Shown here: piece after piece, positions 1 through 45,128 of the stretch
Layout: every line of letters starts with the position of its first letter
Position numbering within the stretch: the stretch's first letter is position 1
Made by a program: the position numbers and the translations under genes
Notes under the pieces: model-generated
Database searches by the model: none
The model's input: only the letters and a program-made list of their open reading frames with translations
What the model was told of the DNA's origin: nothing
Assembly: GCA_027448865.1 (NCBI GenBank)
Contig: DAIDMR010000235.1
Span: forward strand, 1 to 45,128
DNA: 45,128 bases
Direction: 5' to 3'
Source: Vampirovibrio sp.
GTDB lineage: Bacteria; Cyanobacteriota; Vampirovibrionia; Vampirovibrionales; Vampirovibrionaceae

Positions 1-1312
1 AGAATACCGGCACTTCGTAATCCTGGGCCAGTTTCAAAATTTTAGATCCGGGCCGGGCGTTGGCCTTGATGGCAATCACGGCATTGGCGTCGTACACGTT
101 CTTGGTAATGCGCACGTGGTGCAGGTTCAGCCGCTCCAGAATGCGATCCAGATAAGACTTGCTGATGCCATACACAAACACCCGATACTCTTCCTGGCCC
201 ACGGGTAAAGCGGCCAAGTCCCGAGGGTGTTCGGTAAACTCCCCCGCATTGAAGCTGCCGGGCTCCGGTTCCATGATATGGCCGGGCATGACTTCAAAGT
301 CGGTCTTCAAAACTTTGGTAGCCCCGGTTTCGCTATCGATTTTGCGAATTTCCGGAAACAGCGTCCAGCCCCGCAACAGGTGATCCACGGCTTCGGCCAC
401 ATCGGGGTAAACGGCCAGTGTGTGGCGATCCCGGATTTCGATGCAGATATCAAAGGTGGGTTTTTTGGCCCGTTCCTGAATGGTTTTCTGAGAGGCCCGA
501 CGCTTGGCCTCTTCATCGCCCAGGGTGACGGTTTGGATGCCTCCGGCCAAGTCAGATAGCATGGGGTTTTTGACTAGATTTTCCAGGGTATGTCCGTGGG
601 CGGTGGCCACCAGAATGACCCCCCGTTCGGCAATGGTGCGGGCGGCCATGGCTTCATCCTCGGTGCCGATTTCATCCACGATGATCACTTCCGGGGTGTG
701 GTTTTGCACCGCCTCGATCATGGTTTCTTTCTGGCGATCTCGATCCGGTACTTGCATGCGGCGGGCCCGGCCCACCGCCGGGTGGGGAATATCGCCGTCT
801 CCAGCGATTTCGTTGGAAGTGTCCACAATGACCACCCGCTTTTGGCCTTCTCCGGCCAGCAACATGGCGATTTCCCGAAGGCGGGAGGTTTTCCCCACAC
901 CGGGGCGACCTAGTAGCAGCACACTTTTGCCGCTTTGGATGATATCTTTAATGGGATCCACGGTGCCCGTGACCAGTTTGCCCACCCGGCAGGTCAGGCC
1001 CACAATATCCCCTTGCCGGTTGCGCATGGCGCTGATGCGGTGCAGGGTGCGGGGGATACCGGCCCGGTTATCGCTGGTAAAGTAGCCCATGTGCTTGACC
1101 ACGTGATGAATTTCATCCAGGGTCACCTGCTGCTCGCCCAACTCCAACAGTTTACCTTCGGAAAAGCGGGCTTCCGGTAGGCGTCCGAGATCCATGACGA
1201 TTTCAATTAAGTCTTCTGTATCAACCACTTGAAGCGCGTGCCGGATGCGCTCGGGGAGAATCTCAATAAGCAGTTGCAGGTCAGTAGCGATGGCGTTTCC
1301 CTCAAAAATCAC
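1..1312 (-). CDS. Ycf45/SpoIIIAA-like AAA ATPase with R3H-type C-terminal region (C-terminus runs off the window)
   Basis: The minus-strand frame is open from the window edge. It is absent from the ORF track because no stop lies inside the window. The translation contains Walker A LLLGRPGVGKTS plus VVIVDTSNEIAG and IIVDEIGT motifs. The N-terminus reads VIFEGNAIATDLQLLIEILPERIRHAL. Start placed at GTG 1312; alternatives are GTG 1333 and ATG 1195. Confidence 0.75.
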   Translation of the reverse strand, partial: MIFEGNAIATDLQLLIEILPERIRHALQVVDTEDLIEIVMDLGRLPEARFSEGKLLELGEQQVTLDEIHHVVKHMGYFTSDNRAGIPRTLHRISAMRNRQGDIVGLTCRVGKLVTGTVDPIKDIIQSGKSVLLLGRPGVGKTSRLREIAMLLAGEGQKRVVIVDTSNEIAGDGDIPHPAVGRARRMQVPDRDRQKETMIEAVQNHTPEVIIVDEIGTEDEAMAARTIAERGVILVATAHGHTLENLVKNPMLSDLAGGIQTVTLGDEEAKRRASQKTIQERAKKPTFDICIEIRDRHTLAVYPDVAEAVDHLLRGWTLFPEIRKIDSETGATKVLKTDFEVMPGHIMEPEPGSFNAGEFTEHPRDLAALPVGQEEYRVFVYGISKSYLDRILERLNLHHVRITKNVYDANAVIAIKANARPGSKILKLAQDYEVPVF

Positions 1313-1525
1313 AGGATGAGATGGCGATACCACACAATGTTGAGGCTGATTCAACGGCTGCAGAAAGTTTCTGCTCGCTTGGGCAGGCTTTTTCAGTGTC
1401 ACTTTCCTCTTGGATTGGTCCCTCTTGCCCTCATTATATATTAGGTTGGGCAGACTGTCCTGAAAATTTGACACTGATGCCTGTTTCTTATTTTACCCGC
1501 TTGTGCGGTTGGTGGCTATGCACGG

Positions 1526-2542
1526 CTAGAAAGGGCGCCATCGATCCTGTTGAAAGGCTTGCGTAATGCGTTGGGCTTGGTGTGCTGCCTCTTTTGCTGA
1601 AAGGTTCCACACCGCTTGTCGGGCCATGGTGCCCATGCCCACCCCGGCAATAAACTGATATTCCGGGTGCTGAAGCAGTTTGGCAGTGTGACCATTTATT
1701 CCCCCGGAGATGGTAATGATGGGTGGGATGAGCCCGGCAATTTCAAACGCCTGCCGGGTGTAGCGGGCCGCTTGCAAGGCGGGACAGGAAGCCTCCGGGT
1801 GATCGTTGCCCGACATGGGTGCACCGTCAATTTGCAGGAAGAGGGGCAATGGGTGGGCTTGTTGGGCGGTTTGCACAAAGCGAATCATCTGCTCAGCGGG
1901 AACGGCCTCAGGCCGGAAGCACAGGGCCATGAGCTTGTTTCTCAGCAGAGGCTGCCAGCGTATGAGAAAGGCTTCCAGCATATAGGGATCAACATAATGG
2001 CTGTGGATCTCCACCGCTTCGGTGGCCGGATGGCTGAGGGCCGCTTCAATCTGGCTTTCCACCTGAAAGGGCAGCAAGTGCAGGGCATCGGTGGGACAAG
2101 TGGGCACACAGCGCCCGCAGCCGTAGCAGAGATCCTGGGAGATGGCCAACGCATCCGGCAGGCTGATGGCCTCTGTGGGGCAAGCGGGCAAACAGAGCCC
2201 GCACCGGATGCAATCAGGCTCGCTTAGTTCAATTTTTCGGAAATGCGGGTCGGGGTCCAATGGCACGCTGACCATCAGCACGGCTGGTGCGGATTGGGCG
2301 TTTTGTATTTCCTGTTGCACCAGACCAATCAGGCTGGCGTCGGGGGCGATATCAATACAATCTGCGCCTGCCGTGAGGTATGCTTGACTAACGGCGGCGA
2401 TTTTATCGGCCTGCGTGAAGCTGCCCCCGCCAATGAGCTTGAAAAAGCGTCGCTGCAGAAGGGCCTCCCACATGCGGGCCTGTGCGGCGCTGAAGGAGGC
2501 GGGTGGGACGGGTTTGGGCAAGGGCGGGCGGGGAAGGCTCAT
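1526..2542 (-). CDS. ldpA: LdpA-like iron-sulfur protein
   Basis: 338-aa ORF. It has FKLIGGGSF...AGADCIDIAPD near the N-terminus and two ferredoxin-type motifs, CIRCGLCLPACP and CYGCGRCVPTCP. This layout is typical of cyanobacterial LdpA. Confidence 0.65.
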   Translation of the reverse strand: MSLPRPPLPKPVPPASFSAAQARMWEALLQRRFFKLIGGGSFTQADKIAAVSQAYLTAGADCIDIAPDASLIGLVQQEIQNAQSAPAVLMVSVPLDPDPHFRKIELSEPDCIRCGLCLPACPTEAISLPDALAISQDLCYGCGRCVPTCPTDALHLLPFQVESQIEAALSHPATEAVEIHSHYVDPYMLEAFLIRWQPLLRNKLMALCFRPEAVPAEQMIRFVQTAQQAHPLPLFLQIDGAPMSGNDHPEASCPALQAARYTRQAFEIAGLIPPIITISGGINGHTAKLLQHPEYQFIAGVGMGTMARQAVWNLSAKEAAHQAQRITQAFQQDRWRPF

Positions 2543-2654
2543 GGTGTTTACACCATAGCCAAAGGATGGGCGGGGTTCAACATGCGGCCCCGGTGTGGTT
2601 ACGGATTGCTTGTTTGCTGAGTTGGGTTTGGGGTATAAAATAGTTTCATTCCCT

Positions 2655-3958
<1,304 letters not shown>

Positions 3959-3961
3959 GGC

Positions 3962-4588
3962 TTACACTTTTCCCTTGGCTTCGGTCTTCTTCCAGTTGGG
4001 TAGCTGGCCGGGGTCCGCAGCTCCCGATGCCACCAGATTGAAGGTGTCCCAATGTTCTCTCAGGGCCTCAATACGGAGTGAGTCCGGTTCGCATTGCCAC
4101 ACGTACTTGCCCTTCTTGTTGAATTCGCCTTCCCACAGCGCCCCATTTTCTCGAATGAGCTTCCACAGCACCTCTTCCTCATAGGACAACAGGTGTTGTT
4201 GCTTGAAAGCCAGATTGATGAAACGGTCCGGCTCAAAGGGGTCCCAGATTTCATCCATCAAATTGTAGGAGAACCCGTTCTGGTTCACGATAAGGCCGCT
4301 CTCTGGGTCATCCAGGATACGGCTCAGCGCCCATTCTGCTACAGAGGTGAAATTGCGGTGCTGTTTCCTTGCCATGAGGTCCAATGCGAATTTCAGACGA
4401 GGAGAGAGCCGCATGGTCACGGTTTCGGTTTTGCTGCCACCCTTGGAGAGCTTGGCAGAGGTGGTTTCAGGGATGGCGCGTGTTGCTTCCAATGCGGGGT
4501 CCTCCGGGAAAATGTAAACAGGTATTACCAGTAAAGTTCTGAATTTTTCTATATAAAACCACAGCCTTGCAAAAGATTCAATATTCAT
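3962..4588 (-). CDS. Hypothetical protein with ribbon-helix-helix-like segment, co-transcribed with int
   Basis: 208-aa ORF. TVTMRLSPRLKFALDLMARKQHRNFTSVAEWAL fits a strand-helix-helix pattern. The stop lies 3 nt upstream of the int start. The true start is uncertain. Confidence 0.6.
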   Translation of the reverse strand: MNIESFARLWFYIEKFRTLLVIPVYIFPEDPALEATRAIPETTSAKLSKGGSKTETVTMRLSPRLKFALDLMARKQHRNFTSVAEWALSRILDDPESGLIVNQNGFSYNLMDEIWDPFEPDRFINLAFKQQHLLSYEEEVLWKLIRENGALWEGEFNKKGKYVWQCEPDSLRIEALREHWDTFNLVASGAADPGQLPNWKKTEAKGKV

Positions 4589-4601
4589 AGTAAAAGATTT
4601 T

Positions 4602-4622
4602 GTGTATTCATTTTGAATACAC
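4602..4622. promoter_or_regulatory. Perfect inverted repeat GTGTATTCA-TTT-TGAATACAC in a divergent promoter region (candidate operator)
   Basis: Read directly. It lies between the leftward RHH-int genes and the rightward xis-rep-primase genes. Confidence 0.5.
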
Positions 4623-4650
4623 CAGAGTCAAAAATGAGGAAAAGAAATCT

Positions 4651-4881
4651 ATGAGTATTGCTCATTACCCGGATGGCCGGATGTCACCCCAGCAAGCGGC
4701 TGATTACGTCGGTTGCTCCATGAAAACGTTGGCAATGAAGCGTTGTACCGGCACAGGGCCGGAATTCGTCAAGGTAGGAGGCCGTATTTTCTACTATCAA
4801 GCTGACCTCGACTTGTGGATTAACCGCCATGGCAAGCTGAAAACAACGGCCCAGGCACGCTTAAAGCCTGTGAATGGTTAA
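4651..4881 (+). CDS. Excisionase/AlpA-type helix-turn-helix DNA-binding protein
   Basis: MSPQQAADYVGCSMKTLAMKRCTGTGPEFVKVGGRIFYYQADLDLWI matches the MerR-like excisionase HTH pattern. ATG at 4651 is preceded by GAGGA; the tracked ORF starts upstream at 4600. Confidence 0.75.
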   Translation: MSIAHYPDGRMSPQQAADYVGCSMKTLAMKRCTGTGPEFVKVGGRIFYYQADLDLWINRHGKLKTTAQARLKPVNG

Positions 4882-5431
4882 TCTGCTGAAGTTTGATGGA
4901 GCCAAAGGAATGAGCGGCGGGTTTATCTTATTGCATCGAAAACTGATGCTGCACTGGCTCTATGAGTCTGAGCGGCCATTCACGAAGCGCGAGGCGTGGA
5001 TAGACCTGCTCTTTTTGGCTGCCTACAAAGTGCATTCTCGTGAGCTGGATGGCAAGTTAGCGAATTTGGAAGTAGGGGATATTCCCACTTCCATGCAGCA
5101 ACTGGCAGGTCGGTGGCACTGGACTTGGCGGCGGGTACGGACTTTTCTCAAAACCCTTGAAAATGACGGAATGATTCGCATAGTCAAGCACACGCATAAC
5201 AGCACAATCCTGAAACTCAATAATTACGCTTATTATCAGCTCAAAACTGAGGGCCAGGACACAACGACCAACATAGCCACCAGCACATTAACTCGCTCAC
5301 CCAACAGCAGAGCCAGCAGCAGGACATATAAAAAGAAAGGAGCAAATAAAGAAAAACAAAAAAATAATGACGGAGATTTTCTTGATGATGATGCGTGGAT
5401 GAAAGGAGCGCTCGGCTATGGAGATTCGTGA
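4874..5431 (+). CDS. Replication-associated winged-helix-like protein (hypothetical)
   Basis: 185-aa ORF that overlaps both neighbours (xis stop and primase start). WTWRRVRTFLKTLENDGMI resembles a wHTH. The position upstream of the primase-helicase is typical of replication organisers. Confidence 0.55.
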   Translation: MVNLLKFDGAKGMSGGFILLHRKLMLHWLYESERPFTKREAWIDLLFLAAYKVHSRELDGKLANLEVGDIPTSMQQLAGRWHWTWRRVRTFLKTLENDGMIRIVKHTHNSTILKLNNYAYYQLKTEGQDTTTNIATSTLTRSPNSRASSRTYKKKGANKEKQKNNDGDFLDDDAWMKGALGYGDS

Positions 5432-7232
5432 TATTAATCGCTTGCTGGTTCAGAACATCGACCATGTTCTGGACTATTTGCTTCCTCAAGGTGTGGCTCA
5501 ATATGGGGAGTACTGCGTTGGCAGTGTCGATGGTGAGCCTGGAGACTCGCTAAAGGTTCATTTGCGGGGACGCAAAGCCGGAGTGTGGTGTGATTTTGCC
5601 AACCCCCAGCACACGGGAGACTTGGTGGAATTGTGGCGGCTTACGCGTAACCTCGCGTTGCCCCAGGCTTTGAAGGAAATCAAAGACTTTCTAAGGCTCC
5701 CGGACGAACCTCGCTTTGTGAAAAGTCGGCAGAAGACTTACAAGCGGCCTGAATTCCCGCCATATGAAAGCCCTAAACAGGCTGTATTGGATTATTTATG
5801 TCAAGAGCGGCTTCTGACAAAAGAAACCTTGGGTGCTTTTCAGGTAGGCGAATCTGGCGGTGCTATTTATTTTCCGTTTTATCGTGATGGCAAAGTTCTT
5901 CACTGGAAGAAGCTGTCTCTTAAACGTCCGAATGGCAAGAAGCAGATTCTGACTTCATCCGGTACGGAGCCTATCCTGTTTGGCTGGCAGGCGCTTGAGT
6001 CTGCCTACCCCAACACCCGGTATGTGGTGATTTGCGAGGGTGAAATCGATGCCATGACGCTTCACCAATACGGCATTCCTGCTTTGTCGGTCCCCTTTGG
6101 CGGTGGCGGTGATAAAAAGCAACAGTGGGTTGATTGTGAATATGACCGATTGGAACGCTTTGAGGAAATTTATCTTTGCATGGACCAAGACGCTTCCGGG
6201 AAAGAGGCCGTCCAAGAATTGGTTATGCGCCTCGGGGCCGAGCGTTGTCGGGTGATGGAATTACCTGCTAAAGACCCGAATGAATGCTTACAGGGCGGTA
6301 TGACCGCAGATGAAGTTCAGTACTACTTGAAGACATCGCAAACTCTTGACCCGGAGGAATTGCAAGGTGTTGGTGCCTACCGTCAGAGTGTTCTGGATTT
6401 ATTTTATCCTGATAGCGGCTCGATAAAACAGGAATCCACGCCTCTCCCATGGGCCAAACTGGAAGGCTATTTTGAATTGCGAGCTGGGGAGCTGACCATT
6501 TGGACGGGTATTAACGGCCATGGTAAATCCCAGATGCTGGGGCATGCGGCACTGCATATGATTCTGCATGGTCAGAAAGTCTGTATCGCCTCCATGGAAA
6601 TCAAACCGGAGCGTCTGCTTTACAAACTTACCAAGCAGGCAGCGGGCGTTCGCCACCCTGCGCTGGAACTTATCGATGAAACGTTTGATTGGCTTGGGGA
6701 TGGACTATGGCTTTTTAACGTGGTGGGCACGGCGAAAACCCACCGACTTCTGGAAGTATTTCACTATGCCCGCAAACGGTACGGTGTAAACCATTTTGTG
6801 GTTGATTCCCTCTTAAAGTGCGGATTGGCCGAAGATGACTACAACGGGCAGAAACTGTTTGTGGAGCAGCTTTGTGACTTCAAGAACCAGTACGATTGCC
6901 ATATCCACCTCGTTGTACACCCTCGTAAGGGGAATGATGAATACGCACCCGTAGGCAAAATGGATGTCAAGGGTAGCGGTGCCATTACCGACCTTGCCGA
7001 CAATATCGTATCAGTCTGGCGGAACAAGAAGAAGGAAGAGATGATGGCCGCCGGTAACGAGGTACGACCGGAAGACTTGGCTAAGCCCGATGCGTTCCTA
7101 ACGTGTGCTAAACAACGCAATGGTGAATGGGAAGGGCGGTTGGCCTTGTGGTTTGACCGGGAGAGCGGGCAGTTCTTGAATCAACAAGACGATAAACCCT
7201 CCTCGTATTCAAAATTGATGAAACCATTTTGA
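5418..7232 (+). CDS. Bifunctional primase-helicase (Toprim plus DnaB/Twinkle-like ATPase)
   Basis: 604 aa. Toprim segment VVICEGEIDAMTLHQYGIPALSVPFGGGG. Walker A WTGINGHGKSQ. Walker B HFVVDSL. Also HLVVHPRK and a C-terminal KQRNG motif. Confidence 0.85.
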   Translation: MEIRDINRLLVQNIDHVLDYLLPQGVAQYGEYCVGSVDGEPGDSLKVHLRGRKAGVWCDFANPQHTGDLVELWRLTRNLALPQALKEIKDFLRLPDEPRFVKSRQKTYKRPEFPPYESPKQAVLDYLCQERLLTKETLGAFQVGESGGAIYFPFYRDGKVLHWKKLSLKRPNGKKQILTSSGTEPILFGWQALESAYPNTRYVVICEGEIDAMTLHQYGIPALSVPFGGGGDKKQQWVDCEYDRLERFEEIYLCMDQDASGKEAVQELVMRLGAERCRVMELPAKDPNECLQGGMTADEVQYYLKTSQTLDPEELQGVGAYRQSVLDLFYPDSGSIKQESTPLPWAKLEGYFELRAGELTIWTGINGHGKSQMLGHAALHMILHGQKVCIASMEIKPERLLYKLTKQAAGVRHPALELIDETFDWLGDGLWLFNVVGTAKTHRLLEVFHYARKRYGVNHFVVDSLLKCGLAEDDYNGQKLFVEQLCDFKNQYDCHIHLVVHPRKGNDEYAPVGKMDVKGSGAITDLADNIVSVWRNKKKEEMMAAGNEVRPEDLAKPDAFLTCAKQRNGEWEGRLALWFDRESGQFLNQQDDKPSSYSKLMKPF

Positions 7233-7567
7233 ATTTCTACACGGAGTTGTTTCAAGGCCCTACTGATTGCTCGCGGGAACACCAACCGCGGGCTTTGAGT
7301 ATGAATCCGCCCGGATGCCAAGGAGAAGCATCGCGCCCATTTCATGACGCTGGTAGGGCTGACACCCAGCTTCTTGGCAACCACGTGGCAGGGCTGGCCA
7401 GCTTCATACAACTCGGCAGCCTGCTTTTTGACCTCATATGGCACCGTCCAGAGATGCGACAGGCTGAAGTCATAGGAACAGCCTCGACAGCGCCATTTCT
7501 GACGACCGGCGAAGAAGCCGTTTTTGACTGGATGGGGTTTATTACAGCGCGGGCATAATGGACGCAT
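7181..7567 (-). CDS. InsA-like zinc-ribbon plus HTH protein (no transposase partner)
   Basis: CPRCNKPHPVKNGFFAGRQKWRCRGCSYDFS followed by AELYEAGQPCHVVAKKLGVSPTSVMKWAR. ATG at 7567 is preceded by AAGAGG. Its 3' end overlaps the primase-helicase 3' end convergently by 52 nt. Confidence 0.6.
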   Translation of the reverse strand: MRPLCPRCNKPHPVKNGFFAGRQKWRCRGCSYDFSLSHLWTVPYEVKKQAAELYEAGQPCHVVAKKLGVSPTSVMKWARCFSLASGRIHTQSPRLVFPRAISRALKQLRVEIQNGFINFEYEEGLSSC

Positions 7568-7769
7568 AGAGCCTCTTTTTGAACATCTGTTAATTCTTGT
7601 ACATCTATTACTTATTATTGTCGCTGATTCTGCCCTAACGAGTCCGTAGTGATGGAAAACGACAAACGAAGCCACCTTCGCAACGGGAGGCAGTCGTTTA
7701 AACACCGCTACACGCTTGCAAGAAGCCCATGAACACCCTCTGAAATCCTTACAATACCCTTTCTGATTT

Positions 7770-8075
7770 CTAAACCTCAGGGTGCTGAGCCAACAGTGCG
7801 GTAAGTTCTTGTCTACTTAAATTCCTCAATACCCATAACAAGACTGCATCTCGCTCTTCCTTACTCACCAGGACATCCTGAAAATAAAGAGTGCGAAGGT
7901 GTGAGTAGGCTATTTGGTAGAACTCTGCAAGCCTTTTGAGTCTTTCTGGATTTGGAACACGCTCACCCTTTTCATAGCGGCTGATATCTATTTTGGCAAT
8001 GCCTGTTCCCTTGGTAACGTCAAGTAAAGAGCGCTCTCCTCTCAGACTTCTCAATTTCTGACCTAGTTCGTTCAC
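7770..8075 (-). CDS. XRE-family HTH transcriptional regulator
   Basis: LGQKLRSLRGERSLLDVTKGTGIAKIDISRYEKGERVPNPERLKRLAEFYQI is a classic Cro/CI-type HTH. Confidence 0.85.
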   Translation of the reverse strand: MNELGQKLRSLRGERSLLDVTKGTGIAKIDISRYEKGERVPNPERLKRLAEFYQIAYSHLRTLYFQDVLVSKEERDAVLLWVLRNLSRQELTALLAQHPEV

Positions 8076-8128
8076 TTGACAAGACTCTTTGCTTACGGAT
8101 AATTCAATGGGTAGACATGTTGTCTACC
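8076..8128 (+). promoter_or_regulatory. Candidate sigma70 promoter plus operator for the nuclease operon
   Basis: TTGACA (8076-8081), 16-nt spacer, GATAAT (8098-8103). This is followed immediately by the perfect inverted repeat GGTAGACA-TGT-TGTCTACC (8110-8128). Confidence 0.5.
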
Positions 8129-8166
8129 TTGCCTAATTACACAAAAAGCCTGCCGTTCCCACTGGA

Positions 8167-9348
8167 ATGGCAGACCTTAGACATAGTTTGAAAGCAGCCT
8201 ATCACAGCCATAAGGCTCTGTCTTGTGCTGGCTACCTACTTAATGCTGAGCTTGAATTTGTGCCACCATCATCTGAAAAAAGCGAACTGGAAAGACGCTT
8301 CGAGAAATTGTTCTCCGAAGTCTTCCGTTGCGACTGGCACAAGCACCTGCAAGACGAGTATCGCGTCCAGGTAGACGGCAAGAACTACTACATCGACTAC
8401 GTTTACATCGCCCAAGGCCGTAAGATTGCCATCGAAGTGGACGGTCACGACAAAATCAAAGGGGCGACTGACTCCACCCAAAAATTCCATGACCTTTTGA
8501 CCCGACAGAATGACCTCATGGGCCAAGGCTTTGAAGTGTATCGGTTCGGGTGGAACCATGTGGTCTCTATGGGGGGCTGGCGTGCCAGACGAGACTTGAA
8601 ACGCATCTTCAAGGGCGTCATCAAGCCTCAGCGCCAGCCGGAAGAGAGGAAGCAGGCCAGCCCTATATTCCAGACACTGCCAGTGCTATGGAAATCCCGA
8701 AAGTCAGGGGGATTGGCAACCCATAATGCACCAGCACCCGGTAATAGCGGCCAAAACTCACAGCCGGATATCATCGAAGCCGAGGTACTCCCGTATCATC
8801 CCCCGGCTCACAATCAGGGCATGATGAAGGGGTTTGTCGTGGGCGTGAGCGTGTTGGGCTTCCTGCTGATTACCCTCGAACTGATTCGCGGCTCGCAGCT
8901 CCATCCAGAGGTTAAGCCAGAGACTTCCGTATCTGAGCATGCTTTGGAATCAGTCCCGCCTTCTTCGGGCAAGGAGACGCCTCAGAAGAAACGAGTTACC
9001 CATAGGGCTGCCATTATTGAGAAAGTACGCACGGTGTATGTGCCTGTTCTCTCAAAATCCACCAGCACCAAGCCAATTGCTCCATCCGTCCTGCCTACTC
9101 AAGCCTCAACAGCTCACCCGGAGTCAAGCCCAGAACCTACCCCCGCCCCAATTCCTCAAATTACCGAGCAACCAGTCCAACAAGCCGCCCCGATTATGGA
9201 TGAAATCGTAGCCTTCAACCAGAATTCTGGCATCTACCATAGACTCAATTGCACATGGGCTAAGCGGTGCAGGCATTGCATCACCATCCATCAGAGCGAG
9301 GCCGAGCAAATGGGAGGCAGGCCCGCCAAGACCTGTGACCCGTTATGA
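8167..9348 (+). CDS. Membrane-anchored DUF559/Vsr-like (PD-(D/E)xK) endonuclease with Pro-rich linker and Ada-like Cys-rich C-terminal domain
   Basis: N-terminal SELERRFEKLF...YYIDYVYIAQGRKIAIEVDGHDK...GFEVYRFGWNHV fits the DUF559 pattern. One hydrophobic helix, FVVGVSVLGFLLITLELI. A P/S/T-rich linker. C-terminal GIYHRLNCTWAKRCRHCITIHQSEAEQMGGRPAKTCDP. Confidence 0.7.
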   Translation: MADLRHSLKAAYHSHKALSCAGYLLNAELEFVPPSSEKSELERRFEKLFSEVFRCDWHKHLQDEYRVQVDGKNYYIDYVYIAQGRKIAIEVDGHDKIKGATDSTQKFHDLLTRQNDLMGQGFEVYRFGWNHVVSMGGWRARRDLKRIFKGVIKPQRQPEERKQASPIFQTLPVLWKSRKSGGLATHNAPAPGNSGQNSQPDIIEAEVLPYHPPAHNQGMMKGFVVGVSVLGFLLITLELIRGSQLHPEVKPETSVSEHALESVPPSSGKETPQKKRVTHRAAIIEKVRTVYVPVLSKSTSTKPIAPSVLPTQASTAHPESSPEPTPAPIPQITEQPVQQAAPIMDEIVAFNQNSGIYHRLNCTWAKRCRHCITIHQSEAEQMGGRPAKTCDPL

Positions 9349-9788
9349 GGTGGCTGGCAATTCTACTTTCCCTCACCCTGTTTGGTGCTGGTGCATATGC
9401 CGAACAAGTTCGCTACGTCATTGATGGCGATACTTTCATTATGTCTGATGACTCCCGTGTTCGCCTTGCTGGCATTGATGCACCCGAACTCAGCCAGCCC
9501 TATGGGCCAGAATCTAAGGCCTACTTGGAGAAGCTGATATCCGGTCGAGATGTAACCCTCCAATGCAACGGCGAGATGAGCTACAACCGGCGAATCTGCA
9601 ATGCTTTTGTGAATGGATTGGACATTCAACGCGACCTTGTGGGTTGGGGATTGGCGTTTGATTATGCCCAGTACTCCCATGGCATCTATCGTTCTGCCGA
9701 AGACTTCGCCTGTCGGATGAAGCGGGGCGTATGGAGCGGTGGTATGCGTCCGTGGGATTACAGACACAGAATGAAGGAGAAGCGCTAA
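9345..9788 (+). CDS. Secreted thermonuclease (staphylococcal nuclease homologue)
   Basis: Signal peptide MRWLAILLSLTLFGAGAYA. VIDGDTF...VRLAGIDAPE...YGPESKAYL...NRR match the SNase catalytic pattern. The start overlaps the upstream stop (ATGA). Confidence 0.85.
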   Translation: MRWLAILLSLTLFGAGAYAEQVRYVIDGDTFIMSDDSRVRLAGIDAPELSQPYGPESKAYLEKLISGRDVTLQCNGEMSYNRRICNAFVNGLDIQRDLVGWGLAFDYAQYSHGIYRSAEDFACRMKRGVWSGGMRPWDYRHRMKEKR

Positions 9789-9970
9789 TGTACAGCACGA
9801 CGGGTGAGCCAGTAACTTTGATGCACTGGCTCTATGCCATTGGGGTCTATGGACTCTTCATATACGGAATCTTTTACGTTTTGAAAGCAATAGGCAAAGG
9901 GCTTCTGGATTGCCTGATGGTTTTTGACCAGTTGTATAAAGAGTACAAAGCCCATACCCGCACTCACTAG
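9788..9970 (+). CDS. Small membrane protein (60 aa, one TM helix)
   Basis: ATG overlaps the SNase stop (TAATG). Hydrophobic segment WLYAIGVYGLFIYGIFYVL. The tracked ORF (9731) starts further upstream inside the SNase gene. Confidence 0.5.
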   Translation: MYSTTGEPVTLMHWLYAIGVYGLFIYGIFYVLKAIGKGLLDCLMVFDQLYKEYKAHTRTH

Positions 9971-10066
9971 ATAGGCCCCCATAATTCCTTGTCGATGGCA
10001 ATATGCAGTTTCATGCTGCACAAAACATGCTTCTTCGATAAAATGCTGAGTTAGAAGGGGGTAATC

Positions 10067-10267
10067 ATGCCCAGACCCAAAGGACGAGAGTATAACTACC
10101 GTGTCACTGTCAACTTAAGTGACGAGCATTACGCGGCACTAAACAGTCTAGCGGAGAAGAATCAAGCTGCAATTGCCTGGACGGTTCGGCGTGCAGTGAT
10201 GGAATTCATTACAAAATATGACTCAGACCTTTTGCAGGAAAGGTTTCTCCCGCTTGAAGAGGGCTAG
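10067..10267 (+). CDS. Ribbon-helix-helix (CopG/Arc-like) DNA-binding protein
   Basis: YRVTVNLSDEHYAALNSLAEKNQAAIAWTVRRAVMEFI is a strand-helix-helix pattern. RBS GGGGG lies upstream of the ATG. Confidence 0.7.
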   Translation: MPRPKGREYNYRVTVNLSDEHYAALNSLAEKNQAAIAWTVRRAVMEFITKYDSDLLQERFLPLEEG

Positions 10268-10325
10268 TTTATAGTCTGCCAGATTGAAAATACAAAACCA
10301 GAATGGTTGATGAGGAAGGAAGACA

Positions 10326-12152
10326 ATGGAAAACAACCCATTTCAGACGAGACAGCCGAATATTATTGCGAATTCTCGCATCAGAACACCCCAACGCGAA
10401 ACATTCGAGCATTTGTCTTCCTTCGCCGCCGAAGAAAACCCAACAAGCCGTGAAGTTGGTATTGTTTTGCCGGTAGGTTGTGGAAAGTCCGGCTGTATAG
10501 CAACCGCTCCCTTCGCTTTCCAGGCTTGTCGCACTTTGGTTGTTGCTCCCGGTATTGCCATTGCCCAGCAGCTTCATCGTGACTTTGACCCAGCTAACCC
10601 AGAGATGTTCTATATCAAGTGTGGAATTTTGGACGGGCAGCCCTACCCTGAGCCGGTAGAGATACGCGGAACCAGCACCAATCTCTCTGACCTTGAAGAG
10701 TCAGATGTTGTCATTACAAATATCCAACAGCTCCAAGGGCAAGAGAACCGTTGGCTTCAGAACCTGCCAGCCGATTTCTTCGACTTAATTCTCTTTGATG
10801 AAGGCCACCACAACGTTGCTGCCAGTTGGGAAACTTTGCGAAGCAGGTTTCCGAATGCCCGCATTGTGAATTTCAGTGCGACACCCATGCGTTCAGATGG
10901 TCAACCTATGGCAGGTCGCATCCTATATTCGTATCCAATTTTCCGAGCGATTCAGGAAGGGTATGTCAAGCAACTCAAAGCTGTCGTTTTAAATCCACGT
11001 ACATTGCGTTACGTCCGGCGAGAAGACGGCCAAGAAATTGAAGTTACACTGGACGAAGTTCGTAGGCTTGGAGAGACAGAGGCCAATTTCCGTCGCAGTA
11101 TTGTGACATCGACTGAGACTCTTAACACCATAGTGGATGCCTCCATACGCGAACTCGACCGTCTTCGTAGAGAGAGCGGCGAGCAGCGTCTGAAAATTAT
11201 TGCTTCCGCCCTCAATTACGAACATTGTCGTCAAATTGTTGAAGCCTACAGAGCGCGAGGCCGACGTGCGGATTATGTTCATTCTCGTGAAGATGGACAA
11301 GGACAGGCCAATCAACAGGTTCTCCGACGTTTAGAAGCCCACGAACTGGATGTAATTGTTCAAGTGCGGAAGCTCGGAGAAGGCTTTGACCACCCGTATC
11401 TTGCTGTGGCAGCCGTATTCAGTATTTTCAGTAATCTCTCACCCTTTGTTCAGTTTGTTGGGCGTATCATGCGAGTCATCCGACAGAATGCTCCTGGAGA
11501 TATTTTGAACCGAGGAAGCGTGGTATTCCATGCCGGTGCAAACATTGCGCGGAGATGGGAAGACTTTCAGCAATACAGTGAAGCCGACCAAGAGTTTTTT
11601 GAGCAACTTCTGCCCATTGAAGACCTTGATTTTTCCCATGGGGACGAACTTGAGGTCGAGCCAGTACAACGAGAGTTTGGTGACGTAGACCAGATGGAAG
11701 TACGGCACCAAAGTGGAGTGCAGCTTGAAGAGATTCCTTTGTTACGTGATGACCCAGCGGCCCTCGCAGCCCTTCGGTTACTTCAGGAAAGAGGCTATTC
11801 TGCTGATGAAGTAACTCAAGCAATGCAGGAACTCGACCCTGTTCCAGTTACCAGGGTACGGCAACGCCAAGCAATGCGTGATGGACTTGATATGCGCATA
11901 AGAACCGAGACAGGGCGAATCCTTGGAGAACGTGGCATAAATCACCAAGGTCACGAACTGGACCGTCGCCGTCTTGGGCGTACAAACTTCGTGGTCCTAA
12001 AATCAGCAATTGACCGTTCAGTTGCCACCTTTATCGGGCGAGGTACGGGCGAGCGTAGCGAATATAACCGAGAAGAATTAGACCGAATCGATTCTGATTT
12101 CAGTGGCATTGTGGCACGAGCTACCGAGGAGGTATTCGGTGCCGCGAGTTAG
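10326..12152 (+). CDS. SF2 DEAD/DEAH-type helicase (ResIII-like) with uncharacterised ~180-aa C-terminal region
   Basis: Motif I LPVGCGKSG, Ia VVAPGIAIAQQL, II LILFDEGHH, III FSATP, VI VQVRKLGEGFDHP. RBS GAGGAAGGAAG. Confidence 0.85.
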   Translation: MENNPFQTRQPNIIANSRIRTPQRETFEHLSSFAAEENPTSREVGIVLPVGCGKSGCIATAPFAFQACRTLVVAPGIAIAQQLHRDFDPANPEMFYIKCGILDGQPYPEPVEIRGTSTNLSDLEESDVVITNIQQLQGQENRWLQNLPADFFDLILFDEGHHNVAASWETLRSRFPNARIVNFSATPMRSDGQPMAGRILYSYPIFRAIQEGYVKQLKAVVLNPRTLRYVRREDGQEIEVTLDEVRRLGETEANFRRSIVTSTETLNTIVDASIRELDRLRRESGEQRLKIIASALNYEHCRQIVEAYRARGRRADYVHSREDGQGQANQQVLRRLEAHELDVIVQVRKLGEGFDHPYLAVAAVFSIFSNLSPFVQFVGRIMRVIRQNAPGDILNRGSVVFHAGANIARRWEDFQQYSEADQEFFEQLLPIEDLDFSHGDELEVEPVQREFGDVDQMEVRHQSGVQLEEIPLLRDDPAALAALRLLQERGYSADEVTQAMQELDPVPVTRVRQRQAMRDGLDMRIRTETGRILGERGINHQGHELDRRRLGRTNFVVLKSAIDRSVATFIGRGTGERSEYNREELDRIDSDFSGIVARATEEVFGAAS

Positions 12153-12363
12153 GTCTTTGATTGAAACCGTTGCGATTGATATTGCCCAGCGTGCCCATAA
12201 CTGCCAAGGCAATGCAAATCATCGTCTCGAAGCAGGTGTTAAACGCCTTAAAGTTCGCAAGCAACGAAGCTGGGACCATTACTGTATGGAATGTGCTAAA
12301 CGCATCCTGGAACAAGATGTAATCAAGCTCCAGGGACTCATACAGGAGTTTAGCAGTACCTGA
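12139..12363 (+). CDS. Small Cys/His-containing protein (74 aa), translationally coupled to the helicase
   Basis: GTG 12139 lies 6 nt after a perfect AGGAGG and overlaps the helicase 3' end. Contains HNC...HYCMEC. The tracked ORF begins at 12103. Confidence 0.5.
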   Translation: MPRVRSLIETVAIDIAQRAHNCQGNANHRLEAGVKRLKVRKQRSWDHYCMECAKRILEQDVIKLQGLIQEFSST

Positions 12364-12743
12364 GTCCTAATTAAATTTTCCCTACTGAGCCCTATAGCGC
12401 GCACGTGGGGAATTTTTGCGTGGAATTTGGCACGGTATCCCTCCCGCCACTCCCCTACCACCCTTTAGGATATGGATAGAGGCACCACCCACCGCCCCCT
12501 TACGCGGGCAGATTGAACGTCACCTTGGCAAGTCGGACGAGTGAGAGTTGCAGACCCTTACCCTGCTGCCCTTCGCTGGGGGATTGTCTGCTCCGGCTGT
12601 GAAACATCAATACCAAGCCCTTCGGGTGGCTTCATTCTTCAGCCAGTATTGACATTTCCCATCCTCCACAGGTGTCTCCAGCTACGAAGGTCAGCCGGTT
12701 AAAAAATGGCGCACTATGCCCATTTTTAGCCGGTGCGTAGCAG
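12364..12743 (+). other. 380-bp ORF-free, apparently structured region upstream of ardA (candidate ncRNA, leader or ssDNA element)
   Basis: No ORF of 60 aa or more on either strand. C-rich tracts at 12439-12464, 12483-12499 and 12658-12670. A UUCG-capped hairpin at 12615-12632. An A/T-flanked hairpin at 12701-12727 bracketed by direct AGCCGGT repeats. Confidence 0.4.
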
Positions 12744-12764
12744 TTGAACATTGAGGAATTGGAA

Positions 12765-13298
12765 ATGATACAAGAACAAGTCACCCCACGGGTCTATGTG
12801 GCCTGTCTGGCCTCTTACAATGCGGGATGCCTTCATGGGTCTTGGGTGAACGTGGATGGCGATGCCGATGACCTGATGACCCACATCCGGTCCGTGCTGT
12901 CAGCTTCCCCCGAGCCGGACGCCGAGGAGTGGGCTATTCATGATTATGAGGGCTTCGGGTCTGTGCAGGTGGATGAGTATGCCTCATTGGAGCGTGTAGC
13001 CGCCATGGCGGAGTTGATACGTGAGCATGGAGAGCTTGCAGGCGAGGTAATCAGCCACTATGGGGGAGACGTGGAAGAATCGCGCCGTGCCTTGGAAGAG
13101 GACTACCAAGGGTGTCATGCCAGCTTGGAAGATTACGCCGAGTCGTTCATGGAAGACACCGGCAGTCTGGAAGGGATACCCGCATCCATCCGACCCTACA
13201 TTGATTACGAACGGATGGCGAGGGATTGGGAGCTGAACGGGGACATCTTCACCCTGGAAACCAGTTACAACGAAGTCCACGTGTTTTGGAATCGATAG
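12765..13298 (+). CDS. ardA: ArdA-family anti-restriction protein
   Basis: PRVYVACLASYNAGCLHGSWV..., an acidic composition, IDYERMARDWELNGDIF and VHVFW are characteristic of ArdA. ATG 12765 is preceded by GAGGA; the tracked ORF starts at TTG 12744. Confidence 0.85.
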   Translation: MIQEQVTPRVYVACLASYNAGCLHGSWVNVDGDADDLMTHIRSVLSASPEPDAEEWAIHDYEGFGSVQVDEYASLERVAAMAELIREHGELAGEVISHYGGDVEESRRALEEDYQGCHASLEDYAESFMEDTGSLEGIPASIRPYIDYERMARDWELNGDIFTLETSYNEVHVFWNR

Positions 13299-13312
13299 GA
13301 AAGGCTTGAACA

Positions 13313-13477
13313 ATGAGCAATCAAGAATGGACAACCCTGCAATGGTTCCAGCACAAAGCCATTCACTTGGCCTATGACGTTCTACTATGGCTGCACGACA
13401 AGCTTATAAACTACGCCTGTGAGCGTAACCTCTGGCGAACACCCGAACAGCGGGCAGCAGAGCAACCACTAGATTGA
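13313..13477 (+). CDS. Small hypothetical protein (54 aa, below the ORF-track cutoff)
   Basis: ATG 13313 to TGA 13477, read by hand (MSNQEWTTLQWFQHKAIHLAYDVLLWLHDKLINYACERNLWRTPEQRAAEQPLD). A terminator hairpin follows directly. Confidence 0.35.
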   Translation: MSNQEWTTLQWFQHKAIHLAYDVLLWLHDKLINYACERNLWRTPEQRAAEQPLD

Positions 13478-13480
13478 GAA

Positions 13481-13507
13481 AAGGGGCTACCAAGCCCCTT
13501 TCTTCTT
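13481..13507. terminator. Bidirectional intrinsic terminator between convergent genes
   Basis: AAGGGGCT-ACCA-AGCCCCTT hairpin, flanked by A-rich sequence on the left and T-rich sequence on the right. Confidence 0.65.
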
Positions 13508-13509
13508 AC

Positions 13510-14142
13510 TTATTTGCCACAACATTGCTCTCCTTTGATGCCCTCTAGACCTTCTCGCAACAGCCAAGGCGTCATAACCAGCCCAGCAGCCGGGTCAGCC
13601 CACCACCACCCTAACAAGGCATTGGCACCCAGACCCACCAGAAGAATCAGAGAGAGATAGGCGCAGCAAATAGTTTCTTTAGCTTCCATCTCAAGGGCTT
13701 CACTGCCCAGATTCTTGGCGATTTTGATTTTCCAACGGGCAAGCAGAGGCATGATAACGAGGGAAAGAATCGCCAAGATGATGCCGACCATACTTTCTTC
13801 TGGCGTACGATGCGTCCATAGGTTTACAGCCGCCTGACTCCCCACATATAGTGCCAGTGCTATAAACGTGAAACCGACAAATCGCCTTGCAAATTGCTCC
13901 CGCTTCTCCAATACACATTCACTCACTCCACCACGGGCTTTGATGAGATGCCATAGAACGACTGCCGATGCGGAAACTTCAATGATGCTATCAAAGCCAA
14001 AGCCCACTAAAGAAATGCTTCCAGCACTCAACCCTTGCCATACCGCAATTAAACCTTCCAGCAAATTGTAGATAATCGTTCCTGTGAGTAACAGGAAAGC
14101 AAGGTTGTAGCTTTTGTGAGTAGTGATGTCTGAAAGATTCAT
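13510..14142 (-). CDS. Cation-efflux (CDF-like, membrane domain only) transporter
   Basis: 210 aa with about 6 hydrophobic helices. [25 protein letters not shown] resembles the CDF TM2 region. The C-terminus ends GEQCCGK. Last gene of the ars operon. Confidence 0.6.
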
Positions 14143-15212
14143 TGAGAGCCTATCTCCGTTTTGGTAAGAAAATATCGCTCACGAATCCAGAGCGATACGT
14201 TGACCAATCCAATGAGCACCGGCACCTCGACCAGCGGGCCAATGACCGCCGCAAACGCAGCACCGGAACCAATACCGAACACAGCAACCGCTACCGCAAT
14301 TGCCAGCTCGAAATTGTTGCTGGCTGCCGTGAACGAAAGCGTAGCAGCTTTGGCATAATCAGCTCCCACCCGATGGCCCATGTAGAAGCTAAGCATGAAC
14401 ATCACCACAAAGTAGATGAGCAGGGGAATGGCAATACGCACTACGTCCAAGGGGATTTGTACAATCAGTCCACCCTTGAGGCTGAACATCACCAGAATGG
14501 TAAAGAGCAATGAAATCAAGGTAATGGGACTGATTCTGGGAATGAATACGCGCTCATACCAATCTTTCCCTTTGGTTTTTAATAGGGCAAATCGGGTCAA
14601 CATCCCAGCCAGGAAGGGAATTCCCAGGTAGATGAAGACGCTTTTTGCAATCTCGACAATGCTGATATTGACGATAGCCCCCGGTAGCCCAAAGACAGGC
14701 GGCAAGACCGTGATAAAGAACCAGGCGTACACACTGTAGAACAGCACCTGAAACACGCTATTGAAGGCCACCAATCCCGCCGCATAGTCTGTATCGCCTT
14801 CTGCCAATTCATTCCAGACAATGACCATGGCAATACAGCGGGCAAGGCCAATCAGAATCAGCCCCACCATATATTCCGGGATGTCATGCAGGAATACCAA
14901 AGCCAGCACGAACATCAGGAGTGGCCCAATGACCCAGTTTTGCAACAGGGACAGGCCCAGGACTTTCCAATTGCGGAAGACCTTCCCCAGTGATTCATAG
15001 CGAACCTTGGCAAGGGGTGGGAACATCATCAGAATCAGGCCGATGGCAATCGGGATGTTGGTCGTTCCCACCTGGAAACGCTGCATGAATGGGGCTACCG
15101 ACGGAATGAAGTAACCCAGACCAACACCTACCGCCATGGCCAAGAAAATCCACAGCGTGAGGTAGCGGTCCAGGAATGAGAGTCGGCAAATACGCGTCCC
15201 TGGCATCTTCAC
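14139..15212 (-). CDS. acr3: ACR3-family arsenite efflux permease
   Basis: 357 aa. [27 protein letters not shown] and the overall polytopic pattern are typical of Acr3. Confidence 0.9.
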
Positions 15213-15535
15213 CTCGGCCAGTACATGATGATGACTACTCCCACCAAGGCAATTACACCACCAATGACATCAAACCTGTCAGGTGCTATTTTATCGACCT
15301 GCCAGCCCCACAAAATGGAAAGGGCAATAAAGATGCCACCGTATGCGGCATAGACTCGGCCAAAGTTTGCGGGTTGAAGTGTTGGTATTATTCCGTAAAG
15401 AATCAGCAGAATAGCCCCAGCAAGAGCAAACAGCATGCCTTTGCCCTCTCGTAACCAGAGCCATACCAGATAACCACCCCCAATTTCACAGAGGCCAGCA
15501 ATAAGGAAATAGAAAGACGATTTAACTATTTCCAT
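15209..15535 (-). CDS. ynfA: YnfA (UPF0060) small membrane protein
   Basis: 108 aa. [18 protein letters not shown] and [20 protein letters not shown] closely parallel E. coli YnfA. Confidence 0.85.
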
Positions 15536-15536
15536 A

Positions 15537-16046
15537 TTAACAACACCCGCTAGCAGGTGCTATCACTGTTGGGCAGCAGTTCTCAGCTTCGGAATCCTCT
15601 ATCTTGGCAGGACCACAGCAAGCCGTTGCATCGGTTGAGGAGAAGAGGGTTTCTCCCTCATCATCATGGCGAACCCAGAATTCCCACTCGTTTCCATCCG
15701 GGTCATGTAACCAGAACTTATCTGCCACGGCATAGCAGCAAGTCACGCCTTCCTCTTCCAGATGCAGCAGAATGCCCGTCGCCTTGATTCGCTCTTTCCA
15801 GTCGGCAAGTGCCGTATCATCGAAGAGTTCAACGCCGAAGTGTTGGCCCAGACCATTGGTAACAGTCTGTTTAGACTGGTTGGGGTGATGGACTAAGGCC
15901 AGATGCAACGCGGGGGTATCCAGGCGGAAATTGGCATAGTCAGGTTTTCTTTTACTGGGTTCTATCCCAAACACCTTGCTATAGAAGTCAATGGAGGCTT
16001 CCAGATTGGAAACCGACAAGTTGATGTGGATGCGAGTGTTCGCCAT
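15537..16046 (-). CDS. arsI: ArsI/CadI-type glyoxalase-fold (VOC) protein, probable C-As lyase
   Basis: [22 protein letters not shown]. Vicinal Cys in GVTCCYA. WEFW. The Cys-rich tail has three CC pairs. Start taken at ATG 16046 rather than the tracked 16112. Confidence 0.75.
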
Positions 16047-16059
16047 GGCGCATGTCCTT

Positions 16060-16503
16060 TCAGTGAGTTGGTAGGTTATCAGGCAGAGATTCGATAAAGT
16101 GACGGATTTCATCCCGCACCCGTCGATAGACTGTCAGACCCTCGGCTTCCGTCAATCCCTTGGCAAGCCGGGGTGGGTCATCAAAACCGTGATGGATGAT
16201 TCGGGTTGTACCAGGGAACAAAGGGCAGCTTTCGCTAGCGCTATCGCAAACTGTGACCACGTAATCAAATGGGATGTGCTGTACGTCATTTAAATGCTTG
16301 GATTGATGGCCGGAAATGTCTACCCCGGCCTCTTGCATCACTTGAACCGCTACAGGGTTGAGTCCGTGGGTTTCAATACCTGCTGAGCAGGCTTCCAGCA
16401 CATCGCCTTTAAGGATATGCGCCCAACCTTCCGCCATCTGGCTTCGGCAGGAGTTTCCCGTACACAGAAACAGGATGTTTATCTTTCGGCTTGAATCTTG
16501 CAT
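16060..16503 (-). CDS. arsC: Arsenate reductase, LMW-PTPase family
   Basis: ILFLCTGNSCRSQMAEGW is the CX5R P-loop, with downstream Cys residues. Confidence 0.9.
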   Translation of the reverse strand: MQDSSRKINILFLCTGNSCRSQMAEGWAHILKGDVLEACSAGIETHGLNPVAVQVMQEAGVDISGHQSKHLNDVQHIPFDYVVTVCDSASESCPLFPGTTRIIHHGFDDPPRLAKGLTEAEGLTVYRRVRDEIRHFIESLPDNLPTH

Positions 16504-16850
16504 AGTTCCTCCGGCTCCATTCTCAGAACCGCTTCCAGGGTCTGCCGGTCTGCCTGAATTTGCTTATCTTGTTCAAGCGCGCCAAACACCCAAGCCAGGG
16601 CTTGCTGAACCACAGGGGAAGCATCCGGCCCAGCCGTTCTGTAATACACCCATCGGCCTTTCTTCTGAGAATCCAACAATCGGGCCTGATGCAGGATAGA
16701 CAGATGCTTGGAAGTTGTGGAGGGCGCTAGTCCCAGGAACTCAATCACCTGACAGACGCACAACTCTCTATCCTTCAAGCAGTAGAGAATCCGAATTCGG
16801 TTCTCATCGGCCATGGCCTTCACGATTTCCATGAAGTCTCGCATGGTCAT
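16479..16850 (-). CDS. arsR: ArsR/SmtB-family metalloregulator
   Basis: ELCVCQVIEFLGLAPSTTSKHLSILHQARLL contains the CVC As(III) site plus a wHTH. Confidence 0.9.
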   Translation of the reverse strand: MTMRDFMEIVKAMADENRIRILYCLKDRELCVCQVIEFLGLAPSTTSKHLSILHQARLLDSQKKGRWVYYRTAGPDASPVVQQALAWVFGALEQDKQIQADRQTLEAVLRMEPEELCKIQAER

Positions 16851-16874
16851 CTCCTATAATTCGCTATATGACGA

Positions 16875-16903
16875 AATATAATCCATGTCTTGCAAGACGT
16901 CAA
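16875..16903 (-). promoter_or_regulatory. ars operon promoter with embedded 12-bp perfect palindrome (candidate ArsR operator)
   Basis: On the minus strand: TTGACG (16898-16903), 17-nt spacer, TATATT (16875-16880). The palindrome GTCTTGCAAGAC (16887-16898) sits in the spacer. AGGAG RBS precedes the arsR ATG. Confidence 0.6.
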
Positions 16904-16918
16904 GATTTTGGAGGAACT

Positions 16919-16938
16919 CTGTGTAATTCTTGTGTAAT
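16919..16938 (+). repeat. Candidate arm-type integrase binding site (tandem GTGTAAT), right arm
   Basis: Matches 2780-2799 at 19 of 20 positions, in the same orientation. Confidence 0.5.
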
Positions 16939-16973
16939 CGGGCTTAGAAAAACCTCAAAAACTCTAGAATCAT

Positions 16974-17059
16974 TGAGAATTCTCAGGTTCTTTAAGAATC
17001 CCAAGAAGCAAAGATTTGAGAAGGTTCTGGACAATCTTAGGGTCTTCGAGAAGCTCAGG
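16974..17059 (+). repeat. Three imperfect GAGAA-N4/5-C(A/T)GG repeats next to attR
   Basis: TTGAGAATTCTCAGG (16974-16988), TTGAGAAGGTTCTGG (17016-17030) and TCGAGAAGCTCAGG (17046-17059). The first contains the 10-bp palindrome GAGAATTCTC. Confidence 0.35.
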
Positions 17060-17065
17060 AAGGAC

Positions 17066-17112
17066 GTTTCGTAAACCGTAGGTCACGAGTTCAAGTCTCG
17101 TCATCGGCTCCA
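17066..17112 (+). repeat. attR: displaced 3' half of tRNA-Thr
   Basis: GTTTCGTAAACCGTAGGTC-ACGAGTTCAAGTCTCGT-CATCGGCTCCA. 40 of 47 nt are identical to 2684-2730. The T stem differs by compensatory changes. Confidence 0.85.
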
Positions 17113-17118
17113 GACTTT

Positions 17119-17155
17119 AAAAGAGCTTGCCGGGTTCTGACGGCAGGCTCTTTTT
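17119..17155 (+). terminator. Intrinsic terminator after the tRNA remnant (probably the native tRNA-Thr terminator)
   Basis: AGAGCTTGCCG-GGTTCTGA-CGGCAGGCTCT followed by TTTTT. Confidence 0.65.
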
Positions 17156-17325
17156 AGCTTGTGGGCAAATTTCTGTAAAATCGCCCTAAAAAATCGGTTT
17201 TGAGGCTTTCAGTCTTGGGGCTTTCAAATGTAACCGTGTGAAAGGCCTCCGGAGGTTTTGATCGGGCCTTCCTTTTTGCAGATAACGCTATCTCTTGATT
17301 CTTTTCCCGGGTTGAAAAATGCTAA

Positions 17326-17364
17326 AAAGCCCAGGATACCAGGTTTACCGGCATCCCGGGCTTT
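17326..17364 (-). terminator. Intrinsic terminator of the globin gene
   Basis: 12-bp stem (AAAGCCCGGGAT / ATCCTGGGCTTT, one mismatch) followed by a T-run on the minus strand. Confidence 0.55.
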
Positions 17365-17387
17365 GATTCCTGACCAGAAAAGCTTAT

Positions 17388-17897
17388 TTAAACCGCTAAT
17401 AGCCAGGGTTGAGGATCGGCGGGTTTAAAGCCATCGGCCTCATAGCCAGCGGCGGTCAGCTCGTCCTTGAATTGCTCCGGCTGCTTGGCGGCGTCAATCA
17501 TAATGCTCGCCACCAAATTCACCGCCTCCGTCCAGCTGGTTTCCATTTCGTCCGTCCAGCTGCCCTCTGTGGATAAATGCTCCTTCAGCACGGCAATCAG
17601 ATTTTCTCCCACTGCCGGGTAATGGGCCGCTTCGGTGCCATATTTCAGGTGACGAATGCCCATGGCATGCAGATAAGGCACCAATTTTCCGGTATTATTC
17701 ACCCCGGCCACAATCGCTCCTAAAGAGGCCATTAACTTTTTGTGCTGTTGCTCAGGTGGGGTGTGGAACAAGGGGCGTACCGCCGGGTATTTTTCAAACA
17801 GGCGTTGGTAAAACCGCATGCCCAGCGCCTGTGCGCCGCCATTTTCCTGTTGGGCACGTTGAAAGGTTTCAGCAAGCAGGGCCGTGTTTAAGCTCAT
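17388..17897 (-). CDS. Single-domain globin-family protein
   Basis: 169 aa. FYQRLFEKYPAVRPLF, HKKLMASLGAIV and GIRHLKYGTEAAHYPAVGENLIAVL follow the globin helix pattern with a proximal His. Confidence 0.7.
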   Translation of the reverse strand: MSLNTALLAETFQRAQQENGGAQALGMRFYQRLFEKYPAVRPLFHTPPEQQHKKLMASLGAIVAGVNNTGKLVPYLHAMGIRHLKYGTEAAHYPAVGENLIAVLKEHLSTEGSWTDEMETSWTEAVNLVASIMIDAAKQPEQFKDELTAAGYEADGFKPADPQPWLLAV

Positions 17898-18238
17898 GGG
17901 ATTTTTCTCCTTTAAAATACGACGATCGAGTGTGGTTCACGCTTTGAGCGGGGTAAATGGGCGAGACACGCTTTCCTTAATCCATCTCTCTTTTAGCATA
18001 CCTTATGCAGATGGTAGGGGAATCGTTTACTCTCAGCATAAATGACGCAGTGCTTCCTTACTTTGTCTCAGGGCCTTGACTCAGGTTAACTATTCTCAAA
18101 CCCCTGTGTTCGCATACAGGGAACAACTCCGGAAACGGGCAATCCGGCGGGGCCCTTGCTTTCAGGTCGGTGGGCCAGCCGGTCGGATGGGTTTAAATCT
18201 TTGGGTTTAGGGGTATAACCGGGGTATTAGCCTATAAA

Positions 18239-18838
18239 GTGTCAGCAATGCGTCAAGCCAGTCAGTCATCGGATAAAAAGCCGTTTCCCCTGAACGTGGT
18301 TCATAGCGGGGAGGGGTGGAGTATTGCCATCTTGTCGGAAAACGGAGAAAACCGGCAACTGCTGAAACCCGGCTGGAAAGGCGAAAAAACGGCCTCCTAC
18401 CAGTTTGCCACCGAGCAAGCCGCCTGGAATTTCCTGAAGCAGATGTTTAATTTCTGCCTGCAGCAGTCTCGCATGCAGCATACCGCCTCCGAAAAAATCA
18501 AGAATTGCAGCCAGTGTGGGGCTATTTTCAAAGCCACCGTGTTTGATCACTGTCATCGCTGCCTGCAGGAAAATGAATTTGTCTTGCAGCAAATCTGGCA
18601 AGGCTTTTACTATCTGGCGGGTTCTGAAAAAGGGGCGCTGCAGAAAGCGGCGTTCCTGCTTAAAATTCCCTATGAAGACTTTGCCCAGGTGCCCGATGCC
18701 TTTCAGGCCATGGTGCAGCGACATCTGGAACTGAACATGGCCCTGGAAAAAGCCCGTGAAGAACGATGCCAGCAACAAAAAATCGAGATGCCTGTCACGA
18801 ATCAGGGCAAAGGGCTGCGAAGCCAAACGTTTCGATAA
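18239..18838 (+). CDS. Hypothetical protein with a CxxC...CxxC segment
   Basis: 199-aa ORF (ATG alternative at 18248). CSQCGAIFKATVFDHCHRC. Preferred over the antisense ORF 18266-18826 on composition. Confidence 0.5.
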   Translation: MSAMRQASQSSDKKPFPLNVVHSGEGWSIAILSENGENRQLLKPGWKGEKTASYQFATEQAAWNFLKQMFNFCLQQSRMQHTASEKIKNCSQCGAIFKATVFDHCHRCLQENEFVLQQIWQGFYYLAGSEKGALQKAAFLLKIPYEDFAQVPDAFQAMVQRHLELNMALEKAREERCQQQKIEMPVTNQGKGLRSQTFR

Positions 18839-18926
18839 GCCGGTCAGCCTGCCTCCATCATTTATGGGTTACGGTCACGCTCGCCAGACGCTAGGATAAG
18901 CCTGATAACATCATTGAGAAAAGGAT

Positions 18927-20021
18927 GTGTCCGTGCCGGTTTCACTGTCTCTGGCCATGATTGTCAAAAACGAGGAGCGGGTGCTGGGGCGCATTCTGTC
19001 TCAGGTGGCTGGCCTATGCGATGAATTGGTGGTGGTGGACACCGGGTCTACCGATGGCACGGTGGCCTTGGCCGAGTCGTTGGGGGCCAAAGTGTTTCAT
19101 TTTGACTGGATTGATGACTTTGCGGCAGCCCGCAACGAGGCTTTTTCCCGCTGCGCGGGCGATTGGATACTGTGGCTGGATGCCGATGACCTGATTCCAG
19201 AGGCCCATTGTCAGGCCTTGCTGGACTTGAAGCAATCGGTGTTGAATGATCAGCTGGATGCGGTGGTGTGCAGCTATCAAATTGCTTTCGACGCCAATGG
19301 GCAGTGTCTGATCTCCATGCCCCGAGAGCGGTTGCTGAGGCGTGCTGCCGGTGGCCGCTGGCAGTTCCCCATTCATGAGGCCTTTGTACAGCCGGAGAAC
19401 GCCGTCATTCTGGAGCGTCTGGATATTGCCGTTGAACATCACAAGCCGCCGGAGTATCGGGAACGCTCCGTGGATCGCAATTTAAAGCTGCTGGAGGCCT
19501 TGATTGCTGGAGGCGATCAGTCCCCCCGTACCTGGTATTACTATGGCAAGGAATTACGCCACCACGGCCGCTTGGATGAGGCGGTTTCGGCTTTTTCGAG
19601 ACATCTGGAACTCAATGATAATGAGCGGATCAGCGCCTATCAGGCCATGCATAATTCTATGTGCTGCTGCATGGAGCTGGAGCGCTACGAGGAGGCCCTG
19701 GGCTGGGGGCATCGGGCCTTGGCTATCGATGGTAGGCGGGCGGAGGCCCTGATGGATCTGGGGGTGGTGTACTATCGTTTGGGCCGATACGCCGAGGCCG
19801 TAACTGTCTTGGTGGCGGCCACCGCCTGTCAGAAACCCGGCGTGGGACTGATTGTGGAAGAGGCTTACACCTGGAAGCCCTATCATTACCTGAGCCTGTG
19901 TTATGAAGGGCTGGGAGATTACCCCAAAGCCATTGAAGCGGCTCTGAAAGCCTACCCCGGGATTCCGGATAAAGAGGTCATTCGGGACAATATCATTTGC
20001 TTTGCCCGGAAATTGGGTTAG
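18927..20021 (+). CDS. Family 2 glycosyltransferase fused to TPR repeats
   Basis: LSLAMIVKNEERVL, VVVDTGSTDGT and WLDADD are GT2 motifs. The C-terminal half has TPR-like repeats. Confidence 0.8.
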   Translation: MSVPVSLSLAMIVKNEERVLGRILSQVAGLCDELVVVDTGSTDGTVALAESLGAKVFHFDWIDDFAAARNEAFSRCAGDWILWLDADDLIPEAHCQALLDLKQSVLNDQLDAVVCSYQIAFDANGQCLISMPRERLLRRAAGGRWQFPIHEAFVQPENAVILERLDIAVEHHKPPEYRERSVDRNLKLLEALIAGGDQSPRTWYYYGKELRHHGRLDEAVSAFSRHLELNDNERISAYQAMHNSMCCCMELERYEEALGWGHRALAIDGRRAEALMDLGVVYYRLGRYAEAVTVLVAATACQKPGVGLIVEEAYTWKPYHYLSLCYEGLGDYPKAIEAALKAYPGIPDKEVIRDNIICFARKLG

Positions 20022-20118
20022 GCCGCTTCGATACAGGCCCTTCAAAAAGGGAGCCTGGGTGGGGTTGTTATTTTGCTTGAAATAAAGTATCTTGATATCA
20101 AGATAAATAAGCCAGAGA

Positions 20119-20592
20119 ATGCAAGCCATGCGTAATCCCAACCAGGAACCGTATCAAAGCGCTCACCTGTGGCTGGTTCTGATGAAAGCCGCCCAGGCCA
20201 TCCGGGAGCATGATCGGAAAAGTATCGAATCCTCCGGTCTGTGCTTTTCTGATTTTGCCACCCTGGAAGTTTTGCTTCACAAAGGCCCTTTACCTGTGAA
20301 CCTGATTGGGGAAAAGGTTCAGCTGACCAGCGGTTCCATTACCACGGCCATTGATCGTCTGGAAAGTCGGGCTTTGGTGCAACGGCAAGCATCACCCACC
20401 GATCGCCGGGTTCGGCTGGTGCAGTTGACCGAATCAGGTCGGGCGCTGATTGAGCGGTTTTTTGAGCAGCACCTGCAAGCCCTGTCTGTTGCTACGTCCG
20501 GTTTAAGCGGTGAAGAGAAAGTCCAGCTGATTCATTTGCTTAAAAAGCTGGGCAAGCAGGCCAAAAAATTATCTCAAAATACAGTCTTATAG
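20119..20592 (+). CDS. MarR-family transcriptional regulator
   Basis: LSFSDFATLEVLLHKGPLPVNLIGEKVQLTSGSITTAIDRLESRALVQRQASPTDRR is a MarR-type wHTH. Confidence 0.85.
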   Translation: MQAMRNPNQEPYQSAHLWLVLMKAAQAIREHDRKSIESSGLCFSDFATLEVLLHKGPLPVNLIGEKVQLTSGSITTAIDRLESRALVQRQASPTDRRVRLVQLTESGRALIERFFEQHLQALSVATSGLSGEEKVQLIHLLKKLGKQAKKLSQNTVL

Positions 20593-20653
20593 GTTCTCAA
20601 ACTCACAAATTTGCACAATAAAAGACCATACAAACCAAAAAGGAGATGAAACG

Positions 20654-21097
20654 ATGAACTGGATTACCTGTTTTCAGTCTAAAACCTGGCCGTCGGTGGG
20701 CTTATTGGCCTTCCGCGTTGTTATGGGCATTGCCTTTGTGTTCCACGGCTTGCCCAAGGCCCAAAACGCCTTTGGTTGGATGGGAGAAGGCACTATTCCC
20801 GGCATCTTTCAGGCCTTTGCCGCCTATGCTGAAGTGCTGGGGGGTGCCGCTTTGGCCCTGGGCTTTTTGACCCCGCTAGCTAGCCTGGTGCTGATCGGCA
20901 CCATGATTGGCGCCTTGAGCCTGGTTCACTTGCCCAGCGGGCATCCTTTCGTCAGCGCCACTGGCGGTGGTTCCTGCGAATTGGCGTTGGTCTACCTGAC
21001 AGGCGCTTTGTTATTCCTGCTGAACAGTCCGGGCAAATTCTCCGTGGATTACTGGCTGTGGAAAAGTAAATTCAACCCGGATCAAACGGTTGCCTAG
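20654..21097 (+). CDS. DoxX-family membrane protein
   Basis: LLAFRVVMGIAFVFHGLPK with four hydrophobic helices. Confidence 0.75.
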   Translation: MNWITCFQSKTWPSVGLLAFRVVMGIAFVFHGLPKAQNAFGWMGEGTIPGIFQAFAAYAEVLGGAALALGFLTPLASLVLIGTMIGALSLVHLPSGHPFVSATGGGSCELALVYLTGALLFLLNSPGKFSVDYWLWKSKFNPDQTVA

Positions 21098-21128
21098 TTG
21101 CAACCTCACCACCAGAAAGGAGCTTGTC

Positions 21129-21878
21129 ATGAGTACGCTCAGCAAACTTACAGTACGACGCAGCCAGGAACGGGGGCGCACCCACATTGACTGGCTGGAC
21201 AGTTACCATACCTTTTCCTTTGGTGATTACTTCGATCCGCGTTTCCATCATTTCAGCGACCTGCGGGTGATTAATGACGATTTGATCCAGCCGGGCGGCG
21301 GCTTTCCCACCCATGGGCATCGGGATATGGAAATTCTGACAGTGGTGCTGAACGGCGAATTGAGGCATGAAGACAGTCTGGGTAATGGCTCCATCATTCG
21401 TCCCGGGGAAATTCAGCGCATGACCGCAGGAAGCGGCGTGATGCACAGCGAGTTCAACGCCTCAAGCACAGAGTCTTTGCATCTGCTGCAAATCTGGATT
21501 CATCCCCAAGAAAAAGGCTTGCCTCCCGGTTATGAGCAAAAATCGTTTGAGACGGCGACGCCCGCACCATACGCTTTGAACCATGCCAGTTTGGCGTTTC
21601 AGTGCATTGCCTCTCCTACCGGGGAAGGCGCTGCGGTGCGTATTCATCAGGATGCTTACCTCTATCGTGCGGCCTTGAATGCGGGTCAGCGAGCCACCTT
21701 CGATCTGTCCTCGAATCGCCATTACTGGCTGCATGTGGCCACTGGGCAAGTGGAAATGGAGGAACGGGTCTTACAGGCAGGGGATGCCCTGGGTCTGGCA
21801 GACACCGAAGCGCTTCTGGAACTGACGGCCCAGGCACCGCAAACGCAGCTATTGCTTTTTGATCTGAGAAGGCCCTGA
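21129..21878 (+). CDS. Pirin-family protein
   Basis: GFPTHGHRDMEILTVVLNGELRHEDSLGN and MTAGSGVMHSEFN are cupin metal-site motifs. ATG 21129 is preceded by AAGGAG. Confidence 0.85.
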   Translation: MSTLSKLTVRRSQERGRTHIDWLDSYHTFSFGDYFDPRFHHFSDLRVINDDLIQPGGGFPTHGHRDMEILTVVLNGELRHEDSLGNGSIIRPGEIQRMTAGSGVMHSEFNASSTESLHLLQIWIHPQEKGLPPGYEQKSFETATPAPYALNHASLAFQCIASPTGEGAAVRIHQDAYLYRAALNAGQRATFDLSSNRHYWLHVATGQVEMEERVLQAGDALGLADTEALLELTAQAPQTQLLLFDLRRP

Positions 21879-22059
21879 TAAGTTGTCCGGGATTTTTACA
21901 GCACTTTTTTCTAATCAGGCTCGGCTTCGTGGTTTTTGCATGGCGTAGCGTTTTAAAGGCAGGTGCAATGGCTTTTACGAGGCTGAGCTTTCTTCTTTTG
22001 AAGCTCTGCATAAGCGTTGCTGGGGTTCGTTTTGGCTCAAGATATTTTCACGCTTGAGT

Positions 22060-22089
22060 TTGACACTGTCCTGTAAAAAAGTTTATAAA
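22060..22089 (+). promoter_or_regulatory. Candidate sigma70 promoter upstream of the beta-helix gene
   Basis: TTGACA (22060-22065), then 17-18 nt, then TTATAA/TATAAA (22083-22089). This implies a 5' leader of about 165 nt. Confidence 0.4.
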
Positions 22090-22255
22090 AACAATATAAA
22101 CCGTGGAACTTTCGCCTGGAGTGAGTAAAACCTTTGGCAGCGGTCAATCATAAGCGTGGTTAAGTCTGTCCTGCCCAAGGTGAATGATGTGTTGTAGGAA
22201 TAAGCGCTTGTTTGCTTTTAAGGCCAGCGCTTTCATTAACAGTGGAGTTGAATTC

Positions 22256-23491
22256 ATGAAAAAATCCCTAGGATTTTCTTTGGCTACTTTAACGGCAGTG
22301 GTGTTGCTGCAAAACAGCAACGCGTTTGCCTACCAGTTAAACGCGGCGGACAGAACGCTGTCCGTCACGCCCGGTCAAACCGCTCAGGCCACAACGGCTG
22401 ATCTGAAAAGTGTGCTGAGCTACTTGTCTGGCATGAAAGACAAAAGCAAGCCATGGCGGGTACTGATGGCCCCGGGTAAATATCTGGTCACCAGTCAGCT
22501 CACCGTTCGCAATTTGCAGAACGTTGAATTTGTCTCGGATATGAACAAGCCAGCCCAGCTGATTAAGGACGCCAGCTGGAACGCCACCACGGGTGGCGAA
22601 TACTTGCTCAACGTGACTTACAGTAAAAATGTATCCATGATCGGTATGCAGTTTTACGGCCAAACCGACTATAAAAATAACGCGGATCCGGTCTGGCCCG
22701 ATCAGGGCGTTTACTTTGGCTCCTGCGATACGGTGCTGGTTCGGAATAACGGCTTTTTCAACTTCGGAAATAGTGCCCTTCGGGTGGCCACCCACGAGCG
22801 GGATCCCATCCCAGGGGTGAACAGCCGAAATACGCAAGTGCTGAATAACCTATTCAACAACGTGTATCAAATTTCCACCACCACCAACGATACGGTTCAT
22901 GGCGGCACCCAGAATTATTTGCTGCAAGGCAATGTATTCTATAACCTGCGGGGCTCCATCAAATTCGCCACCCGCACCGCCGGGGCAGAGAACATCAAAA
23001 TTCTGAACAACCGGGTCAATGGTGGCAGTCACTATGGCATTGAGATTAACAATTACAATAATGTGGAAATTCGTGGCAATCAGTTACAAAATATTAAGGA
23101 ATTCGCCATGAATATCTACACCAATACACGGGCCACGGGTTCCTTTAACTGGGGAGAAAACTACACCATTGCCGATAATGTGATGACCAACGTGGGCAAG
23201 GGTTTGCGCTTCAGCACCGAACCTTATGCCAATGGCACTAAAGTGTATGGCAAGAATTTGCAAATCACCAATAACACCTTCAATGGGGTCACCGATGCCA
23301 GTTTCGGTGGCGCGGCCATTTCTCAAATCAACGGCAATATCAATGGGCTGACCATTACTCAAAACCAATTGAATAACATTGCCAACAAACGGTACATCAG
23401 TTACAGCTCTGGCAGCATCATTACCAGTTATTTGAATAACCTGGTGAATGGCGCCGCCTATGGCCCGCAGCAAACCACAGCGACCAAATAA
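22256..23491 (+). CDS. Secreted right-handed parallel beta-helix (PbH1) repeat protein
   Basis: Signal peptide MKKSLGFSLATLTAVVLLQNSNAFA. Repeated N-rich coils (VLNNLFNNV, LLQGNVFYNL, ILNNRVNGG, EIRGNQLQNI, IADNVMTNV, QITNNTFNGV, TITQNQLNNI). Confidence 0.8.
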   Translation: MKKSLGFSLATLTAVVLLQNSNAFAYQLNAADRTLSVTPGQTAQATTADLKSVLSYLSGMKDKSKPWRVLMAPGKYLVTSQLTVRNLQNVEFVSDMNKPAQLIKDASWNATTGGEYLLNVTYSKNVSMIGMQFYGQTDYKNNADPVWPDQGVYFGSCDTVLVRNNGFFNFGNSALRVATHERDPIPGVNSRNTQVLNNLFNNVYQISTTTNDTVHGGTQNYLLQGNVFYNLRGSIKFATRTAGAENIKILNNRVNGGSHYGIEINNYNNVEIRGNQLQNIKEFAMNIYTNTRATGSFNWGENYTIADNVMTNVGKGLRFSTEPYANGTKVYGKNLQITNNTFNGVTDASFGGAAISQINGNINGLTITQNQLNNIANKRYISYSSGSIITSYLNNLVNGAAYGPQQTTATK

Positions 23492-23503
23492 CCCCACAAC
23501 AGA

Positions 23504-23545
23504 AAGCAGGCCGGTTTCATTACTGGCCTGCTTTTTCGTTTTTAT
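23504..23545 (+). terminator. Intrinsic terminator
   Basis: AAGCAGGCC-loop-GGCCTGCTT followed by TTTTCGTTTTT. Confidence 0.7.
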
Positions 23546-23560
23546 GATTCAAACTTTAAA

Positions 23561-24388
23561 TCAGGGGATGATTGGAGCGGATAGCGTTTGAAGATAACGC
23601 TCAATGGGTTCCATTGAATCCTCCGGCGCGAGTGCCTGAATTTTGGCCATGATCGCGGAACCCACAATGACCCCATCGGCACCCAATCGAATCATGCTTT
23701 CCACATGCTCCCGCTTGGAGATGCCAAAGCCCACGCAGACGGGTAAGTCGGAACACTGACGTGCCTGAGTCAATAAATTGCCCAGCGTCTGATCGTAGCG
23801 TTCTTCCACCCCGGTAATGCCCAGACGGGAAACGGCGTATAAAAACCCGCCGGATTGGGCCGCAATGTTTGGCAAACGCTCGGCACTGGTGCGGGTGGAA
23901 ATAATAGAAGTGAGTTGCAAGCCATACTGATCGAGAGCAGGCTTAATTTCGGCGATGCCTTCTACCGGCAAGTCGGCAATCAGCAGGCCATCGGCGCCCG
24001 CTTCGGCAATATCCCGGCAAAAGCGATCTATGCCCCGAACCAGGACCAGGTTGTAATACACCAATAAACTGATGGGAATGTGTGGATAGCTCTGCCGAAT
24101 TTGTTTCAGCAAATCCAAGGCCTGATCCACATCGAAACCCGCTTCCAGCACCGTGCGGCCCGCTTGTTGAATCAGCGGGCCATCGGCCACCGGATCGCTA
24201 AACGCCAGCCCCAGCTCCAGGGCGGTGGCTCCACCGGCCACAAAGGCATCAACACTCTCCAGACACCGTTGAGGCGTAGGCCATCCCAGCAGGGTAAACG
24301 GGATCAGGGCGTGGCGTTTTTCCTGTTTCAGGCGGGCGAACAAATCGTCATAACGAGACTGGGTTTGGGCTTGCTTAAGCGTGGACAT
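23561..24388 (-). CDS. trpA: Tryptophan synthase alpha chain
   Basis: 275 aa. [27 protein letters not shown] and GFGIS motifs. Confidence 0.9.
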
Positions 24389-25562
24389 GCTGGACTCCCT
24401 CCTGTTGGGCCATGACCTGATGTAAATCTTTATCGCCTCGTCCGGAGAGATTGATCAAAATAATCTGCTCCGGCGATCCCTGAGCCGCCAGCGTTTGGGC
24501 ATAGGCCAGCGCATGGCAGGATTCCAGGGCGGGCAAAATGCCCTCGGTTTCGGCCAGTGTGTGGAAAGCGGCCAAGGCCTCAGCGTCCGTGGCAGAGGCA
24601 TAAATAGCCTCCCCGGTGCTTTGCAGGTGGGCGTGTTCCGGGCCCACCAAGGGGTAATCCAGTCCAGCGGAAATACTGTAGGTTTCTCGTACCTGACCGT
24701 CTTTGTCCTGCAAGGCCAAACTCTTCATACCGTGCAAACAGCCGGGAGTGCCTTTGGCCAGCACCGCCCCGTGATGCTCTGTTTCCAGGCCCAGTCCTGC
24801 CGGTTCTACTCCGATCAGTTGAGCGCTGGTATGGCGGAAGCCCTGAAAAATACCGATGGCATTGGATCCTCCGCCCACACAAGCCACCACTTGATCGGGT
24901 AATCTGCCAGCTTGTTCTAAAATTTGTTGGTGCGCTTCTTCCCCGATAATTTGCTGAAAAAAGCGAACCAGCGTGGGGTAGGGATGAGGCCCAGCGGCGG
25001 TACCCAGTAGGTAATAAGTATCCTGCAAGTTGCTGACCCAATCCCGCATGGCTTCATTAATGGCGTCTTTCAGGGTTTTGGAACCGACCTCTACCGCATG
25101 CACGATGGCTCCCAATAATTTCATGCGAAACACGTTGGGCTGCTGACGCTCCATATCCACGGCGCCCATGTACACTTCGGTCTTTATTCCGAGCAGGGCA
25201 CCGGCCATGGCGGTGGCCACACCGTGTTGACCGGCACCGGTTTCGGCGATAATCCGGGTTTTGCCCATGCGCTTGGCCAATAAGGCTTGCCCAATGGCAT
25301 TGTTGGTTTTGTGAGCACCACCGTGCAGCAGGTCTTCTCGCTTTAAAAAGATGCGGGCCCCATAGCGTTTGGAGAGATTTTTCGCTTCGTACAGCGGGGT
25401 GGGGCGTCCGGCGTAGTGTTTCAGTAAATGATGGTATTCCTTTAAAAAGTCAGCGTCCTGGCTGGCCTCTAAAAAAGCGCTTTCCACTTCTTCCAGCGCA
25501 GGCACTAACAGTTCCGGCACGTAAACGCCCCCGAAGGAGCCAAAAAAGCCTAGGGATTGCAT
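24375..25562 (-). CDS. trpB: Tryptophan synthase beta chain
   Basis: [23 protein letters not shown] and GGGSNAIG. Start chosen at ATG 25562 ([12 protein letters not shown]) rather than the tracked 25616. Confidence 0.9.
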
Positions 25563-26263
25563 GATGCGTTCTCTCCATGATTGGGTTGGGGATGGAAATT
25601 TTGGACGATGTGACAAAAGCGCTTTATTTTATCAACGTCTTTTTTTCCAGGCGCCTGCTCCACCCCGGAGGCCACATCCACCCCGGCGGGCTGAAAGATT
25701 TGCAAGGCGGGCTGAATGTTATCCGGAGTTAAGCCACCGGCCAACAAACACGGAAAATCGGATAAAAAAGAGCGCAATTTTTCTGAATGAGCGTCTGAAT
25801 GGGTGACATTCAAAACGCTGGGAATGGCGCTGCCTTTGGGAAGATCCAGCAGTAAGGCTTGCACTTGAGGTACTTCCAAAAAAGTTGCCGATTGGCGGCG
25901 GAGTTCGGAGATATCAAGTTCGGGTAGTTCTGGATGAAGTAGTAATGTTTTAATGACGGGCACCGAAATTTGAGCACAGAAGTCAGGGCTTTCGTGGCCA
26001 TGCAGTTGGACCCGATTGAGTTTCAGGACTTGAATGAGACGCTCGATATCAGACAGCGATTGATTCTGAAAAACGCCCACCACCGTCGTTTCAGGATATA
26101 AAGCCCGAAGCTGCCTCATAATTTCTGTGGCCGATTCCACCGGTACAAAACGAGGGGTCTGGGGCACAAAAATCAGTCCCAGCCAATCGGCGCCTGCTTC
26201 AATGGCGGCCATGGCATCGGTGGGGTTGGTGATCCCGCAAATTTTGATCCGGGGTACGCTCAT
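25550..26263 (-). CDS. trpF: Phosphoribosylanthranilate isomerase
   Basis: [27 protein letters not shown] and AGGLTPDNI. Confidence 0.85.
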
Positions 26264-27060
26264 GCCAATAACGCCTGAAGCTTTTTGGCCAGTGCCTCTG
26301 GAGTAGGTTCCCGCATTAGTGTGGAGCCGATCAAGAAGCCATCACAATGGGGCTGGAGCCTCACAATATCGGCTTTGTTCTGAATGCCGCTGGCTGAAAT
26401 TTTGAGAATACCCTCTGGAATCAGTGGGGATAATCGCTCGGTGGTGGACAGATCCATTTCTAGCGTCTGTAGATTACGGCTGTTGATCAGCAGAATAGAC
26501 GGGTTGACTTCTAGCGCTCGACGCACTTCTTCGGCATCCTGCACTTCAATCAGCGGGGTCATGCCCAGTGTTAAAACCCGTTCATTGAGTTCAGTCAGTT
26601 GCGCATCGCTCAATGCCTTCACAATCAGTAAAACCGCCTGAGCCCCGGCATGCCTGGCTTCATAGACTTGATAGGGATCGATAATAAAATCTTTGCAAAG
26701 GGTGGGGATGGTGACTTGATCGCTAACCGATTGCAGCAATTCTAAACTACCCCCAAAATAGTGGGCATCGGTTAAAACAGAAATGGCCACGCCGTATTGC
26801 GCATAAATGGGCAATATGGACGCTAAATCCAGCGTTTCCTTGAGAACTCCGGCAGAGGGCGAAGCCGGTTTGATTTCCAGAATGCAGGCCGGTTTTTGAA
26901 TAGATTGGCGAATGGCCCGCTCCAGGGCGTGCGGCTGGGGAAAAGCCCGTACTTGGTTCATCCATTGGTTGAGTGGCCGGTGTTTTTTTCGGTTCGCCAC
27001 TTCTTCAAGCTTGTGGGCCACGATGGTGCCTAGGACGTTATTAGCAGGCAAACTGTTCAT
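26260..27060 (-). CDS. trpC: Indole-3-glycerol phosphate synthase
   Basis: ILEIKPASPSAG, CKDFIIDPYQVYEAR and LINSRNL. Confidence 0.9.
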   Translation of the reverse strand: MNSLPANNVLGTIVAHKLEEVANRKKHRPLNQWMNQVRAFPQPHALERAIRQSIQKPACILEIKPASPSAGVLKETLDLASILPIYAQYGVAISVLTDAHYFGGSLELLQSVSDQVTIPTLCKDFIIDPYQVYEARHAGAQAVLLIVKALSDAQLTELNERVLTLGMTPLIEVQDAEEVRRALEVNPSILLINSRNLQTLEMDLSTTERLSPLIPEGILKISASGIQNKADIVRLQPHCDGFLIGSTLMREPTPEALAKKLQALLA

Positions 27061-28033
27061 TGACCCTCCGGCATTGTTCCAGCGTGTGTAATGCGTTTCC
27101 GCTTTTTAAAATCTTTTTGGCTTCCTGAATGCCTTCATCCAGCGTGCGGGCTTTTTGGGCAACCAAGAGGCCCGCACCAGCATTGAGACAAACCATGTCA
27201 TAATACGGCGATTGATCATCGTCCCCTTGAAGCAGCCGCATGAAAATTTTCAAATTCTCTAAAGGACTATGCTCGTTTCGTTGCAGTTCACGGTGCCCAT
27301 TTTCAGACAGCGAATCAGCCGAGAAATCAGACCAGGAAATGGTTATTTCCGCACAACGGTTATTTTCCAGTTGCAACACCTGCGTGTTGCCGTGGATATC
27401 GATTTCATCCAAACCCGATTCCGCATGCACGATCCAGCCGCGATCGCAGGTGTCGGCGTTGAGCAAATAGTCGGCCATGCGTTGCTGCATTACAGGATGA
27501 GACACACCCAGCAGCCGATAGGCGGGTTTCACCGGATTGAGCAAGGGGCCCAAAAAGTTGAACAGGGTGCGGGTTTTCAAGGTGCGACGCAACTGGTTAA
27601 ACCCGGCCAGTTGTGGATAACACTGCGGGGCAAATAGAAAAATCAGACCGCATTGTTCCAACGCTTCCGGGATGCGCTGCAAGTCCATCCGTTCGGAAAA
27701 CCCGAGCTGAGCCAATAGGTCAAAACTGCCGCTGGCACTGCTAAAGCCGCGATTCCCAAATTTAACCACCGGAATCCCGGCTGCCGCTAAAATAAAAGCC
27801 ACCGTGGTGGAGGTATTAAAATGGGGTAAGCCGCTGCCACCGGTGCCGCAGCAATCCATGACCGGCATTGGCGGTAAAGCCAACGGTTCGGCGGTTTCCT
27901 GCAGGCAGGCCAAGGCATCCGAAAATAGGGCGGGGGTAATGCGATCCGGGGTCAGTTGGCCCAGCAACGCCAGCGTTTCCGCTTCGCTGTATTCCAGATG
28001 AATGAGCTGGCGCAGTTGGTCACGGCTTAGCAT
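27041..28033 (-). CDS. trpD: Anthranilate phosphoribosyltransferase
   Basis: DCCGTGGSG, KFGNRGFSSASGSFDLL and LGPLLNP. Confidence 0.9.
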   Translation of the reverse strand: MLSRDQLRQLIHLEYSEAETLALLGQLTPDRITPALFSDALACLQETAEPLALPPMPVMDCCGTGGSGLPHFNTSTTVAFILAAAGIPVVKFGNRGFSSASGSFDLLAQLGFSERMDLQRIPEALEQCGLIFLFAPQCYPQLAGFNQLRRTLKTRTLFNFLGPLLNPVKPAYRLLGVSHPVMQQRMADYLLNADTCDRGWIVHAESGLDEIDIHGNTQVLQLENNRCAEITISWSDFSADSLSENGHRELQRNEHSPLENLKIFMRLLQGDDDQSPYYDMVCLNAGAGLLVAQKARTLDEGIQEAKKILKSGNALHTLEQCRRVNEQFAC

Positions 28034-28629
28034 TGGACTAGAAAATTCCTTAAAATCTGTTTTCCCTGCGGGGTGCCAATGGATTCCGGATGAAACTGAA
28101 TGCCATACAAGGGCTGTGTGCGGTGCTGCATGGCCATGGGAATGTTACTTTCCGCATCGCGGACGGTAATTTCCAAATCCGAAGGCAAGGTCTTTTCATC
28201 CACCAACAGGGAGTGATAGCGCATGGCCTCAAAGGTGGACGGCAGACCTTTAAACAAGGGGCTGTCGATCACCTGGCGCATAGGGCGGCTTTCCCCGTGG
28301 ACGATTTCAGGCGCGCCAATGACGCCCCCTCCCAAATAATGGGCCATGCCCTGATGCCCCAGACAGACCCCCAGCACCGGGCAATTCAGTTCCGCTTGCT
28401 TTTGGATAATCTCGGCGCAAATGCCAAAGTCCGAGGGTTCCGCGGGGTGGCCGGGGCCGGGGGACAGGATGATTCGCTGTGGTTTTTTCGCCAGCAAGGT
28501 TTGGAAATCGATGCCATCATTTCGGTGGACTTCCACCGGGGCGTCCGTTTCCGCTTGCAGCATCTGGTATAAATTGAAGGTGAAGGAGTCGTAATTATCA
28601 ATAATCACGACGGGTTGCGCTGCGGGCAT
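28027..28629 (-). CDS. trpG: Anthranilate synthase component II (glutamine amidotransferase)
   Basis: IIDNYDSFTFNLYQ, GVCLGHQ and FHPES. Confidence 0.9.
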   Translation of the reverse strand: MPAAQPVVIIDNYDSFTFNLYQMLQAETDAPVEVHRNDGIDFQTLLAKKPQRIILSPGPGHPAEPSDFGICAEIIQKQAELNCPVLGVCLGHQGMAHYLGGGVIGAPEIVHGESRPMRQVIDSPLFKGLPSTFEAMRYHSLLVDEKTLPSDLEITVRDAESNIPMAMQHRTQPLYGIQFHPESIGTPQGKQILRNFLVQC

Positions 28630-30064
28630 CGGCGTCCATCCTTTCCGCCATCAGAATGGCTTTAATCATACTTTTGGCCTTGTTGCGGGTTTCTTCGTAT
28701 TCGGATTCCGGCACGGAGTGATGCACAATGCCAGCCCCCGCCTGAATATGGGCCGTATTCTCCTGAATGAGGGCGGAACGAATGGCGATGGCCCCATCGG
28801 CGTTCCCACTGGCGTCAATGTAACCCACCATGCCTGAATAAACGCCCCGCTGCTCTGGTTCCAGTTTGGCCAGCAGTTGCATGGCCCGAATTTTGGGAGC
28901 GCCGCTCACGGTGCCTCGGGGGAAGCAGCTTCTTAAAGCGTCATACCCGCTCAGACCTTCCCGGAGCTTGCCGGTGATTTCCGTGGCCAGGTGCATAACA
29001 TGGGTGTATCTGAGGATTTGGGCGATTTCTCCCACGGCAATGCTGCCCGGCAGGCAAATACGGCCTAAATCGTTGCGGCCCAGATCCACCAGCATGCGAT
29101 GCTCGGCCATTTCCTTGCGGCAGGCCCGAAGCTCTTCAGCCAACCCAGCATCATCCGCTTCCGACTTGCCCCGGGGGCGGGTGCCCGCCAAGGCCTTTAA
29201 AGTCACCTGCCCGTTGCGACAGCGCACAAAGGTTTCCGGTGAGGAGCCCAGATAGACGAACTCCGGAAATTTGAGGTAATAGGCGTAGGGAGAGGGATTG
29301 ATGGCGGTCACCGTGCGGTAAATATCCAGCGGGCGGCACTGGACTGGCAGTGAGAAGCGCTGGGCCAGCACAATCTGGAAAATTTGACCTTCTACAATCC
29401 ACTGCTTGGCCTGATGGATGGCCTTCATAAAATCGGCTTTGGGGGTGGCGTACTGGACGGTGTCAAAGACCTGCTCATCACAGAGTTGGGGCAGGGTGAG
29501 CAAGTGGAGTTCCTGAGTTTGCTGGTTCAAGGCCTGCTGGACGGTCTGGAATAGCCGATGGGCTTCTGTCGCTTCCCGGTGAGAGACCAAATGAATGCGG
29601 CGATACAGGTGATCAAAAATAATCACCGAATCGTAAAGCCCCATGTACACATCGGGCACCTTCAACACATCTTCGGCGGGCTGAGGAATCCGTTCAAAAT
29701 ACTGGGTGGTGCCATAACCCAAATAACCCACCCACCCGGCGGTCAGGGGTAAATCACTGTATTCGGGGGGCAAGGCCTCCAGCGGCGGCAAGGTTTCCAG
29801 TTGTAGGGCCCGTAAACGGCCCATGGGGTCGGTGCAGGTTTCCAGTCGCTCGGTACCTTCCCGATGGTTTTGAATAATGGCGGCCCCGTTTTTCAGGCGA
29901 AAACTCAGAACGGCATCCAGCCCGATGATGGAGAAGCGGCCCACTTGGCGGTCCCCGTCGGTGCTTTCCAGCAGAAACATCAGGGGAAAGGAGGATTGCA
30001 GGCGGTGAAACAGGGACACGGGCGTCTCAGTGTCCGACAGGTAGCTTTGGATGGTCAGGGGCAT
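28598..30064 (-). CDS. trpE: Anthranilate synthase component I
   Basis: LLESTDG, GTRPRG, GAPKIRAM and GGAIAIRS-type motifs. 488 aa. Confidence 0.9.
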   Translation of the reverse strand: MPLTIQSYLSDTETPVSLFHRLQSSFPLMFLLESTDGDRQVGRFSIIGLDAVLSFRLKNGAAIIQNHREGTERLETCTDPMGRLRALQLETLPPLEALPPEYSDLPLTAGWVGYLGYGTTQYFERIPQPAEDVLKVPDVYMGLYDSVIIFDHLYRRIHLVSHREATEAHRLFQTVQQALNQQTQELHLLTLPQLCDEQVFDTVQYATPKADFMKAIHQAKQWIVEGQIFQIVLAQRFSLPVQCRPLDIYRTVTAINPSPYAYYLKFPEFVYLGSSPETFVRCRNGQVTLKALAGTRPRGKSEADDAGLAEELRACRKEMAEHRMLVDLGRNDLGRICLPGSIAVGEIAQILRYTHVMHLATEITGKLREGLSGYDALRSCFPRGTVSGAPKIRAMQLLAKLEPEQRGVYSGMVGYIDASGNADGAIAIRSALIQENTAHIQAGAGIVHHSVPESEYEETRNKAKSMIKAILMAERMDADARSATRRDY

Positions 30065-30112
30065 AACGGCAGTGGCTCCAATGCGTTTGATTTAAAGCTG
30101 AAATTCAAGGCC

Positions 30113-30146
30113 AAAAACGAAAAAACAGACCCGGGGGCCTGCTTTC
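30113..30146 (-). terminator. trp attenuator terminator hairpin plus U-run
   Basis: Minus strand: GCAGGCCCCCGGGUCUG followed by UUUUUUCGUUUUU, about 50 nt upstream of the trpE ATG and downstream of the leader ORF. Confidence 0.65.
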
Positions 30147-30178
30147 TGGAAATCTGGAGTCAATTACGAACCATGCTT

Positions 30179-30271
30179 TCAAGGGTAATCAATCCAGCCC
30201 GACAGGCCAGTAAGCGGTTGGTTCCACCACCACTGCTGCAATTGGGTTGGCTGTGTTGCGATTGAAGGCAT
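30179..30271 (-). CDS. trpL: trp operon leader peptide (30 aa) with three tandem Trp codons
   Basis: Hand translation: MPSIATQPTQLQQWWWNQPLTGLSGWIDYP-stop. TGG TGG TGG occupies 30224-30232 on the minus strand. Confidence 0.6.
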   Translation of the reverse strand: MPSIATQPTQLQQWWWNQPLTGLSGWIDYP

Positions 30272-30306
30272 AAAAACAGTAAATTCATCATTGACATTGC
30301 GCTACT

Positions 30307-30337
30307 ATCATAGCCGTTCGTGGGGCTGCTTTGTCAA
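30307..30337 (-). promoter_or_regulatory. Possible trp promoter
   Basis: Minus strand TTGACA (30332-30337) and TATGAT (30307-30312), but the spacer is 19 nt, which is longer than optimal. Confidence 0.3.
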
Positions 30338-30369
30338 GCGGTTATTTGGGACGCCCGGCAGCTCTTGTC

Positions 30370-30402
30370 AAAAGCGTCCGCCCACTGGGGGCAGACGCTT
30401 TT
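30370..30402 (-). terminator. Probable terminator of the bfr-like gene
   Basis: AAAGCGTCTGCC / GGCGGACGCTTT stem (one mismatch) about 30 nt after the stop. The U-run is short. Confidence 0.45.
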
Positions 30403-30432
30403 GAGAAGGGGTGTTTTAAAGAAAGACGCTGG

Positions 30433-30867
30433 TTACTTGCGCATCATTTTGCGCACTTCCCCGATATGGCTTTCCTCTTCGGCCACCATGCGCCGGGCGA
30501 ACTCTTCAAACATGACTGACTTATCTTTCACTAAATCCAGAAGCTCCTGATAGAGCTGCATTTGTCTGGACTCATGGGTCAGGGACTCTTCCAGAATGCT
30601 GAAGATATCGTGCTTATGGGTTTCCAGCAGTTGGCCAATACCCAGGGAGGGGTGTTCTCCCAGATGGGTAATCAGCTCACCCGTTTCCTGGGCGTGCAAT
30701 AAGGATTCACTGGCCTGACTTTTGAGCCAGGAGGTAATGGGGATACGGTTGGGGCCAAAAACCATAAACGAGTAGTGGGTATAACGCACCACACCGGCCA
30801 ATTCCATTTCCACAATGCGGTTCAGGGTGTCCACGACCTTGGGAATGTCGAATGTATACTCCGCCAT
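30433..30867 (-). CDS. bfr: Bacterioferritin-like di-iron protein
   Basis: 144 aa. Ferroxidase-type ligand spacing: MELAGVVRYTHY, ESLLHAQE (ExxH), THESRQ and EEESHIGE (ExxH). Confidence 0.7.
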   Translation of the reverse strand: MAEYTFDIPKVVDTLNRIVEMELAGVVRYTHYSFMVFGPNRIPITSWLKSQASESLLHAQETGELITHLGEHPSLGIGQLLETHKHDIFSILEESLTHESRQMQLYQELLDLVKDKSVMFEEFARRMVAEEESHIGEVRKMMRK

Positions 30868-31032
30868 TGGCTCTCTCCTTGTTGTCTTTTAATGTGTTGA
30901 GAATAATGACCCGTTTCGATTGATGTTGATCTTACCGGAGAGTGGTGCCATCTCCAAATGAATTTGCGAAAGTCGTCAAAATCGGTATTTTCTAGTGAAT
31001 TAGCCCTTGCCTAAAACGTCAAAGTCGCACGC

Positions 31033-31072
31033 AAAAAAGCCCGAGTGGTTTTTCTGAAACGACTCGGGCTTT
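31033..31072 (-). terminator. Intrinsic terminator
   Basis: AAGCCCGAGT / ACTCGGGCTT stem with a T-run on the minus strand. Confidence 0.65.
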
Positions 31073-31118
31073 CATCATAGAGAGCAGGCGTTTTTTCAGC
31101 ACATTGTCTGCGGAAACT

Positions 31119-31565
31119 CTAGTTCAATATGTTGAAACTTTGAGGCGAAATCTGTATTTTGCCTTGCTGCATCAGTCGTGCGACTTGAAGCCATTTGGTC
31201 ACATTGGGGGCCAGCAAGCTACCGGCCAGTTCCACCAATCCTAATTTGCCGTTTCCGCTGGCCTCTTTGGACAAACGGGCGGCCTTGTACTGTTTGGGGA
31301 ACAGCAGGGCGATGGGCAGGTGCAGGATCTTCCCGTCGGTCAGGCCCAAGCCATCGTACAGTCGGGGGGACACCATCTGTATGCCGTTCATCAGCCATCC
31401 GTCTTTCTTCTTCTTCACCTGCTGAGTGACCAGCGTATCCGCCACATCCATGGCATGACGTCCCAGTTGGGTACCCGTTAATCGCGTTGCTGACTCCGCG
31501 ACTTTACGTACACGCTCTGGAACAAGGCTGTAAGCAGCGGATTCAAGACGACTTAGCTCAGGCAT
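31119..31565 (-). CDS. Hypothetical protein
   Basis: ORF with ATG at 31565 (MPELSRLESAAY...). No recognisable motifs. The tracked ORF extends to 31652. Confidence 0.5.
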   Translation of the reverse strand: MPELSRLESAAYSLVPERVRKVAESATRLTGTQLGRHAMDVADTLVTQQVKKKKDGWLMNGIQMVSPRLYDGLGLTDGKILHLPIALLFPKQYKAARLSKEASGNGKLGLVELAGSLLAPNVTKWLQVARLMQQGKIQISPQSFNILN

Positions 31566-31964
31566 AATGTGAAATCTCCCAGAGTTGTTACAGGTGTTGC
31601 GTGCGTTATGGATACTGGTTTCGTGACCATCTGCACTAATAAAACATCTCAACGCAAGTTTGGAACAGGAGAAATGTCCTATCTTTATTTTTCTGGGTCA
31701 GGTAGGTCTTTACAGAGAAGGATCAGAAGGCCCTGTCTACGGTCAGGCGAAGTCTTGTGGTTGTAGATGGAGTGTTAAAAAATGTAAATGTCTGGGCCGC
31801 CCTGGTTCAAGCAATCCTTGAAGTTCCCGAAGGGCTTATGAGACCCGAGGGCTGGCGGCCAGTTGTAGCACATTCCAAATGCTAGCAAGAAAATAACTTG
31901 TGGGGGTTTCATAGGGTGGCAGTGGTTGATACCGATGTCGCATTGATGTTACCGCAAGGATTGA

Positions 31965-32816
31965 GTGGTTCCGTTACAGATGGTTCTTGCCTCCAGAGAG
32001 TTTACGCCCCCTTCTGCCCTGTCGTTTCCTGTCCAGACTGCTGCCGGGACACCCCTTCAGCCCGAAGCGGCCGAGGCTTTGCTGATGGCGTTGCGGCAGA
32101 ACCGCTGGCAGCGTTTACGCCCTGAATATGATGATCCCATTGGGATGTTGTTCAACAATCAGGCCCGACAATGGACGATGGGCTGGAACGAAAATCAGGA
32201 TGCGCTCTATCTGCTGGTGTGGGAAACGGAATCCTGGCAAGCGCAGGCCGTGTGGTCGTTATATCGCAATGGAGAGCTGCTTTACCGGGAAGCCGACGGC
32301 ACTGCCAGACGACGCAATACCCTTTGTCAGGAGCTATTGGAAAGTCCGCTGCTTCCTTGTATTTCTGCCCTGGAGCTATTGAATCCGTTGATGGATTTTC
32401 GTTACTTTGAGCCCCAGCGGGAAGCCGCTGCCCAAAAGCTGATCCAGACACTGCTGGCTCGGCCTGAGGTTTTTCAAGCCCTGAAAGCACCGCTGCTGGA
32501 GACCTTGGACGCTGAATTGCACAGCCCGGACTGGCCGGTTCTGGATATTTTGAAGTTACATCGGGTTACTCACAAGCTGACCCTGCTTTCTGTGGTGGAT
32601 GCTGGCTTGAAACAAGGGTGGATAAGACAGCCACAGGACTTGCGGCGATTAAGCCAGAGTTTGGACAGGCTGGAGCGCTGCATGGCCTTTTTACAGGGGC
32701 AACTGTCCCGGTTATTTCAGCCGGGTTTGAGCCAGGCCCGCCAATCGCTCTCTCGGCTCTGTGGGCAGAGGTACTGGGACGGGGTTATCGAGGCCCGGGG
32801 CCGGGTTACAGTTTAA
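31965..32816 (+). CDS. Hypothetical protein
   Basis: 283-aa ORF with GTG start (ATG alternative at 31980). No recognisable motifs. Confidence 0.5.
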   Translation: MVPLQMVLASREFTPPSALSFPVQTAAGTPLQPEAAEALLMALRQNRWQRLRPEYDDPIGMLFNNQARQWTMGWNENQDALYLLVWETESWQAQAVWSLYRNGELLYREADGTARRRNTLCQELLESPLLPCISALELLNPLMDFRYFEPQREAAAQKLIQTLLARPEVFQALKAPLLETLDAELHSPDWPVLDILKLHRVTHKLTLLSVVDAGLKQGWIRQPQDLRRLSQSLDRLERCMAFLQGQLSRLFQPGLSQARQSLSRLCGQRYWDGVIEARGRVTV

Positions 32817-32938
32817 GCGAACATTTGGTCGTTATTTTGGCCCGTGATTTTGGTATGATGAGCTATATCTTGCTGGCCTGCCGTTATTGATGGCGCCACA
32901 ACGCGTCCCCTCCCTAACCTTGTGATTGCCTTTTCGCC

Positions 32939-33529
32939 ATGAATTCCTATCGTAAACTGGTTATTTTTGTTCTATCCGCCCTGCTGTTGGGGGGAGGCTG
33001 GGCCATCTGGAGTGCCGATCAGAAGTTGAAGCAGGAGGAGGCCTTGCATCGCCAGCAACAAGCCTCTCAAAACAAGCAGGACAGTATGACTGGCCAGAAT
33101 GTCTCCTTCACGGTGACTGAAGGCAAAGTGAAAAAGTGGAAACTGGAGGCGCTGAATGCCGTTTACAGTGAAAACAGGGCCCAAGCCACTTTAAAAGAGG
33201 TGAAAGGCGAATTTTATGACGCCGAAGGAAAGCCGGTTTTGCGGTTTTCCGCACCCAAAGGGCTATATCTGGCCAAGGATAACACGGTGACCCTCAGTGG
33301 TGGCGTCATCGCCAATTCGGCTCAAAAACAGGATAACGGGGGCAAGGGCGGCCAAATGAAAGCGCCCACCATGACCTGGAGCGGCAAGTCCGATTGGGTT
33401 ACAGCAAAAGGTGGAGCGGAGCTGACATTTCCGCAAGGAAAATCCACTGCCCAAACGTGTCGATTTACGCTGGATTTCTCTAATATTCAATTAGAGGGCG
33501 GAGTGAACTCTTCACTCAGTCCGCTATAG
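32939..33529 (+). CDS. LptC-like periplasmic protein with N-terminal anchor (tentative)
   Basis: N-terminal TM LVIFVLSALLLGGGWAIW followed by a beta-rich region (KWKLEALNAVYSENRAQATLKEVKGEFYD...TVTLSGGV) resembling the OstA/LptC fold. Confidence 0.45.
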   Translation: MNSYRKLVIFVLSALLLGGGWAIWSADQKLKQEEALHRQQQASQNKQDSMTGQNVSFTVTEGKVKKWKLEALNAVYSENRAQATLKEVKGEFYDAEGKPVLRFSAPKGLYLAKDNTVTLSGGVIANSAQKQDNGGKGGQMKAPTMTWSGKSDWVTAKGGAELTFPQGKSTAQTCRFTLDFSNIQLEGGVNSSLSPL

Positions 33530-33569
33530 TCATAAACGCGAAATCTGCGTCATTTCGACGGATATTTTT

Positions 33570-34550
33570 ATGACCGCAGCTCCCTGGAACCTGATTTTAA
33601 TCGTGGCAGGCGGATTGGCCTGTCTTTTGGCGTTGGGTGGAGGGGTGCTTTATTTCCGGTTCAGTAAGCGGAATGCTTCCTGGTACTACAATAAAGGCAT
33701 TGATTATTACCAAAACAACAATTTAACCAAGGCCATTGACTGTTTTACCCGAGCAACCACATTGCAACCGGACTTTGCCGAGGCACACTACAACCTGGGC
33801 CTGATTTATCAGCAGCAGGAAAACGCCGCTAATGCCAAGCAGTGTTTTGAAAGTGTGCTGGCCATTACAGCGGATGATTTGGAAGCGCTTTACAACCTGG
33901 CCTTAATAGAATATGAAGACGGTGCTTATCCCCAGGCGGAGGCTTTGCTCCGCAAGGCCCTTGAAAGCGCGCCTGAGGATGCGGATTGCTATTACATACT
34001 GGGCCTGGTTTACGAGGCTGACAAAAAGTTGGCCGAGGCCATCGAGGCGTTTCAAAAAGCCACGGAGTACGACGCGACCAATATCAATGCGTTCCTCTTT
34101 CTGGGCAAGTTACAAGATCAGGCCGTTCAACTGGCGGAAGCCATTCAAAATTTTAAAAAAGTGCTGGAACTGGATCCCAACAATCTGGAGGCCAATTATG
34201 ACCTCTCCATCTCTCTGGCCAAGAAGGGGGATTGGGAAGGCACCATTCAGTACAGCCAGAAAGCCATTCAGATCGATCCCAACTACGCCAAGGCTTACAA
34301 CCAGTTGGGTCTGGCCCACTATTGCCAGGAAGAGATGCCGGACGCCATTGCGTTCTACCGCAAGGCCATTGAAATCGATCCGGCCTACGGCAATGCTTAC
34401 AACAATCTGGGCTACGCCTACCAAAAAACGGGTCGGTACGCCGAGGCCATTGAAATGTTTGAACAGTACCTGAAAATCGGCACCGATGCGGAAGAAGAAC
34501 TGGAAATTCGCGAGCATATCGACCTGCTCAAGAAAAAAATGCTGGAATAA
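33570..34550 (+). CDS. TPR-repeat protein with N-terminal membrane anchor
   Basis: Repeated AxxxYNLGLxYxxxGxxxEAIxxFxKALELDP-type units. Confidence 0.85.
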   Translation: MTAAPWNLILIVAGGLACLLALGGGVLYFRFSKRNASWYYNKGIDYYQNNNLTKAIDCFTRATTLQPDFAEAHYNLGLIYQQQENAANAKQCFESVLAITADDLEALYNLALIEYEDGAYPQAEALLRKALESAPEDADCYYILGLVYEADKKLAEAIEAFQKATEYDATNINAFLFLGKLQDQAVQLAEAIQNFKKVLELDPNNLEANYDLSISLAKKGDWEGTIQYSQKAIQIDPNYAKAYNQLGLAHYCQEEMPDAIAFYRKAIEIDPAYGNAYNNLGYAYQKTGRYAEAIEMFEQYLKIGTDAEEELEIREHIDLLKKKMLE

Positions 34551-34563
34551 GGCAGAAAACCTG

Positions 34564-34833
34564 CTATCGCTGCCCGAACACCGGTTCCAGTTGCAGGGCC
34601 ACCCCGGAAATTTCTGTGTCCAGGAAGGCCACTTTCTTCAGGGGGCCAGCCCCTTGCTTTTCAATCAGTTTCGGGGCAGCCGGATTGGCCATTTTAATCA
34701 GCTGCTTTATTTCTTCATAAAGCTGGGTGGCGTTATCGGCGTATAAAACCAACGGGGTGGCCAGAGAACGCATAAACACCAGCACGCAAACCTGCAGGTT
34801 GGGCGGTAACGATGATGATGGGCTGGCGGACAT
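34564..34833 (-). CDS. Hypothetical small protein
   Basis: 89-aa ORF. An internal ATG (MRSLATPLVLYADNATQLYEEIKQLI) is an alternative start. Confidence 0.45.
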   Translation of the reverse strand: MSASPSSSLPPNLQVCVLVFMRSLATPLVLYADNATQLYEEIKQLIKMANPAAPKLIEKQGAGPLKKVAFLDTEISGVALQLEPVFGQR

Positions 34834-34944
34834 CGGCCTCTCTCACTTTCACTTTTCCCGACTGTATTTATTTATATATAAGGGTTGATCACCAGAAGCG
34901 CAACCACCACACAACCCAGCCCCTGAAAACTAGCCAATAAAAAA

Positions 34945-35018
34945 TGGCATAGGCTGGAATCGAACCAGCGACACCGCGGGTATGAACCGCGTGCTCTAGC
35001 CATCTGAGCTACTATGCC
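34945..35018 (-). tRNA. tRNA with CAT anticodon (Met elongator, or Ile2 if lysidine-modified); CCA not encoded
   Basis: Hand fold: GGCATAG-TA-GCTC-AGATGGCTA-GAGC-A-CGCGG-TTCATAC-CCGCG-GTGTC-GCTGG-TTCGATT-CCAGC-CTATGCC-A. Confidence 0.85.
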
Positions 35019-35109
35019 ATGGGTAATTATTATGGGTTGAATGGAGGGTGCTTGTCAACCAAGGGGGCCGCTATAATAACCATATTGTTAATATAGACCC
35101 CCAGGAAAC

Positions 35110-35487
35110 ATGAGTAGCCCCAAGGAAGACCCCGAACTCAATCCGGCGAATCGTTGGTACGACAGCGATCCGGTGCTACAAAGGGCACTGGGACAATTGC
35201 ATCAGGCCACCGATAAACAACAGGCTCAAGTGGCCCTCAACATCATCAAAATCGTGGTGGAGCACCAGATGGAAGACCAGAGCAACGTGGCCATTGAGGA
35301 GCTGGATAGTACCCTGCCCTATCGCCGCTCCTGGGACGATCACCGTCAACACCGCCGTTGGTATGACATGCACGAGACCTTGAGTTCGGCCATACAGCTT
35401 TTGGGAGACTGCCCCGAGGATTTGCAGGTCAAAATTATCCCATCGATTGCCCAAATGATTGAAAAGACCATCCAGTCCGGGCGGTAA
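35110..35487 (+). CDS. Hypothetical protein
   Basis: 125-aa ORF with protein-like composition and no recognised motif. Confidence 0.5.
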   Translation: MSSPKEDPELNPANRWYDSDPVLQRALGQLHQATDKQQAQVALNIIKIVVEHQMEDQSNVAIEELDSTLPYRRSWDDHRQHRRWYDMHETLSSAIQLLGDCPEDLQVKIIPSIAQMIEKTIQSGR

Positions 35488-35511
35488 GCCCAAACTACAG
35501 GGGTTTTTCTC

Positions 35512-36186
35512 TTATTGCTCGTGGAAGAAGCCGCCCCCGCAAACAATTTCCACCACTTTTAGTAAAAAGCGGCGGGGTGCATCGGCCTGGTGAAAGTAGA
35601 TTTCTTCTCCAGATAAGTGCTTCATGCTCATGACCGCTGGGGCGGTGGGATCGGCAGGGATATATAAAGAAGCGATTTCCTGATGAATCAATTCCGAAAA
35701 GGAGGCGGCGTGCAGGTTGCTGCGGGTATCCAGGAAATCCCCGTTCAGGGCGATAATACGCCCGGTGAAAACCGGCGGGCGTCCCGGTCGGTTTAAAGCC
35801 AGCGGCTTGGTATTGCCCCGCGTGGTAAAGCTGATGGCGTGCCACAAAATTTGCAGGATGCCCACGGAGCGATCCGGATCCATTTGAGAGCGGATTCTCG
35901 GTAGCTGGGCCTCTTTCCCTTCCAGATTGCGGGCTTCAAAGGCGGACTGGAAGCATTCCACAAAATTTTCCATGTCCTGCAACAGGTAGTCAAACACCTG
36001 ATGCGTGTTTCGCATGGCCGCTTCATGCTCGCTTAACTGCTTTTGCATGTGGGCGGCCAGCATGTCCACCTTCTGCTGAATGGCCTTTACCGCGTTGGGT
36101 TCATAAAACACGCTACCCGGCCATACATCGGCCACTTTGCGAGGCAAAGGGCCACCCTGGAGAGATTGATCTTGTAAATTTGCCAT
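35512..36186 (-). CDS. Hypothetical protein
   Basis: 224-aa ORF with no recognised motif. Confidence 0.5.
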   Translation of the reverse strand: MANLQDQSLQGGPLPRKVADVWPGSVFYEPNAVKAIQQKVDMLAAHMQKQLSEHEAAMRNTHQVFDYLLQDMENFVECFQSAFEARNLEGKEAQLPRIRSQMDPDRSVGILQILWHAISFTTRGNTKPLALNRPGRPPVFTGRIIALNGDFLDTRSNLHAASFSELIHQEIASLYIPADPTAPAVMSMKHLSGEEIYFHQADAPRRFLLKVVEIVCGGGFFHEQ

Positions 36187-36300
36187 AAAACGCTAACCAC
36201 GCCTCTATTCTGGAACGGAAGGAACCACGCCGGGGAACCTCCTTATGAGCGGATGTCCACTATTTTAAATGAATTGGGGCATATTGTTGCCGTGTTTTTC

Positions 36301-37629
36301 TCAAACTTTGGCCGGTACTTTATCCGGGGTGACCTTGCGACGGCCAATACTGACGTAGTGGTAACCCAGATTCTTCATCCGCTCCGGATTGAAGAGGTTT
36401 CGGCCATCCACGATCAGCCGGCAGTCGCTTTCCTGGCGCAAACGCAGGAAGTTAATGTAGGCGAACTCGTCCCACTCGGTCAGGATGGCAATGGCATCGG
36501 CGCCTTGGGCCGCTTCGTAAGCGGAGTGACAGTAGGTGACATCGGGGAGCAGCTCTTTGGCAGGCTCCATGGCCAGCGGATCGTAAGCCCGAATCTTGGC
36601 CCCTCGCTTTTCCAGCCCCCGCACGATGGTCAAGCTGGGGGTGTCTCGCAGGTCATCCGTATCCGGACGGTAGGCGATGCCCCAAATGGCGATGATTTTA
36701 CCGGACAGGTTCTTGCCCAGCGCCTCATCAATCTTTTCAATAAAACTGATGCGCTGATAGCGGTTGATGATATCCACCTGCTTCAGCAGATCCAGATTCA
36801 AATGGTACTCTTCAGCGATATTAATGAGGGAGTTGAGATCTTTGGGGAAAAAGATGCCGCCGTAGCCAATTCCGGCGTTCAGGTACTCTTGCCCGATGCG
36901 GCGATCCAGGCCCAGGCCCCGGGCCACGCTGGTGATATCGGCCCCGGTTTTTTCGCAAATTTGGGCAATGGAGTTGATAAAGGAGATTTTGGTAGCCAAA
37001 AAGGCGTTGGTGGCGTGTTTAATCAACTCGGCGCTGTTGGTATCGGTCATGAGGATGGGGGCGTTCAGGGGGCGATAGATTTCCACAATGGTATCGATGG
37101 CCCGTTTGCTTTCGGCTCCCACAATAATGCGGTCGGGGTGCATAAAGTCGTTGACTGCGTGGCCTTCTCGCAAAAACTGGGGCACGGCGGCAATGTCAAA
37201 CTCAATGCCCTCGGGCACCTGCTCCTGCAAAAGGGACTGGAGCCATTCCCCGGTTTTAATGGGCAGGGTGCTTTTCTCGATAATCAGGCGATAGCCGTTA
37301 ATGCCTTCGGCAATGCTTTTCACCGCCGCCGTCAGGGCGCTAAAATCGGGTTTGCCAGAAGGTAGCAGCGGGGTGCCGATGCACAGGAAAATCACTTCGG
37401 AGTTCCGGACGGCTTGCACGATATCGGTGGTAAATTCCAGGCGCCCTTCTTCCCGGTTCCCCCGGATTAAGGGTTCCAGCGCTTCTTCATAGAAGTGGAC
37501 TTTGCCTTGCTGAAGATCCCGCATGCGGCCTTCTTTCAGATCGGCGCAAACCACCTGGTGACCCATTTCAGCCAGACACGTTCCGGTTACGGTTCCCACA
37601 TAGCCCGACCCAATCACGGCGATTTTCAC
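36301..37629 (-). CDS. ugd: UDP-glucose 6-dehydrogenase
   Basis: MKIAVIGSGYVGTVTGTCLAEMGHQV Rossmann motif, catalytic-region GGIFFPKD, 442 aa. Confidence 0.9.
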   Translation of the reverse strand: MKIAVIGSGYVGTVTGTCLAEMGHQVVCADLKEGRMRDLQQGKVHFYEEALEPLIRGNREEGRLEFTTDIVQAVRNSEVIFLCIGTPLLPSGKPDFSALTAAVKSIAEGINGYRLIIEKSTLPIKTGEWLQSLLQEQVPEGIEFDIAAVPQFLREGHAVNDFMHPDRIIVGAESKRAIDTIVEIYRPLNAPILMTDTNSAELIKHATNAFLATKISFINSIAQICEKTGADITSVARGLGLDRRIGQEYLNAGIGYGGIFFPKDLNSLINIAEEYHLNLDLLKQVDIINRYQRISFIEKIDEALGKNLSGKIIAIWGIAYRPDTDDLRDTPSLTIVRGLEKRGAKIRAYDPLAMEPAKELLPDVTYCHSAYEAAQGADAIAILTEWDEFAYINFLRLRQESDCRLIVDGRNLFNPERMKNLGYHYVSIGRRKVTPDKVPAKV

Positions 37630-37799
37630 TGGCCAACCCTCGCTTTCCTACAAGTATCACGTGAACTCTCTTCCTTTACTTTACCATAAAACTAGACGCT
37701 TCAAGGGGTTTGAGCCCAAAAATGCTGGTGTCATCAAGACACCAAGCTCTTTCAGGCTATTGGGGTCATCCATTGGGAGGAAATCCTCCCCGGTCACAC

Positions 37800-37827
37800 T
37801 CAAGTTTTTCTCCAAACACACCGAGAG
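37800..37827 (+). promoter_or_regulatory. Possible sigma28 (FliA)-type promoter for flagellin 1
   Basis: TCAAGTTT-N12-ACCGAGAG compared with the enterobacterial consensus TAAAGTTT-N11-GCCGATAA. Partial match only. Confidence 0.3.
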
Positions 37828-37900
37828 CAAAATCAACAATCCTGTCAAACACTGTCGCCAAGGAATGGCGGTGGCGGAAACGTTAAGGAGAACGTGCCGT

Positions 37901-38773
37901 ATGTCTTTAGTCCCCAACACCAATATTACCTCGCTGATTGCCCAGCGTCGGTTGGGAACCAATTCCAACAAGCTCAAGCAGTCGCTGGAGCGCCTCTCCT
38001 CGGGGTATCGTATCAACCGGGCCGCCGACGACGCAGCCGGGTTGACCATTTCCCAAAACCTGATGAGTTCCATCCGGCGGATGAATCAGGCCTCTCGTAA
38101 CACGCAGGACGGCATTAGCGTGCTGCAAACCGCGGAAGGCTCACTCAGTATTATCGGGGATAACTTGCAACGGGTGCGCGAACTGACCATTCAGGCCGCC
38201 AATGACACCAACGACGCGGTTGCCCGGCAATCTATCAGCAACGAAATCAAGTCATTGCTCAGCGACATCGACCGCATTGCGGCAGCGACCAACCTCAATG
38301 GCATTAACCTGCTGGACGGGTCAACCACCAGCGCTCCGGTTCAGATTGGGCCTAATTCCGATGCGGCCACCAATGTTCTGGATATCAGTTCGGCCCTGAC
38401 GGACGCCAGCGCCGATGGCCTGGGTGTGGTGGGCTCAGCGCCAGCCACCTTCCTGAGCATTGCGGCCATTGACTTAAGCTCCAGCGCAGCGGCTACCAGC
38501 TTTCTGAGCGATGTTGACACTGCCTTGAGCGCGCTCAACGTGCAGCGGGCCAGAGTCGGCTCGTTTCAAAACAATCTGGAAAGCGTAAGCAGCAACCTGG
38601 AACAAGGCGTGGAAAACTTTTCGGCCTCCAACTCCCGCATTCGGGATGTCGACATCGCCGCGGAGACGGCCCAGATGACCCAGTCGCAAATCCTGACCGA
38701 GGCGGCCACCACGGTGCTGTCTCAAACCAACCAGCTTCCCCGGCTGATTCTCAGTCTGCTGCAACGGCAGTAA
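37901..38773 (+). CDS. fliC: Flagellin
   Basis: ATG 37901 follows AAGGAG. N-terminal LERLSSGYRINRAADDAAGLTISQ and C-terminal IRDVDIAAETAQMTQSQILTEAATTVLSQTNQLP. Confidence 0.9.
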   Translation: MSLVPNTNITSLIAQRRLGTNSNKLKQSLERLSSGYRINRAADDAAGLTISQNLMSSIRRMNQASRNTQDGISVLQTAEGSLSIIGDNLQRVRELTIQAANDTNDAVARQSISNEIKSLLSDIDRIAAATNLNGINLLDGSTTSAPVQIGPNSDAATNVLDISSALTDASADGLGVVGSAPATFLSIAAIDLSSSAAATSFLSDVDTALSALNVQRARVGSFQNNLESVSSNLEQGVENFSASNSRIRDVDIAAETAQMTQSQILTEAATTVLSQTNQLPRLILSLLQRQ

Positions 38774-38865
38774 AGCACCGTTCCGGTTGAAGCCATTGAA
38801 TTTTTACTATCCCCAACCTGTTTGGATTATTTTGTGTTGCCCTTTCAACCAAGGAGACCCCGACT

Positions 38866-39057
38866 ATGCCCAAAAGCCCTATCACTTTTATGCCGGATAG
38901 CGCCATTCAACAAATCAACAGCCTGGGAGGGCCTGCCCTGCCAATGGGTGTTTCCAGCCAGACGCTGAAGGTGATTATGGAGAATCGGGCTGCTTCAGAA
39001 GCAGCGCTCTCCAGTTGCCGGGTGGCGCTGGCCATGGCCGGTCGAAGACGAACCTGA
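38866..39057 (+). CDS. Small hypothetical protein downstream of flagellin
   Basis: 63-aa ORF with a strong AAGGAG RBS, followed by a terminator. Confidence 0.5.
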   Translation: MPKSPITFMPDSAIQQINSLGGPALPMGVSSQTLKVIMENRAASEAALSSCRVALAMAGRRRT

Positions 39058-39086
39058 GCCATTCTGTTTCATCTAAATTGGTGCTT

Positions 39087-39125
39087 AAAGCCCCGCTGTT
39101 TACCAGGCGGGGCTTTTACTTTTTG
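39087..39125 (+). terminator. Intrinsic terminator
   Basis: AAAGCCCCGC-loop-GCGGGGCTTT followed by a T-rich tail. Confidence 0.7.
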
Positions 39126-39179
39126 TGTTTCCGGGGATGATGTCAAGAAATGTAACGGTTTGCCGCAAAGCCCTTCAGC

Positions 39180-39201
39180 CTATCGGCAACCTTGCCGATA
39201 G
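39180..39201. promoter_or_regulatory. 22-bp perfect palindrome CTATCGGCAA-CC-TTGCCGATAG
   Basis: Read directly. Each arm carries GCCGATAG, which resembles the sigma28 -10 element GCCGATAA, on opposite strands. Confidence 0.4.
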
Positions 39202-39574
39202 CAGGTATTGGATAAAAACAATTTCATTAAACTCCGGATAGCGCCATCGACAGCCGTGATTCCAAATCAGCGTATTGAAGCGCAAGCACCCGCTAAAGGG
39301 TGGTAAGCCAGGCGGAATCCTCCGGCCCCGTTTTATCCGGCTCAGGGTCATCAGGGATACAGGGAACACCAGATACCTTCTAACATTGAACATTTGTTGT
39401 TCACATCATCAAGGCTGGGAATTTGGCCTGCTCTGGTTTTCCCGCCCTGTTCGCCCTGGTTTTCGTAATTTGTTCATCAGCAGGTACGTTCATCAGGAAC
39501 TCATCGGGCTATCGCACTCTCAGGATGGGAGTGCCGGGTTCTAACACAGCCCATACAATGTAAGGAGACGTGGT

Positions 39575-39808
39575 ATGCAACAACAGCCGAGTCCTCAATC
39601 CCTTTCAAATCAGTCCAGCGCCTTTACGACTGCCCTCCATCACGGTGCTTTTAGCAGCTGGAAGCAGCAATATGGTCTGCCGCACACCGATAGTCAGGCG
39701 CAAGTCACCCAAGAGAATCAGCGCAGCCAGCAGATTTCAATTCATCTGGCCGATGTTGCCGCCAAGGCAGCGCTTCGGGCCAATCGCTCACCGGGCAGTT
39801 CCGCCTAG
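39575..39808 (+). CDS. Small Q/S-rich hypothetical protein upstream of flagellin 2
   Basis: 77-aa ORF with a TAAGGAG RBS. Confidence 0.45.
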   Translation: MQQQPSPQSLSNQSSAFTTALHHGAFSSWKQQYGLPHTDSQAQVTQENQRSQQISIHLADVAAKAALRANRSPGSSA

Positions 39809-39869
39809 GCTGGTTTGATAAAACAAACCAGAATCAGCAATCGGTCCGTGAGCAAGAGGAACCTGCCTT

Positions 39870-40712
39870 ATGACGATTACTTTAAACAGCAATGCCCTCG
39901 AATTAAACATTGCCCGATATATTAACCTGACCAACAACCGGCTGAACAAAAGCCTAGAGCGGCTGTCATCGGGCTATAAACTGAACCGGGCCGCCGATGG
40001 GGCTGCCCAGATGATGCTGGCTGAGACCATGAACACCCAGATCCGGGGGTATGATGCGGCCACCACCAATCTGCAACAGGGGTTGAGCATGGTAGAAACC
40101 GCCGATAGCGCCTTGCAACAGATTAACGAGCACTTGCAAAATATCCGGGAGATCGCCGTTGCGGCGGCCAACGGCACCAATAGTTCGGCCCAGTACACAG
40201 CCTATCAGGCCAGTTTAACGGCGGAACTGGCCGCCATCAACAGTATTGCCTCGGGCTCCACCTACGGTGACTTTAACCTGCTGGACGGCTCTATTTCCGG
40301 TGGATCGGCCTTTAACATTCAGGCGGGTCCCAATAGTTCAGATACCATTGATATTAAAAGCGCCTTTACCAACAACACCAGCGGTGGTAGCGGCCTTAAT
40401 ATTACCCAAACCACCCTGACCACGGCGGCCAACGCCACCACCCTATTGGGGCAAGTGGATACGGCCATCAACACCGTGACCAGCAATCTGGCCACCATTG
40501 GCGGCTTTCAAAACCGGCTCAGTGATCGAATGGATTACCTGAGCATTGCCAAAACCAACGTTTCGGCCTCACTCTCCTCCATTCGGGATACCGATGTGGC
40601 CGCGGAGTCCTCCAACCTGGCCCGATTGCAAATCCTGCAACAGGCAGGCGCCTATGCGCTGGCTCGGGTCAACACCTTCCCCAATATTGCCCTGTCGCTA
40701 CTCTCGGGATAA
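39870..40712 (+). CDS. fliC: Flagellin (second copy)
   Basis: LERLSSGYKLNRAADGAAQMMLAE at the N-terminus and IRDTDVAAESSNLARLQILQQAGAYALARVN at the C-terminus. Confidence 0.9.
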   Translation: MTITLNSNALELNIARYINLTNNRLNKSLERLSSGYKLNRAADGAAQMMLAETMNTQIRGYDAATTNLQQGLSMVETADSALQQINEHLQNIREIAVAAANGTNSSAQYTAYQASLTAELAAINSIASGSTYGDFNLLDGSISGGSAFNIQAGPNSSDTIDIKSAFTNNTSGGSGLNITQTTLTTAANATTLLGQVDTAINTVTSNLATIGGFQNRLSDRMDYLSIAKTNVSASLSSIRDTDVAAESSNLARLQILQQAGAYALARVNTFPNIALSLLSG

Positions 40713-40784
40713 CCGGGCTTCAGTCTGGCTGTTTCTCCATGCTGCCGTTGGCCTTTATCGGGCCGGCGGCGGTTGGCTGGCAAC

Positions 40785-41177
40785 TTAAATATGGGGATCG
40801 TCCGGGGCTTCAATCTCTTCCGGCACCACTGGCAGGTTTTGATAGGTCACCAGGGTGATCAGGGTGTCGGCGTCCACTGGCTGAGCGTAGGTTTCAGACA
40901 AAAATCGCCCCAAGGCCTCTGGTGTTTTCAAGGTGGACTTCAAACGCTGAAAATCTTCAGCGGTCAGTTCTTTCAGGGCGCATTGGCGCAGATCGCCCAC
41001 CACTTTGGCCTTGCGAATTTTTTTGTGATTCACCCGGATGTCCACAATTTCATCGGGCACCCAGTAACGATTTTCGTAGTACAAGCTGCCCAAACGGCAG
41101 GCCACGCGCAAGGCGTCGCAATCCTCGGCAATCACTTCCTCCCGAAATACCAAGGGCCAATTAATTGCTTTTGCCAT
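40785..41177 (-). CDS. Hypothetical protein (possible ASCH/PUA-like fold)
   Basis: 130-aa ORF. The KAKVVGDLRQCALKELTAEDFQ pattern is only loosely ASCH-like. Confidence 0.45.
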   Translation of the reverse strand: MAKAINWPLVFREEVIAEDCDALRVACRLGSLYYENRYWVPDEIVDIRVNHKKIRKAKVVGDLRQCALKELTAEDFQRLKSTLKTPEALGRFLSETYAQPVDADTLITLVTYQNLPVVPEEIEAPDDPHI

Positions 41178-41478
41178 GCGCTCAATACCTCACCGCTCAA
41201 CCGATTCTCAGGCATCCCTGCTTTTTTCCACAACAGTGTGGTAACAGAGCAAGGGCTTCCCTGTTCATAATACTTGAAGAAAGTACAGAAAAGTTTAAAT
41301 GGTAACAATGCGATCGATCCTACTTGATCCCGCTGTCCACCGCTCTTTTTCCGTTCTGCTTGGATCCATTGTAGTATATTTGCCGCTTGAGATCGCCTGA
41401 GGAGATCTCTATGCTGAATATACGGTAGTTTTGTGGATGAAGAGACGCTGGGACGCAAGCCCAGACGTTGCTTGAGTT

Positions 41479-41730
41479 GTGCTGAGTATGAAAAAAAGTC
41501 AAAAAACACGCATTCGATCACTGACTTCTCCCTGGATGTTGCAGGAAGGCCAGAGCCTGAGCCGAAATCAGGCCATTGCCCAGGTGCAAGACCAGTTGGC
41601 CTTGTCTGACGTCCATCCTCAGGCCCTGCGCCTGATTGAGCTCTTCAATATAGAGCCGGAAGAACTCTCGGAAGCCGGATTGTCCTATGAATCGCTCAAG
41701 GCCCTGGAACGTCACGCCCTGTTCATCTAG
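41479..41730 (+). CDS. Hypothetical small protein
   Basis: 83-aa ORF with no motif. Confidence 0.4.
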   Translation: MLSMKKSQKTRIRSLTSPWMLQEGQSLSRNQAIAQVQDQLALSDVHPQALRLIELFNIEPEELSEAGLSYESLKALERHALFI

Positions 41731-41738
41731 CGATATCG

Positions 41739-42572
41739 CTATTCTTTCACCCCGCCCGATAACAGACCCTGCATAAACTGTTTTTGCCCCATCAGAAAAA
41801 TCCCAATCACGGGCAGAATCGATAAGGTGGCCGCCGCCATCAGCACTGTCCAGTCGGTGGTGTCCCGAAAACTGCCCTTCAGGGTGGCAATGCCCACGGG
41901 GAGAGTGCGAATGCTTTCTGAATGGGTCACTATCAAGGGCCACATAAAGCTGTTCCAGGTGTTAATAAACACGAAAATGGCCAAAGCGGCCAGGGCCGGG
42001 GTGGCCAGCGGCAGGGCGATACGCCAGAAAATCTGCCAGGGGTTGCAACCATCCATACGGGCGGCCTCTTCCAGCTCCTTGGGCAGGCCATTAAACCACT
42101 GGCGCAGCATAAACACCCCAAAGGCCCCGAACAGCCCCGGCACGATCAGGGCCGCGTAGCTATCCAGCCAATGAAAGGTCTTCATCAGGAAGAATAGGGG
42201 CACAATGTTCACCTGCGGAGGCACCATCATGGTCATCAGAAACACAAAAAACAGCTTGTTTTTGTGAGGAAACTGCAAGCGGGAGAAGGCATAAGCAGCC
42301 ATGGCCGAAAACAGCACGTGTCCCACCGTGGTGACCACACTGACCAATACACTATTAAAGAAGTACAAGGCCATGGGGGCTTGCTGAAACAGTCGCCCGT
42401 AATTGTCCCAATGCCAGTGGCTGGGCCACAACCGGGGGGGCATCCGAAACACTTCATCCGGCCCCACCAAAGAGGTAATGACCATGACCCAAAAGGGCAG
42501 TAGCATCAGTACGGCCCCTGCGGCCATCAGCAGCACTATCCCGGCGGATTTCCAGCGAGCGCTCTGCATCAT
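41739..42572 (-). CDS. Carbohydrate ABC transporter permease (MalG-like)
   Basis: EAA loop EEAARMDGCNPWQIFWRIALPL and six TM segments. Confidence 0.9.
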   Translation of the reverse strand: MMQSARWKSAGIVLLMAAGAVLMLLPFWVMVITSLVGPDEVFRMPPRLWPSHWHWDNYGRLFQQAPMALYFFNSVLVSVVTTVGHVLFSAMAAYAFSRLQFPHKNKLFFVFLMTMMVPPQVNIVPLFFLMKTFHWLDSYAALIVPGLFGAFGVFMLRQWFNGLPKELEEAARMDGCNPWQIFWRIALPLATPALAALAIFVFINTWNSFMWPLIVTHSESIRTLPVGIATLKGSFRDTTDWTVLMAAATLSILPVIGIFLMGQKQFMQGLLSGGVKE

Positions 42573-43465
42573 GCCGTTTCATCCTCGTACATGACCCAAC
42601 GCTTGCGCAGCTGCCATTGCAGCAGGGTTAAGGCCAGAATAGTCATAAACAGAATATAGGCAATGGCTGACGCTGGGCCAATTTTGTAAAATTCGAAAGC
42701 GTTTTTGAACATCCAGTACACCAGCAACTCGGTGCTGTGCTCCGGCCCGCCTTGGGTCAGCAGGTACACCGAATCGAAGGCCTGAAAGCCGTTGATCAGG
42801 GTCATAATGCCCACGAAAAACAGGGTGGGGGTAATCATGGGCAAGGTCACCCGCCAAAAGGTTTGCCAGCCGGTGGCCCCATCCAGATGGGCCGATTCGT
42901 ACAAGGAGGGGGGCACCGTTTGCAACCCGGCCAGAAAAATGACCATATTGTAGCCAATGTCTTTCCACACCCGCAAAATCATGACCGCCCACAAAGCGGT
43001 TTTGGGGTCATACAGCCAGGGAATGGGCTTGTCAATCAGGTGAGCCTGCTGCAACAGCCAGTTAAACAGCCCGTAGGAGGGATCGTAGAGCCAACCCCAC
43101 ACCAACGAAACGCTAACCATGGGGGTAATAAAGGGTAGAAAGTAAGCCGCCCGGAAGAAACTCTGCCCCCGAATGGCCCGGTTGAGCCACACGGCCAGCC
43201 ACAAGCTCAACACCAGCTCCAGAACGCCGGACACCAGCACAAAGATCCAGGTGGTGCCAAACGACCGCCAGAACAGCGGATCGCTCAATACCGTCGTGTA
43301 ATTTTGGACACCCACGAACTTGGGCACTCCCAGCAGGTTCCAGTAAGAAAAGCTCAGGCCCAATGAGGCCAGAATGGGCATATAGGTAAACACCAGCAGG
43401 CCTAGCAAACAGGGGGCCAAAAACACCCAGGCCCAGCGGCGCTCTTGCAACTCATGGGCTTTCAC
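42569..43465 (-). CDS. Carbohydrate ABC transporter permease (MalF-like)
   Basis: EAA loop YESAHLDGATGWQTFWRVTLPM. Confidence 0.9.
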   Translation of the reverse strand: MKAHELQERRWAWVFLAPCLLGLLVFTYMPILASLGLSFSYWNLLGVPKFVGVQNYTTVLSDPLFWRSFGTTWIFVLVSGVLELVLSLWLAVWLNRAIRGQSFFRAAYFLPFITPMVSVSLVWGWLYDPSYGLFNWLLQQAHLIDKPIPWLYDPKTALWAVMILRVWKDIGYNMVIFLAGLQTVPPSLYESAHLDGATGWQTFWRVTLPMITPTLFFVGIMTLINGFQAFDSVYLLTQGGPEHSTELLVYWMFKNAFEFYKIGPASAIAYILFMTILALTLLQWQLRKRWVMYEDETA

Positions 43466-44832
43466 GGGCTCACCTCCAATAAAGCGTCCAGTTTGGGCTT
43501 CACGGCGGCCATGGCCGTGGCGGGGTCTTGCTGGCCATCCCAGACGGGTTCCAGGGCCAAGCCCAGTTCTTCGGCCACTTCATTCCAGCGGGGCGGGGTA
43601 TGAGTGGGCACACCCTGTGGGATCACCTCCAGAAAGGCCTGTCCGTGGGTCGGCGCTTGATCCGGTGACAAAAACGCCGCCGAGGAGGCTACATCGGGCC
43701 GGGCCGGAACGATCAGGCCGCTTTCGGTCACCGTGCGCACTGATTTCCGGCTGAGCAAATAGCGAATCAATTCAAAACTTTCCGCGGGGTGCTTACTTTT
43801 GGCGGAAATGGCGTAGCCGGACGCATCGATGCCCACCCGGGACTGTCCACTGGGGCCCACCGGCAAGGGCACTACATCCCACTGAAATTTGGCCTGCTCT
43901 CGAAACACAGGGACACTCCACCGCCCACTGACCAGCATGGCCACTTTTTGCTGCAGAAAGAGCTGACTCATACTGGTGCCGCCGCTCTCCACCTTTTTGG
44001 GGGCCACATGCCACTTGTGGCGCAAGTCGGCGTAAAAGCGCAGCCCCTGCAGCGCCTTCGGCTGATTCAGGGTAAATCGTCGTAAATCCGGGCTGAATAA
44101 GTCCCCACCGGCACTCCACACAAAAGGCAACCAGAATAAGGGCGGGGTGCTGTAAAAGGAAACGCCAAACTGATCCGGGTCGCCGTCGTTGTTGCGATCC
44201 AGGGTAAGTGTTTGGGCTACCTCCAGAAACTGCTGCCACGTCCAGCCCGCTTGCGGTTCCGCCAGACCGGCTTGTCTGAACAAATCCCGGTTATAAAAGA
44301 TCACCACATTGGAAATGTCTCGGGGCAGAGCGCCCACAATACTCTGGCCGTTGGGCTGCCGCCAGGTAAAGGCTTTGAGCGCTTGTGGATAAAACTGATC
44401 CTCTGACAAGCCATCCACAGGGCTATTCGGGACACCTGACACCTGGCCTTGGAGGGCCACATAGGGCCGTAAATCTTTGAAAATGCCCTGCGAAGCGTAA
44501 ATGGGGAAGCTGAGGCTGTTGGTAAAAATGACATCGGGAGCCATATCGCCCGCTACCAGAATATGCAGCTTTTGGTAGTAGTTTTCGGGGATGTGCAGCA
44601 GTTGAACCTGTATTTTGGGATGGCCACGCTCAAAATCCCGCAGTAGGGATTTCAAGACGGCCACTTCCTGAGCGCTTCCCCAGGTGGAGAGCTGAATCTG
44701 GATGGGTCTGGCAGTGGGGCGCGCCTGACAACCCACCACCCCCAGCAGCATCAGGCAGAGGGTCGCAAGCCCCAAAGTCTGCCTACTCAGCCGCTTTGTA
44801 GCATCCTTGAATTTTTGTAAACTTTGGCCCAT
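43462..44832 (-). CDS. Extracellular solute-binding protein (sugar ABC, lipoprotein-type signal)
   Basis: N-terminal LMLLGVVGCQ lipobox-like sequence. 456 aa with typical family 1 SBP composition. Overlaps the permease gene start. Confidence 0.85.
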   Translation of the reverse strand: MGQSLQKFKDATKRLSRQTLGLATLCLMLLGVVGCQARPTARPIQIQLSTWGSAQEVAVLKSLLRDFERGHPKIQVQLLHIPENYYQKLHILVAGDMAPDVIFTNSLSFPIYASQGIFKDLRPYVALQGQVSGVPNSPVDGLSEDQFYPQALKAFTWRQPNGQSIVGALPRDISNVVIFYNRDLFRQAGLAEPQAGWTWQQFLEVAQTLTLDRNNDGDPDQFGVSFYSTPPLFWLPFVWSAGGDLFSPDLRRFTLNQPKALQGLRFYADLRHKWHVAPKKVESGGTSMSQLFLQQKVAMLVSGRWSVPVFREQAKFQWDVVPLPVGPSGQSRVGIDASGYAISAKSKHPAESFELIRYLLSRKSVRTVTESGLIVPARPDVASSAAFLSPDQAPTHGQAFLEVIPQGVPTHTPPRWNEVAEELGLALEPVWDGQQDPATAMAAVKPKLDALLEVSP

Positions 44833-44930
44833 ACACGCCCTATCCGGATCAATTCAAGGGGAAGCCCCTTTTTATAAGTATAGTTGTTACAAGCAAAGCC
44901 GTTCAAAGGGAATTTTTTAGGACTACCACC

Positions 44931-45104
44931 ATGACCCTCCATCCTCAGCTTTCCCAAGTACTGGAACTGTATGACCCCCAACGGCTCAACGCCATCCTGC
45001 TTTGGCTGAACTCGGAATTCAAGGATATGTTAACCGGCCGTCAGATAGAAATCAACGACTGGGTAAAGCGGGCCAAGGGATTGACCTCCGAAGTCAAATC
45101 CTAG
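44931..45104 (+). CDS. Small hypothetical protein (57 aa, below the ORF-track cutoff)
   Basis: Hand-read ORF: MTLHPQLSQVLELYDPQRLNAILLWLNSEFKDMLTGRQIEINDWVKRAKGLTSEVKS. Confidence 0.3.
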   Translation: MTLHPQLSQVLELYDPQRLNAILLWLNSEFKDMLTGRQIEINDWVKRAKGLTSEVKS

Positions 45105-45128
45105 ACGGGCTGATTAGTCCGCTTCGTG

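Follow-up and report, generated by a model that had tools for sequence, protein, structure and literature searches.

What does a helicase gene flanked by two very small genes encode, and which of its neighbours belong with it? The question is raised by a three-gene operon in a 45,128-nt stretch of DNA (the window), where a helicase gene lies between a ribbon-helix-helix (RHH) gene, which ends 58 nt upstream of the helicase start, and an open reading frame (ORF) for a 74-aa protein. All three ORFs, first described in a sequence-only reading, were found at the positions reported there (Table 1), and Rfam gave no match within the operon. The same reading had placed them in a satellite hotspot. 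This framing was only loosely right, the host element being a 14.4-kb island at tRNA-Thr that encodes an integrase and a primase-helicase. The functional unit in the window is 10326-12363, comprising the helicase and the 74-aa ORF; the nuclease operon upstream and the ArdA gene downstream are separate cargo.

Table 1. Positions of genes, domains and motifs of the operon in the window
Feature	Positions	Strand	Residues (aa)	Description
Candidate promoter/operator	10012..10047	+		(C)ATGCT repeats over a sigma-70-like site
RHH gene	10067..10267	+		66-aa ribbon-helix-helix protein (CopG-type); likely operon repressor, local add-on
Helicase gene	10326..12152	+		608-aa SF2 helicase/translocase, ResIII (XPB/RadD/HsdR-like) branch
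Motor core	10380..11489	+	19-388	Two RecA-like lobes
Motif I	10476..10493	+	51-56	GCGKSG
Motif II	10797..10811	+	158-162	DEGHH
Motif III	10875..10883	+	184-186	SAT
Motif V	11373..11396	+	350-357	LGEGFDHP
Motif VI	11451..11474	+	376-383	QFVGRIMR
Linker	11535..11759	+	~404-478	Acidic and variable; pLDDT <50
C-terminal domain	11754..12140	+	~477-605	All-helical, conserved
Shine-Dalgarno of small ORF	12127..12132	+		AGGAGG, inside helicase 3' end
Small ORF	12139..12363	+		74-aa basic zinc-finger protein; GTG start
Ligand codon C22	12202..12204	+	22	
Ligand codon H28	12220..12222	+	28	
Ligand codon C49	12283..12285	+	49	
Ligand codon C52	12292..12294	+	52	

The helicase and its small zinc-finger partner

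The helicase and the zinc-finger gene are a horizontally mobile two-gene module, translationally coupled, in which the small gene is the obligate partner. Of 83 related loci, drawn from many phyla, 80 had a small-gene homologue beginning at or overlapping the helicase stop; contig ends truncate the other three. The overlap is 14 nt in the window, and all but one of 71 loci had an overlap of 14, 8, 11 or 1 nt. Only these two genes formed clusters common to most loci, the other neighbours being unrelated, and both proteins were under strong purifying selection across phyla. The pairing that had been suspected is genuine and conserved, and as the two genes are translationally coupled, both proteins should be made in fixed proportion.

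The evidence for the 74-aa ORF as a genuine gene stands far above chance. Its GTG start and the AGGAGG with a 6-nt spacer were confirmed; the AGGAGG sits within the codons for the conserved helicase C-terminal EEVFG, the '..AGGAGGTnTTCG (G/A)TG' arrangement was found again in most loci, and a Shine-Dalgarno-like motif preceded the small ORF in 76 of 90. Identity by codon position was 0.61/0.69/0.33, with third positions the most variable. A profile search covering 1.84 billion representatives returned 273 clusters for the small protein, and among the best 150 of these nearly all members were stand-alone proteins of about 75 aa. Candidate domain fusions were rejected: an 848-aa match arose artefactually from ankyrin repeats, and further long ones that were inspected looked frameshifted or mis-called. 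The small gene is easily missed in surveys because several public records leave it unannotated.

The residues HNC...HYCMEC, previously proposed as a possible zinc site, proved to be the conserved site across 142 small-protein representatives (C22 97%, H28 94%, C49 95%, C52 93% and H20 91%). The ligand pattern is C-x5-H...C-x2-C, with C-x2-C...C-x2-C in a distant subfamily. The AlphaFold2 model (pLDDT 85.5) shows five strands, with aa 50-73 forming a helix. When this predicted model was compared with the PDB using Foldseek, the top 23 matches were all PARP-1 Zn1/Zn2 or Lig3 zinc fingers (probability 0.60-0.99, TM 0.42-0.58, Foldseek E of 0.17 or worse), and zf-PARP proteins came up again in a viral structure library. 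At the sequence level, 32 small-protein members gave no Pfam match at E<=10, hhalign against the PARP1 and Lig3 fingers gave a probability of 0.4%, and a profile search of the PDB gave no match. As modelled, the small protein most resembles PARP-type nick- and break-sensing fingers, with the likeness confined to the fold.

The helicase matched ResIII (E=2e-24) and Helicase_C in Pfam over aa 19-188 and 289-384. Its ATPase motifs are intact, and the SF2 motifs correspond to invariant columns of the family alignments. The earlier statement that all SF2 motifs are present was borne out in that the motor is complete; the VRKLGEGFDHP taken there for the last of them corresponds to motif V, with motif VI itself found 20 residues further on. 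A PDB search with the family profile matched XPBII (4e-12) and an HsdR fragment (3e-8), and Foldseek with the helicase model placed RadD, XPB and HsdR on top, with RadD first (E=1.9e-13). No nuclease domain was found in the helicase, and since the motor begins at aa 19 there is no space for one at the N terminus. The linker is the least conserved stretch of the alignment. It is followed by the C-terminal domain with modelled helices at aa 477-488, 493-502, 509-535, 554-569 and 582-605 (block-mean pLDDT mostly 54-89, with the block at aa 501-510 at 39). The C-terminal region of about 180 aa had been described as unassigned, and it gained no assignment in Pfam, the PDB or PHROGs; the sole lead for the domain in Pfam and the PDB, none being significant, was EcoEI_R_C (E=0.043, 1 of 14 members). 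In PHROGs the helicase matched a generic helicase family only, and the small protein had no match. We propose the C-terminal domain as a candidate docking site for the small protein.

The RHH gene and the promoter region

The RHH protein carries RHH_1 (Pfam E=2.5e-4, aa 12-49, 21.3 bits against a cut-off of 20.5) at the N terminus of a small protein encoded upstream of its presumed target operon, and it also matched a PHROG annotated as transcriptional repressor (E=1.4e-4). No RHH homologue stood beside the module in the first 83 loci. Across 95 loci, homologues near the module were limited to an intact one in L087, a degraded one in L010, and those in L090 and L091, which lie 4 kb away on the opposite strand; no relatives were found in a large protein database via a word index. 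A consistent pairing of RHH with a putative toxin, as in type II toxin-antitoxin systems, was likewise absent across the 95 loci. The RHH protein had been suggested to be an autorepressor or an antitoxin-like component. Because it is so rarely present, it is read as a local transcriptional regulator and not as an antitoxin, and it is not a component of the system.

The region at 10012..10047 is proposed to be a candidate promoter and operator of the operon, judged from its sequence pattern. Three (C)ATGCT direct repeats (starts at 10012, 10026 and 10043) overlap a sigma-70-like TGCACA-16-TAAAAT (10017-10044). Sigma-70-like sites are not in excess here, as two were found in the scanned 9700-12900 against 3.1 expected by chance. 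The triple-repeat pattern, which was picked after the sequence had been seen, occurred once in the window and in none of 100 shuffles. The RHH homologue in L087 likewise has tandem repeats, beside a TTGACA.

Distribution and possible functions of the module

With homologues in more than 4,000 clusters (90% identity), the helicase family occurs in most bacterial phyla, and the helicases of the genome loci are 56-77% identical across phyla. Most copies are chromosomal; the module is rare on plasmids (42/72,556), and there was no copy in 5,426 complete E. coli genomes. No helicase orthologue was present among 50,697 phage records, and a phage origin was rejected on this ground together with the generic PHROGs match. 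The pair was also rejected as a self-mobile unit, as DNA similarity to other records was confined to the helicase gene and flanking inverted repeats were absent. In the full-text literature no naming or test of the pair was found, the sole mention being of a 'DEAD/DEAH helicase' within the pdif cargo module of an Acinetobacter plasmid described as cryptic (PMC7885321).

The helicase homologues lay in variable islands and mobile elements, adjoining restriction-modification (R-M) and other defence genes rather than replication or repair genes, as the sequence-only reading had anticipated. That reading had also staked itself on conservation of the small ORF and on the lack of a named match, and on all three points the data came out in its favour. 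The 149 immediate neighbours include resolvases, integrases, at least nine DNA methylases of five families, restriction endonucleases (XamI and EcoRII), DndB and HipA, and second neighbours include Mrr, GmrSD, HsdR, AbiE and ImmA/Xre pairs. Strong PADLOC matches among neighbours were to R-M types I, II, IIG and III, DpdF, a CBASS cyclase, Lamassu LmuB, DndB and PDC-S71. By raw counts, the neighbourhood appears enriched in defence genes. One locus (L092) is a textbook defence island with an OLD-like gene, a type III R-M system, SNF2+DUF4391 and Dcm.

The module is tentatively assigned, at somewhat less than even probability, as an unnamed defence or exclusion module against invading DNA, carried as cargo of the tRNA-Thr island in this cyanobacterium; the defence role is deduced from context. 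The basic zinc finger would recognise DNA discontinuities of entering or replicating foreign DNA, such as free ends, nicks and single/double-strand junctions, and would recruit or license the helicase, probably via the helical C-terminal domain. The motor would then translocate or unwind with ATP, which may strip replication or packaging proteins or expose the DNA to host or nearby-encoded nucleases. Expression would be kept low by RHH binding to the (C)ATGCT repeats over the promoter. We put it forward only as proposals that the two proteins form a complex, that DNA structure is sensed, that the module gives a defence phenotype and that RHH is autoregulatory.

Defence is favoured by the strict pairing with its conserved overlap and Shine-Dalgarno motif, the invariant SF2 motifs, the defence-gene neighbours, the tight co-directional R-M junctions given below, the Acinetobacter pdif cargo module and the absence from phage records. 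It is also favoured by the nearest characterised relatives of the helicase, which are restriction-type translocases and XPB, and by the match of the zinc-finger model to PARP-type fingers in two independent libraries. On the other side, there was no match to any validated defence family, both proteins lack effector domains, nuclease domains included, and the PARP-finger likeness is seen in the fold only. The cross-phylum identity given above is unusually high for an arms-race protein and better fits a protein acting on DNA structures or universal host factors. If the assignment to defence or exclusion holds, the catalogue gains a very widespread family with an unusual architecture, a nuclease-free restriction-type motor with an obligate mini zinc finger. 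The module offers a compact model for the coupling of a putative DNA-structure sensor to a translocase.

A further reading, which we consider unlikely, is that the protein of about 75 aa is a true prokaryotic PARP-type nick or break sensor licensing a nuclease-less XPB/HsdR-like motor, so that the pair is an effector-free, structure-sensing surveillance module. If true, the PARP-finger/motor pair would be among the most transferred and conserved unnamed bacterial modules, able to dock onto varied nuclease or methylase partners, and the eukaryotic zf-PARP sensors of DNA damage could have their bacterial ancestry here. A relationship of this kind would connect the biology of mobile elements in bacteria with break sensing in eukaryotes.

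The strongest alternative to defence, although still rather unlikely, is that the module serves the mobile element itself as a RadD/XPB-like DNA-processing or repair pair with an establishment or anti-defence role. It would convert or repair nicked, gapped or restriction-damaged DNA, incoming or excised, or evict host defence proteins. This is supported by RadD as the first structural neighbour of the helicase and by anti-restriction and establishment genes nearby, which also count against defence: ArdA lies 381 nt downstream in the window, on the same strand and past a strongly folding ssDNA region, and ArdC-like genes adjoin the module in two loci, L085 among them. It is further supported by the module directly after traA-traC-traG in L086, and by the 5.9-kb enterobacterial plasmids in which the module is co-transcribed with rep. 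Its fusion into the rep operon of small enterobacterial plasmids is a second context that speaks against defence. The very high cross-phylum conservation fits universal substrates. Against an element-serving role, no copy was seen in the phage records, and anti-defence genes are commonly shared with phages. Plasmid copies are rare, many loci are chromosomal defence islands beside complete R-M systems, and the NCBIfam RadD equivalog (NF053632) scored 25.7 bits against a cut-off of 720. In addition, the word 'helicase' is absent from the main text of the survey of leading-region anti-defence genes (PMC11541004). Were the module to aid establishment, it would represent a new class of establishment factor.

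It is improbable that the two proteins act as the motor subunit in a split restriction enzyme that depends on a separate nuclease, with or without a methylase. In the window this nuclease would be the DUF559-like/SNase operon at 8167-9788, and the sequence-only reading had considered one split helicase-nuclease system with 7770-9970. The helicase does resemble HsdR without its nuclease domain, and the weak EcoEI_R_C lead in the C-terminal domain points the same way. So do L087 and L010, which have the order RHH-Mrr_cat-N6_N4 methylase-helicase-Zn with gaps of 10-14 nt, the module being co-directional with the methylase across a 12-nt gap; this operon is headed by a homologue of the window RHH (44% identical in L087). 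Methylase or R-M genes lie on the same strand within 9-77 nt of the module in several other loci, with tight co-directional R-M junctions in L026, L032 and L074 and, in L022, an HsdM gene 9 nt downstream followed by two unannotated ORFs of HsdS/HsdR size. Nevertheless, neither a nuclease nor a methylase adjoins the module in most loci, and where such partners occur they come from unrelated families. The DUF559-like protein had no homologue in any of the 95 loci, and an SNase homologue was present in only one, 4.5 kb from the module. The link to the upstream operon was rejected because the genes do not co-occur. The supposed Vsr-like nuclease about 1 kb upstream gave a DUF559/Vsr match of E=0.0037, below the Pfam cut-off, and between the two operons lie the RHH gene and a gap of 96 nt that has a promoter-like site of its own.

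A toxin-antitoxin or addiction module, in which a toxic helicase (compare RecQ-like helicase toxins) is neutralised by the small zinc finger or by RHH, is highly improbable. The overlap of small and large genes resembles such an organisation, RHH proteins are common antitoxins, and the module occurs on small plasmids and beside HipA/Xre, BrnTA and GNAT/DUF1778 pairs. Opposed to this, RHH is absent from almost all loci, the small gene follows the helicase and gives no hint of lability, both proteins are under strong purifying selection, and the PADLOC matches included no toxin-antitoxin-type helicase family. Least probable of all is a role in plasmid or element replication, with the zinc finger as an accessory loader of the helicase: it would fit the overlap of rep with the helicase start in enterobacterial plasmids of 5.9-6.9 kb and the primase/DnaB-like protein encoded on the island, but nearly all other loci lack an adjacent replication gene, the Acinetobacter pdif copy lies far from repM, most copies are chromosomal and the family is absent from phages.

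Comparison with known systems

The pair is without a name, strongly conserved, and spread over most bacterial phyla on mobile DNA and defence islands. No named system matched the module in PADLOC 2.0, NCBIfam or Pfam, where only weak motor-level matches were obtained. Among named families the best sequence matches were the HsdR/Res motor subunits of type I and III enzymes (EcoAI/FtnUII family), which share the dsDNA-translocase core (ResIII and Helicase_C) and, after it, a helical C-terminal region; the helicase aligned with the motor of PDB 3h1t. Adjacency to DNA methylases, frequent for the module, is a further point in common. Scores were far below the family cut-offs (NF046051, 36 bits against 550; TIGR00348, 21.6 against 284.6). 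In contrast to the helicase, HsdR has its own N-terminal PD-(D/E)xK nuclease domain, and where HsdR requires HsdM and HsdS (Res requires Mod), the module has its obligate zinc finger. A methylase was nearby in a minority of loci only, from five unrelated families, and none is encoded in the window's operon.

Hachiman HamAB, DISARM DrmA-DrmB, helicase-DUF2290, Hhe and PbeABCD are likewise defence-island systems in which an SF1 or SF2 motor is joined by a partner that is small or non-enzymatic, and DrmB/DUF1998 is zinc-binding as well. The PADLOC models of these systems gave at most weak matches to the motor. In Pfam, DUF1837, DUF1998, DUF2290 and Vsr were absent from both module proteins. PADLOC gave no HamA or HamB match, the partner here being a 74-aa zinc finger without a Pfam family. 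Neither a Vsr nor a DUF559 domain is present in the helicase, and PADLOC did not match it to Hhe or helicase-DUF2290. PbeABCD was rejected, as PbeA was matched only partially (39.8 bits, positions 298-619 of a 672-position profile) and no further conserved genes surround the module.

Archaeal XPB(II)-Bax1 supplied the best PDB profile match (XPBII) and a top Foldseek match, and like the module it consists of a motor with a separately encoded partner. That partner is the Bax1 nuclease rather than a 74-aa zinc finger, the context is archaeal repair rather than mobile bacterial DNA, and no XPB damage-recognition domain was detected in the helicase. For the small protein, the best predicted-fold matches were the nick and break sensors PARP-1 Zn1/Zn2 and the DNA ligase III zinc finger. 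In our reading, both place one pair of ligands among the strands and the other where the helix begins. The PARP fingers have ligands C-x2-C-x28-30-H-x2-C, whereas the small protein, with the pattern given above, is stand-alone and has a long C-terminal helix; neither the zf-PARP (PF00645) sequence match nor its signature was found in it.

The top structural neighbour of the helicase was RadD (YejH), an SF2 ATPase of similar size with an accessory role in E. coli recombination and repair; the likeness is structural only. RadD has a zinc-binding element and a C-terminal domain in addition to its motor. In the module, by comparison, the zinc element is a separate gene, and the whole is mobile accessory DNA rather than a core gene.

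The helicase and its overlapping small gene

The three ORFs proposed in the sequence-only reading (an RHH gene, an SF2 helicase gene and a small Cys-His ORF) were all found in place in the window. The SF2 motif set was invariant throughout the family, and it was complete, as that reading had it apart from one label: the segment it named QxxGRxxR-like is motif V, and the real motif VI is QFVGRIMR. The motor begins at residue 19, and no nuclease domain was found in the helicase. The C-terminal region of about 180 residues, described as lacking a family, indeed received no assignment in domain or structure-profile searches. When the family profile was compared to the PDB, archaeal XPBII (E=4e-12) and an HsdR fragment (3e-8) were matched, and the structures nearest to the predicted model (pLDDT 64) were RadD, XPB and HsdR. 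Matches to named families (EcoAI-type HsdR, a Dnd restriction enzyme, PbeA, and type III and IV enzymes) were weak, restricted to the motor and all far under the cut-offs.

The suggestion that the small ORF is a gene held: it is a real gene and the obligate partner of the helicase. Among 83 related loci (80 genome loci from widely differing phyla and three plasmid loci), a homologue was found at or overlapping the helicase stop in 80, and the remaining three were all cut by contig ends. A Xanthomonas plasmid and a 5.9-kb Salmonella plasmid carry the same ORF 3' of the helicase. Identity to the window at codon positions 1, 2 and 3 was 0.61, 0.69 and 0.33, respectively, which shows coding selection. 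The overlap between the two genes was 14 nt (41 loci), 8 nt (19), 1 nt (7) or 11 nt (3), and an SD-like motif lay within the last helicase codons in 76 of 90 loci. When 1.84 billion representatives were searched with a profile of the small protein, 273 clusters came up, the best 150 listed being nearly all stand-alone proteins of ~75 aa; those longer matches that were inspected as candidate domain fusions appeared spurious or mis-called. The gene is without annotation in Acinetobacter pAC1633-3 (L003 2453-2683), where the ORF overlaps the helicase gene end. The same holds for Paracoccus aerodenitrificans plasmid p2 (L085 6805-7065) and Aminobacter pMDW3 (L086 6772-7077), where the overlapping ORF is present despite the missing annotation in public records.

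The possible zinc site was borne out by 142 representative sequences, in which C22, H28, C49 and C52 were kept in 93-97% and H20 in 91%. Since these ligands are conserved and are replaced by C-x2-C...C-x2-C in a distant subfamily, the small protein was assigned as a zinc finger. Its predicted model (pLDDT 85.5) combines five short strands with a long helix at the C-terminus, and the best 23 PDB matches were all PARP-1 Zn1/Zn2 or DNA ligase III zinc fingers (probability 0.60-0.99, TM 0.42-0.58, E 0.17 or worse); zf-PARP proteins were also among its matches in a viral structure library. Because no zf-PARP link was found by sequence in Pfam at E<=10 or by hhalign (probability 0.4%), the predicted resemblance is taken as a fold-level lead rather than as family membership.

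Features of the window and of the helicase protein (aa, residues of the helicase)
Feature	Position	Strand	Remarks
LdpA gene	1526-2542		flanks element; points to cyanobacterial host
Integrated element	2655-17112		14.4 kb, at tRNA-Thr (2655-2730); helicase module is cargo
Direct repeat, 47 nt	2684-2730 and 17066-17112		tRNA 3' half; element bounds; copies 85% identical
Integrase	2666-3958	-	element gene
Primase/DnaB-like gene	5418-7232		element gene
Sigma-70-like site	10017-10044		overlapped by three (C)ATGCT repeats
RHH	10067-10267	+	66 aa; Pfam RHH_1 E=2.5e-4
Helicase	10326-12152	+	608 aa; Pfam ResIII 2e-24, DEAD, Helicase_C
Motif GCGKSG	aa 51-56		invariant in family alignments
Motif DEGHH	aa 158-162		invariant in family alignments
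Motif SAT	aa 184-186		invariant in family alignments
Motif V LGEGFDHP	aa 350-357		invariant in family alignments
Motif VI QFVGRIMR	aa 376-383		invariant in family alignments
Linker	aa ~404-478		acidic, variable between homologues, low model confidence
C-terminal domain	aa ~477-605		conserved, helical
Shine-Dalgarno of small ORF	12127-12132	+	perfect AGGAGG; spacer 6 nt
Small ORF	12139-12363	+	74 aa; GTG start; 14-nt overlap with helicase stop
Cation-efflux gene	13510-14142		element cargo
SBF-family transporter	14139-15212		element cargo; may be ACR3-type arsenite carrier

Distribution and neighbourhood of the pair

In the protein collection the helicase family accounted for over 4,000 clusters; the best 120 were 71-77% identical along the full length. 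Genome loci 56-77% identical were found in Acidobacteriota, Planctomycetota, Bacillota, Pseudomonadota, Nitrospirota, Chloroflexota, Saccharibacteria and other phyla, and this cross-phylum identity indicates, from sequence comparison, that the family was transferred horizontally on a large scale while under strong constraint. No orthologue was found in 50,697 phage records or in the E. coli genomes searched, and only 42 of 72,556 plasmids carried the helicase. A distant subfamily (~34% identical) was seen on plasmids of Mycobacterium (L084 4740-7132), Paracoccus (L085 4824-7065) and Aminobacter (L086 4794-7077). Read by eye from translated sequences, its helicase carries a fused N-terminal excisionase/MerR-like HTH; the small partner takes the form of a zinc ribbon (C-x2-C...C-x2-C), whose Mycobacterium version is degenerate. 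The Paracoccus module is adjoined by mobQ and an ArdC-like gene, and the Aminobacter module comes after traA-traC-traG.

Clustering of ORFs within 8 kb left only the helicase and the small gene common to the loci. The flanks vary, and mobile-element, restriction-modification (R-M) and defence genes recur in them. Immediate neighbours were resolvases, integrases, DNA methylases (at least 5 families), restriction endonucleases, DndB, TnsD and HipA. Second neighbours also included Mrr, GmrSD, HsdR, AbiE, a relaxase, a Tn3 transposase, one ArdC and ImmA/Xre pairs, ImmA/IrrE (Peptidase_M78) and Xre-type HTH each being 7 of 140 (L004-L083). Strong PADLOC matches near the module included R-M types I, II, IIG and III, DpdF, CBASS cyclase, LmuB, DndB and PDC-S71. 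The pair abuts same-strand R-M genes with gaps of 9-77 nt in six loci (L010, L087, L022, L026, L032 and L074). One locus (L092) is a textbook defence island with an OLD-like gene, type III R-M, SNF2+DUF4391 and Dcm, and transposons and toxin-antitoxin genes abound in two others (L088 and L090). In Acinetobacter, the module lies within a pdif cargo module of a plasmid called cryptic by its authors (PMC7885321). ImmA/IrrE genes were also seen in the Mycobacterium locus and L088, and a small ORF of ~78 aa, DUF2188-like by eye only, stands directly upstream of the helicase in about 8 loci.

The host element and the genes upstream of the helicase

The integrated element also encodes two nucleases, ArdA and a glyoxalase-family gene. 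A 174-aa ORF at 7181-7705 (-), which overlaps the primase-helicase gene at its 3' end, has a Cys-rich N-terminus and an HTH_23/HTH_Tnp_1 domain, and resembles an IS-type transposase N-terminal fragment or an InsA-like regulator. The 380-nt spacer from the small ORF to ardA contains several long inverted repeats. As ssDNA, 12540-12745 folds at -37.4 kcal/mol (z=-3.6, 0 of 200 shuffles as stable) with TTGACA 12648-12653 in a stem, and could serve ardA as a single-strand (Frpo/ssi-like) promoter; if so, the element would transfer as ssDNA.

The RHH gene had been grouped with the helicase, and as a component of a conserved unit it failed: no homologue was found near the module in the first 83 loci, where the genes just upstream of the helicase vary. 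In L087, an RHH 44% identical to that of the window (E=4e-13) heads a co-directional operon (7262-12035) of RHH, Mrr_cat nuclease (456 aa), N6_N4 methylase, helicase and zinc finger, with gaps of 10-14 nt, and L010 5306-10008 is a degraded copy whose RHH has an internal deletion. The triple (C)ATGCT pattern, chosen after viewing the sequence, occurred once in the window and in none of 100 shuffles, and tandem repeats were also present at the L087 RHH promoter. The simplest reading is that the RHH is a local autoregulator of the operon.

A single split system with the upstream nuclease operon, also suggested earlier, was not upheld. The DUF559-like protein had no homologue in 95 related loci and the SNase had one, 4.5 kb from the helicase; this operon is not a conserved partner of the module, and ArdA is likewise not conserved with it. 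The operon (8167-9970) has three products. The first, of 393 aa, resembles DUF559 weakly at its N-terminus (under cut-off) and also has an apparent hydrophobic segment (by eye), a long Pro/Ser-rich linker and, at the C-terminus, a Cys/His cluster (YHRLNCTWAKRCRHC...). The second is an SNase-type nuclease of 147 aa whose N-terminus looks signal-like by eye, and the third, from an overlapping ORF of 79 aa, shows a hydrophobic stretch by eye. The operon seems to form a nuclease unit that is exported or membrane-associated and independent of the helicase module.

Proposed function of the pair

We tentatively favour the hypothesis that the pair is an unnamed defence or exclusion module, a reading that rests on the context, the absence from phages, the descent of the motor from restriction-type enzymes and the finger's fold-level lead. 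The finger would recognise DNA discontinuities and recruit or license the motor, which would remodel or unwind invading DNA, alone or with adjacent nuclease or methylase genes. The main rival, which we consider rather unlikely, is that the module works for the element itself in establishment, repair or anti-defence; the RadD-like fold, the ArdA and ArdC neighbours, the rep-fused plasmid versions and the unusually high conservation speak for it. A split restriction enzyme acting with adjacent nucleases, a toxin-antitoxin module and a replication helicase are less likely still.

The family occurs widely, is strongly conserved, lacks annotation in part and can be tested directly, its function being read here from genes and predicted structures. 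No paper was found that names or tests the helicase and zinc-finger pair, and the pair belongs to no family tested. Helicase-centred modules are a known kind of system in defence islands and mobile elements; the architecture described here is new.
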